Position numbers and translations under genes: made by a program
Shown here: in pieces, positions 1 to 64,000 of the stretch
Position numbering within the stretch: the first letter of the stretch is position 1
How the letters are laid out: every line of letters starts with the position of its first letter
The notes under the pieces: model-generated
Told to the model about the DNA's origin: nothing
The model's database searches: none
The model's input: the letters and a program-made list of their open reading frames with translations, nothing else
NCBI GenBank assembly: GCA_965202585.1
Contig: OZ241827.1
Location: forward strand, 2,418,001 to 2,482,000
DNA length: 64,000 bases
DNA from: Thalia democratica
Lineage: Eukaryota
Reading direction: 5' to 3'

Positions 1-3000
1 TTTACTGTTACATTTGACCGCATAAACAAAGTTACCCTATATTGAAATTTGTAGTCCAATAGTTTTTTTCACATAGATGCAAAAAAAAACAAACAAACAA
101 ACAAAGTTTGCCTCAAATAATAAGTGCAATGTACGAATTCAGTTTTGGTTGTTTTTTTAAACTAGATGTTTTGAAAAGTAGGAATATGATAATTATTAAT
201 CTAAAAAAGTACTATTTAGAAATTAAAAAACAAAGAAATAAACTAAGTGCTTAGTTTTTAATTTGCTATAATTTACATAAGTATCTGTTGTGGTACTAAT
301 TAAATATTAATTAAATATTAATTAATCAGATGGTTATTGTATTATAAAACATTACTTAAAGTTCAAATTTACAGATAATGTTATATTTAAACTTTAAGGT
401 AAAAAAAGACTTCATAGGATTGTTTACACTTTTAAAGGTTAAAATGTAGTTTAAAAGTAATACTTATAATTATTCCAATTGTCAAACAAACCATGAGAAA
501 ATCTTTAGATTGTGTCTTCTTATTTTATCTAGTTTTTACGTAATTAATTCGTCTACTTACATCTTTTACTGAGAAAAACAATTAAATTTGCAGCTTAATT
601 TTTGTAAATAAACATTGTAAGCATAAAAACTGAGAGTTGAACCTAATTGAACTTTACAGGTAAAAAAGTTACAAAATGGGGGAAATTTTGAATTCTATGT
701 TTCAACTACGTAATATTACTTCCTAATAATGGACAGAATGAAAAACAAGCAACTAGATCTATTGATATAGAAAAAATGTTAAAAAAAGTTTATCATATAT
801 ATTTTTATAGATAACTCCGGGCAATTCGATTAGTTTGTAGTATAACGCTTGAAGCTAGAATTTAAAACGGGTAAATTCTAGTTGTGCTCAACTTGCAAAA
901 ACTAAAATAATTTATATGTGCATTTGAAAGTTTTATGTCTGGTAAAAAATAGGCAGAAGTTGATAAGGTGATCATATATTTGTCTGTAAACTCATTTTAC
1001 TGGAAAAAAATTATGACTATTAATGTAATTACTTCCTAACTAGTCTGGACTTGATAAGTTTGCATAACTAGCAACTTATTTCTTGTTAATAAATGTAAAT
1101 AAACGGAAAACTAACTGATTGAAACTAAACTCATTTAAACTTTTTTAAGAACGTAAATTTAACAATCAGTTTAATTACAATTTGTGTAAACCTTTTTTTT
1201 TAATTTTGAAGCTTTTAACAAGTGTTTGAGAACTTTAATTGAAATTCACTTATAAAACAAAACAAGCCTGTTTGTTTATTTCACTAATTTCCGATGTGGT
1301 TGTATTAATAAAATTAATACATATAATTGCATTTAAAAAAATTATCACAAAAAACTACTAAATCTAAAATAAGCATAGTAGGCAAACAGTTTGTATTACT
1401 AAATTAACATTAAATATAACTAGAAACATTAATGCCAGAAATATAGCGTGCAAGCTATAACTTATTTTGTTCTGAACATAAAAACATTTGTTTTAATAAT
1501 TTTAACGAAAATTAGAAGGTTGTTAAAACATTCTTTTACCATAACAGTTATACAGTACGTTTGTGTATAATAATACTAATTATTTTAAAACGTTGTCTTG
1601 TAAGTTATATTTTTTTAAGAACAGAAATTCACAAATAGATAACTAATAAATACCTAGAAAATTATAATAAAATTTAAAGAACCAACAAAACTTAAACTGT
1701 TAAGTTTTACTATCACTGTTAAAGTCTTTTTTAAATGACAATGGTTTAACTAATACTTTTCTGTTTTATTAATGCTTATGTTATTAACCCATTTAAGTAA
1801 AACTGTAGCAACTATTCACTGAAAGCTGATAGAGCTTTTAAATTTTAAGAATCACTTAAAATTTTGGTAGGTTATTGAAAAAAGTTGAGATTCTTAAGTT
1901 AAAGATTTTGAAATTTTGATGTAGTATCGATAAGTTTTTTTGAATAGAATTAGTTGCCCTTAAACTGTAAACAGTTAAAAACTTGTATATTAATTAAATG
2001 TTTTTATTATGTGTCCTGTCTATTTTTAACATAATCAGCGAAGCTATTAACTTCATTTAAAACACAAACTAAGCAAGTAAATAAGATTTTTTTTACTATA
2101 TAAGCTATACAAGCTTAACTTGAAAACATTTTAAAATAAGTTTTAGTAATAAGCTATAGCATTATATATAACAAAAATGTTTATTTTTAAGATTAATAAA
2201 ACCTTATAAATGTCTAGTTTTAACAATATAAAACTTTCATTATCTTAAATATAGTTTCTGCCTTTCAAATCACTTTTAGGTTAAACTGTCTTTGCTAATA
2301 GCATTGTATTAAAATTGAGTTAGTTAAATAACCTTCACATTAAATACCAAACTAAACTGAAAATCAAATCAGCAAGTGTATTTCAGTAACTTTTAATGGA
2401 AACAGTAACAAAGTTTTTCAAATACAAATCACTTTATACAAAAACCTGTGTTAAATTAAGTTTACAAAATAAAGTAGACTGAGTATAAGGTCATTCCTTG
2501 GTCAGTAAAAAACTCGGTTTCACGCTTAACATGTATTAAAACCAGTTAGGGAAGTAAACAATTTAAATCAACCAAGCTTTTAAATACCTAAAACTACATA
2601 CAATTTTTGTTGTTTGTTTTTAGATTCCTTACCTGAATTTTACTAAACGCTTTTATTTCAATTGAACTTGAAACTACATCGTTAGGTTTTCATTAATTAT
2701 TGAGTTTGACTTGAAACATTTGTGTTTAAAATACGATTTAATTAGTCATTATAAGTAAAAGCATCAGTAAGATTTTTTTTGTTATTCTGGAAGCTTTAGA
2801 ACTCTTTTTTTCTAGATAAAATATCCCAAACTTTATAAAATCTGCGTACAATAGTTTGTTAGGTAAATTCTTTTTTATTAGAAATGTTTTGATATTTTTC
2901 TAGTTGCATTTGTTGCTACATAACTTTATGGAACTTGTCGTAAAACAATTTGTGATTAAAAAATACTTTTACAGCTTATAAAAACTTGCTCAGCAAGTTA

Positions 3001-3092
3001 ATATATATAAAGACATATGTAATTTTGCAAAAGTAAACTGTGTGTACTGTTGGAAAAATAAAAATAACATGAACAACTTAACTAAATTGCTT

Positions 3093-3523
3093 TTAAAAAG
3101 TTGTACCAACTTTTGTCTGGTGGTCTTGACAACAAGCTTCTTGTAAACTTGGAATGACGTAACAGTGGTCGTGTCCGGTCAAAACACTAAAGTTTCCGAA
3201 GAGCCGAAGTAGTTTCCTTGGAACATACTTTTTGACATGCTTAACAACACTTTGTTTGCTTTAAAATAAGAAAAAAAACTATTAGAGGTTTTTGTTGTTG
3301 TTCTGTAACTTTTTATTCATTAAACCAATTAAAATATACTTTGTATGTTTATTTTGGAGCTGATTTCAGTGGATTATTCAATGAGTATGGTTAGCAAACT
3401 TCTTCCTTTTTAACAATTAAACCTTCATCGCACGTCTTTATTTGCATTGTTGGCCAATAAGTAGAATAGACATCTTCTTTAGTTATGTTAAAACAACCTT
3501 GACTCTTGCAAAAACATTCCTTA
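3093..3523 (-). CDS. Candidate terminal exon(s) of ZC3H3: two short open, GC-richer segments, ~3390-3523 (KECFCKSQGCF...TCDEGLIVKKEEVC*) and 3093-3258 (KQSVVKHVKKY...HDHCYVIP...GTTF*)
   Basis: Both segments follow AG acceptors and are open in the phase-2 frame needed after 6952. Which one is used, if either, cannot be decided from sequence alone. Confidence 0.3.
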
Positions 3524-5399
3524 CTAAACTTCAAAAGTTAACTTAACTCAAACAGAAATTTTTCTACTTTCAATAATAAACTAAATTAAACTTAAAAATA
3601 ATAGACAGCAAGTGTTGATCACACACATTAGACCACAACCTATTGGTAAAAAAACAAAGTTCTTAATAAAACTTATCAAAGTCATAAATAAAAAAACTTG
3701 CATGAATAGTTTTTAATTGCAATACATGTAATAGACGCTAGGAATTTTTAGATGCTTTATTTTTAGAAAGTTTAGGTTATATAATTAAGATGGCAGCTTT
3801 TGTAATATTAAAAATTAAATGTATACTGTATTTATTTGTTACCATATTGTAAAAATGTTTATCTGTTTTTACAAAAAAATATTAGTTCTTTAAAATTAGT
3901 TTTTCAGTTTCTAAAAGATTACAAACTAGTAAAACAGTACATATGTTAATAATTGTGAAGGCATTCTTTAATTATAGCAGTCCAAAGTAAAATAGTTGCT
4001 TGAATTTCGAAAACAAAAATTTTAGCACTTCAAGAAACTAGCTAATGAAAATTATCTGAAATAGTTTACTCGTAAAGTTTTAATAATTATACGAAGTTTA
4101 AAGTTTTATTGATTAACATATCGCTTTAAATAGCTTAAAGAATGCTATAAGGTTCTTCATAAGTTTGATATTTAAAAAATCTGTAACTAAAATTTACTAA
4201 CTTTTTTTTGACATTTTGAAGAATAATATATTTGCTTTATCAACAGAATTGTTACTAACAGTATTCAAAAGTTTAAAATTACCTATAAATATTTCACACA
4301 TAACTTTTCAATAAACAGTGGAAGTAATTATTTTTATAATTAAACACTATTTCATAAAAAATCAAAGTTAAATGGTATGACTTTATCAAACAATAATCTT
4401 TCAAATGAATGTAAAAATAAATTCATTTCAGGTTTTAAAATCCGCATGAATATCAAAGAAGTTTCAAAAGCAGAACCTTAGCTTCAGCAACACTAAATAT
4501 TATCAAATTAGTTTTATAGTTTCTCTTTATTAGAACAGTATAGATATTTAAACACTTTTTACAAAACAAAAATTTTACTAGCTTCATTAGCCTATTACAA
4601 CATTAATCTATTACGGTTAGTAGATTATGTCTTCAAGCATACTAATTATAAAAAAATATTATCTGGTATAAATGCTCGTTAGTAATTTAATAAATACAAA
4701 CTTATGTTGAGACTTCCAAAAATATTTTAATTCATGAAATAAAAATTTTATGCAGCAAATACTTTAAGGAAATGAAGAATTTAACACTTCTTAATTTACA
4801 AATTTTCGTAAATATCTTGGCTTTTAAACCAGCAAAAAGTTATTTTTATATTATTAGTGCTGTGATTTCTATTAAATTTATAAATCTTATTTTTTAGTAG
4901 GATTCGTAGCTAAACTATAGATTTTTAATTCAACCTGATTATTTTAGATTTGAGCTTTTCATTGAAGCAGTATATTTGTATTTTATAATTAATTATATAA
5001 TGACAATCAAACTCATATATTAACTTTCTTTTATAAAAAAATGATTACATAAATAAAAAACAAACAACAAAATTATCACAATTTTCATTTCTTCTTTATT
5101 ATTTCAACGAATAAAACAGACAAACACAACGTTTATTTAAAATAAAATAAAAGTAAAACTGGATTAAAAAAATTAATGCAGCTTCATTATTTTATAAAAA
5201 AAACAAAAATTCAGTTCACATAAATTTTAAAAAGTACAAAAAATTAAAAACTTTTATAATAAATCTGTCTATTTAGGCAAATGTAAACTAAATATAATAA
5301 CAAAAAAACAAACAAATAAAAATAGTTTATATAAAACTAACCAGTAGCTATAAATATTCTTAATTCGGTGGCAGCTTTGTTCGAAGGCAGAAATCCTAG

Positions 5400-5440
5400 T
5401 AGATAGTAAGGTTGTCAGTTCGAATCCGGGCGGTAGAGGA
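5400..5440 (+). pseudogene. tRNA 3'-half-like fragment (B-box)
   Basis: GTTCGAATCC at 5418-5427 in an otherwise AT-rich intron; no matching 5' acceptor strand. Confidence 0.3.
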
Positions 5441-6324
5441 TTTTATTTATATAATTATATTACAAAATTAAATAGTATTTAATACATTGAAAAAGTAGAT
5501 TTTGTACAGCGTAATTATTAAAAAAATAATACAAAAATATAACTATAACAGTAAGTAGAGATATATTAAGTACAGTTCATAATATCAATAATAATAATAT
5601 AATGATTTATATTTCAAGTACATGTCATAACATGATATACTTGTTTACTTATGAATATATTATATATACAATACAATTAAGCTTTTATATATTTTATCAC
5701 AAGTTTATATTAGGCACAACTTTGATATATTTCACAGTTAGTATATCAGCATTGGATATATTTTTTATACTTAATAGTAAGTTGTATTAAGCTTTTAAAC
5801 TTTATACTAAATTAAAGAAACTTTAAAAGTTTAAAGTTAAACTACAAAAAAAAAAATCATTTTAAAAGTTGTTAGTTTAATATATCTAATCACAAATATT
5901 AGTAGCTAATTGTATTGATTAATCAAAGTTCATATAATTAATTTGTTAAAGATGAGTAATTTTTTTTCTGAAAATAATTGATGAAATGATACTATCGTTA
6001 TTTTATCTGATTGTAATTAAAAAGTAAAAACATACCAATAAAAAATAAAAACATTACCATGTTAATGAAATTAATAATTTATTATTAATCAGATGTGAGG
6101 TCTATCACTTCTTTTTCTTTTGACCTGTTTTTATTATTAAAGCAGAAATTGCTCTTTTTTATGTGTTTAAAATTTAAAAAATGAAAATTAAACTTTTTAA
6201 ACAAACGATATTAAGTTTAGAGCACACTTTGGTTTTATCTAATTTTGAGGTAATTTTAATGAAATTTTTATAAAAATTTTAGAAAGCTTTAAACTTAAGA
6301 ATTGAAAAAAGTAGAGAATAAATA

Positions 6325-6661
6325 CAGGGTTGCCACTGGTTTTTGAGAAATTATTTCCAGGTTTTTGAAAGTACTCGTTTTTGGGTCTATTTTTAGTTTA
6401 AAGTTAAGTTTAAAGTTAAAAATGAATATAAGAATGGTAAAACAACAGTAAAAAGATACTGTAAAGCTATTTTAAATATTTTTTTGATGATGACAAAATT
6501 TTTTATCTATGTGATAGACTTGTCCTGTTAAATCGAAATTTTACTACTTAACATGTAAAAATTGTTCAAAAAAATGTTTTTTTTTCAATACTTGAGAAAA
6601 TTTAGGTTTTTTAGCCTAAATTGTCAAATTTCAGGTTTTTCCAGGTTTTGTGGCCACCCTG
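6325..6661. mobile_element. Non-autonomous DNA transposon (MITE), subfamily A, in a ZC3H3 intron
   Basis: TIR CAGGGTTGCCAC / GTGGCCACCCTG, subterminal TTCCAGGTTTT motifs, flanks TAAATA/TAAATG (6-bp TSD with 1 mismatch). Confidence 0.85.
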
Positions 6662-6951
6662 TAAATGTAAGGGAATTTATATTGTTAAACATAAAAACCA
6701 AAAAACACATAGTTTAAATCATCGAGTTTTTGAAAATTAAATTATTTTTTAAAAACACTTAATTCTTTACATTAAGTCAAAAATAAATTAAAAAGTATAT
6801 TTAATTAAAGGCTATTCATAAAAAAAAATATTGAAACAACATAAAAAAAAGAAATTAGTCAAAACTGTACATATAAAAAAGATCAACTAGTACTCTTAAA
6901 TAGTCAAAACAATGTATAAAGAATAATTTACAAACAACTAATTAAACTTAC

Positions 6952-6990
6952 GTATCAGAATTTGCATCTTCTTTAACCAATGTATTTAAC
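6952..6990 (-). CDS. ZC3H3: Probable ZC3H3 post-finger exon (LNTLVKEDANSD)
   Basis: ttttaaaag| acceptor, |gtaagt donor, 39 nt, phase 2 to 2, open frame. Confidence 0.65.
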
Positions 6991-9900
6991 CTTTTAAAAT
7001 ATTTAAATAAAATAATAAACAAGAATAAAAACTATAAATTAATTTTCTTAGTTTTCATGTAGGTTCAAACAAATGAAGAAAAATTTAAAAGTTATTCAAA
7101 ATATATGTTATATTGCAGATGGGAACTAAAACAATTAATTATTATGAAACACAACAAATTTATTTTGAGTAATCTTAAATAAATATTTTCTGTCACATTG
7201 TATAAACTCTTTAAATAACAGTCTTATTATCAGTGTCAAAAAATTTATTAAAGTTAAGGAAAAAAATAATTGAGAATACTTAATCAGCCTGTTAAATAAA
7301 TTAAATACATAAGAGTAAACTTTAATAAACTTAACTTTCTTAGATCTTGATTTAATTACAACAATTGTTTGCTGAACACAAAATTAAAAGCTTTTTTTTT
7401 GTTAACTAGGTGATATTATATTAGATAAAAGCTAATTAACAAAATGCTTCTTATTAAATCGTTTCTATATAAATTGCCCGTATTATTATTTAACAGTATT
7501 AAAAAAAGGTAATCACTTAATTCAATATGAACCAATTGCAAAACTTTACCATGACCACAACAATATTTCGATGTTATATTTAATTATAATTAAATTGGAA
7601 AACAGTAGAAAAGATCAATAAACTAAAGTTAATTAAAAACTCTACTGTGCTACTAATAAAAAAAATTAATTCTTTTTGAAATATATTGATTAAAAATTAT
7701 AATAAGAAAAATGTAAAAACACCTGGAAAAGGCAAACATTTTAAATAAAGTTCAAACGATTTAAGGTCATAATAAAAACCAACAGACCTTTTGATGTAGA
7801 ACTAAAACATTTACTAAAAACTTTTTTATGAACCAACATACATAATAAATAATTTTAATTACTAATATATCTACAACAAACAATTCATGTTCATATAAAA
7901 ACAATTAGAGCTTTTAATGTAAGGTTTTACAACATAAAACAAAAATTTATTATATACAAATTTTACAACTTAATGTTTATGTATTTATTCGCATTTGTGT
8001 TTCATACAAATTAATAAAATTCTACAACTTACTGTTTATGTATTAATTCACATTTGTGTTTCATACAAATTCCTTTCTTGTAAAAATCTGGACAAACTCT
8101 GAGGTGAAGCATCGGACACTGTGAAATTAAAATGTATTGCAATAAAAGTTATATCAAATATAAAAAAAAATAATTTATTTATTAACTTTATATAATTATA
8201 ATTATTTTCAGGTTTAATCAGCGTTTAAACAAAACTGCTCATAGCAAACAAGCTATTTTTCATGACAAATTTTGGTTTCAAACTAAATGTGTTTTCAAAT
8301 TACAAAGATTAAATTTACTGAAAAGATTAAATATTTATAAATAAATAACTAAAATTCAATATGTTGTTATTCATAAATAATTTATAGAATATTACCAAAT
8401 GCTTTCTTATAAACATTTAAGGTGGTCATAAAACTTCTTCACATTAATTATTCAGTTGCATTTTGTTATCCAGATTTACATTTGTTATCAACAAATTAAT
8501 GCTCTTTAAATGTACAGCAAAACACAAAAAAATCAATGAGTTATTTTATTCTAATTATAAAAAGGTGTTATTTGGTATTCATTCAAAGTTATCTGCAATA
8601 AAAAGTTGATTTTAAGGCACACTGCAATTAAACTATAATCTAAAAACTTTTGTTTTTGAGATTATTTGAAACTTGTTGTAAAACATGTAGGCCTTAAAAC
8701 GCACAAAAAAAATATGTTTTAACTAACAAATTTTATAAACCTAAAAACAAGTTTTACACTCAAATAACATAACAATCATTAATAACATAATAATAGCAAT
8801 AAATCCTTAATTAATTACGACGATAAATTAAAGAAAGAATATTTTAGTTTTTAGTGTCTCAAAGGTTGTGTGATGTTCTTTGTGATTTTTTTGTCTTTAT
8901 CGATCGTTTTAAATAAACAAATATTATTACTTAAACTTGATACTTAATATAAATAATACAACAAATACCTGATCTGCTAATTCGCATTTACCAGTTTCAG
9001 CAAATTTCTGGCAAACTTCAGCACTGGGTCCTAGGAAGACGTGTAAATAATTACAAGTTGATTTGAAGCACTTTCCCTGAAGAAAGAACGAGCACACTGG
9101 TATCTGAAATAAAAAAAAAAGTGATAACTAATTATTTTTTTTTACTTCAGAGCTATAGGCTTAAGTTTAAAAATAACTATGTGTAATTCTGGACAATTTA
9201 AATTAGTTTTGAAATTATAAAGAAATAGAACAAAATATTACATGCAACTTTTTGACAAACTATAATTAACAAATTAATCATTTTGCATTAAAGAGTTACC
9301 ATAGATTGAGCTTAAAAAATTTCCTGACTTTATAAAATCAAATTCTTAGGTAAAATCTATTCAAAAATACATAACCAAAGACTTGAAAGATTTCAATTTG
9401 TTCTAAATATTGAATAAGGCCCTGAAAAAAAGCTGAATTGCGAAAGCAAAAATTATAAAAATAACAACATTATCAAAATGCAGATTTTAGTGATGATAAA
9501 ATTTCTTATTAAGAGCATGTTTCAACTAAAATTCCTAACTTTTTTTTCAAAACCCCTATTTTTACTGACTTTTGTCCTTTTTTTTTGTTTTTCTAATTTT
9601 TCTGACTTTGTGTTAACCCTGCATAAAGTCATTTAAACCTGATCATGATTTTAAGGTCAAAAGTTTTAAGTGCTAAAACTTTATACAAAACTGTTATTAT
9701 TTATATTTAGATTTAATTTAAAATAAACCTTGGATTTTTCGTGAGAATCATTGCAGTCTTTTTCGTCGCATTCTCCTTTTAGAAACCTGTTTGGAAATTA
9801 TAACAAAAAAACAAAGAAAAACTCTCACATTAAATTCAGCTAAAATATGATTGGTTCAAAATATTCAGCTTCTTCTGTAAAACACTAAAAAGTCATTATC

Positions 9901-12900
9901 ATGGTTGCCACTGATCAAGCTGAGAAAAATTTCCTGACTTTTCCTGACTTTTTCCTGACTTTTTACAAAAATTTTCCTGACTTTTCTAAATCAAACTCTT
10001 AAATTAAACTTATTCTAAAATACATAATCTAACAATTGAAACTATATAAAGCTTTCAATCTAATTTTAATACAGGTTAAAAACAACAGTTTTATGCTGAA
10101 TTCTATCATCAAACTTCCAGTACATCACTTAAGTATGATTGATGTTTGTAATAAACAGCTCTATCAGCAAAATACTTGTATAATTACCTTATAAACACAG
10201 CTTGTCTGAAAGATGACACAATTTTTTAGAATTTCCTAGCATAAATGTATCTAAATAAACGAAACGACATATAAGGAACTTTTACAACTCAACAATAAAA
10301 CAATAACGAACTTTTACAGTTAAACATCAAAACAATAAAGAACTTAATAAAATACTGTTTTTTTAAATGTATGTACTAAAATTTATTTTCTCCGTTTTTT
10401 TATTAGCACTTCAACCTCTTTATCAAATAAACATATGGTTTCCTTCATCTGAACTGCAATCCGCTTCATTTTCTTGGCAGTTAAAATCATTTGCCTCATT
10501 TTATTTAAATCGCTCTCATCTGCTGCCCCTACACTTGTTGAAGAGAATGTTTTCTCTAAATCAAGCCACAACTTGTGGGCTTCATTTCTTTTCTTTTGGC
10601 ACTCATTTATTTTTACTTTCATTTATAAAATATTTACTCTTATCATTTAGTATAAAATTTTTAATAAACAAATATACTCTTATTTACTTTAAAAACTTAA
10701 GTTACTCTCCAAAAAATACAAATAATAAGTAAACTTAATCTTGGCATATACCTCTCTTATAAATAATTTTATAAATTTAAACAACTTTGAAAAAATTATA
10801 AAGAGGTAAAGTATACACATTAAATTGTTACATTAAATACTAAACTAGCTGCTTAGTTGTAAAGAACTCAAACTAATTATTTACTTAAACAAAAAACACT
10901 TTGATTCTAAAATTATGCTAGATAAACTTTTGTGTAAATATCACAGTTTCACTATGGAAGTGTCCTTGCTACAGATCATCAATACTAAAAAGCTTACAAA
11001 ATCTGCTTGTTCAAGTAGGGTACTTGTTCAATATGTTAATAGAATTTTTTGCAGTTTTATAATAAATATTTTACTAATTTATACCAGATGAAAGCATTGG
11101 AAATAAAATTAAATATTTTTGTAAATTTATAAGAAAATTTTCGATTTTTTTCTGATTTTAAAGGACTTTTAGTTAATTTTTACCATTTAAAGGCTTTGGA
11201 AAACAATAAATTTTGTAAGTTTAAATTGACAAAATCTGACTTTTTTTTTAATTTTATCAAATTTCCTGACTTTTCCTGACTTTTTTTTAAAACCCCCCAT
11301 TTTTTCCTGACTTTTCCTGACTTTTGTCATTTTTTTAATTTTTTCCTGACTTTTCCTGATTTCCTGACTTTTCCTGACCAAGTGGCAACCCTGCATTATG
11401 TTTAAAAGATTTTTTTTTCAATTATCAAGTTTTAAATTTTTATTTTAAAACAGAAGCACCCATACTTTTATTTCACATGTTCTTTTATATCTCTGATTAT
11501 CATTTATAAGTAATATACAAGAAACTGTTTTACATATAATATTAAAAGCATTTAAATTTTAGCGAGCTAAAAAAATATACAAACAAATCAAGCTGAGAGC
11601 TATAAAAACTGAAGAAAAACGTATAAATATCTAGTAAGAATAAATACACAAGATTTGTAACTACCATATATAAAACTATATTTAAAAAAAATTCTATTAT
11701 CATGTTATTTAATTTAAGTATACTAAAATAATGCTTTATAACTACACAGCATTAAATACAGTATTGGCAAACAGGTCTTATGAATCTGCAGTTTAAAATA
11801 ATTATCTTGGAACATAGCAAATTAAACATTTATATGTACTTTCATTAAACTTAAATAATAAATCAAAACATTTTAAACTAAATTTTGGTAAACTTTTAAA
11901 ATGGTTAAAAAACATTTAAAGTTACTTTTGGTAAACTATTGCAATAAACTAAAACATTTTAACTAAATTTTGGTAAACTATTGTAAAAAATCAAAATAAT
12001 TTAAGCTAACTTTTGGCAGATTGGTCTTTTTGTTCTATCATGAAGATATTTACATTTTGAACCTCGATTGCAATTCCCGTATCTATTTATTTAAAAGGAA
12101 AATACAAAACTTTAGTATTAATATTTAATATGTTTACAATGTGTTTAATCTTGATTAGATTGCAAACTATTTTTTATAAAAAGTACGAAAGTTTAAGAAC
12201 TTATAACTTCTATTTAAACTTTTGATTAATATCAATGAACATGAATATAATATAACTATAAATAGACAAAATAATGGAGACTAGTAAACTTACCAATAAG
12301 CACCTTATAAATAAGTTATTAGATTTAAAAACTACTTTTATCAATTATATTAAGTTTTAGCTGATTTATTTTTATCTAAAATCTAATTTAAACTGATTTA
12401 CTAATATCAGTCTTCAAATTAAATAAAAAATCTTTATTAATGAGTGTTTTTCGGTAGTTTATTTTTTCCTTATTAAACAAGAATAAGTTTAAAAACTTTA
12501 AAAAATAAGTGCAATCTGTTTTTTTGATTATTTTCTTTTTTCTCATGGTCATTTGACTTCGTTTTACTGCTAGCCTATAAAAAAAATGTATTATTCGTAA
12601 ATATTTGTACGTTAGTGTATATTTTGATTAAATGTTGTTAAATATTATTTTAACTTAAAATATGCTAAGAACTTTTTTTTTTAATTTAGGATATTTATTT
12701 ACTTAGTGAGCTTTAAAATATTCTAGTAAATATTATATATTTCTTATTAATAAACAAAAAACATCTTTAATAAAGTAAATTAAAGTTTATATGAGTAAAA
12801 CATACTAAGCAAAGTTTCAATATTTTAATAGCTCACAATAATAAATATCACTTTTATATATAAACATTACACTTAACAGCCAATAAAATCTTTAAATTAA

Positions 12901-15900
12901 ATTAAGAGATTTTTTTCTAACTTTACTATTGAATTTAAAAAAATATCAATCATTTTTTATCATAAAATTAATTTTAAATACAATAAAAAAATGGTATTTA
13001 ATAAAAATTCCCATTTTAATACACATATTTTAATTTAATTCTAGTGGTAAGCAATTAATTATGACGTAATTAAAGAATTCCAAACATTTACTACTAGTAC
13101 TACTGCTAGTCAGTTTTCAGAGTAAATATTAAACTTAAATGTGTAAACTTTATACATGAATATGTGTTGTACCTATATCTGTTAAAAAGTTTTAAACTAA
13201 ATAACTTACAATTAAAACAATATTTTTAATAAAAAAATGGTGTTTACTATGATTTTTTAACACAGAAAAAATACAAATTTTAAAGCACAAACTTGAAAAA
13301 AGTGAATAAACCACAAGTTTATCACTGCTATGAAATAAGTGTCAAAAATATAAACAAAAAACTTATTGTCATATAACTAATAAAGTAATTTTTATTAACT
13401 TCAAATAACAGTTATTAACACTATATTTTCAAAATCTGACTAATTTTTAGTTTAATTTAAAACAAATGCAATATAACTTAAGTATATTAATATTTTTTAT
13501 AAAATTTAAAAGTTTCCAATAGTAATCAAACCTAGCTTTTATGATTGTAGTGTTGTTTTTCATTGGAGTAGCAAACGAACTAGAACTTTGAAGTCTCACT
13601 CTTTTAGAACTTGAATTAGATGTTCTTTTAAATGCTCTTTTTAAAACAATGTTCTTATCGACTTTAGTTTTGACTGTAAGAAAAATTAATAAAACAATTA
13701 ACTCTTATAATACTTTTTAGTTTTAGCTTGCAAGGAAACAGAACTTTTGAGCAATAAAATTACAGTAAGAATTAAAAAAACACTAAATAACTTTTCATTT
13801 TTAAGTTTCCTTACTAACAGAGAATTATAATTGCTATACTCAAGGGATTATACAAAGTTACAGCGTTTCAATTTTCTTAAAACAAAAACTATGATTTAAA
13901 ATCTAAGTAAAAAAATGTTGTTAGTTTTAGATAACTAAACTACTTAAAGCAAAAATACAAATCAAAATTATTTGTTTAGCAGTTTTCATCAAGCTAAAAT
14001 ACATGTAAAACTACTTTTTATTATAAATTTTAAAAACCAGTATGAACAGTTTTTTTCCAAATACAAAATTTCTACTTACTTGCTTTAGGATTTATAAACT
14101 TTCTAGTTGAGTTTTGGGGCTCACCAATTATATTTGATGGAACTGGAAAACGATTTGGAAGGTACCTGAATTAATGGTATACTTAAATTAAACATATAAA
14201 ATTAAGTGTGGTAAAACCTTATCTAATTTTTTATTTCATACTCTACCAAACTTTTGTAAATTCATGAACACAAATTAGTATATTTGCACTTGTAATTTAA
14301 AAAATAAAAGTTTGAGTGTAAAGGTTTAGATTGTATAAAATTATGATATGAAAAACTACTTGGACAACTTTAGAACCTGATTTTAAAAATATAAATTATT
14401 TTAAAGATAAAATTATAAAAATAAACACTTGATTTTATATGATATAACTATTTATTTTATAATATATAACAGCTAACCTTTTATTAGACAAATATCCATT
14501 CTTTGTAAATACTGATTTTCTGAATGCCTGACAAAAAAATTAAAGCTGTTAATCAATAAGAATGAAACAAGTATAATCATTGAAAACAAAACATATATAT
14601 TTTACTTACTTAATTTTACTCTATACTTAATAATAAAATGTATTACAAAGTAAAATTAATTTCTATGGCACATACTAAATTAAAATTTTATAAAACAATG
14701 CTAACTTGATTGTAAAAATTAGTAAAAAATGATAGAAAAATAATGTACTACTACACACAATAATGTTTTTTTTTTTCAAATACAAATTGGTCATTCCCTT
14801 TAAATATATTTCAATTTCAAATTATAGTAAAAAATGATCTTATCATTAAATTCACTCAAAATATCATAATAAAACACAATATTAAAAAAATGAACGTACT
14901 TTAAGTTAATTAATAATAAAATAGCAGAATTTTCAGAAAATAAAAACAAAAGTCTTTAGATGGTTTCAACTTAATAATATGTTTAATACAACTAACCCCA
15001 TTTCGATATTGATATCCTCTTTTGCTGTAATTTGTATAAGATCTTGTATTAAACTTATACAAATTGTTAGTACGTCTTGCTAACAGTCTATTGTAATTTG
15101 GTGTGCTTATTTTCTTTTTAAATACTTTGTAGGGATTTGTTGATATGTTCTTTCTATCACTTAATCTGCTTTTTAGTGACAATCTGATATAAAATGTTTC
15201 AAATAAGTTAAAAACAGGTATTTTCAATAGATTTATACATTTTCAACTTGATTATTCAAATACATGATCTGATGGTACATAGATTGAACTAAACTGAAAA
15301 ACATATGTAAACTTTAATCAATGTACCTTGGAATAAAACCCAATTTATATATATATATTTATTTATTTTCAAAAACCTCTTTATTTAATGTTTGGCAGAT
15401 TAATTTAAACACAATGCTCATATTAAAAGTTAATACCCTTACAACACAAAAAGCTTAAAAACATTAAAAAATCTTATATTTTTTAATATTTTTAAGTTTA
15501 TAAACAAACCTCTTTCTGTATGGAGTTGTGAAAGAACTATCAGGCAGTGAATATCGTGAATCAACACTCGATGTATCTGAAACATCTGTCACGGGCTTAT
15601 TCTGCAACTTGTATTTTGTACTAATTACTCTCACAGGAGGCTTGGGAACATTTGAGGTAGCAGACCATTTAAATCTGCTTGTTGAACCAATGGACTGTGC
15701 AGGTTTTGGCTTAGTTGATGGTTCAACAGGTTTTTCAACATTTAACTTGTTGCTAGGTGATTGCTTGGGGTATAGTTTAGTGGGAGTTGTGTATGTGGCA
15801 GTCTTGGTTGAAGCGGTGTCTATTGAAAGAGTTTTAGAGTTATCCAAAACAGCTGGCTTATCAACAGAACTGCTTCTACTAGTAGCATCAACTTTTTTAG

Positions 15901-18900
15901 ATGTGCCAACACTGTTGGTTGTATTGGAGCTGATTTTTCTTGCATCTTGCTTTTTCAAGCCATCTAACAATTCTTTTTCTTTTCTCTTGAACTCAAGTAA
16001 CTTCTGCTTCAATGCATACTGTTTCTTAAGATTCAGCAGTTCTAAAGCTTTTTCTTTGGAAACTTGTTGGTTTGTTTTGTTGGAATTTGAATTTTGTGAG
16101 CTTTCAACCACTGGCTTATTAACCAACTTTCTTTTAGAAATACTTGCTTTATTGCTGACAGTAGGTTCTATTCCAACTACAGTATTTGCTTTAGTAGTTC
16201 TTGCAAATGCACATTTGTTATTAACAGCAGATTTTACTAAAGAACTAGTAGTTTGTGACTTAACAGCAGAACTTTTAGTGCCTGGTGCTGTATAAATTGT
16301 TCTAGTTATGTTTACCATTTGAGAAGTTTTTGGGCTTCTTTTGGGTAGTAAAGTTTTTGAACAGTTTGTAGAATCATGAGCTGGCTTTTTGATGTGTTTG
16401 GCGTTTAAATTTCCAAATTGAGCTAAATCTTTAGTACTACTCTTGGTTTTTCCACTATTTTTGCAAGTTCTCTTACAACTTTTTGAAAGTATGCTGTTAC
16501 TATTTTGCTTGTTTTTCTCAGGTACCTTATTAGTAATGGATTTTGCAACATTTTCCAAATTTAAAGACTCAAAAGAAACATCTATACCAGGCTCTTTCTT
16601 GATGATTACTTTTTTGCTAGGCTTGACCTGAGACTTTTTCTTACACTTGGTTTTAGCCTTCTTACATACTTTACTGCAAGTACCAACTTTAGAGCTGAGA
16701 TTAGTACCAACTTTGGGGTTGAGACTTCTATAGTCAAAATCCATGCCCAATTTGTAAGGCTTCACCGATTTGTAATACTTATGATCATTATCAGGCTCTT
16801 TTTTGATGATAACCTTCTCAGAAGCAACAAGCGACTGCTTTGGAGACTTAATGCCATTCTTAGTTTGCTTTTTCATCTTTTTCTTACAGACATTTACACA
16901 TGACTTGGTTTTTGCGCCACTTTTCTGAGAATTTAAGCTATTTGATTTCAAATTTTTCCTAGCCAACAATCTCTCCGCTATTTCTTTTTCTTGGTCTAGT
17001 ACATTGTTGTTAGCACTGAATGTATTATGTAAGACTGATTTATCTTGGCAAGTGTAAGCATTTTTGATCTGTTCCTCAATGCTAACATGTACAACATCTT
17101 GGTCAGTTGAAACATTATTTATAAACCTTGAGCTTGCAGATGGGTCCACATTGAAATCATTTTGTTCATCATATCTGTATGGACTTGTAGATCTACTTCC
17201 TCTATGGGGATAACCAAGATTTTTTGTTCTATATAGACTATATGGACCATCTAAATTTGCTGCAGATGGATTATCATGCCTATTTGTTCCATAGGGGGTA
17301 TTAGATCTATTTGCTCTTGGATTAACAGATCTATTTGCATATGGACTTCCAGGACTGTATGCAGTATATTGACCATTAGGTATATTCGTCCTGTAGGGAC
17401 TATTGCGTGTATCAGCAGTTGGGCTTATTGATCTTGGACTGTTATTAAGTTCTTGTTCTTGAAATTTGTTGATATTCTCCATCAGTCTGTCCAAGTCTTC
17501 AGGATTTTCGTAAAACTTTGGGTTTATGTGAGTCGCATACTTTTTACTTTGATGTAACTTATCAATTAAATTATTTTGAGGTCTTTTCTGTTCAATTTGA
17601 GTTGCATACCTTCTGTTTTGAGGTCTTTCTCCAACTAAACTATTTTGAGGTCTATCCTCAATTTGAGTTACATACCTTATACTTTGGGGTCTTTCTTGAT
17701 CAATAAAATTATTAGGAGGTCTTTCTTCCTCAAAGTGAGTTGGATACCTTCTGCTTGGTATTTTGTCAATTAAATTACTTTGAGGTCTTTCTAAAGTGTG
17801 AGTGGCGTACCTTCTACTTTGAAGTCTTTCTTGCTCAATTAAATCATTTAGACGTCTTTCTTCAAATTGAGTTAAACACCTTCTGCTATAAGGTCTTTGT
17901 TCAACTAAATTATTTTGTGCTCTTTCTTCAATATTATTCACATAACATTGATTTTGAGGTGTTTGTTGTACAAATAAATTATTTAGGGGTTTCTTTTCAA
18001 TATGAGGCCCATACCCTCTATATGGAGGTCTTTCTACTTGTTCTTCAACTAAATCAATAACTTCTGTAGGTTCTGGATCTATTATCTCACCTTCTTCAGT
18101 GTCATCTTCTATCATGATAACGTCATCTGCTATCTAAATAAGTATAACAAAATTTTAACTCATACAGATGTTAATAACTTTGTACATAATCAAGATTATA
18201 CACTTATTACAGAAATTTCAAGTTACTATACAACCATAACTTTAAAGATATAAGCAATCAATGTCGGTGAGCTCAATTAGTTTTTTATATGAGGTGCAAA
18301 CTAGAATGGCAAATTTTTCAAATAATATATAATGAAACTTTATTTTGTGAGCTAAATCAAACTCCTAGTAAATTCAATATTTTGAGAACATTTGCAAAAA
18401 TCAAAGTTTTAGGTAAAAGTTTCAAAACAGTTTATCTTAATAACTAAATGTTTATCATTTAGTTTAAGGTTTGGTTGTAAAACAACCATATAAATTCAAT
18501 TTATCAATAAAAACTCAAGTTTGTTTTAAAATCAACTAGTTATACATTTTTACCATACGATATAAAATAAGAATTACCCAGTTTAGTACTTAAATAACAA
18601 ACTTGTATCAAAGATGTTTATTAGGGGCATAGAGGGGTTAAATTATTTTTTTTACAATATGATCTTATTTTATAGAGTTTTTACTTAGCTACAAGATACT
18701 TTTTACAGATTTTAAAAGTTCAAAATAATTTTTGAGATATAGTAGGTCAAAGTTGGAGGCAACAATAGGTTCCTTATTGGAGGCACAAACCAAAAATACA
18801 AATAACTAGAAATTATTAAAAATCTATCTTCTCCTACATTGAAAATCTATAACAAACTTATATCAAAGATGTTTATAAAAAGAACTTTTATTCTTGTTTA

Positions 18901-19813
18901 TCTACAACTAAATAGGATTATTATACTATATATCTTTATGCAATTACCTTTTAAAAATTTAAATACCCTACAAGCTACCAAGTTATTTAAATTTGTACAA
19001 AAATATTATACAACAGCTAATTAAATTATAACTGCTACTAATTAGCCTCAAAATTTATCATTCATAAAAAATTTAATTTATTATTTACAAATACTATTTT
19101 ATATTTTAAAAAGATTACAAAACTCACATGATTAGCATTTGAAGTTTGCATGTTTCTGTAAAATGATTAATTATTTAAAATTATTTATAATCTTCTAACC
19201 AAAATAAAATATTTTAAATAAAAATAAACTTATAGGTCTAAATATCATACTTTTTAAGATATTTTGTTGACTAAAAACAAAATATTAAATGAGTTGTCTC
19301 AAACAAAAACTTGATAATAAAACTGTTTCCATTTTAAGTTAAAAGTAATATTCAAACTTTATACAGAGCTTAAATTAAAAAAAAACTATTATTATATTAA
19401 GCAAACTATCAATGTAAATTTGGTAAGCTAAAATTCATAACTTACTTCAAATTAGTATTATGTATAGTTAGAATAAGCAGGATAGAAATGTCGCCAGTTC
19501 CTCAAAAAACTTTTTTTATTGAGTTAAAAAAAAATTAATTGTGATTTTGAATCACATATTTTAAAATAAGTAAGAAAAGCTTTTAAAAGAAGTAGTCTTA
19601 GTAAATACAACTAACAAAATCAAAACTAACTTTAGCGTAGTGTGTTAACTTTCTCTTCACTAAAATAGTTAATATATTTATAAAAAATAAAAAATCTGCA
19701 AAGTTTAAATGAAAGTGAAGGAATCATATTAATGAGTTAAAATATACTAAAAAAATATAAGTACAACATAATATAACACCAAGAATAGTCACCTCTTGCG
19801 AATCTACACACAT
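6952..19813 (-). CDS. ZC3H3: Multi-exon gene for a ZC3H3-type CCCH zinc-finger protein: long low-complexity N-terminus plus five tandem C3H1 fingers; 3' end not resolved
   Basis: Exons 19793-19813, 15510-18133, 14080-14165, 13532-13673, 12497-12574, 12011-12082, 9729-9786, 8969-9103, 8033-8118 and 6952-6990 all have GT-AG boundaries and matching phases. The joined translation gives RLAVKRSQ... followed by CTYFLKYGNCNRGSKCKYLH, CQKFLKGECDEKDCNDSH, CSFFLQGKCFKSTCNYLH, CQKFAETGKCELADQCPMLH and CPDFYKKGICMKHKCELIH, which is the ZC3H3 finger array layout. Confidence 0.88.
8033..8118 (-). CDS. ZC3H3: ZC3H3 exon: end of finger 4 and finger 5 (CPMLHLRVCPDFYKKGICMKHKCELIHK)
   Basis: atttcacag| acceptor, |gtaagt donor, 86 nt, phase 0 to 2. 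Confidence 0.92.
8969..9103 (-). CDS. ZC3H3: ZC3H3 exon: finger 3 and part of finger 4 (IPVCSFFLQGKCFKSTCNYLHVFLGPSAEVCQKFAETGKCELADQ)
   Basis: tttttatttcag| acceptor, |gtattt donor, 135 nt, phase 0 to 0. Confidence 0.92.
9729..9786 (-). CDS. ZC3H3: ZC3H3 exon: finger 2 (FLKGECDEKDCNDSHEKSK)
   Basis: ccaaacag| acceptor, |gtttat donor, 58 nt, phase 2 to 0. Confidence 0.88.
9900..11393. mobile_element. 1.5-kb non-autonomous DNA transposon, subfamily B, carrying a remnant ORF, in the intron between the ZC3H3 finger-1/2 exons
   Basis: Ends CATGGTTGCCAC / GTGGCAACCCTG, dense TTTCCTGAC subterminal repeats, perfect 6-bp TSD CATTAT. Internal 79-aa ORF at 10383-10622 (-). Confidence 0.9.
12011..12082 (-). 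CDS. ZC3H3: ZC3H3 exon: rest of finger 1 and start of finger 2 (YGNCNRGSKCKYLHDRTKRPICQK)
   Basis: aaatag| acceptor, |gttagc donor, 72 nt. Confidence 0.88.
12497..12574 (-). CDS. ZC3H3: ZC3H3 exon: pre-finger helix and start of finger 1 (LAVKRSQMTMRKKKIIKKTDCTYFLK)
   Basis: ttttatag| acceptor. The donor AA|gttttt is weak but is required by frame and completes CCCH finger 1. Confidence 0.75.
13532..13673 (-). CDS. ZC3H3: ZC3H3 internal exon (IKTKVDKNIVLKRAFK...TIIKAR)
   Basis: tttcttacag| acceptor, |gtttga donor, 142 nt, phase 1 to 2, open frame. Confidence 0.8.
14080..14165 (-). CDS. ZC3H3: ZC3H3 internal exon (YLPNRFPVPSNIIGEPQNSTRKFINPKA)
   Basis: ttcag| acceptor, |gtaagt donor, 86 nt, phase 2 to 1, open frame. 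Confidence 0.8.
15510..18133 (-). CDS. ZC3H3: ZC3H3 giant 2.6-kb exon (low-complexity, repeat-containing N-terminal region)
   Basis: Corresponds to the provided 883-aa ORF. Acceptor tatttag|ATAGCA at 18133 is in frame with the ORF; donor AGAAAGAG|gtttgt at 15510 is phase 2. Confidence 0.85.
19793..19813 (-). CDS. ZC3H3: Probable first coding exon of ZC3H3 (MCVDSQE)
   Basis: ATG at 19813, 21 nt, phase-0 donor GAG|gtgact, which matches the phase-0 acceptor at 18133. Confidence 0.45.
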
Positions 19814-20194
19814 TGTGTCCTTAGCAAAAGTGTAAAACTAAACATGAAGTAGCTATTATAATGGTTGCTTTTTTATAGTGATTATTTGATTAAAAATACT
19901 TCAGGGATCACTTCTGTTTTTTGTTTATAAAAATAAGTTTAATTTAAAAGTTGTAAAAAGTATGTGAAAAACTGTTTATGTGTATAGAAAGCATCTTTTC
20001 TACTTGCTTCTTTTTTTGATTAAACTTGCCTTGCATGGTATTAGAGTAAGACCGTTGGTAATGGAACAAATTAGCTAAAAATAAGAAATTTATGAAGTAA
20101 AAATGCAACTTTTGCCATAAATATGTGAGGAATTGAACATTCATTTTGTTTGAGTTCAAGGTATAAAAGGGGGCTAAGATACCTAAAATATAGA

Positions 20195-20572
20195 AAGGGT
20201 GGCCACTAGTTATTAGAAATTTTTTCTACGCTTTCCCAATTTATTCCAGGTTTTGAAAGAATACGGTTTTGGGTCTGTTTTTAGTTTAAAATTAAGCTTA
20301 AAATAAAAAATTGAGTTAAGTAGCATAACAACATTCAAAAGATATTGTAAAGCTATTTTAATTGTGTATAAAAAAATGTTGACGATGACAAAAAATTTTT
20401 GTTTATATGATAGATTTTTTGTTTAAAATAAAAATTTTACCACTTAATAAATTCCAGGTTTTATAGTGATTTTTGTTCAAAATTCTAGGTTTTTTTTTTT
20501 TTTCTCAAATTCCAGGTTTTTCAGCTTTATAGGCCTAAATTGTCAAATAACTTGAGTTTTGTGGCCACCCTG
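20195..20572. mobile_element. MITE, subfamily A
   Basis: Ends (A)AGGGTGGCCAC / GTGGCCACCCTG, body similar to 6325-6661, flanks TATAGA/CATAGA. Confidence 0.85.
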
Positions 20573-21489
20573 CATAGAATTCAATAAATTTCTTATAGAT
20601 GGCACAAACTAAAAAAACCAATTTATCAAAAGTCTAAACTCTTCTATAAATTTCAAAATGTTCTATTCAAGTTTCCTTCAAATACTCTTATCATTATTAT
20701 TATTAAAATTCTGTAAACCTGAAATTCAAAAATTTAGGCAAAAAATGTTTACATTATTAAAGACTTTTCAAATTGTTATTTTTTGGAAGTTCTAAAATGC
20801 GTAATTAAACAAAAAAGCGATGTTCATCGATTTTAAAGAGATGACTGTTATTTAACTTTGAAAAATACTTTCTATCAAAAAATCAAAATACATGTTTAAT
20901 AGGGTGCTTGTGCTTATAAATATGGAAACCTTTTTAAGTATTCAGCTGGATTTTTTTTACATTTGGAAAATACAACAAAAACATCCTGTGCAAAAGCTTT
21001 TTTGCACTTTATGATGAACTACAGAACATCTAGTGTAATTTTCAAATTATGGTCTTATGGCCCCTTTACCAATCTTGCAAATAAAGTCATGAGATTGAGT
21101 CACAAACATTAACTTATTTTAACTTGTGCACTAAAATAAACATAAATGAAATAAACCAACTCACCTAAACAACTATTTAAAAAGTTTATTTTTTGTTATT
21201 AATCATTTTGTATACACTAATTTTGATAAATAAATCAAAAATTTATAGCCTTACACATAATGATAATAAACAAATAAAAAGTTGAATTGAGTGTGTTTAT
21301 TTATTAGCATGCAAGTTTTTAATATGTTTTAACAATGGAATATAAACACGTTGGTCTAATTAATAAACTGTTATTGGTTCATTTAAATAAATTGTTATTT
21401 TAAATATTTTTCCAATTGTAAATTACACGTGAGAACTTGAGTTGAAGAAAATTTTGTGATACAAACAATTATTCAAAGTTAATTTTATA

Positions 21490-21780
21490 CAGGGTTGCCA
21501 AATACTTTTGAGAAATACCTTCCAGGTTTTCTGAGTTTTTTCCAAGTCTTTGGAAGTACAAGTTTTTGGGTCTAATTTTTTAATTAAAAATTAAGTTTAA
21601 GGTAAAACCTGTTTAAATAGTATAACAGCATTTAAACAATAATGTAAACTACTTATAAAATTTTTAAATAAAAAAATAATTTATATGATAACAAAAAAAT
21701 TTTATCTACATGATAAATTTTTTGTTTAATAAACTTTTAATAAATCTTAATAAAAGTTTAAGTTTTCATTTTTATTTCTT
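21490..21780. mobile_element. Truncated MITE, subfamily A (left TIR only; end approximate)
   Basis: CAGGGTTGCCA start and TTCCAGGTTTT motif, body similar to the other A copies; no right TIR seen. Confidence 0.7.
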
Positions 21781-22759
21781 TTAAATCAAAAAAAAACTTT
21801 GAAATTTGTTGGAGCATAAGGAGTTTAAAGTTGTCTAAAACATTTTATAACAAAATAAACAGTTTTTAAGGTTCAAAATTCAAAAACTTCCTAAAGTTGT
21901 ATACTACTCAAGTAAGATCAACTAATTTAGATTAATAATGAAATTTATTTTAGTGTTAGGTTGTACCAAGCATGCTTAAGTGTTGTCTTATTTTTAGCTT
22001 AACAGAACAATTAAACAACTTTTTATGCCGTAGCTTTTTTTTTAGTCAAAAACTTTCAACTTTTTTAGTTTTAATGTTAAAAAAGAACTGTAAATTCAAC
22101 AACTTTTTTCAATAATACAGCTCAAAATTATTCCTTTAAAAATTATATGCTAAATTTTGGCTGTATTTTTTTATGTTGTTTTAATATATAGAATAAACTT
22201 AGGATGGTTATACCTAGGAAATTACTAGTTAATATTTATTTAAAATTTAAAACAGTACCTCTTTTAAAATTTATTTATCAATATATACAAACTCACAAGT
22301 CTTATTGGTGGCCATGTAATACAATTGTATGAAAAATATTTAATAAATCCTGTAGAAATATTATAATATAATAAGTTTAACATATAAAGATACTAAGATT
22401 GTTTAACACTTTAAACTTAAAGTGGTAACATCAGTGGTTTTAGAAATACAAAACTAATTAATAGATGATAAACGGTTTAATTATAATACTATATGTAACT
22501 TTATAAAATAAATTATAAAAATTAGCTGTATCCATTTTATAATCTTTAAATAAACACAGAATTGGTAATTAAAGAACTTTTTTATATATTCTAAATAAAC
22601 ACATACCTCTGTTCATAAAACAGATATTTTCAATCACAGTGATCTACATAAGCAGTTGAAGAAACCTTATATTTATTAATAGATATATCTTGATTTTAGA
22701 TTATTATAATTAACTAATTACATACTATACTATGATAGTCATATAAAGAAAAGCTTGAA

Positions 22760-23644
22760 TCACAAAAGCAAGTTTTTCCTCTTCTTTTTCTTTTGAAACA
22801 ACTTGGACTTTTTTGGTGAACTGCTTATTTTTGAGGCTAATTTTTTCTTTTCAAGATGTGAATCTTCACTTTCAGATGTTACAAGTTCACTCTGTGAGTC
22901 TTCATCTAACAACTTTCTCTTTGGAGGCTGGGTATAATTTATTTTCTTTATGTAAGCTGAGTTGCTTTGTAATGACGATTGGCTTGAAATGTTTGGATTC
23001 AATTTGTTGTTTTGGTAGTCATTCAAAGCCTCTGAAACTCTGTTTGTAAATCCTGAGGTGCAAAAAGTTTCAAAGCAAAACTTTTGCATGGACTCTTTGT
23101 CTGTAGTAAGTTTACAGCTTTCTGTTGTAGGTTCTTCTTTTTCAGTAAATTTTGCTCCATTTTGTTTTATATCTAGTGATTCAGGGCATTTACTTTGAAT
23201 TATCTTTTTTAGTTTTTTATTCTCACTTAAAAGGTGATTTACAGTCAAAATAAGAGGACACAATAAAAAATTTGTATCAGTTTGAAACTCAAACTTCCAC
23301 TTAAAGGGGAAAACTTTAGAGAACTTGTTTGAAAAAATCAAAATTTTGCAAGAACTTCTATTTATATTTTTTTCATGAAATTCAAAAACAGTTTCAGCAT
23401 CATCAAAGCTGCCAACTAGATGTTCAACAATTGACTCAACAGAAGTTTTTAACCTCGGATTTACTTCACCATTTGTTTCTTCAATTTCTTTTACATTCAA
23501 AGTTGTGTAGTAAGTTTCTTTTATGTTGGTAATAGCAAAGCAATAACCTTCAGAAGTTTTGCTAAACTTTGCAAGCCAGGTTTTATCACAGTCCTTTATA
23601 GAGATTGGCTTCCAAGGCGTTTTGTTTTGAAACAAAGATTCCAT
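22760..23644 (-). CDS. NHEJ1: XLF / Cernunnos non-homologous end-joining factor, single coding exon, 294 aa from the first ATG
   Basis: N-terminal head motifs PWKPI..., WLAKF...GYCFAITN...EVNPRL, FPFKWKF and LLCPLI align by eye with XLF (PWAWL, LLAKV..QGYALLVSD, ELNKRL, LPFYWNF, LIRPLM). A disordered tail ends in the basic-hydrophobic Ku-binding-like motif KKKKRKNLLL. The provided ORF starts at TTG 23656; the first ATG is at 23644. Confidence 0.85.
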   Translation of the reverse strand: MESLFQNKTPWKPISIKDCDKTWLAKFSKTSEGYCFAITNIKETYYTTLNVKEIEETNGEVNPRLKTSVESIVEHLVGSFDDAETVFEFHEKNINRSSCKILIFSNKFSKVFPFKWKFEFQTDTNFLLCPLILTVNHLLSENKKLKKIIQSKCPESLDIKQNGAKFTEKEEPTTESCKLTTDKESMQKFCFETFCTSGFTNRVSEALNDYQNNKLNPNISSQSSLQSNSAYIKKINYTQPPKRKLLDEDSQSELVTSESEDSHLEKKKLASKISSSPKKSKLFQKKKKRKNLLL

Positions 23645-25086
23645 TGCAAATAACAAATAACTTCGTACTGAAGTATTTAATTATATCTTATATTTTTTTA
23701 GATTTTTATTCAAGTACTGAACTGACAGGGTCTTTGACTGAAACTTAGTTAAATAGAAAAATAAATAAAATCTTGAAAGAATCAAATTAGTATTTACTTA
23801 TAATGTGTAATAAAAATTTCAAATAAGATTTATCTTTAATTGACTTTTATATAATATACAAAATCTTTACTGTAATAGGTTTACCAAAAAAAAAGTGAAA
23901 CATAAACAAATTAATTTTCTTTAATAAAAATTAAATTTCTTAATATATCTATTTAAAATATAAATAGAGAACATTTGTAAACAACTAAAACATATTTTTA
24001 GCAACAATGACTATTTATAAAAAACTATATAATTAGAACATGCTATAAAACAAATGAAAAATAGTAAAGACAACAATAAAAAGTCTTAACTGGGCAAAAG
24101 TAATCTCATAATAAAAAGGGGTTCTAAACTTTAACTTCTACTTAAATTATTAATTCTGGGGTTCCTTTAAACCATATTTTTACTTAGTTATCTGTTACTA
24201 ACATTTCAATGTTGTGTTCTTATACTATCAATTTTAAATGTTAACTGTATTATGATTAGAAATCTTCTAAGTAAAATTACATCAAAATAATCCAGGATTC
24301 CCCAAAGTGAGCCATTTCAAAAATTTAAGGGGCCTTAAACTGCAAAGAAGCTAAAATTAAAGGGTGGGCTGAAGCCACTCATAAAATCATTAATAATCAT
24401 AATTTTTAAATAATAAAATCACTCAAATACTGTTAAACAATAAGTCAAAAAAAAGCCTGATATTTATAAAACAAAAATCCAAACTAGCCTGTGTTTTGCA
24501 AAATAGTTCAAACTGGCCTGAGTACAATCTAACCCACGGGTTAAGAAATTTGAAAACTGCCTGAGCTGTAATGAGCTGCTGCAAATTCCTTGTATTGTTC
24601 ATCGTTTGAATGTTGAATGTTAAGATAATATTTAGATATATTTGCTGTCATTGAAAAATGAGGCTTAAAACTAATGAAGCAATATTTCATCAAAACATAA
24701 CAGTTACATTTTGATGTGTTCAGTCAGTGTGGAGCTGATAGCAGGAGCTACTGTAACTAAGTTGAACTTATTTGTATTTGTTTGTTGTAGGTATTATATA
24801 GATAAAATATTTCAAATTGCATGTTAATTGCTTTAAATTATTTGAATTACATTTTAATGTTTAATAGTTTATTAAGCCTTTTACAATTTATTGCTAACTA
24901 AAAGTTTATTTAACTTTTAGTTAATTATTTTAACTCTTATTAAATTAATTTAAATAGCTGCCAGTTCTTATTTTTTTACAGTTTATTGCACTAACCTTAG
25001 TTTATTATTAAGTTTGCACTTTTGCCAAGTAATTTATAAAAGTATTAAAAGTAATTTATATTTTTAAATAGAGACTTTGTAATAGT

Positions 25087-25449
25087 CAGGGTTGCCACAC
25101 GTTTTTACCAATTTTTTTCCAGGTTTTCCACATTTCTTCTAGGTTTTTAAAAGTACACATTTATAGTTTAAACTTAAGTTTAAGGTAAGAAGCTGTGTTA
25201 AATAGTAAAAACATTGAAAAGATACTGTAAAGCTACTTTAAGTATGTTTTTTGATAGAAAAATATTTGATGATGACAAATTTTTTTTATATTATAGATAT
25301 TTTGAGACAAACGGAAACAACTACAAAATATGTGAAAATTGTTAAAATTCCAGGTCTTTTTAGCGGTTTTTTTCAAAATTTCTCAAATTCCAGGTTTTTT
25401 TGCCTAAATTGTCAAACTCTAGGTTTTTCCAGGTAAAGTGGCAACCCTG
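25087..25449. mobile_element. MITE, subfamily A
   Basis: Perfect TIR CAGGGTTGCCAC / GTGGCAACCCTG, perfect 6-bp TSD AATAGT. Confidence 0.92.
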
Positions 25450-25639
25450 AATAGTGTTTTGTGTACAATAGAAACATTACTGATACTGTTTCGTCTAATT
25501 TAGTTAATTATTTTTAATTAGTTTTTTCCTTCCCACCAAGAAGTTTATAATTATTTTAACCAAGAATTTGTCACACATTAGGTAGATTTTTTTTTTGAGG
25601 CTCTTTAAGCACATGATATTTAAGGTTGAAATTGTTTTT

Positions 25640-26010
25640 AATAGTATTTAGTTACTGAAAAGATACTGTAATGCTATTTAAAACTTGTTTTACAATATAA
25701 AAAGTTCCAAAAAAAGGTTTTTTGAAGTTTATTCTGAATTTCTTCCAGGTTAATCAAAAAATAAGTTTTTTGGTCCATTTTTAGTAAAAAAAAAATGTAA
25801 GGTAACAAAAACTTTATTAACTATTAAGAGAATATATTTTAAAGCTACTTTAAAATTACTTTTATAACTTTAAATTGTACAAAAAAATCATTAAATAGAT
25901 TTTTTTTATCTAATTGAAATTTCATACTTTACATGTAAAAACAATTAGAAATTTCAGGTTTTTCAAGTTCAGTGATTTTTGTTTGAAATTCCAGAAGTCA
26001 AGGTTTTTAA
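25640..26010. mobile_element. Degenerate internal fragments of subfamily A MITE (boundaries approximate)
   Basis: Shared blocks GAAAAGATACTGTAA.GCTATTT, TTCCAGGT and TTTCAGGTTTTT; no TIRs. Confidence 0.5.
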
Positions 26011-26199
26011 CAAGCATGTCCAATTTTTTATTGAGTCTAATAGTTATCTTATATCCAATCTAAATTCCATAAGTTTACATGCAAAATTTATTCAAAACTC
26101 CAGACTTTGATTAACAAGTATCAATTTTCAAGGATTCAAGTTTAAATTATTACTTTTCTATGCATCAAATAAACTTCAAAGTATTTTTAAATCAAATAA

Positions 26200-28500
26200 A
26201 GCTTGATAATGTTAAAGGGTACTTAGTCAGAAAGAAAATAAGTGTTTGGGAATCGAATAGAAAGCAACCAAACTATTTAAAAATATTTGAAAAGTTAGTT
26301 AAGTTTCATTGATTTTGGGGAAATTATTTCTTCCGGAATAATTATGTTAATTTTATCTTAAGCTGAACAAGCTAGATACTATGGCAGCCAAAAGTCAAAC
26401 ACCATCTTTCTAATAAGAAGAATGGAATTCTTCCCTTAAAGATGGAAATAAACTAAGAGAAATCATTGGAAGATTTACTTATAAGTCAAGGATTTCTACT
26501 TAAATATTTGAGTAATAAAGATCTTCAGTAAATAATCTTAAATCTATTAGGCATAAAAACAACCTTTACAAAATACTTTGCAGAAATAACTTTAGTAAAA
26601 TGCACCAAGTAAAAGAATATAAAGTTTATAGAAAAAAGTTAATAAAAATTAAAACAATTTCAAAAAAAAGTATTTTGAAAAAAGACTTCAAAGGTGTAAT
26701 AAAGATTCAGCAGAGACTTGGAAGGTAATTAATAATATTACAAACAGACAGAAAAAAAATATTCCTCATAAACTTGAAATAAATGAAAAATCTTTTGTTA
26801 ATTCAGATGAAATTGTACATTACTTAAACCTTCATTTTGCCAATATTGGAAAACAAACTTATTTAAAACAGGAAATTCATACAAAGTCTTCTATAAATAG
26901 CCCAAAAAACCACTATAACAGTTTTGTCTGGTTTGATGTACATGAAAATGAAATAATAAGTATTATAAAAAGATTAAGTTCAGATAAAGCTAGTGGTGTA
27001 GATAATATTTCTATTAAAATCTCTAAGAAAATAAACTATCATATAGCTCCAGTTATTAGTGAACTAATCAAGCATTTCATGAAGGTAATTACCCAAATTG
27101 TTTAAATTTAGCTAAAGTTATACCTATATTTAAATCAGGTTCAAAAACACTTCCAGAAAACTATCGACCGATTTCACTTTTATCAAATATTAATAAAATT
27201 ATAGAAAAAGCCATATATAGTCCTTTATACAATTTTTTTACAAAGTTCAATATCTTAAATTCTTCTCAGTTCGAATTTAGGGAGGGACACTCTACTACCT
27301 TAGCTCTTTCAGAGTTTGTAGAAAGTACATTGTCCTCCTTTGATAAGGGAAATGCAGTTTGTGCTGTTTTATTAGATCTGAGCAAGGCCTTTGACTGTGT
27401 GGATAGAAAGATTTTGTTGACAAATTAGAATATATTGGAATAATGGAAAAATGCATAATTTAATAAAATCATATTTAACTGAAAGAAGGCAATTTGTTAA
27501 TTTTGGAGGGCATGAATCAGATTGGGAGGGTGTAGAAGTAGGAGTGCCACAGGGTTCTGTATTGGGACCATTATTGTTTTTGGTATATATAAATGATCTT
27601 TAAAAAAACACCAGTCTAAATGTACTAAACTTTGAAGACGATACATTATTATATACCACATTTACAAAACAGACACTGCACACCTTAATTCAGAACTAGA
27701 TAATGTATCAAAATGGTTAAAGGATAATAGGCTTAAACTAAATACTGATAAAACAAGGTACATGCTCTTTCACTCGGGTAAAAAAAAAGTTTGGAAAAAC
27801 ACAAATTTACATATAAAATAGGTAATACATCCATATTAAAGGTAAAAAATTATAAAATTAATATAATAAATTATTTTAAATTTTAATAAATTTAAAATTG
27901 ATAGTCACCTCAATTGGTCTGACCATATTGAAGCAGTAAAAACTATTGAAGACTATTTGTATTTTATACAAAACAAGGTACTTTTTAAATCAAAATTCCT
28001 TATACTACATCTTTAATTCTCTTCTGATGAGACATGTAAGATATGGTTTGTTGTGTTGGGGTAGGGCAAGTAAAACTAAAATTACTGTGATCGATAAACT
28101 CATTAGTAGAGCATTAATTCTAAATGAATTCATTTATTCTAAAGATTAGAGTGAAAGGGTTAACAGTATAAAAATAGAAAAGAAAATATTAGATGTTAAA
28201 AATATGTTTAAGTATGAGGTAGGAGTTTTTAGGCACAAATTTAAAGAGATACTTTGCCAGTTGACTTTAAGCCTTACTTTACAAACGTTAATAAAATACA
28301 TAATCATCTAACAAGATTTGCCAAAACAAACTACTTTTTCCCAGAGTAAATAGTCTCTTTGGTCTTAAAACATTATCTTACCTTGGTTCTAAACTATGGG
28401 AAGAATTGCCTAGAAACTTTAGATCAGAGCTATCTTGGAGCACTTTAATATGGAATGAGAGAAAACTTACTTAAAAGACAATCTGAAAAATATTAAGCTT
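26200..28500 (+). mobile_element. Decayed CR1/L2-clade non-LTR retrotransposon ORF2 (reverse transcriptase), 5'-truncated, with stops and frameshifts
   Basis: KASGVDNI (~26985), AKVIPIFKSG..NYRPISLLS (27112-27185), DLSKAFD (27375), [20 protein letters not shown] followed by TAA (27541-27603), FEDD (27631), then C-terminal RYGLLCWG-type motifs. Confidence 0.92.
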
Positions 28501-28908
28501 AATCTTTACCAATATTTAAACTTATATCTTTATATTGGTGTTAGTACCTTTTTTGGGACTGATTGCTGTTGTTCTTATAACTGGGTGAAGGTAGAGCTGG
28601 ATTGGTATAATTTGGTTTTGTTATTTTATTTATTATATATACTTTTTTAATTTGTTTCTTGTACATAAAATTTAATAGTAATGTTTTGTCCTTAATGACA
28701 GTGTGATTAAAAAAGTAGATGTATTATTTTCTTTTTTAATTCTATTTTGTAGTTTTTTGTTTATTATATATTAATTGTTTATTGGTTTCAGAAGATAGAG
28801 TTTCTAAATTTAGAAGTAAAAACTTGATACTTTTTAGACATTCTTGTTATTTAATTTTATTTGAAAAAAGTTAGTTTTAGGTTTACAAACAGTTTATTTA
28901 ACTTAATT

Positions 28909-29773
28909 CAGGGTTGCCACTCTTTGAGCCAAAAAATCTTCCCTGAGTGACCAAAAATTTCCCTGAGTAACCTTAAATTTCCCTGAGTTTCCCTGAGTAT
29001 TTTTCAAATATTAAAAAAAAAAATTTCTTTTCTAACACAAATTATTAATACCTCATTCTCATTTTTCTTCTTTAATAATAAAAGGAAGGTTGTATGTGTA
29101 TGCTTCTGCATTAAGTTTATGAAAAAAACTGTTTTCAAAAACTCAATCTTAAAAGGTTTAAACCAATTAAAAACTAAAAACTAAATTTTACCACAACTTT
29201 GTGTAAACTTGTTAGTTAACTTTCTACATAAAAGAATAAAGTTTTTACTGAAAACAAGTAGTTGTAAACAAATAACAAATAACTTTATTATTTGAAAAAT
29301 AAGAACTAATAGTACAACATAGTGTTTTTTAAACTACATAAGTAACTAAAAATAAAAAGTTTATTAGAACTTTTTAATGAATAGTTAACAACAACTTTCA
29401 TTTCTCTAAACTGTTTGATTTTACTTAAGTAAATATAAATTTAAAACTTAAAAAAACTACAATGTTAATACTAAGAATATTGAAGAACTAGCCGCAAGGC
29501 TAAAAAAATTCTAAATAACCACTTAAATAATAAAAATTACTACTTTTGAACAAAATATTGAAACTGGATTAACTAAACCTCATTCTAGATCTAGAAAAAA
29601 ATTTCCCTGAGATTTTCAAAAACTTCCCTGAAATTTAGAGAAAAAATCAAAACTTCCCTGAGTTTCCCTGAGTTAAAAGAAAAATGCCAAAATTCCCTGA
29701 GTTTCCCTGAGATTTTCTACAGTTTGAAAATTCCCTGAGATTCCCTGAGTTCCCTGAGTGTGTGGCAACCCTG
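28909..29773. mobile_element. 865-bp MITE, subfamily C
   Basis: Perfect TIR CAGGGTTGCCAC / GTGGCAACCCTG, TTCCCTGAG subterminal arrays at both ends, perfect 6-bp TSD TTAATT. Confidence 0.92.
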
Positions 29774-32700
29774 TTAATTAAAATACTTTTATTAACACTT
29801 AACTTTTTTCAGAAGATTTTTGTTAAGTTTTATTATTTTGTATTTTAAATTTAGCTGTTTATTGTTAGAAGTGATTTTATTTTAAGTATTGTATTCAATT
29901 ACTAGTGTTAGATTTTATTGATTAAAACTGAAATGTTTACAAATCTATAAAACAGTTAAACATTTTTTTACTCTATTTTTATTTACCTACAAACACATAT
30001 ACTAGAAATTTAAAAACATTATTTTAATATACATGGTGCTCTTACAGTTTTATGACAATACTAAATATTTTATCTTAACTGACATTACTAACTCTCCCCA
30101 TTTATTCAATTTTGAGATATTTGTTGCATTTTTTGTGGTTGCTCTTGTAGAAAGGGCAACAAGAAAAATGTGAATGTACATGATCATAAAAATAGAAATC
30201 TAGGGGAGGAGACAGTGTGGAGCCCATAGTAGACTATGGTTTCCATGGTCAATATTGGCAGTAATGTGTTAAAAAAGGGTGCTTACCATTTAAAAAAAAA
30301 AAATTTGTATATATAGTTACATTTAATTTTTTGTACATAAGTTTTTGATTTTATTTTTTTATTATTGTTTTAAAGTTAGCTCAAAGAATTAGTTACAATT
30401 AAATGGTGTGCAGCTCGATGATCAAAAGGTCTTTCTCCACACCAATCCATTGACCTTTGTTGTGAACATTTTTCTTTCTTTCTTAGGCATATTTAAGCTT
30501 TAAGTGGAAATAAAGTTAAGCCAATAATTAATATAATTAATTGCATAACCTTTGGAAAATAAAAAATATCAAAAAACCTTGAGAAAATTTATTATCAGGT
30601 ATAAAACATCAAACTTATTTAGTTATTCTAAAACTTGAATCCAAATTTATCCTTCTGATAAGATTTTTTGTTATTGTTTTTTGCTGGAAAATTCCCCTTT
30701 TTGCTAAAATCTTAGCATTCAACCTAATAATACTTGCGTTTGTAAAGCTTATCTTGAAAATTTAACAACAAAAACACAATATAATTTTTAATTAAGAATC
30801 AAAAAACTTAAAACCATTTTAAAATTTCTAAAAAAACATTAATCTTATTTATTTCTAATGTAAATTTAGTCATGTTGGTATACTTCTTTGAAAAATAAAA
30901 CAATAAAAATACGTTTGTTTTCCTGAGCTTTTTACTTATTGAACATTTGAACTGTAAATATATTTGTTACTTTTATGTTTTATTCAAATAAATGTTTCCA
31001 AATAATAGAACCAAAACAAAATTTTTTTTTTATTTTATTAAATAAAGCATCATACAATTGTTAATGAATAAAAAAAGTTTTGTAAAACTTGTCCAGTTTT
31101 ATATAAATTTAATAAAAAAGTATAAACTTTTAGAGTGGGTCAACTATAGTTTATAAATTTAAAAAAATCAAACAGTGAATTGATTACCTTGTATTAACTT
31201 AGCAATAAGCTTGAATCTTACATAGCTTGATTTTTTTTTCTCTAATTAAAAAGATATTTTTTAGAAATTTTAAAAATTAATTAATATCACAAAAAGAAAC
31301 TGCTGAAATAGTATTAAACTAAAGTTATGACTTTTTACTAACTGAAAATTTATCTAACATTGAAATCACGTAATCAATCAAACTAAACTGCGGAATCTCA
31401 TCAAGTATCAGCAAAAAAACGAAATTAATAAACAAATAAAAGTAATAATTATAATGATATTATAGTACGTATTTAAAAATTTATAAAAAATTATACTGCC
31501 AAAAGAAATATTTTATATGACACAACGTAATAATATAAATATCTATTTTATAATAGCAGGCTGAATATCCTACCACTCTCTGGTTTGTATATTCTTGTTT
31601 AAGAGGCGCGTCTAAACTTTTTTCAGTGGGGTAGCACATTATTGTTTGTTCAAAAAAAAGTATTTTCTTTCAGCTTTAAATAAAAACTTTAGAAACTTTC
31701 ATGAATGTCTATTATATAACTGTTTAAAAACTTCCTAGCTACATTTTTTTTTTCAAAAACTAGTCCAAACAGAATTCAAAACATTGATAAGTAATTCAGT
31801 TCTTTAAATTTTAGTAAAACAATTAAAATATACACCTTGGTCAATCATTATTGATAACGTGAAAACATTAGCTAACATGAATAACGAAAACATATATAAA
31901 TAAAAACTGAACACAAGAATTAAAAATTAGTAACTAACTTATTTCAATATTAGTTAAACATATTCAATGGTATGTAAATAAATTGATAAATGAAAAAATT
32001 CCAGTTAAAATAATTTAGCTAATGATTAAATATTGATCAAAAATTAATAATGTTCGAAAAACAAAATAAAACCAAAAGTGAAAGTTACAGTTTCTAAAGA
32101 AAAGAATAAAAATCTTTGAGTTGTAATAACGATCAAAATTAATTTTTAAACAATTTTGGTTGGCTTATATTGTATCAAAAGTTTCATTTTTCTTATGTGC
32201 AACTTTTGAAATTATAACATTTTTATGCAGTTTTTACTATTATTCGACATAATAGCCTTCAAAACTACGTCATATTAGTAAGACGTTTAGCAAAAAAGTT
32301 TAGCAAAAAAGCACAAGTAATTCTACTAAAATATGTAAGTCTCTGATTAGATAATGTTTTAATTGAATATTCTAAGCTTTTTTACTTATACTTCTTTTTT
32401 TCAGCGGGTGCACAGGAAACAGGAAATCAGTCTAAACATGCCCCTGAAAACAAATAAGTTGTTTTTTTACAAAAATTTTGAAATCTATTACTAAATTGAA
32501 TGTTAGCACACACAAAGATAAGTTATGCTTTTAGACAAACCAATTCAATTTATTCTTGGGTTAAAGAGTTTCGTAATACAAATTTTAAAAGTACTCTAGC
32601 CGCGAAATATTTTTTTAATTAGGTCTAGCACGCAGACTAAAAAAATCTTCAATACTACTTAATATAGAAATAATATAAAGCAGAATTTCCAAAAGTTGTT

Positions 32701-34640
32701 CATATGGCCCCATGGAGTATTATTTCTGAAACAATGATATACGCCCCTGAGTCTCATCCTTGTTTTCAAAAATAAAATCTTGACTAACTGTACAAAATAT
32801 TGTTCAAAACTTCAAAAAAGTCAGTTTTGTCACACTTTAAATCTAACTTACTTAGCTATTGTTCTGTTGCAGAAACAAAATGTTAGAAAGGCTAAAATTT
32901 AGAAGCTCCCAGACTAGCCAAATGAATCTTTTAGGATTCATTTTTTACTGTGTATGAATATCTTTCGTAGAGGAATACCCTATTTTTAAAAAACATAATG
33001 AATGAAATTTACTTGGATACTAAATCAAACAATCAATAAAATAAAAAGGAGATAATGAATCAAAACAACCATGTAAGTTTTTCATTTTTGAGGTTTTTGA
33101 AGATAAATAAAAAATGGTAAAGTTATCTTTACTAAAGAATTGAACAAAACATTTAAATTTTAGAAAATACTTAAAATAAATGGTGTGGTGTAGTTTAAGT
33201 CAAATGTAAAGTTATGGTTTTAATACAAAGTTCAGAACTTGTTTTGCAGTTTTGTCTTTTTATACAAAAATTGACTGTATTTTGCTTGAAATCATATATA
33301 TTTCTTGTTGTTAGTTTTGAAAACAAAAGTATTCTTATAGTAACTTGAGTTATACTTCTATTTTTATACTCAAAGTTTATGATTGTTTTCAAATATACTT
33401 ATAACGCCAAATTTTTTTTAAATATTTGCTTATTTTTTATTAATTAAATTATGTAGTAGTCATTTGGGTTTTCAAGTTTAAAAGAAAGATAAGGGTTTTA
33501 GTCTATTTATAATAAATATAATATGAATACATTAGTTTATTAGATAAGTTATAAATTCATACCTTTTCATAGTATTTTGAAATTACCACATATCCAAGGT
33601 AATAAAAAAGTGTAGTTAGATTACTATGTAAAAAAAAATGGAAGGATGGAGGAGTTAAACATATTTTAATGATACTGATAAAAGTAGTTGTTTACTGAAA
33701 ATAGATCTATTATGATTATAGAGACTTAAGCTGCTGTTAAAGTCAAAGAGTACTGTGAAATTTTATAAAAAGGGCACACTAAATGTCATGTAAAGATATT
33801 AATAAAAACCTATCTTTATTCAATTTTTAAAGCTTACGACCTAACATTTTTTTTAACTGATCATCGTATGATTAAAATCTATTTTGATAAAAATTTTCAT
33901 TTAATTAAAAACAGAATATTTTAATAGAAATTTCAAATAAATGTTTCTTAAAATTTTTTAACATTTGTTTTTTCAGGTAAATATTGCTTAAAAATTAAAG
34001 AAATATATAGGTATAAGTGAAGAACTACAGTTATAGTTTTCTCCTTTTATAAGCAACCTATAATACTCGATACTGATCAATCAAATCTGAAAACTTGTTT
34101 TTATTTTCTAAAAAAGGAAAACTTAGATAAATTTTACAAACTTAAAGTTGTATAAATAAAGATCTAAGTTGTAAAATAAAACCTGACCCCTTCATACTCC
34201 CATATGGCTCAAATAGTTCATTGAACGTTCTGATAATTTTAATTAAAACTAATTTATATTGTATATTTTTTGAATATAAATTTATAATTGCAAACTATGA
34301 AAAACTGTGCAAGCTTTTGAAAAATAAAATGAAATACAAACTATATTTTACTTCTATGGTTATGAGATGACATTATTGTATACCATATTTATTTGTATGT
34401 AAAATGAATAGATATTAAATTATCTCTATCTTTACCGGGTATAAATAGGTATAGAAACTTAATTTAGTTATAAAATTAACAACAAAAACTATGTACAATT
34501 TATTGCCTTCACAAATAAACGATTCAAAATGGTGCGCGACGCTTAAGTTTTCTAGGCATTAATCTTATACGAACTTCAATATCGATAAAGGTGGAAAAGG
34601 CGATATTTATGAACGTAGAAATCCTATCAAAATTGTTTCA

Positions 34641-34797
34641 TATCGTACCACAGCTTACGTCTTCGGCCACGAAGTCTCACGTAAGCTGTTTTATATCGTT
34701 CTATAGTTAACCTCTGCGGCCGCGCAGTCCCAAGCCAACTATTTTGTATCGTAATGCCATTCACGTCTCCGGCCTCGAAGTCTCACGTGAAAAGCTG
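34641..34797 (-). ncRNA. Candidate structured RNA element: three 53-nt units, each a bulged hairpin
   Basis: TATCGT recurs at 34641/34694/34747 and the inner stems at 34661/34714/34767. Base pairs covary between units, and A-C mismatches on the plus strand become G-U pairs on the minus strand. Confidence 0.55.
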
Positions 34798-34924
34798 CAC
34801 CTACTTCCACGAAGGAAGAGTTGCCCCGTTAAAGCGGCCTAGGTCCGCTCCGTAGGGTAGTTGAGGTATAATAACCTAATTGTAGATGTGCTTCATCGTT
34901 TATATACATTTTTACTCTCTCTTT

Positions 34925-35050
34925 TGCAGGTGGCTTGACATGTTGAAAGTTGCAGGTGGCTTGACATGTTGACAATTGCAGGTGTCTCGTTGCATGCTGG
35001 AAGCTGCAAGTGTTTCGGCATGTTGGAATCTGCAGGTGTCTCGGCACGGT
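34925..35050. repeat. ~26-bp minisatellite, 5 units (TGCAGGTG....CATGTTG...)
   Basis: TGCAG/TGCAA anchors at 34925, 34951, 34977, 35005, 35031. Confidence 0.85.
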
Positions 35051-36698
35051 TTTAATAGCCAGCTTACATACTCACCTGGTTTTGCACACGGCAATTAACG
35101 AATACAAAATTGTATTTATTTTGCCTTTGTCAATCAAAAAATATCGAGTAGAATTTAAAACATAAAATAGAGAATTGTTGTTATTATTTATTTGAAACTT
35201 GTCTTTTGAAAAGAATTTTTAATTAAAAAAGTTTTAAAATTTATTCTAATGCATGCATCGACATATGGACAATTAAAGTGAAATAAGTATAATTTCATAT
35301 AAAATGTCCAACAACATTACTTAAAACTTTTTTTTTTGGCTTAGTTAATGTACTAAATATTAAATATGATATAAGCAATATTTGTGTTGAAATAATATAA
35401 TTTAGAATTGTTAAAACTCAAATGTTGTGGACTAGCAAGTTGAGAAATTTATTTTGTGCTTTGGACTCAATTGTTTTTAATAAAGTTGTAATGATTATAC
35501 TATGTCTATAAAACATATTATAATAGTACTTTAGTCTTTTGTGGGTATCTTAAGTTGAAAACATTTTAGATAATTATTAACCTAAAAAGCAAGTGTTTCA
35601 AAAGCATCTGAAATCTTTTTAACCTGTGTTTGAGCTTAAAGGAAATCTTCTTACCCGTTAACTTTGTGTATTTAAATTTAATTTTTATAAATTTTAGCCA
35701 TATTCATAATAAAGTAACAAAGTATAACTTTTATTAATGTTGTAATGTTAGTAATTTGCAGAAGCTTGTGTTATCAAATATTAAGACTTAACTATCTACA
35801 TGATATGTTTCATTCAATTTTTATAGCTGTTCTTCATTTTTTAAATTTTTTAATTGACTTATCAAAATCTGTTTTAAAGATTCACTGATTATTATGAGTA
35901 GTAAATGTTTTGAGAACTTATTTACTGTAATATGTTAAAAAAGAATTAAGAAACTTAAAGTCTTTTTCAGTGCACTGCTTGATCTTGTAAATATATAGAA
36001 TATAAACCAACATTAGGAGAGTTTGACTATTTTTAATTTAAGAAACTCGTTTATAAAACTAGAATTGTATAGTCTATATACAATTTTTAACAAATATTTT
36101 AAACATGTGTTTCTACACATTTAAACTACAATTGCCAATATACTTTCTATTTTCAAACAATATGAAATAAAACTGTTATACACATTTAAATGCAATATTC
36201 CAAAATTTAACATTAATGTTTCAGATCAACTTGCAAAGCCATGGAATTTTGTTGCTGAAACTTTCCTATTAATTAAAGTATGATGAAAGAGGTTGGAAAA
36301 ACTAGGTTCTTAAAGACTAAAAACATAATGTTGAAAAAAATTGTGAGTGGAAAAGTTCAAGCTTTTTCAATCCGCAAAACAAAAACTGTTTTAGTGTAAA
36401 TCAATGTGTTTAAATTTAACACATTATTAGGTAGAACAGTTTTACAATACAATTAAACAAGCTAAATTTCAAGTACAATAACATTTATTTTCGAATGTTT
36501 TCTTTTTGTCAAAGCTGTTTAAAGTTTTAATGTTTTAGATATTGTTTAAGAATGTTTTTTATTTTTCCTATTCATAGTTAAACATTAACCATTCAAATCA
36601 AAAATATTAACAAACAGTAAGTATGTTTTAGAGTTTTTTATCAGTATCATACAGAACTATTCTTTAAGCAAAAGTCATAAATTAATTTTGTTAAAGTA

Positions 36699-37464
36699 CG
36701 AGTGTGAAGTTAGCTTGAATAAATTTTTAAAAAAATGTCCAAACTTTAGATCCAATTATTTTCCTTATCTTAATAGCTAAATAAAAACTTTTATTTTTAT
36801 TATAGAGAGCGGTCCTTTGTCTTTAATATATATTAAAAAAAAAAAATTTGATTGGGGCTTGGCTTTTAGTGTGGGGCCCCTTAGAAAACAAAAAAATATC
36901 AAATTTTTACTTAGCTCGAATTAAAAAAAAAAACAATTTGTTTTTTCTTTAATATTCATATTTACTAGCAAATAAATTTTATTTAATACATTTTTTTTCT
37001 AACTGTTAATATTTTGTACTATTTAGCCTTATTCTAGAATTCATAATTCCGGAATAAGGTCAAACAGTACGAAACATGAATTTTGTTATCGATTTTATAA
37101 TAAGGCCTTATTCCGGAATTAGGAATTCTAGAATAAGGCTAAATAGTACAAAATATTAACAGTTGGAAAAAAAAAGTCTTATATAAAATTTATATGCTAA
37201 AAAAAGGATATTAAAAGAAAAAAAAAAAGTTTTTAATTTTTTTTAATTCGAGTTAAGTCAAAATTTAATAAGTTTTTTTTCTAAAGGGCCCCACACTAAA
37301 AGTCAAGCCCCAATCAAATTATTTTTTTAAATATATATTAAAGACAAAGGACCGCTCTCTAAAATAAAAATAAAAGTTTTTATTTAGCTGTTAAGATAAG
37401 GAAAATAATTGGATCTAAAGTTTGAACATTTTTTTAAAAATTATTCAAGCTATCTTCACACTCG
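36699..37464. mobile_element. Fold-back MITE with ~360-bp inverted arms and ~42-bp spacer, probably Tc1/mariner-derived
   Basis: CGAGTGTGAAG...GGAATAAGGTC (36699-37061) is the near-perfect reverse complement of GGCCTTATTCC...CTTCACACTCG (37104-37464). The left flank is TA and the right flank TT (mutated TA TSD). Confidence 0.88.
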
Positions 37465-38290
37465 TTGTTAAGGTTTTCAGTTTTTACTATAAGTTGTTTC
37501 TTTGAAAAGTTTTTCAATTCTTTTTTGTTATTAATTAAAAACCTTAATATTTTGTAAGTTTTATTTTGAATACTACAGTTTTACTATACATAAAATTTTA
37601 ATATATTTTGTGCTTTGTGAAATGTTTATTAAGCTACAATAAATAAGATGAAAAAATACATTGGTTTTAAATTAATAGATATGAAAGTTTTTTAATTGTA
37701 AACATTTACCCCTTACATGTTAGTTTGTAAAGTTATTGTTGTATATTGTTTAAAAAAAATTATGACTAAAATTTAAATGACAACACTTGTTTATTCTTGT
37801 TAAAAAAATGTTTTTCAGAAATAAATCAATTTAAGCTCCTTTTAAATTTATCTTACATAACAATAATAAAATTTAGTTTGAGTTTGGTCAATAATTGGTA
37901 ACAATCGCGCTTAGTAGAATAAAATTATTTAAAAGAAGGTAAATTTTAAACAAAATCGAATTAGTTATTATTCAATTAAGCAAGCATCTTAAAATGAAAA
38001 TGTTAAGTTACCATAAATAAGATATGTTTTTCAATCCATAGAAAATATTTCATTTTCAATGTTTCAATTATTATTAAGTACATTTTATTATTAAATTTAA
38101 TAAATTTTTGATTAAATAAAAGCAATCACAAATAACAATAGAGAAATATTTAATATACAAAAAGTTATTTAAACATTTTAAATCCATAAAAGTAAAGAAA
38201 AATATAGTTTAGAAATGCATAAAAGTGCATTGCAAACTTCTTCTCAAGCTTATTCTCTCACTTTTTAAACTTTTTTTTTTGTTTACTACA

Positions 38291-39464
38291 CAGGTTTGCC
38301 ACTCGGTCAGGAAAAGTCAGGAAATCAGGAAAAGTCAGGAAAAATTTTTAAAAATGACAAAAATCAGGAAAAGTCAGGAAAAAAGGGTGGTTTCGAAAAA
38401 AAGTCAGGAAATTCGATAAAATTAAAAAAAAAGTCAGATTTTTGTCAGTTTAAATTTACAAAATTTCTTGTTTTCTAAAGCCTTCAAATGGTAAAAACTA
38501 ATTAAAAGTCCTTTAAAGTCAGAAAAAGTTCAAAACTTTTCCTAGAAATTTACAAAAATATTTAATTTTATTTCCACCTTCATTTGGTATAAATTAGTAA
38601 AATATCCTTTATAAAACTGCAAAAAGTTTTCTGTTAACTTATTGAACAAGTACCCTACTTGAACAAGCAGATTTTGTAAGCTTTTTAGTAATGATGATCT
38701 GTAGCAAGGACACTTCCATAATTAAACTGTGATATATACACACACGTTTATCTAGCATAATTTTAGAATCAAAATGTATTTTATTTAAGTAAATAATTGA
38801 GTTCTTTATAACTAAGCACTTAGTTTAGTATTTTATGTAACAAGTTAATTTGCATACTGAAGCGGAATGCAGACCAGATGAAGGAAACCATATCTTCATT
38901 AGATGAAGAGGTTAAAGTGCTAATAAAAAAATGGAAAATATAAATTTTAGTACATACATTTAAAAAAACAGTATTTGATTAAGTTCTTTATTGTTTTAAT
39001 GTTTTGACTGTAAAAGTTCATTATTTTTTTAAGATTTTAGTTGTGAAACTTTGTTATTAATTCAAGGTTTTAATTGTAAAAGTTCCTTATATGTCGTTTG
39101 TTTATCTAGATACATTTATGCTAGGAAATGCTAAAAAATTGTGAATTTTTTCAGACAAGCTGTAATTATAAGGTAATTATACAAGTATGTTGCTGATATT
39201 TTTATTACAAAGATCAATCATACACAGATGGTTCAAATGATGTACTGGAAGTTTGATGGTAGAATTCAGCAAAAAACTGTTGTTTTTAACTGTATCAAAA
39301 TTAGATTGAAAGCTTTATATAGATTCAGGTTTAAAATTATGCACTTAAAAAAAAGTTTATTTTAAGAGTTTGATTAAGAAAAGTCAGGAAAATTTTAGTA
39401 AAAAGTCAGGAAAAAGTCAGGAAAAGTCGGAAAATTTTTCTCAGCTTGATCAGGTGCAACCATG
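38291..39464. mobile_element. Second copy of subfamily B element, inverted relative to 9900-11393, internally deleted
   Basis: Collinear with the reverse complement of 9900-11393, same CATG-variant end, perfect 6-bp TSD ACTACA. Lacks roughly 350 bp including most of the ORF. Confidence 0.92.
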
Positions 39465-42115
39465 ACTACAGCGCGTGCCTAACAACTCTCTCGTTTTAAC
39501 AGCTTTAAATAAGTTAAAAACAAATTATGACAAGTCTGCTCGTTATGAATAATTTTACAGGAACATTTTTGTTTTTGTTTGTTTTAATTTAGCAGTGTCA
39601 AGCTTTTACTAATTTGCATGACAGAAAAGTTATTTCTTTTTGATCTAACAAAACACATAAGGAGTTTTTAACAATATAGTTCTATATAATATTTATACAC
39701 AATAATATAGCTAACGCTAGTTTATTTTAAAATATATATGAATACAATAACAACAGTTTGTTAATTCTAAACATTAAAATGATTTAATATTTTCTTTACG
39801 ATAAAAATGTTTTAATAAAAATATAAACATATTTGGAAAACGGGAGTTACGTTAAATTCACTTTTAAAAAGAAAACTACATTAGCTTTGTTGTTTTTCGT
39901 AATTGAACTTTATAAGAAAAAAATGTATTCAAAAGTTAAAAACATTTTTTAATATTTCAAAAGAAAACATTTGTAAAACTAAAAACTTTTGTTTGTTTTT
40001 TTTAAACTATTGTAATCGTTGCATACTCCAGAAACTACACTTTTTCTTCTAATATTGTAGAAGCTGCACTTTCTCTTACTTCTTTTATTTTTGCAATTTG
40101 TTTTTATTTTAATTCTTTAGAATCAGGTTCAAAACAAGAGTGTCTTTAAAAAATAGTAGACACTCCCAATAGTATAATTGCTATTGTCTCCAAAATTGAG
40201 AAAAAGTAAATTTTGTCTGTTACGTCACTATGTTTTTCAATAATTGAAATTTATCGAACACTAACAAGTTTTAAAGTACAAATTTGCTAACAACTATTTA
40301 GTCGTAATACTTATTAAACACTAAGCTCGGCAGCAAATTGTATATTTACAATTTGTATATTTTTATAAAAGTTTATCGCAGGCCGAATTTACTGAAATAT
40401 TTATCGTAATCATTTAAAAAAAAAACTATTTTGACAATATGAGCAATATTTTAGCTCGCGTAAGAACTAACTATTAATTTAGGAGTTTATTTTAAAATTT
40501 AGCCATAACTTTGTTGTACACCTTTAATGTGTTTTGTTTAGCTAAAAAGTACATCGCAAGCTGCAATCTAATATTTTTTACTTAGTTAGTTAACGAAAGT
40601 TTAAAAGAACTAAAATATCTATAAAACCATGCCAGATAAACAAAAAAGTTATTAAAAGTATTTAAAAAAGCACATTATGCTAATATTTTAATAAAAATTA
40701 TCTTAACAAAAAATGTTTATACAACTATTTTACTTAAGTTTTTGAAAGTATAACTTACTATTTTATAAACTTTGATATAACGTTATAACTATCTTTATTT
40801 CAACCTTTAAACTAAACTTAAAAAACAGAGTTTGATTTTAAACTTTACTCTTTAAGTTTTTTTTACAAACTACATAAGTCAGTGTTTTGTAAGAAACATG
40901 TTAAAAAAAGTATATATATTTTTTCGTTAAGATAAAAATAACTTGCTAAATAATTTTTTGTAAAACAAACAGTAAAAAATTTTGGTAAATGTTTATACTT
41001 AAATAAGTTTGCTATAGAAAATAGTCTAATTGTTATCATTGGTGGCAAAAATATAAGTAATCTACCTTAACTTGATAAGTAACTTTTTCAAAGAGTTTGT
41101 TTAAAAAACATTTTTTAATTAAGTAACTTTTTTTTGTTAAACTTACAGTTGTTAACGACAATCATTCTTACATAAGAAAAAGCCGTAGAAATTACTGAAT
41201 TATATATTTTTTTAAGTAGGGGTTGTTGCTTAATGTTAAATCCCGTAGACAGTTTGAGTTAGAAGAAATAAATTACCATGTGTAAAGTATACTACTTGTG
41301 TTTTAATAATAAATATTTTATTATTCCTTAGTGAATAAAACTTTACTGCTCAGTGGACTGATATTTTGTAGAAACTTTATATAAATAAATACATTACAAG
41401 CCAGAAATTTTTTTCAAGGTGCCCATCTCTAAACTTAACACCAGTCACCTGACCCAAAGCAGCTTATCAAAAATAAAAAATAAAAATTTTGATATGTGCA
41501 TTAAACTTTTAATAATTTTCTATCAAACAGCTGCTTATAGCCGAAATATTACAAAGCTACAAAACTTAAAGTTTGTTCTTAAACTTATGACCAAATTTTG
41601 CATCGCGAATAAATAAAAAATACCAAAACAAAAGGTTTTATTTATAAAAGTATATTTTACAACCCTACTTGATCATACTTATATAAATTAAGTTAAAACT
41701 TTGAAAAAAAAATCAGCTAAAAAAATCCTAAAGGTATTACTTTAAAAAACTACTTTTAGTAAAAAAATTTTTCTTGGATATTTAAAAACACTTTTAAATT
41801 TAACTGTTAAAATTTCTTCATTGCTATGAACAGTTTGTTGGTAATAATATACGCCACTGTTTAATTTTCCGGTATTTCGATAGTGACATTTCAACTTTTG
41901 CAAACTCATTCTGGTCTGTATGAGTAACGCATGCCAACAAACTATAATTTTTTGTTTACATTTTATACTTCACCATTAAATATACATAATATACTTAAGA
42001 TGTATGAATATAATAATTATACATGCTTTTTTTCTAATGTGTGTTAATATTTTCAAGATTCCGTAGATCTGTTTTTTAATTTACTTGAGAGCAGTGAAAC
42101 GCGGTTAGTCGGAAT

Positions 42116-43889
42116 TAGTGATGTACCGGACTCACTATCCGGGTCCGGGTCCGGCCGGATATTGCTATTTTTGTCTGATATCCGGATCCGGCCGGATTCT
42201 AATTTGAAAAAAAAGTCCGGATCCGGTTCCGGCCGGATTCTAATTTGAAAAAAAAGTCCGGGTCCGGTTCCGGCCGGATTCTAATTTAGAAAAAAAGTCC
42301 GGATCCGGGTCCGGCCGGATCCTAACAGAGATCCGGCCGGACCCGGATCTTGCTAGTCAAAAAGAGCATACTGAAAAGTATTATTTCAAAAACAAACCCT
42401 GTGTAAATTAATAAGAGTCATTTTCGTCAGTTAAAATTAAACACCTACCGTGATTGGCTCATTTTGTACACGTGACTAATTTACACTTGTTTACATTTAA
42501 ACTATGAAGTAAACATTTCATGAAATGCAACTCTTTACATATTTTTAAAATTGAAAACTTTGGAACGAATACTTTCATTATTTATTGTTTAAAGTTGAGC
42601 TCAGAGAATATTTAGAGTTAATACGCTTGAATGTACGAGCCAATGAGAGTCATATGACGAAATGTTTCAAACTAAATACTGATGCAACAAAACATCAGAA
42701 CATGACAGGCAGTTTATATGTAAGCAGTTAGTTAGTTTGGTGTGTAGCTTGAAGCAACAAAATATTTTGAACGTTTTTGTGAATGCTTATTGTAAGTAGT
42801 GTTTTGTTTTAAAAGTGAATATTTCAACAGGTGTTTAATTGTTTAAATTTTTAAGCCAGGTTTATAGTTTAATAGTTTATTAAAAATTTTACAGTTTCTT
42901 GTTTACTTAAAGTTTTATTTAATTTTGAGTTTTTTATTTTAAGTCTTTTGATATAGATTAAAATGTTTTTAAAGTGTTACCAAAGTAATTTATAGTTTTG
43001 TATATGCTAGTATTTCTTGTTGTGTTTTATATAAAAGATTCATCACTCAAAACTGTCGTGTCTGATTATTGAAAGTAGTCTCAGTTAGAATTTAGTATTT
43101 GTTAGATATTAATTAAATAAGGTAGGATTTAATTATGAAGGGTAGTACTAATAAGTTAAGTGTACCACAATCAGTTCACAACTTTACTTCCAAATTGTCA
43201 ACCTTTGCTAGCTGTTCTACTGATTATTAGATCAAAGTAATTTTTTCAGTTTTTAAAAACCTCATTCTGACTCAGGCTTGTTTATACTCAATCTAGCTAG
43301 TTTTATTGACTTTAACAATGGCAACCCTGCTAGTTTAAAAATTTTTGGGAATTTTAGAAAATCTTGGATTGCCTCAGGCTAGTTTAATTTTTAAAAAAAC
43401 TCAGGCTAGTTTTTTAGATTCTGAATGAGTTGAGCTGATCCAGTTTTCAATATTTTGTAATTTTCTAGTGTATTTTGTACAAGAACTTGATTTCAGATTT
43501 TTACTTGTAAATAACACCTAAATTTGTAAACCTTGTGGCTAGCTGTTCTACTTATTATTAGATTAAAGTTCTTTTTTTTTCAGTTTTGAAAAACCTCATT
43601 CTGACTCAGGCTAGTTTATTCTAGTGGTGTACCAGTCTCACTATCCGGGTCCGGCCGGATATTGCCATTTTTGTCTGATATCCGGATCCGGCCGGATTCT
43701 AATTTGAAAAAAAAGTTCGGATCCGGTTCCGGCCGGACTCTAATTTGAAAAAAAAGTCCGGATCCGGTTCCGGCCGGATTCTTATTTGAAAAAATAGTCC
43801 GGATCCGGTTCCGGCCGGATTCTAATTTGAAAAAAAAGTCCGGGTCCGGGTCCGGCCGGACCCAAAATTGTGGGTCCGGTACATCACTA
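42116..43889. mobile_element. Composite hAT-like element with duplicated left end and ~1.26-kb internal cargo
   Basis: TIR TAGTGATGTACCGGA / TCCGGTACATCACTA, exact 8-bp TSD GTCGGAAT at 42108-42115 and 43890-43897, CCGGATCCGG subterminal arrays at 42135-42350 and 43640-43860. Confidence 0.88.
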
Positions 43890-45617
43890 GTCGGAATAAA
43901 GTTTTAACACAAAAACATCTGTGGCATAATATACTTAATTACAATAATTCAATCGAATTTACTAAGATATGAAAAAAGTAACAGCTTAAATAACTTTAAT
44001 ATTCAATAAATGGCGAGTGGTAGTTTAAACTTTTTAATTTTTTCATATCTTAGTAGAATTTATTGAGTTATTGTAATTAAGTTGAGTAAAAAAATATTTT
44101 TATTTAAATTTCACTGATTTTAAAAACTTACCAATTCTTTCTTTAACATTTACATTAAAAAGCAATATGTCACTAAATTTTAATGTTGTTTTATATCTCA
44201 AATTGATGCAGAATTATATTAATGATATAAACAATACTTTGATTACTTTGTCTAATGACACGTACAACTAAGCGTCTTTTAAACTCTAAACGTCGACTGT
44301 ACAACATATATCAACTCAAATTTTTATTAAAAACAATTATTTCTTAAATGGTAAACAAGTATGTGCAAAATTCAAAATTGTTCTTGGTGTTTGCAAAAAT
44401 GAGTTCATTACTTTTAAGCAAGGTCTCTACGTACAACAGTACTTTTTTGTAAACTAGAATTTCAAAAATTATAATGAGCACATAAACACTAATAAATAAA
44501 AAAATACCTAAAATCTTTTCTTTTCTAAACAAACTTAAAGCATATTTTTTTTTGAATTTTAATATCAATTTATAAAAGTTCTTATTACTATTTACATTGC
44601 TTTCTATCATTCTATTACTGTACACATTTAAGCTTTATTTTCACGAAAATTCAAAAGGTGTAAAATACTACCGAATATATCAGATTCAACGAACACTTTG
44701 AAACTAAAGAACAATACTTTATAATAAAAGCAACTCTAAACAATACGTTTGTTAAGTTTGCATTAAAATTCGATCATAAAATACCACCAATCTAAAATTT
44801 TTATTATTAAAGTTACTTTAGTGTATAATAAAATAACAAGTTTAATTTTTTTTTCAAGACAAGATTACCAGCTATAAAGATTGTGGATTAGTTAAAATAA
44901 ATAAATAATGTGGCTGTAGAATATTTTAAATCCCAACTATAATTTATGAATAAATTTCTAATACTTATTAAAACTTAAGGCTTTTCTACATATATAAATT
45001 TATTCTATAATAAGGAAGTAAAATGATACACTTATAAGAATTGTAAAGACCTGCAGTTTAGAATGAAATAAAAGTTGAATTCAAAACTATAAACAATGTT
45101 ATACATAAGAGACATATGTTTTAAGAATGCTAAAACTAGAATTAGATCAATTACTTAAACTTTAAACCTTAAACCAGTTTAAAAAACAAACAATCTTTGA
45201 ACATAAACTCTACAATAAATAACGTGAAAATATTTAAGTTTAATTACTAGAACCGTATAATCACACTAAAACAAATTGCATGAAGGTTTGGGCAGAAAAA
45301 ATGCTTTCTGCCGCTTATTTATAGCTCTGTTCTAAACTTGTACAAACGTTGGGTCAAACATCTTACAATTCGGTTGACTAATTTTATATTATTCGATACT
45401 CAACTAAATGAAATAGCAAGTAAAACTGGTGTTTCATTACAGCTCTAAAATATCAGTCTTCGTTTTATTGTAATCGATTCTACTTCAAAATGGGAGATTA
45501 AAAAGATTTAAAATATATACATTATTATTTACTAAAAAGCTTTTGTATAGTTATAAATATGTACAATTTAAATGTTATAAACATCGTTTTCAATAACTAA
45601 ATCTTGTTTGGTCAGTT

Positions 45618-46447
45618 GCAGCAAAAAATCGCTTTAGTTGTAAATCACCTTGAATAAAATAAAACTTTTAATTTCATGTGTTTTAATACTTTTAAATCTT
45701 AATCACTTTATTACTTCTTGATTGAAACTTTTAAAAATCTTGTTGTTGTTTATACTTTTACGCATTTAGATCGTCATGTGTCTAATATTGATAAATAGAG
45801 ATTAAAATTAATCTATAACAACTAATTTTGAAGAAATTTAGTTTATTAAACAATTAGTCAAACTTTTCAAAAAAAAAAACACTTACATAAATTGTTTTTG
45901 TGATCAAAACATAACGATTGCAGTTAACATTCTGCTTCGATTTATTTTACTGATTAACTAAGCTGTTGTTTACTTTTTACTAGCTGTTGTCAGTTTTTTA
46001 TTTGTTTAAAAGAAAAAAAAAAATTTATGAGCTTTATTTTTGTTTACTTTGACTGTAGAATATCAAAGCTGGTACAATTACATTTTTATACATTAATTAT
46101 ACTTTTGTTAGTAAACTGCTTTTTTAGATCTGAATTAAATTATTGAACTTGCTTACATATTAGACTATTTTATTTAAAGTTAACTGATAACCGATATTTG
46201 TTTTTTATACTTTGTTATCGTTTTTAAAGCCTGAGGCAAAATAAAAAATGTTTTTCAAAAGTTTGAGCTTCTAAATTTTATATTAAAAGGAGTCAATTGA
46301 GAAAAGCAAACTATTATTTTTGTTACTTGCTAGAAAGAATTAACCAAAAGTTGAATTTATAGTGGTTAAAATGCATTTAATCTATATACATATATATGTT
46401 AACAAACATTTGTACCATTTAAGCTATCAACATAAACAAAACTTGAT
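45618..46447 (+). repeat. Dispersed repeat, copy 1 (direct orientation to 49452-50224)
   Basis: Collinear blocks, e.g. AGTTGTAAATCACC.AGAATAAAATAAAAC, GGAGTCAATTGAGAAAAGCAAACTATT and CAACATAAACAAAACTTGAT, present in both copies. Confidence 0.88.
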
Positions 46448-46743
46448 CAACTTTAGATCAACGTATGTGACTTATGCTTTATCACTAACATAAAACTTGT
46501 TTTTTACAATGATCTACAATGATAAAAGAATAATTTAAACACTTCTTTAATCCAAATCTTTAATTTGAATTTTCCAGAGACTCATTTTAAAAGTTAGACT
46601 AAAACTTGTTTGAAAAGGACCTGTAAACCAGATAAAGCAATCTTGGATTAGCGCTTTTTATTATAAGCATTTACTTATTTTTTTCAACATATATAATTTT
46701 ACAAAATAAAATTTATTTAAAATTCGTTTTTTAAAAAAGTTAA

Positions 46744-46813
46744 ACCACGATTTGAACCTGAGACCTTTTGATTACTTTTCATGACCAATACGGGTGTCTT
46801 ACCAAGCGTGAAC
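46744..46813 (-). pseudogene. Degenerate tRNA-like sequence or SINE head
   Basis: The minus strand has an A-box-like GCTTGGTAAG and a B-box GGTTCAAATC with a partial T-stem; there is no complete cloverleaf. Confidence 0.4.
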
Positions 46814-49451
46814 TTTTTTCCTTTAAATATGAACCGGTTTTTACTGGTTTACCAAGCATCACTGAACACAAAAAATATACTTAAGTAATATTTTTCAAAG
46901 TTCAACTCAAACTAATTTAAGACTATATGTAAGCTAATAAGTCAATGGAGCAACAAAATAATAGAAAGTTAATAATAACAGATCGATAACTTTCGAACTA
47001 ACTAAAGAAGGTATGTAAACAAAAATAAAAAAGCTACTTAACTAAAAAAGAAAATAACTTTAAAAAATATGTTATATTTTAGTTTAAACTTTAAATTGAA
47101 AAAACGATTATGTATAATGTATAGTATGTCTTACAAAACAATTTATTTACTAAATTTTCTATATATATTTTTTATATTGTTTTGAATAAAATTACACTTT
47201 TTTTTAAACTTTTTGAAGAAGATACTGTATATCAGGTAACGATCTTTTTTTTTGAATCTTTTCTTTTCGTTTTTTAATTTAGGTTTAGATGAATTAATAA
47301 ACTAATAATACTTTTACTTGGTAAACAACAACAACCGAACATATAGTTTATTTTGTAAACAGTTACTCGGATGATTGAAAAATAACTTTAATTTGTTTAT
47401 TTAAAAAGTTTCTAAAAATACTTTTAATTTTTTTCTCGATCATTTGTAAAGTAGAAATTATTTAAAAGAAAATTTGTGTTGTACAGTAATTTTTTAAATT
47501 TTTGCAAATAGTTAATTTTTGAATAATGAACTTTGTGTCCTAAATAGCAATTGGTTTTTAAAGTTTTTAAAATTCAAATTAAAAAAAAGTACAGTAAAAA
47601 TAATTTTAAAAGGTTATTTATATAAAAAAGCAAAAAAAAACTACTGCATTATAAAAACATTTCGATCTACAGTTTTTAAAAATGACTCTTTAATTTTTTT
47701 TCTTAAAACAATATAATCATTAATTTTTACCTTAGGGTTACACATTATTGTTGATTGAGTGTTTGTAGTTTTACGACTGTTAAAAAAAGTTAAGCTTTTC
47801 AGGAAAAAGTAAATATTTAATAAATTTAGTGACATAAATCTAGTTTCAAACTAAATTTATTTCTTGTACATTGTTTTGTATAGTTTAGGATATTTTCAAC
47901 TTTCAAGTTGTTTTTGAACTTTGTTTGTTTTGGTTGTTATCATTGTTATTCCAAAACAATAATATTTTGTCCTCAGTGAACCATTAAACCTGCATTAAAA
48001 ACTGATGCATATTCAAAGGAAAAAAAGTTCATGTTTGGCAAGACACCCATAAATACTGATCAACAATTGTGAGATAGTATTTATAAAATCTAATAGTTAT
48101 ACCTATTTACATTCAAAATAAATATCTGAAACTAAAATAAAATGCTAAACAAAATAATAAAGCTTATAAGGCTAAATTAAACTTCCTAAACTTCCTCTGA
48201 AGTAGCATTACGAACCCCTACAATAAAAGTTAATTAGTTACTTTTACTAACGGCCAATACTGACTTAAGTTCCTTAATTTAAGATATTTTTTTCATTTAC
48301 TTTTTTGTTATAATATTTAACATGATACAAGTTTTTTTCTGGTTTTATTTATTGTAGACAAAAAAAAATTAAAACGATGAAAAAAAAAAAAAACACATCA
48401 AGCTTAAAGTTTAATAAATTGTTAAAATAAAGTTATTTATCGACGATAAATACTGATCCATAGTCGTAAGATAATACTTATAATGTTCAAAATAAATGTC
48501 TTAAAATAAGCTAAGGTTGTTAAAAGTTATCATTTATGACTATGTACTATTTATACTGACGCTAGAAATACTGTCTTTAGACCGATGGTCGTCTAGGTGT
48601 ACACGAGACTTTTTTTGAGTTGCACGATATTTTTATATCTCATATGGATATACGAAACTCATTTAGGGGTGCACAAAATTTTGAGATTACACAAAAAAAT
48701 TCAATTTTCTACTATTATATTTATCTAGCTTAAGCGTCATAGTTCAATATGAAAGTTAAAACGAGTCCTGTTGCTTAGTTTAGATTTTAGTTTATAGGCC
48801 ATTTTGCTCTCATAATATATTTTTGTATTAAATCTCACATATCTTTCTTTATATAAAAAATGTTGTTGAAAAACAAACTGAAGCTGACAGAATATAAAAC
48901 GGTCAAAACTTTTGTTAACTCCATTGACTGTTGCAGAGGAAGCTGTCATCATGACTAAAGGACCAAATTAATACGGTTAGAGTTTTCTTAATATTAGTAA
49001 ACTACAATATTTAGCTTAGTAAAGAAAGTTTCCTTTTTTATCAATATTACACAATTTTTTAACTAAACAGTTATTCCTATAAGGGTATTCACATGATAAT
49101 AGTAATTATAATGATATTATTAATTAGTAATTAATTATTAAAATTTAACGCTAACTTTTATATTTACAGAAAAATTTAAGAATTTAGAATTTATGTTAAA
49201 CAAAAAAAAATTTAAACAAGATAAAAAATAATTAAAGTATATTAACAATTCTCTTTAAATAGATTTATGGTATTAATAATGAATAAAACTTAAATTACAA
49301 CTTTAAGGTTTGAATAATTCCAATTAAGAAATTATTATATTTTTTTGAACAATAGAATAGTACATATAAAATTTACAGAATTTATAGGCTTAAATTAACA
49401 AAGAGTTGTCAAACACTGGGGCTAGTTTGAAAACCTAGGTTATATAAAAAA

Positions 49452-50224
49452 CCCAAGCAGTAAAAAATTCTTAAAGTTGTAAATCACCTAGAATAAAATA
49501 AAACTTTAAGTTATATGTATTTTAATACTTTTAAATCTTAATTACTATAATTGAAACTTTTTAAAATCTTGTTGTTGTTTATACTTTTATGCATTTAGAT
49601 CGTCTAATATTGATAAGTAGAGATTAAAAATTAACTTATAGCAACTAATTTTGAAGAAGTTTAGTTTATTTAACAACTAGGCAAAATTTTCAATAAAAAG
49701 TTACATAAATTGTTTTCGTGCTCAAAATATCTGCGTTGATTTATTATTAACTTAACGTTATATTTGTTTAAGGGTTTTTGTGGTTGAACAAGAGAAAAAA
49801 TCCCAGTTTTAAGCTTTATTTTTATTTACTTTTTTAATTTGTTTGCTGACTATCAAAACTTGAATGTATACATAATTATACATTAGTTATACTTTAGTTT
49901 GTAAAGTGTTTTTTAGATCTGAATTAAATTATTTAACTTGTTTAAATAGACGACTACTTTATTTAAAGTTAGTTAATTGAATAAAACTTATTTTGTATAC
50001 CTTGTTATCGTTTTAAAAGCCTAAAACAAAATAAAAATTGTTTTTCAAAAGTTTGAGCTTTTAAATTTTATGTTAAAAGGAGTCAATTGAGAAAAGCAAA
50101 CTATTATTTTTGTTACTTACTAAAATAAATTAACAACAAGTTAAATTTATAGTGGTTGAAATGCATTTAATCTTTATATATATATATATATATATATATG
50201 CTACCAACATAAACAAAACTTGAT
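49452..50224 (+). repeat. Dispersed repeat, copy 2, starting with the CCCAAGCAGTAAAA terminus
   Basis: As above; includes a (TA)n tract at ~50175-50198. Confidence 0.88.
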
Positions 50225-50229
50225 GACAT

Positions 50230-50600
50230 TGGGATGCACCGATTTTATTTTTGCAGCCACTTTTGTAAACATAATTTTATTAGCCTGACAACCACTGCTT
50301 TAGACCATAATTGCCAGAACATTTCAGCTATCAACTGTTCGATTAGTTTTACAGGGAAACTGTTAATAAGATATTTTAACCGTTGAGTGTCGCCCAAGAG
50401 CTATGTTAAAACTTTCATTTCTATTTTTAACTTCTAAGTTAAGGAGAGATTGTTCTTTGGAAATCATCGTGTTATGATTTTCTAAATCGCAACTTCGTTG
50501 ATGTTTTTTCTTGTTAGTTGGTTGTTTTCTACGATCATGTGTTGCTTGTTTGCAGATTTTACAGCAAAATTTTTACACTCGCCCTTTTTCAGAAATTTAA
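50230..50600 (-). pseudogene. Possible decayed transposase fragment
   Basis: Stop-interrupted minus-strand reading CKICKQATHDRR... and ...KIMFTKVAAKIKSVHPNV, loosely resembling the hAT catalytic-region segment that precedes HCxxH. Confidence 0.3.
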
Positions 50601-50779
50601 AATAATCGCATCAAATCACTAAAAACCCTAAAAATCTAGCGTAGGTCTGCCGCCTTATTCGTTATTAAACCTAATGTTTTAAAATGCCATCACTTCTTTC
50701 TAGTTAACACCAATGACTTATAAAAAAACCCAAGCAGTAAAACCCTGCTTTAGAAATTGTGTGTATTCAATCATGATTG

Positions 50780-53700
50780 TAACGTCATAATGATCAGTGT
50801 TCAATCGTCATTATGACGTCATAATACTTACCATTTAATCGTAATTGTGACTACATTGCGTAAAGTGTCCAATCGTTATTGTGACGTCACAGTTCAATTG
50901 TTGTCGTGACATCATAATTCAAAATGACTTATTGTAATTATACAAAGAGTTCAACCGTTGTTGTGACGTCATAGTGCGAAAAGGATTATTGTCATTATGT
51001 AATCACAGTGAAAAGTTTTCAAACGTCATTATGACATTTTAGTTTAAAGTGTTTGACTAAAATTATGACATCATAACGTATAGAATTGAACAGTAAGTAT
51101 AACGTCATAATAAGAGATTTTCATTCGCCACTACAACATAATAATGTTTAGTGTCTAACCATCATTATTGTGCAAAGCCAACATTATTATGTCATAAAGC
51201 AAAGAGTTTCATCGTGACTACGAAAAAATAATGTTGTATCAAATCATCGTTGTGACGTCATAATGCAGTGTCCTGTTGTCATTGTGACGTCATAATGTTA
51301 GGTGTCCAACCATCATTATTCGTCATATAGCAAAGAGTTTCATTTTGACTACAAAAACATAATGCGTCATCAGATCGTCATTGTGACGTCATAGTTCAGT
51401 GTCTAGTTGTCATTGTGACGTCATAATGTTAGGTGTCCAACTATCATTATTACGTCATATAGCATAGAGTTTCATTTTGACTACGAAAACATAATGTAGT
51501 TTCAAATCAAAGTTGTGACGTCATAGTTCACTGTCCACTTGTCATTTTGACGTCATAATGTTAGGTGTCATTATATCATTATTATGTCATACAGCATTAA
51601 GTTTCGTTTTGACTACGAAAACATAATTTAGTTTCAAATCGTAATTGTGACGTCATATTTCAGTATTCAGTTGTCATTATCACGTCATAATGTTAGGTGT
51701 CCAACCATCATTATTACGTCATATAGTAAAGAGTTTCATCGTGACTACAAAAACATAATGCGTTATCAAATCACCATTGTGACGTCATATTTTAGTATTC
51801 AGTTTTCATTTTCACGTCATAATGTTAGGTGTCCAACCATCATTATCACGTCATATAGCAATGAGTTTCATCGTGACTACAAAAACATAATGCATTATCA
51901 AATCATCATTGTGACGTCATAGTTCAGTGTTCAGTTGTCATTGTGACGTCATAATGTTATGTTTCAAACCATCATTATTACTGTATATAGCAAAGAGTTT
52001 CATCGTGACTACGAAGACATAATTTAGTTTCAAATCATCATTGTGACGTCAAGGTTCAGTGTCCAGTTGTCATTGTGACGTCATAATGTTGGGTGTCCAA
52101 CCATCATTATTACGTCATATAGCAAAGAGTTTCATTTTGACTACAAAAACATAATGCGTTATCAAATCATCATTGTAACGTCATAGTTCAGTGTCTTGTT
52201 GTCATTGTGACGTAATAATGTTAGGTGTCCAACATTCATTATTACGTCATATAGCAAAGAGTTTCATTTTGACTACAAAAACATAATGCGTTATAAAATC
52301 ATCATTGTGACGTCATAGTTCAGTGTCAACTTGTCAATGTGACGTCATCTTTCATTATTGAGTTGTCAGGGTGACGTCATAATGTTATGTTTTCAACAAT
52401 CATTATTACGTCATATAGCAAAGAGTTTCATCGTGAATACAAAAACAAAATGAAGTTTAAAATCATCGTTGTGACGTCATAGTTCAGTGTCCAGTTGTCA
52501 TTATGACGTCATAGTTCAGTGTCTTGTTGTCATTGTGACGTCATAATGTTAGGTGTCCAACATTCATTATTACGTCATATAGCAAATTATTTCATTTTAA
52601 CGTCGAAAATATAATGTAGTTTCAAAGCATCGTTATGACGTCATAGTTCAGTGTCCAGTTGTCATTGTGACGTCATAATGTTAGATGTCCAACCATCATT
52701 ATTACTCATATAGCAAAGAGTTTCATTTTGACTACAAAAACATAATGCGTTATCAAATCATCATTGTGAAGTCATAGTTCAGTGTCTAGTTGTCATTGTG
52801 ACGTTATAATGTTATGTGTCCAACCTTCATTATTACGTCATATATCAAAGAGTTTCATCGTTACTAAGAAGACATAATTTAGTTTCAAATAATCGTTGTG
52901 ACGTCATAGTTCAGTGTCCAGTTGTCATTATGAAGTTATAGTTCAGTGTCTTGTTGTCATTGTGACGTCATAATGTTAAGTGTTTAAGCATCATTATTTG
53001 TCATAAAGCAAAAAGTTTCATTTTGACTACCAAACCTAATGCGTCATCAAATCGTCATTGTGACTTAAAAGTTCAGTGTCCAATTGTCATTGTGACGTCA
53101 TAATGTTGGGTGTACAACCATTATCATACGTCTATAGCAAAGAGTTTTATCGTGACTACGAAAACATAATGCGTTATCAAATCATCATTGTGACGTCATA
53201 GTTCAGTGTCCAATTGTCAATGTGACGTAATAATGTTAGGTGTCCAACCATTATTATTACGTCATATAGCAAAGAGTTTCATCGTGACTACAAAAACATA
53301 ATGTAGTTTAAAATCATCGTTGTGACGTTATAGTTCAATGTCCAGTTGTCATTGTGACGTCATAATGTTAGGTGTTCTACCATCATTACTACATCATATA
53401 GTAAAGAGTTTTATTTTGACTACGAAAACATAATGCCTCATCAAATTGTCATTGTGACGTCATAGTTCCATGTCCAGTTGTTATTTTGACGTCATATTGT
53501 TAGGTGTCCAACCATCATTATTAGTCATATAGCAAATAGTTTCATCGTGACCACGAAAACATAACTTAGTTTCTAATCATCATTATGACGTCATAGTTCA
53601 GTGTCCAGTTGTCATTGTGACGTCATAGTTCAGTGTCCTGTTGTAATTGTGACGTCAAAATGTTAAGTGTCCAACCATCATTATTCGTTATATAGCAAAG

Positions 53701-55660
53701 AGTTTCATCGTGACTACAAAAACATAATGCGTTGCCAAATCACCATTGTGACGTCATATTTTAGTATTCAGTTTTCATTGTCACGTCATAATGTTAGATG
53801 TCCAACCATCATTATTCGTCATATAGCAAAAAGTTTCATCGTGACTACAAAAACATAATGTAGTTTAAAATCATCGTTGTGACGTCATATTTCAATGTCA
53901 AGTTGTCATTGTGACGTCACAGTATAGTGTCCTATTCTTTTTGTGACGTCATAATGTTAAGTGTCCAACCATCATTATTCGTCATATATCAAATAGTTTT
54001 ATTTGACTACAAAAACATAATGCGTCATCATATAATCATTGTGACGTCATAGTTTAGTGTCCAATTGTCATTGTGACGTCATAATGTTAGGTGTTCAACC
54101 ATCATTACTACATCATATAGTAAAGAGTTTCATTTTCATTACGAAAACATAATGCCTCATCAAATTGTCATTGTGACGTCATAGTTTCGTGTCCAGTTGT
54201 CATTTTGACGTCATAATGTTAGGTGTTCAACAATCATTATTCGTTATATAGCAAAAAGTTTCATCGTGACTACAAAAACATAATGTAGTTTAAAATCATC
54301 GTTGTGACGTTATAGTTCAATGTCCAGTTGTCATTGTGACGTCATAATGTTAGGTGTTCTACCATCATTACTACATCATATAGTAAAGAGTTTTATTTTG
54401 ACTACGAAAACATAATGCCTCATCAAATTGTCATTGTGACGTCATAGTTCCATGTCCAGTTGTTATTTTGACGTCATATTGTTAGGTGTCCAACCATCAT
54501 TATTAGTCATATAGCAAATAGTTTCATCGTGACCACGAAAACATAACTTAGTTTCTAATCATCATTATGACGTCATAGTTCAGTGTCCAGTTGTCATCGT
54601 GATGTCATAATGTTAGGTCTCCAACAATCATTATTACGTCATATAGTAAAGAGTGTCATCATTACTACGAAAACATAATTTATTTTCAAATCGATATTGT
54701 GACGTCATATTTCAGTATTCAATTGTCATGTGACGTCATAATGTTAGGTGTCCAACCATCATTATTACGTCATATAGCAAAGAGTTTCATTTTGATTACA
54801 AAAACATAATGTCTTTTTAAATCATCTTTGTGACGTCATAGTGCTGTGTCCAATTGTCATAGTGACGTCATAATGTTAGGTTTCCAACCATCATTATTAC
54901 GTCATATAGCAAAAATTTTCATCTTGACTACGAAACATAGTGTCGTTTAAAATTTCATGTGACGTCATAGTTCAGTGTCAACTTGTCATTGTGACGTCAT
55001 AGTTCAGTGTCCACTTGTCATTTAGACGTCATAATGTTAGGTTTCCAACCATCGTTATTACGTCATATAGCAAAGAGTTTCATCGTGACTTCGAAAACAT
55101 AATTCAGTTTCAAATCATAATTGTGACGTTATAGTTCAGTGTCTAGTAGTCATTGTGACGTCATAATGTTAGGTGTCCAACTATCCTTGTTATGTCATAT
55201 AGCAAAGACTTTTATCGTGACTACGAAAACATAATGTGTTATCATATCATAATTATGATGTCATAGTTCAGTATTAAGTTGTCATTGTGACGTCATAATG
55301 TTAGCTCTCCAACCATCACTATTACGTCATATAGCAAAGAATTTTATCGTGACCACGAAAACATAATGTGTTATCAAATCGTCATTGTGACGTCATAGTT
55401 CAGTATTCAGTTGTCCTTGTGACGTCATAATGTTAGGTGTCCAACCATCATCGTTAACTCATACAGCAAAGAGTTTTATTGTGACTACGAAAACATACTT
55501 TAGTTTCAAATCATCATTGTGACGTAATAAATCAGTGTCCAGTTTTCATAGTGACGTCATAATGTTAGGTGTCCAACTATCATTGTTACGCCATATAGCA
55601 AAGAGTTTCATTGTGACTACTAAAACCTAATGTAGTTTAAAATCGTCATTGAGACGTCAT
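50780..55660. repeat. ~132-bp satellite (roughly 33 units) built of four ~30-36-bp subunits, rich in TGACGTCA
   Basis: ATAGCAAAGAGTTTC anchor at 51327, 51459, 51591 etc. (period 132). Some units carry an extra subunit (~163 bp). The left edge 50780-51130 is made of degenerate ~30-bp monomers. Confidence 0.97.
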
Positions 55661-55939
55661 AATCTCACTATTTTATTTACGTAATTTACTTTTTCTCTCA
55701 TTTTAGATTTACTCTTTCTTAATTCAACACCATTTGTAAGTTTCTCCCTCTTGATCAAAGATTTTTAACTGACAATGCACGATGCTCTTGTCCTTTTAAT
55801 TATTTAGTAAATAGTGAAATACCGTTGTGGGTTACATTGTAGCATATTTGCATATCCAATGTGGCTGTTTCTGTTTTGTTGTTTGTTGTGACGTAATAAT
55901 GTTTTATGACGTCAATAGCTTTTTTAGCTGTGGGTGTGT

Positions 55940-56700
55940 AGGACTACCAGTCGGTTATTCTATGTGACATTTACCTCTTCATTTCCTCTCCCACTGTGAG
56001 AAAACTTGTTTTTTTTTGTAGTGAAAACATTTTACATTATAGAGCATGGCCGTGTGTTGGAACTGTTGCATTGTCAAGCTGAACTGTCATAATTGCTTCT
56101 GACAAGGATTGCTGTGATCCAGACTGCTGTACTTGCTCCTTTGGATCTGGAGATATCGTGTTATTATCTTGAGCTTATCGTTTTTTTTTTTCCGACTCTC
56201 AAGTTCAGAACTCCGAAAAACGAAATGAAACATGGCTTCTTACACCGAACGATTTCTACTGAATTTCACCGAATGAAATGTACTAACTACTGTCGCTCGC
56301 ACTGGTCTACTGAAAAGTTGTTTATTTAATAGTGTTTTTGTCGTCAGGTTCTCTGATTTCTTTTGTAACTCTTGTTAGTTTTTCCCCTGAATGTTCTCTG
56401 TTTTTGCACTACACCAAAACAAGTTCTTTATTGCCTTTGTCCTGAGTTTTTCCTGAGTCTATTCAACTCGCCTTTTTATTGACTCTATTTTTCAAACCCT
56501 CCAGTTTGCTTCCTTACCTACTTTAGTTGTTGTTCTAAGGTTTAACTACCGCTGATTGGAGCTTTGTTTATTTTTAGGTCGCTACCCGATAACCTCATTA
56601 GTGAGTTCTGCGTATGTTGGCCTTTGTACCATTGGTGGTATAATTAGAATTTATCTTCAACTCCCGCTGACCTTGCCTTGCGAGTAAAACATATTTGGTA
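55940..56700 (-). pseudogene. Possible decayed LINE ORF1/ORF2-junction fragment
   Basis: GC-richer island. The minus strand gives broken peptides such as PPMVQRPTYAELT and IVRCKKPCF, and a frameshifted VQL(N)CNSSNT-like segment resembling an R1/Jockey endonuclease start. Confidence 0.3.
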
Positions 56701-57507
56701 ATTTAAAAAAGTTTCTTGTACAAAATTTGTTAAGAAATATTTTTGTTTCAGTTAATTTTTAGCTCTTTAATTTATTAATATCATAAACATTATATAAAAG
56801 TAAAACTAACTTTTAATCTATTCTTCTTCTTCTAACGTTTTAAATTGTTTCTGATTGAATTTTTGTTTCTGAATTTCATAACTTAGTTTGCGTGTATCAA
56901 TTTTACTTTCATTGGTTTTTTTGTAGTAATTAGCTTATATAATTTCTATTAAAAAAATCATATTTAAATACATTAGAAAACAGATTAAAATCTTTTCAAG
57001 TTTATGTACTGAGAATTAGTTTGATTAAATTAAATATATAATTTTAAAACATTTGGTTGATTAATATATATATATGTAAGACTAGAGATAACAAACTAGC
57101 CTTACACAAAAATTAAAGAAACGACTAAATGAAAATATAATAAAGCATCAAATTGTTGTACAATATCAATAAAAAAACAGTATAAAGTAATGACTGGAAA
57201 CAACTAACATCATAATACAAAAAATATATTTTGTAATTACAGCATTAATTTTATACAGAAACAAAATCTTTTAGATTATAATAATTATTTTTTTTAATTG
57301 TTAGTGGAATCTTGTGAGCCTTTGCACACAATCAAAGACATACACAAAAATAATGTTATCTATATATTTGCTGTGCTCTTAAAAATCTGAGCTAAAAGTT
57401 GAGATTCCAGTTGTTGGTTGTGCAGAAGAATCCTTTTATTAACAACGAAAGTTATCTCAATTAAACAGATAGTATTCATTGTGGTCGCAGGAGCTATCAG
57501 AATGACC

Positions 57508-58263
57508 TTAAAAACTGTTTACCTTTTTAAGGCCCAATTTACAAGTATTAACAACCAGTTGAGCGTGTCGCTTTGTTACATCTTTATCACCATCTTCTAT
57601 CTTTTTAACATCCTCATAGGAGAGCCATTGCAGATGGTCCACTTCACCTTTTCGGTCATGAGAGAGATTTACCTTTTCACTTGCTACAGTGATCAGGTAC
57701 AGATAAACTGGCTCATGTCTGTAGCTTAGCTCGACTTCTATGCAATCGTGGCAGCTTTCCACTACATCAGAGGAAAGTTTTATATCCGTTTCCTCTTCAA
57801 ACTCTCTAAAAGCCGTTACTTTCTTGTCTCCTTTGTCGCTGTAATCCTCTTTTCCTTTAGGAAAGTTTAGTTTTTGAATCTTTTCTCCTTTAAATAGTGT
57901 TACAGGGGGACAAATTACAAGAAGTCCTTTATCACTCTTTGCTACCACACCGCAGACGTGACGTTCCGACTTAACCCTATTAAACTCTTCTTTAAACAAT
58001 TTTAAAGTAGTGAAGCGTTTATTGGTAGAAGATTTCAAATATTTCTTGAAATTTTCAAAGCAATGTTTAACCAATGTTTTATAGCAATTTTTATAGTCGT
58101 TAGTAATTGAATCATACTCTGTGTTAAGAAACATAAACTCTTCAATCTTGCACTGCAGTTCTATGAGGTTTATACCACTGCCAGAATCAACTTTTGATTT
58201 GCAAAACGTGTTAATTTTGTTGTACAAATCATCTGGAATATCGACTTGAGTGACTTCCTTCAT
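57508..58263 (-). CDS. Divergent Dcp2-like Nudix hydrolase (helical BoxA-like N-domain plus Nudix fold), 251 aa, single coding exon
   Basis: FPKGK...REFEEETDI Nudix box. The upstream LIELQCKIEEFMFL...EEFNRVKSERHVCGVV segment parallels Dcp2 LIRVCFQIELAHWFY...DEWKEYKMGVPTYGAI. A splice acceptor ttgcttacag lies 38 nt upstream of the ATG (58301-58303). Confidence 0.75.
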   Translation of the reverse strand: MKEVTQVDIPDDLYNKINTFCKSKVDSGSGINLIELQCKIEEFMFLNTEYDSITNDYKNCYKTLVKHCFENFKKYLKSSTNKRFTTLKLFKEEFNRVKSERHVCGVVAKSDKGLLVICPPVTLFKGEKIQKLNFPKGKEDYSDKGDKKVTAFREFEEETDIKLSSDVVESCHDCIEVELSYRHEPVYLYLITVASEKVNLSHDRKGEVDHLQWLSYEDVKKIEDGDKDVTKRHAQLVVNTCKLGLKKVNSF

Positions 58264-60989
58264 CTTATGACGTTTTAATGATATATATACTTTGTAAGAT
58301 CTGTAAGCAAAAATCTAAATTTAAAATAAAAAGTTTGAAGTGCTAAAACATTAAGTAGATTTGTTAAATTTTATTAAAGAGACAGTAAAAACTTATGATA
58401 TTTAGTTCTTTTAGGATCTATTGTGATAGCAAAACATTTTATTAAAACAAATTTTTGAATTTTTAATGTTACATGTTTTGAAGTTTTAAAATACTAATAA
58501 ATAGTAAACCGAAAAAATAAGATATCAGCCATTAGAAAAATGCTTGTTGTTAATATTTTATAAATATGCTTTTCTTTTAAATGTGTTTTTAATAGTAGAT
58601 ATGTAAATAAACTGTACTGTTGTGCTTGAATACTTATTTACTTTTGTAACAAAATATTTTTTTAAATTTTTAATGATTACGAATCATTATACTATTTTTG
58701 TTATAATTAAACAGTTAAAGTTGTTGACTAAGATAAAATTTCAATTAGTAAAAACTACTAATAAAAGTTATACAAATTTTGACTGTTTACTTTAGTTTTA
58801 TTTAGTTTTTGACAAAAGAAACTTGCTTTTTATAACAGTTTCTTGTTTGTAGTTTGAAAAATATTTTAAGAAGTTGTGTTAAGACTGAAAATTTTTAATA
58901 CATAAATGAATTTACTAACAAGTTTGCCAACTAAACCTTATGTTTTAAATGATATTTAAGATCAAATTTAAACTTTTAATGATGCTACAAAAACATAATT
59001 ATGTTTTTTTCACTTATTATAATATACTAACAAATTTTTGATGAGTAAAATATTCGATTGAAATGTATTGTAACAAATGGATAAGCAGTTACAGCTTTAA
59101 ATGTTAGTTGCACAAGGTTGTTGTAAACGTCAAAGTGTAAGTAAACGTAGGAATATATGTTAAGGAAATTTAACAGACCAGAATAAAATCAGTAATTTAC
59201 AACAAAATTTTAAAAACCTTCTGGAACCTGGAAATGCTACTAATTTTATAAGTTTGATAAAAAAAACTATGACTTGTGTAATATTCTAAATCGAGCCAAA
59301 AGTTGAATTAAAAAACGAACAACAAACTTGTTGAGCAAAAAGTCCCAATGTCAAATAGGACCGGACACATCTGAAATCTGAACTGAATGAAAAGTTTTCA
59401 AAAAAATGATTGTTGACCCTACATAATGATAATCAAAAGTATGTTTTTAACCTTCAAGATAGAATTAAACTGCTATATGAAAGTTGTTAAAAGAAAAAAG
59501 AAAGGAATTTCAGCTAAATGTAAGATTTGTTGCAAAGGACATAATCCAATGAATAGTGCAAATACTTATCTTATCCAGGAACAAAATAAACTGTTAGTCT
59601 AACTTTAAAAAAATATTTCTAAATGTTTTTATTGGAAGTAATGGTTTAAATTATAATAGAAGTGCAAAATATCTACTCTATTTATTACGTTTTATTTTAA
59701 CTTATTTTGGTGGGACATAATCTGTTTAACATATTTATAGATAAACATCATTGCAGATTGCATTTTACTTTTTTTGTTAATATTTGATAAGGTTAGGATT
59801 TTTTCCTTTTAAAACTGGCAATAAACAAAATAGTTAGTTGCACTTGTAATATAATTTAAATAAGCTTTTTACCCAGTAATTTTTATAATCAACACAACTA
59901 ATGACATAGTTAAAGTTCTTTAAATACAGTAAAATATTATTCTGGTTTTTGAAATTTACAAGTAATGATTATTTATTAACTATTACATTTATTTATTAAT
60001 TATAAATGACTATTAATTACAATTAGTAAAACTTTTAGTACTATGGAAGAACCCAAAATAAAATAGTTTAACACTATAGTTGCTGTATGCTAGTTTTATG
60101 GTTGAAATTTTAATACTATTGCTCTTATAAGTTGTTTTTAATTATGGTGTAGCTTAATACATAATACTTGTACTATTAATTAAGTATCATTAGTTTTGTT
60201 ATCAGCTTAGATACAGCAGATTTTTTTAGATAATAAAAACTGATTATTGTTTTTTTTGCAGTATTTTAAATTTACATAAGTAATATTAGCCTATTTTGTT
60301 GTTAGAAAAAGCAACTTATTAACCATATAATATTGTGGCTAAAGATTTAAAATTAGTTTAAGTCTGTTATAGCTGTTTAATTAAGATAAAATTACAATTT
60401 ATTATAATAATTTTTTTTTACATTTTGTTATCATAAAATTGTTCACAATTTAGTCTTGTTTTTGCAAATTTATAGGTACATTTTCTAAAGAAAACAAGGA
60501 AATAACTAAAATAAAACGTAAAAAAATAAAAATTCTTTAAATAATATATCTAAAAATTTTGTATGTTGAAAAGTTAGTATAACAGTGTTCTAATATTTTT
60601 AAAGTTGACTTATGAAATTAATATATTTACATAAATTTTATGTGTTAGCATAGAGTATAGACTATCACTAGCTTTGATAAAGGTCTATTATGGTGTACTA
60701 TTGTGGTGTACTATCCAGTAATAAAAGGTTTTCAGGTAAATATATAGTTTAATTGAAACTTTTAAAATTTTATTAAACTATTTAATCTAAGTTGATACAA
60801 TTAAAAATAAAATGGTTTTTGTAGACCAAAAATTTTCAAAATTAACTGTTTTTTATCAAACTAAAATGTTTTGTAGTAATAGATCTATTTGGTCAAGTAA
60901 AACTTATTGGTAAGGTAACAAAAAAAGTTAAGGTCATACTAATTCTGTTAATTTTTTTTTTTATGAAATGTTATGAATTTAAATCATTT

Positions 60990-63900
60990 TGATACTGTTA
61001 TCTTTAAAACTAAAACAAGTTCTTAGCTATTTAAGACAATGAGGCAAGTTTTTAAAAAGTTTACATGTAGTAATTCAAAAATTAAACATTTATAAAAGTT
61101 TAGACAGTTTTACTATATTTCAGAAAGTTTTTAAAAGGAGATAGCTAAATTATGATATATTTCCATTTAGGATGACTATAGGAAGTATACATTTAAAAAA
61201 AGACAATATTTAGTATTAAGGAATAATTTGATTTTATTTTTTATTGTAGATATTTATGGTTTTACGAATAGCTGTTTTTACCCTAAACTAATTTAATTTG
61301 TTGATAAAAAGGCTCAAACAAGTTTTTAACCATACGAGACATATAGGAACTCAGGAATTATACATTTATGTAAGTTTAGACATATTACATATATTTATTA
61401 ATGTAAACTTTAAACATTTGATTAAATGTTTTAAATAGAAGATAGAAACAATATAATAGATATACATTTATAATGATCATAGGAAGTTTACATTTTTTAA
61501 TAGACAATATTTAGGATCAAGAAATAATCTGCTTTTATGTTTTATTGTAGATAGTTATGTTAATATAAATAGTTGTTTTTATCCTAAACCCATTGAATTT
61601 GTTGATAAAAAGGTTAAAACAAGTTTTTAATTATTTAAGACAATAGACAACTATTTAGTACAATGAGGCAAGAAATTTAGGAGTTATTCAGTTATGTTAG
61701 TGTAATAAACTTTAATATCTTTTAGGTGGTTTTAAAAGAAGGTAGCTACATTATAAGAGATTTATATTTAAGAAGACCTTAGCAAATTAGCATTTTATGT
61801 ATAAACTATTAACTATTAAAAAAGATAAAGTCTGCTTATATTTTTTGGTGAAGATATTTATAGTTTTATAAGTTGCTGTTTTTACCCTAAATTAATTGAA
61901 GTTTTTAATAAAATCACTAAAACAAGTTTTAATTACTTAAAACAATGAGGCAAGGTTATAGAAAGTTTATATGTAGGAGTTCAGGAATCATACATTTATG
62001 TAGGTATACATAGTTTAAATATTATTCTATCTAGTTTTAAAAGAAGATTTAGCTTTATTACAAAGCTTTACATTTAATATGACCATAGAAAGTTAAAATT
62101 CTATGTATAGACAATATTCTTTATCAACAAAAGATAAAGTCTGTATTTATTTTTTATTGTAGATAGTTCTGTTTTTATGAGTAACTGTTTTTACTCTTAA
62201 CTAGTTGTTTATGTTGATAAAAATCTAAAACAAGAATCTAATTATTTAGACAATGAGGAAAGGTTTTAATTTAAGAATTGTACATTATTGTAAGTGTAAA
62301 CAGTTTTGATATACTTTAGGTGGTGTTTAAAAGAAGATAGCTATCAACAACAGGGTTTATTTTATTAGGTTTACATTTTAGATGTCTAAGGAAGTAAACA
62401 TTTTGTATGTTAATAAAAATTTAGTATTGAAAAAAATCTGCTTTTAGGTTTTGTAGTATATAGATATAGTTTATGATTAACTGTTTTTACCCAAAACTTC
62501 TTGCTTTTGTTGATAAAAAAGCTAAATTAAGTTTCTTATTATTTGAGACAATGAGACAAGGTTTTAATAAGTTTACATGTAGAAACTTAGGATTTATACA
62601 TTTCTGTAAGTTAGACAGTTTAAACATTTTTTCAGAAGTTTTTTAAAAGAAGACAGCTTTATTATAAAAGGTTACTTTCAAGATGACTATAGGAAGTAAA
62701 CGTTTTTGTATGTCTATACAAAATTTAGTATTAAAATGGATAAAGTCTGCTTTAACTTTTTATTGTAGATACTTATGTTTTTATAAATAGCTGTTTTAAC
62801 CCTAAAACATATTGAATTTGTTGATAAAAAATCTAAAGCAAGTTTCAATTATCTAAAACAATGAGGCAAAGTTTGAGAAAGTTTAGATAGAGGAGTTCAG
62901 GAATTATACATTTATGTAGGTAGAGTGAGTTCGAATATTTCTGTAGGTAGTTTTTAAAAGAAGATTTAGTTTTATTATAATAGGTTTACAATTGAGATGA
63001 CTATAGTAAGTAAACAGTTTTAGTTGTATAGACAAAATTTAGTAATAAGAATAATCTGCTCTCATGTTATGTTGTAGATAGCTATGTTTTTATGAGTAGC
63101 TGTATTCATCCAAAACTAATTGAATTTGTTGATAAAAAATTGAAAAAAAATTTCAAAGAACACAATGAGGCAAGTTTTTAAATACTTAACATATAGGAAT
63201 TCAGGAATCATATATTTAAATATATTCAGAAATTTTTATTTTTTAAGTAGTTTTTTAATGAAGATAGCTTTATTGTAAAATATTCATTTTTAAGATGTCC
63301 ATAGAAAGTAACCATTTAATGTATATACAAAATAGTATTAAAATTTATCAAATTTGCTTTTAATTTTTTTATTGTAGATATTTAATTTTTATAAGTAGCT
63401 GTTTTTATTCTAAACCCATTGAATTTGGTGATAAAAAGTCTAAAACAAGTTTTAATTATATGCTAAACATACAAGTTTTTTAATATACAATAAGGCAAGA
63501 TTAAAGAAAGTTAAGATATAGGAGTTTAAGAACTTAAACATTTTTGTAGGTAAAGACAGTTTAAATATTTTTATAGATAGTTTTTAAAAGAAGATTTAGC
63601 TATATTATAAGAGGTTTACATTTAAAATGACTCTAGTAAGTAAACACTTTTGTATGTTAAGACAAAATTTAGTAATAAAAACTAATGTTCTTTTATGTTT
63701 TGTTATAAAGATATTTATTTATGAGTAGTTGTTTTTACCCTAAGCTAATTGAATTTGTTGATAAAAAGGTTAAAACAAGTTTTTTATTATTCTAGACAAT
63801 AAGGCAAGGTTTTAAAAAGTTAACATATAAAAATTTAGATGTTATACACTTATATTAGTGTAGACATTTTTAATATCTTTTAGGTGGTTTTACAAAAAGA

Positions 63901-64000
63901 TAGCTATATTATGAGAGATTTACAATTAAGACCACCTTAGGAAATAAACATTTTATGTATAGAAAATATTAAGTAACAAAAAAAGATAAAGTCTGCTTTT
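60990..64000. repeat. ~305-310-bp diverged AT-rich satellite, about 10 units, continues past the window end
   Basis: ACAATGAGGCAAG-like anchors near 61035, 61660, 61942, 62250, 62549, 62858, 63162, 63487, 63796; TTGTTGATAAAAA and TTGTAGATA recur with the same period. Confidence 0.95.

What the first reader, a model, noticed from the sequence alone, without database searches (positions are those of the whole stretch)
34641..34797. 53-nt-period array of covarying bulged hairpins that fold fully only on the minus strand: candidate unrecognised structured RNA element
Three consecutive units share one architecture although their sequences differ. As minus-strand RNA each unit is a 10-bp stem, a 4-nt GAGA/GGGA bulge, a 5-bp stem and an NGGC loop (UGGC, CGGC, AGGC), joined by a 15-nt linker containing ACGAUA. 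Unit 1 is perfect (CAGCTTACGT/ACGTAAGCTG; CTTCG/CGAAG). Unit 2 changes pairs compensatorily (inner T-A to G-C giving CTGCG/CGCAG; outer C-G to T-A twice). Unit 3 changes T-A to C-G in the outer stem, which pairs for only 7 bp. Four internal stem mismatches on the plus strand (34709/34736, 34710/34735, 34712/34733, 34769/34778) are A-C, i.e. G-U wobbles on the minus strand. That strand asymmetry plus covariation is expected for selection on an RNA fold, not for a neutral tandem repeat. Possible roles (inference): multivalent protein-binding array, retroelement UTR packaging/recognition signal, or intronic regulatory element.
Basis: partly seen in the sequence, partly recalled or inferred. Interest (0 to 1): 0.8.

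Follow-up and report, generated by a model that had tools for sequence, protein, structure and literature searches.

The report
Hairpin trio inside a retrotransposon LTR
The three look-alike bulged hairpins are real and lie on the transcribed strand of a leftover long terminal repeat (LTR) from a young, abundant, non-coding jumping gene of a marine plankton animal, so they are most likely an RNA handle the element needs in order to be copied, not a new kind of cellular RNA.

Summary
Observation confirmed. Window 34637-34795 holds three 53-nt units with no indels. Each is an 11-bp stem, a 4-nt GRGA bulge, a 5-bp stem and an NGGC loop, followed by a 13-nt linker containing ACGAUA. All three fold this way only as minus-strand RNA.

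Context: the array sits in a 940-bp solo LTR (34374-35313, sense = minus strand, 4-bp target duplication). The family is a high-copy LTR retrotransposon with 1-kb LTRs, a 1.57-kb ORF-less interior and a primer site matching tRNA-Asn. It has at least 135 LTR copies in the 801-Mb genome, and some pairs of LTRs are 100% identical.

Marine metatranscriptome contigs cover the array. One carries a poly(A) tail 12 nt after the LTR's AATAAA, which independently confirms the sense strand.

Across the three units 47 of 48 stem positions pair and 7 of 16 pairs change on both sides. All 5 wobbles are G·U on the sense strand. The array is the least variable part of the LTR, though sampling was biased. Diverged subfamilies keep the spacing and core motif and can carry a fourth unit.

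Best reading: a cis-acting RNA module in R (or distal U3). A multivalent handle for a helper-supplied protein (packaging) is inferred, not shown. The transcription start and helper element were not found. No Rfam match. New member of a known kind; moderate interest. The scan also noted this same stretch as s1-291898. An unchecked note on other DNA of this genome describes a different hairpin array in an LTR element.

The parts
34374..35313 (-). Solo LTR (940 bp) of a non-autonomous LTR retrotransposon family. The sense strand runs from TGTTGG to ACAATA.
   Evidence: Homology to 30 other genomic copies ends at these limits. Many other copies are solo LTRs with their own 4-bp duplications, and others flank a 1568-bp interior.
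34370..34373 (.). Target-site duplication, ACAT on the plus strand; right-hand copy at 35314-35317.
   Evidence: Read. Other insertions of the family also show 4-bp duplications. RNA and DNA contigs of the empty site at L033 overlap by 4 letters (table 5).
34924..35046 (-). 26-bp tandem repeats in U3, each carrying CACCTGCA (E-box-like); enhancer-like. Their number differs between subfamilies and accounts for most LTR length differences.
   Evidence: Tandem Repeats Finder. LTR listings and the gap profile at LTR positions 301-350.
34899..34906 (-). TATATAAA, candidate TATA box about 100 nt upstream of the first hairpin.
   Evidence: Intact in 47 of 48 copies. Promoter use is inferred, not shown.
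34804..34818 (-). Small upstream hairpin, CUUCC / GGAAG with a UUCGU loop, within a further conserved structured stretch (about 34796-34860).
   Evidence: Fold of the R region. Low diversity at LTR positions 551-600.
34756..34795 (-). Hairpin A: 11-position outer stem with one U·U and one U·G, GAGA bulge, CUUCG/CGGAG inner stem, AGGC loop.
34703..34742 (-). Hairpin B: 11-bp outer stem with three G·U and a sequence unrelated to A or C, GGGA bulge, CUGCG/CGCAG inner stem, CGGC loop.
34650..34689 (-). Hairpin C: perfect 11-bp outer stem, GAGA bulge, CUUCG/CGAAG inner stem, UGGC loop (AGGC in most other copies).
34637..34649 (-). Linker after hairpin C. The same 13-nt linker type, with invariant ACGAUA, lies at 34743-34755 and 34690-34702.
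   Evidence: Alignment A1, invariant columns 44-49.
34580..34587 (.). 8-nt palindrome TATCGATA downstream of the array.
   Evidence: Intact in 40 of 48 copies. Role unknown.
34564..34569 (-). TATAAG, alternative candidate TATA box. If this one is used, the array lies in U3 rather than R.
   Evidence: intact in 44 of 48 copies.
34499..34504 (-). AATAAA polyadenylation signal. The cleavage site is inferred at about 34487 and is followed by a GT-rich stretch. U5 is about 34374-34486.
   Evidence: In the copy L033 an RNA contig ends 12 nt after this signal (L033:6744) and carries 21 untemplated A (tables 7 and 8). Motif positions.

Best explanation
The three hairpins are a cis-acting structured RNA module in the LTR of a young, high-copy, non-coding LTR retrotransposon that depends on a helper element. 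The window holds a solo-LTR relic of one insertion.

Shown:
- The array lies on the element's sense strand.
- It is present in polyadenylated RNA.
- Its three diverged units keep one fold through compensatory and G·U changes.
- It is the least variable part of the LTR.

Inferred:
- Transcription starts about 30 nt after the TATATAAA box. The array would then lie in R, at roughly +80 to +235, and so sit at both ends of the element's RNA.
- The invariant GRGA bulge, inner stem-loop with NGGC loop and ACGAUA linker are repeated sequence-specific contacts for a protein supplied in trans, most likely the helper element's Gag. This would let an RNA with no genes of its own be chosen for packaging and reverse transcription.
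- The variable outer stems only hold these contacts in place.
For: LTR identity:
- Homology limits and 4-bp duplications.
- Paired LTRs, 100% identical in L033, around a 1568-bp interior with no ORF over 96 aa that is not LTR-derived.
- A 12-nt match of the post-LTR sequence to the 3' end of a 129-copy tRNA-Asn gene.

Sense strand and expression:
- RNA contigs from four metatranscriptome runs cover the LTR and interior.
- One contig ends with a poly(A) tail 12 nt after AATAAA.
- A second RNA study with an oligo-dT library also holds the region.

Fold:
- 47 of 48 cells pair, 7 of 16 pairs change on both sides, and 0 of 500 shuffles match.
- All three units fold alike only on this strand.
- The covariance model scores 74-78 bits on the sense strand; the best plus-strand (antisense) match scores 14.6 bits and overlaps hairpin C.
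- All 5 wobbles are G·U on the sense strand.

Constraint:
- Diversity is 0.016 in the array, against 0.039 in U3, 0.066 in downstream R and 0.084 in U5, over 48 copies.
- All 38 sources scanned (37 loci and the window) keep three units in register without indels, even copies about 81% identical overall.
- The 40th-best genomic hit is 98% identical for the array query and 93% for the neighbouring 248 bp.
- Of the 8 variants shared by two or more copies, 6 lie in the 63 unpaired positions (5 linker, 1 loop) and only 2 in the 96 stem positions. Of those two, one keeps its pair and one breaks the outermost pair of unit B.
- Diverged subfamilies keep the 53-nt spacing, GRGA bulge, NGGC loop and ACGAT linker, and can carry a fourth unit.

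General knowledge: a non-coding element must keep every cis signal its helper needs. Conservation in long R regions has been linked to stem-loops (PMC3601003).
Against: - The transcription start is not mapped. A second conserved TATA-like motif (TATAAG) downstream of the array would put the array in U3, present only at the 3' end of the RNA.
- No helper element or Gag was identified, and no binding was tested.
- Covariation comes from three paralogous units, not from orthologues across species.
- In individual copies, single substitutions break pairs 9 times and keep them 5 times. Hand comparison of five diverged subfamily units gave about 7 kept against 5 broken.
- The fourth unit type consistently has two adjacent A·G mismatches in its outer stem.
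- Copies were sampled by similarity to the array, which biases the diversity comparison.
- A global fold of the putative R region sacrifices hairpin B for long-range pairs.
Confidence: 0.6

Rival explanations
1. RNA-level, but not a protein handle. The hairpins are R-region structures that serve reverse transcription or RNA processing: helping the first strand transfer between the two R copies, or modulating use of the poly(A) site at the 5' versus the 3' LTR, as the TAR and polyA hairpins do in HIV-1.
For: The probable location is between the TATA box and the poly(A) site. The whole putative R folds strongly on the sense strand, -122.8 kcal/mol, z -5.3, against -97.8, z -2.7, antisense. Hairpins present at both ends of HIV-1 RNA have such roles (PMC2645353 and PMC13185573, abstracts seen).
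Against: A purely structural role does not explain why the unpaired bulge, loop and linker letters are the invariant parts while the long stems vary. The array ends about 150 nt before the poly(A) signal. The start site is unmapped.
Confidence: 0.18
2. DNA-level regulatory repeats. The three units are binding sites in double-stranded DNA, such as palindromic transcription-factor sites or CGATA clusters, spaced at 53 bp (about five helical turns). They would act as an enhancer or promoter-proximal element, or an insulator-like element, of the LTR.
For: The sequence is palindromic and CpG-rich. ACGATA is invariant at 53-bp spacing, and a perfect TATCGATA lies just downstream. If the TATAAG box is the promoter, the array lies 70-230 bp upstream of it. 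U3 regions commonly carry tandem regulatory repeats (own knowledge).
Against: Double changes that keep pairing in stems whose sequences differ between units are not needed for protein binding to duplex DNA. All five transition mismatches fall as G·U on the transcribed strand, about 1 in 32 by chance. Two of the three units do not form the palindrome on the other strand. The LTR already has a separate enhancer-like repeat block directly upstream of a consensus TATA box.
Confidence: 0.12
3. No function. A palindromic segment was triplicated by chance in the founder LTR. It looks conserved only because the family is young and because copies were sampled by similarity to it.
For: Many copies are 95-100% identical overall. 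The sampling was biased. Individual copies lose pairs freely.
Against: The units are about 60-80% alike, yet 47 of 48 stem cells pair and there are no indels. The outer stem of unit B shares little sequence with A and C but pairs at the same 11 positions. LTR copies 81-86% identical overall still keep the array at 61-78 bits per unit. Subfamilies with diverged interiors keep the core motif and spacing.
Confidence: 0.08
4. Precursors of small RNAs (a microRNA-like or siRNA cluster).
For: A tandem hairpin array in a transcribed repeat. In some searches the only other weak hits were unrelated.
Against: The stems are 11 + 5 bp, interrupted by a 4-nt bulge, with 4-nt loops. That is too short for known Drosha or Dicer substrates (own knowledge). 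No Rfam microRNA match overlaps the array. No small-RNA data were available.
Confidence: 0.02

Closest known systems
TAR and polyA hairpins in the R region of HIV-1, and the duplicated TAR of HIV-2
   Same: Bulged stem-loops on the sense RNA inside the LTR, between the promoter and the poly(A) site, and therefore at both ends of the genomic RNA. The bulge and loop letters matter for recognition. (PMC2645353 abstract; the HIV-2 detail is from my own knowledge.)
   Different: The array does not sit at +1; it would begin about 80 nt downstream of the inferred start. It has three periodic units with a conserved linker. The element encodes no trans-activator. There is no sequence or Rfam similarity. 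The location in R is itself inferred.
Retroviral packaging signals (Psi), such as HIV-1 SL1-SL3 and the paired GACG-loop hairpins of murine leukaemia virus
   Same: Several short hairpins exposing G-rich unpaired letters that Gag/nucleocapsid binds multivalently (PMC7395439 and PMC7599994 abstracts; details from my own knowledge). This is the mechanism I consider most likely here.
   Different: Psi lies between the primer site and gag. This array lies inside the LTR, upstream of the primer site. No binding protein is known here, and the units are near-identical in architecture and strictly periodic.
Repeated RNA elements in retroviral 3' untranslated regions (direct repeats of Rous sarcoma virus; constitutive transport element of Mason-Pfizer monkey virus)
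   Same: Repeated structured motifs needed in cis for export or packaging of unspliced RNA (own knowledge). This would be the nearest analogue if the array turns out to lie in U3.
   Different: Different architecture and sequence. No Rfam match of any kind overlaps the array. Function is untested.
Cassandra-type non-autonomous LTR elements of plants, whose LTRs carry a 5S-rRNA-like module
   Same: A small non-coding LTR retrotransposon that carries a conserved structured RNA module inside each LTR (own knowledge, not checked here).
   Different: That module is derived from a cellular RNA gene with its own polymerase III promoter. This array matches no known RNA family and is part of the polymerase II transcript with a poly(A) tail.
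General LTR architecture described by Benachenhou et al. 2013 (PMC3601003)
   Same: TG start, TATA box, AATAAA, a GT-rich stretch after it, and residual conservation in long R regions linked to stem-loops. All are present here.
   Different: The 3' end reads CAATA rather than CA. The host is a marine invertebrate not covered by those models.

Membership tests
LTR retrotransposon (LTR) | Direct long terminal repeats flanking an interior, with short target-site duplications at each insertion | tested here: met
   LTR pairs of about 1 kb at 2.55-kb spacing, 100% identical in L033. 4-bp duplications at full elements and solo LTRs, including the window copy.
LTR retrotransposon (LTR) | Primer binding site complementary to a tRNA 3' end just after the 5' LTR | tested here: met
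   One base after the LTR, TGGCGTCCTCGG matches the last 12 nt (with CCA) of tRNA-Asn(GTT), a gene present 129 times. The match is short, and L033 has one mismatch.
LTR retrotransposon (LTR) | Polypurine tract just before the 3' LTR | tested here: inconclusive
   Only a weak purine-rich stretch (AACAGAGTCGA) after an A/T run precedes the 3' LTR.
LTR retrotransposon (LTR) | TG...CA termini, TATA box, poly(A) signal and GT-rich stretch within the LTR | tested here: met
   TGTTGG start, TATATAAA, AATAAA, GT-rich stretch, and a poly(A) addition site seen in RNA. The 3' end is CAATA, so the terminal inverted repeat is imperfect.
Autonomous LTR retrotransposon (Ty3/Gypsy, Bel-Pao or Copia) | gag and pol open reading frames | tested here: not met
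   No ORF over about 50 aa in the 1568-bp interior. The longer ORFs lie in the LTR repeats. The superfamily of the helper is unknown.
Any described RNA family (Rfam 15) | A covariance-model match at or near the gathering score | tested here: not met
   Permissive scan of 33500-36000 on both strands: no hit overlaps the array, and the three weak hits elsewhere are far below threshold.
TAR-like trans-activation element | Hairpin at the very 5' end of the transcript, plus an element-encoded activator | tested here: not met
   The array begins about 110 nt after the start of the TATA box, so not at +1. The element has no genes. The start site itself is not mapped.
Retroviral-type packaging signal | Specific binding by the cognate Gag, and a requirement for encapsidation | not testable with these tools
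   No helper Gag was identified.
microRNA precursor cluster | About 22 bp or more of near-continuous stem giving discrete small RNAs | tested here: not met
   Stems of 11 + 5 bp split by a 4-nt bulge. No microRNA family match on the array. Small-RNA data not available.

The most novel reading that the evidence does not exclude
The array is a natural multi-hairpin tag: a unit of fixed architecture, present in three or four copies, read sequence-specifically at its GRGA bulge and NGGC loop by one particular RNA-binding protein. A gene-less parasite would use it to outcompete its helper's own RNA for particles. Hairpin arrays may then be a recurrent solution among this animal's LTR elements.
Probability: 0.15. 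Interest if true: 0.6.

Novelty: new member of a known kind. Interest (0 to 1): 0.35.

Why it matters
Cis-acting RNA signals of LTR retrotransposons are known in detail for only a few retroviruses and yeast elements. Almost nothing is known for marine invertebrates.

Here a gene-less, recently active family offers a compact 159-nt candidate signal. It has clear predictions: invariant bulge, loop and linker, and freely covarying outer stems. This could be used to find out which helper protein selects RNAs for reverse transcription in this animal.

It also explains a striking sequence feature as part of a repeat family, so it should not be annotated as a cellular non-coding RNA gene or as a regulatory element of the neighbouring locus.

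Tried and rejected
- **Rfam scan of the region:** nothing on the array.
- **Tandem Repeats Finder:** misses the array, because the units are too diverged.
- **Metagenome contigs, core motif scan:** 120 hits, all single chance matches in GC-rich, mostly bacterial contigs. None had the outer stem or linker. The pattern was too GC-rich and degenerate.
- **Covariance-model search of the genome and of all loci in hand:** only this family.
- **Search for an autonomous helper:**
  - All LTR copies in hand are solo or flank the same non-coding interior.
  - A possible 12-kb relative at C2:41957829-41970438, and a diverged copy on C10, were seen only as coordinates.
I used two patterns within the stated limit instead.
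- **Pairing between tRNA-Asn and the array:** the duplex output was not interpretable, so I dropped it. A shared 9-mer between the tRNA 5' end and the window's hairpin C is about what chance allows.
- **Transcription start:** cannot be read from contigs, and both candidate TATA motifs are equally conserved.
- **Intronic or coding context:** no ORF of 90 aa or more within 26-44 kb of the window.
- **Small-RNA precursor reading:** rejected on stem length.

Full report
**1. What is in the sequence**

On the minus strand, window 34637-34795 reads as three units of exactly 53 nt with no gaps between them. Each unit has:
- an 11-position outer stem;
- a 4-nt bulge on the 5' side (GAGA, GGGA, GAGA);
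- a 5-bp inner stem (CUUCG/CGGAG, CUGCG/CGCAG, CUUCG/CGAAG);
- a 4-nt loop (AGGC, CGGC, UGGC);
- a 13-nt linker with an invariant ACGAUA.

Folded alone, the three 40-nt hairpins give this same structure as minus-strand RNA: -15.2, -14.8 and -19.5 kcal/mol. On the plus strand only the third (34650-34689) keeps it. The full stretch folds at -57.1 kcal/mol (z -3.95) on the minus strand and -42.1 (z -2.8) on the plus strand.

For the named structure, 47 of 48 stem cells are standard pairs and 7 of 16 pairs change on both sides between units. No shuffle out of 500 reaches these values, and sliding the partner columns drops pairing to 33-46%.

Five pairs are G·U on the minus strand, which makes them A-C on the plus strand. 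None goes the other way. The invariant letters are concentrated in the bulge, inner stem, loop and linker, while the outer stems vary.

**2. What it belongs to**

The 201 bp around the array occur at 98-100% identity at 40 or more places in the window's own 801-Mb genome. Against 30 of these copies, homology in the window runs from about 34374 to 35313.

Elsewhere, two such 1-kb blocks often lie about 2.55 kb apart in direct orientation. In L033 they are 100% identical over 1020 bp and enclose 1568 bp. Insertions are flanked by 4-bp duplications, both at full elements and at many solitary blocks. The window copy has ACAT at 34370-34373 and 35314-35317.

One base after the upstream block comes TGGCGTCCTCGG. 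This is complementary to the last 12 nt, with CCA, of a tRNA-Asn(GTT) gene present 129 times in the genome. The interior has no open reading frame of note.

This is a non-autonomous LTR retrotransposon, and the window holds a solo LTR of it. The primer site fixes the sense strand as the window's minus strand, which is the strand on which the hairpins fold.

Copy numbers:
- The 31-nt core of unit B occurs 135 times with up to 3 mismatches, 83 of them exact, and never in the reversed control.
- The degenerate core motif occurs 325 times, mostly as triplets 53 nt apart.
- About 25 interiors are near full length.
- One locus on C4 has three LTRs and two interiors in tandem.

**3. RNA evidence**

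Contigs from four runs of a marine metatranscriptome study lie on the LTR and the interior of L033. Contigs in three of those runs (X1, X2, X3) span the whole array; the X4 contig covers only about its first half.

One 703-nt contig ends at L033:6744 and continues with 21 untemplated A. That position is 12 nt after AATAAA and just before a GT-rich stretch. This sets the R/U5 border at LTR position 906 of 1019 and independently confirms the sense strand.

The region is also held by an oligo-dT RNA library from a second study, and by DNA runs from 11 studies of marine samples. Contigs cannot show the transcription start.

**4. Map of the LTR (sense strand, L033 numbering)**

| Feature | LTR position |
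|---|---|
| U3 with a block of 26-bp repeats carrying CACCTGCA | 270-470 |
| TATATAAA | 487 |
| Conserved structured stretch | 540-597 |
| Hairpin array | 598-756 |
| TATCGATA | 806 |
| Second TATA-like motif, TATAAG | 824 |
| AATAAA | 889 |
| Poly(A) site | 906 |
| U5 | to 1019 |

The repeat block is shorter in the window copy.

The enhancer-like repeats lie directly upstream of a consensus TATA box. I therefore think transcription most likely starts near position 517, which puts the array in R at both ends of the RNA.

Both TATA motifs are equally conserved (47 and 44 of 48 copies). A start after position 850 would put the array in U3, at the 3' end of the RNA only, and I cannot exclude that. 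Either way the array is in the polyadenylated sense RNA.

The putative R folds at -122.8 kcal/mol (z -5.3) on the sense strand against -97.8 (z -2.7) antisense, although that global fold trades hairpin B for long-range pairs.

**5. Is the fold under selection?**

Between units, yes, as far as three sequences can show (section 1). The outer stem of unit B differs from those of A and C at about half of its positions, yet pairs at the same 11 positions using three G·U.

Within the family:
- 48 distinct LTR copies give a diversity of 0.016 in the array, against 0.039 in U3, 0.037 just upstream, 0.066 downstream in R and 0.084 in U5.
- All 38 sources scanned (37 loci and the window) keep three units in register without a single indel. 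This includes LTRs only 81-86% identical overall.
- A caveat applies: these copies were found by similarity to the array. As a partial control, the 40th-best genomic hit is 98% identical for the array query but 93% for the adjoining 248 bp.

Single-copy substitutions hit stems and unpaired positions alike, and break pairs 9 times against 5 kept. This is what decay of dead insertions should look like, so it neither supports nor refutes selection on the active lineage.

Eight variants are shared by two or more copies and so passed through replication. Five lie in linkers and one in a loop. One stem change keeps a wobble pair. One breaks the outermost pair of unit B. The counts are small.

Diverged subfamilies, read through short pattern matches, keep the 53-nt spacing, GRGA bulge, CUKCG/CGNAG inner stem, NGGC loop and ACGAT linker. 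Some convert the G·U pairs of unit B into A-U, and one shows G-C changed to A-U. Some arrays contain a fourth unit type whose outer stem consistently carries two adjacent A·G mismatches.

**6. Mechanism**

A gene-less element can spread only if its RNA carries every signal the helper's proteins need. The array is the best-kept part of the LTR. It has the anatomy of a repeated, sequence-specific protein site: fixed unpaired letters presented on stems whose own sequence is free.

I therefore favour a multivalent handle for a trans-supplied protein, most plausibly the helper's Gag, acting in RNA selection for packaging. This step is inference.

The rivals are:
- a role of R-region hairpins in strand transfer or poly(A) site control;
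- double-stranded DNA sites (the ACGATA motifs recur every five helical turns, and a perfect TATCGATA follows);
- no function at all.

The strand-specific wobbles, the compensatory changes and the match between the folding strand and the transcribed strand argue against the last two.

**7. Comparison and novelty**

No Rfam family matches. In kind, this belongs with the stem-loops of retroviral and retrotransposon LTRs and leaders: TAR and polyA hairpins, Psi hairpins, and 3' repeat elements. Conservation in long R regions has already been linked to stem-loops (PMC3601003; abstracts).

What is particular here:
- the strict 53-nt periodicity;
- three to four units;
- the invariant bulge, loop and linker set;
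- the setting in a non-coding element of a marine plankton animal.

Earlier unchecked notes of this scan report another hairpin array carried by an LTR element, and Gag proteins with a cold-shock domain, in the same genome. I did not test them. They are leads for the helper question only.

**8. Limits**

- The transcription start, the helper element and the host species were not identified.
- The metagenome scan returned only chance hits.

Noticed in passing
window 34924-35046: About five 26-bp tandem repeats carrying CACCTGCA (E-box-like) lie in the U3 part of the same LTR. Younger copies have about eight, which explains most LTR length classes (940 to 1058 bp).
   Followed up: partly
window 34580-34587: A perfect 8-nt palindrome TATCGATA lies about 50 nt downstream of the array, and the three linkers carry the half-motif CGATA at 53-bp spacing. 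Either a DNA-level site or an RNA dimerisation-type palindrome is possible.
   Followed up: no
L033:5724-5834 and 9446-9552: The full element in L033 is inserted into another repeat. That repeat is itself present in RNA contigs with its own poly(A) tail after 9552. Contigs of the empty site skip exactly the 3611-bp insertion, with a 4-letter overlap.
   Followed up: no
G000 C4:84844791-84850149 (L031, L077-L079): Three LTRs and two interiors lie in tandem (LTR-interior-LTR-interior-LTR), presumably from unequal recombination between elements.
   Followed up: partly
G000, e.g. L045-L050: The tRNA-Asn(GTT) gene whose 3' end matches the primer site is present at least 129 times, often as nearby inverted pairs and in clusters with other tRNA genes.
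   Followed up: no
G000 C5:43061256-43061417: A diverged subfamily carries at least four hairpin units in 53-nt register. The extra unit type combines the base of unit B's stem with the top of unit C's stem and has two adjacent A·G mismatches.
   Followed up: partly
G000 C2:41957829-41970438: Two pieces 78-87% identical to the 5' and 3' parts of the non-coding interior lie 11.5 kb apart in the same orientation, with a diverged hairpin pair about 2.8 kb beyond. This could be a longer relative, possibly the helper, or a nested insertion. It could not be read.
   Followed up: no
window 26000-44000: There is no open reading frame of 90 aa or more in 18 kb around the LTR. The surroundings are about 24% G+C, against about 49% in the array.
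   Followed up: partly
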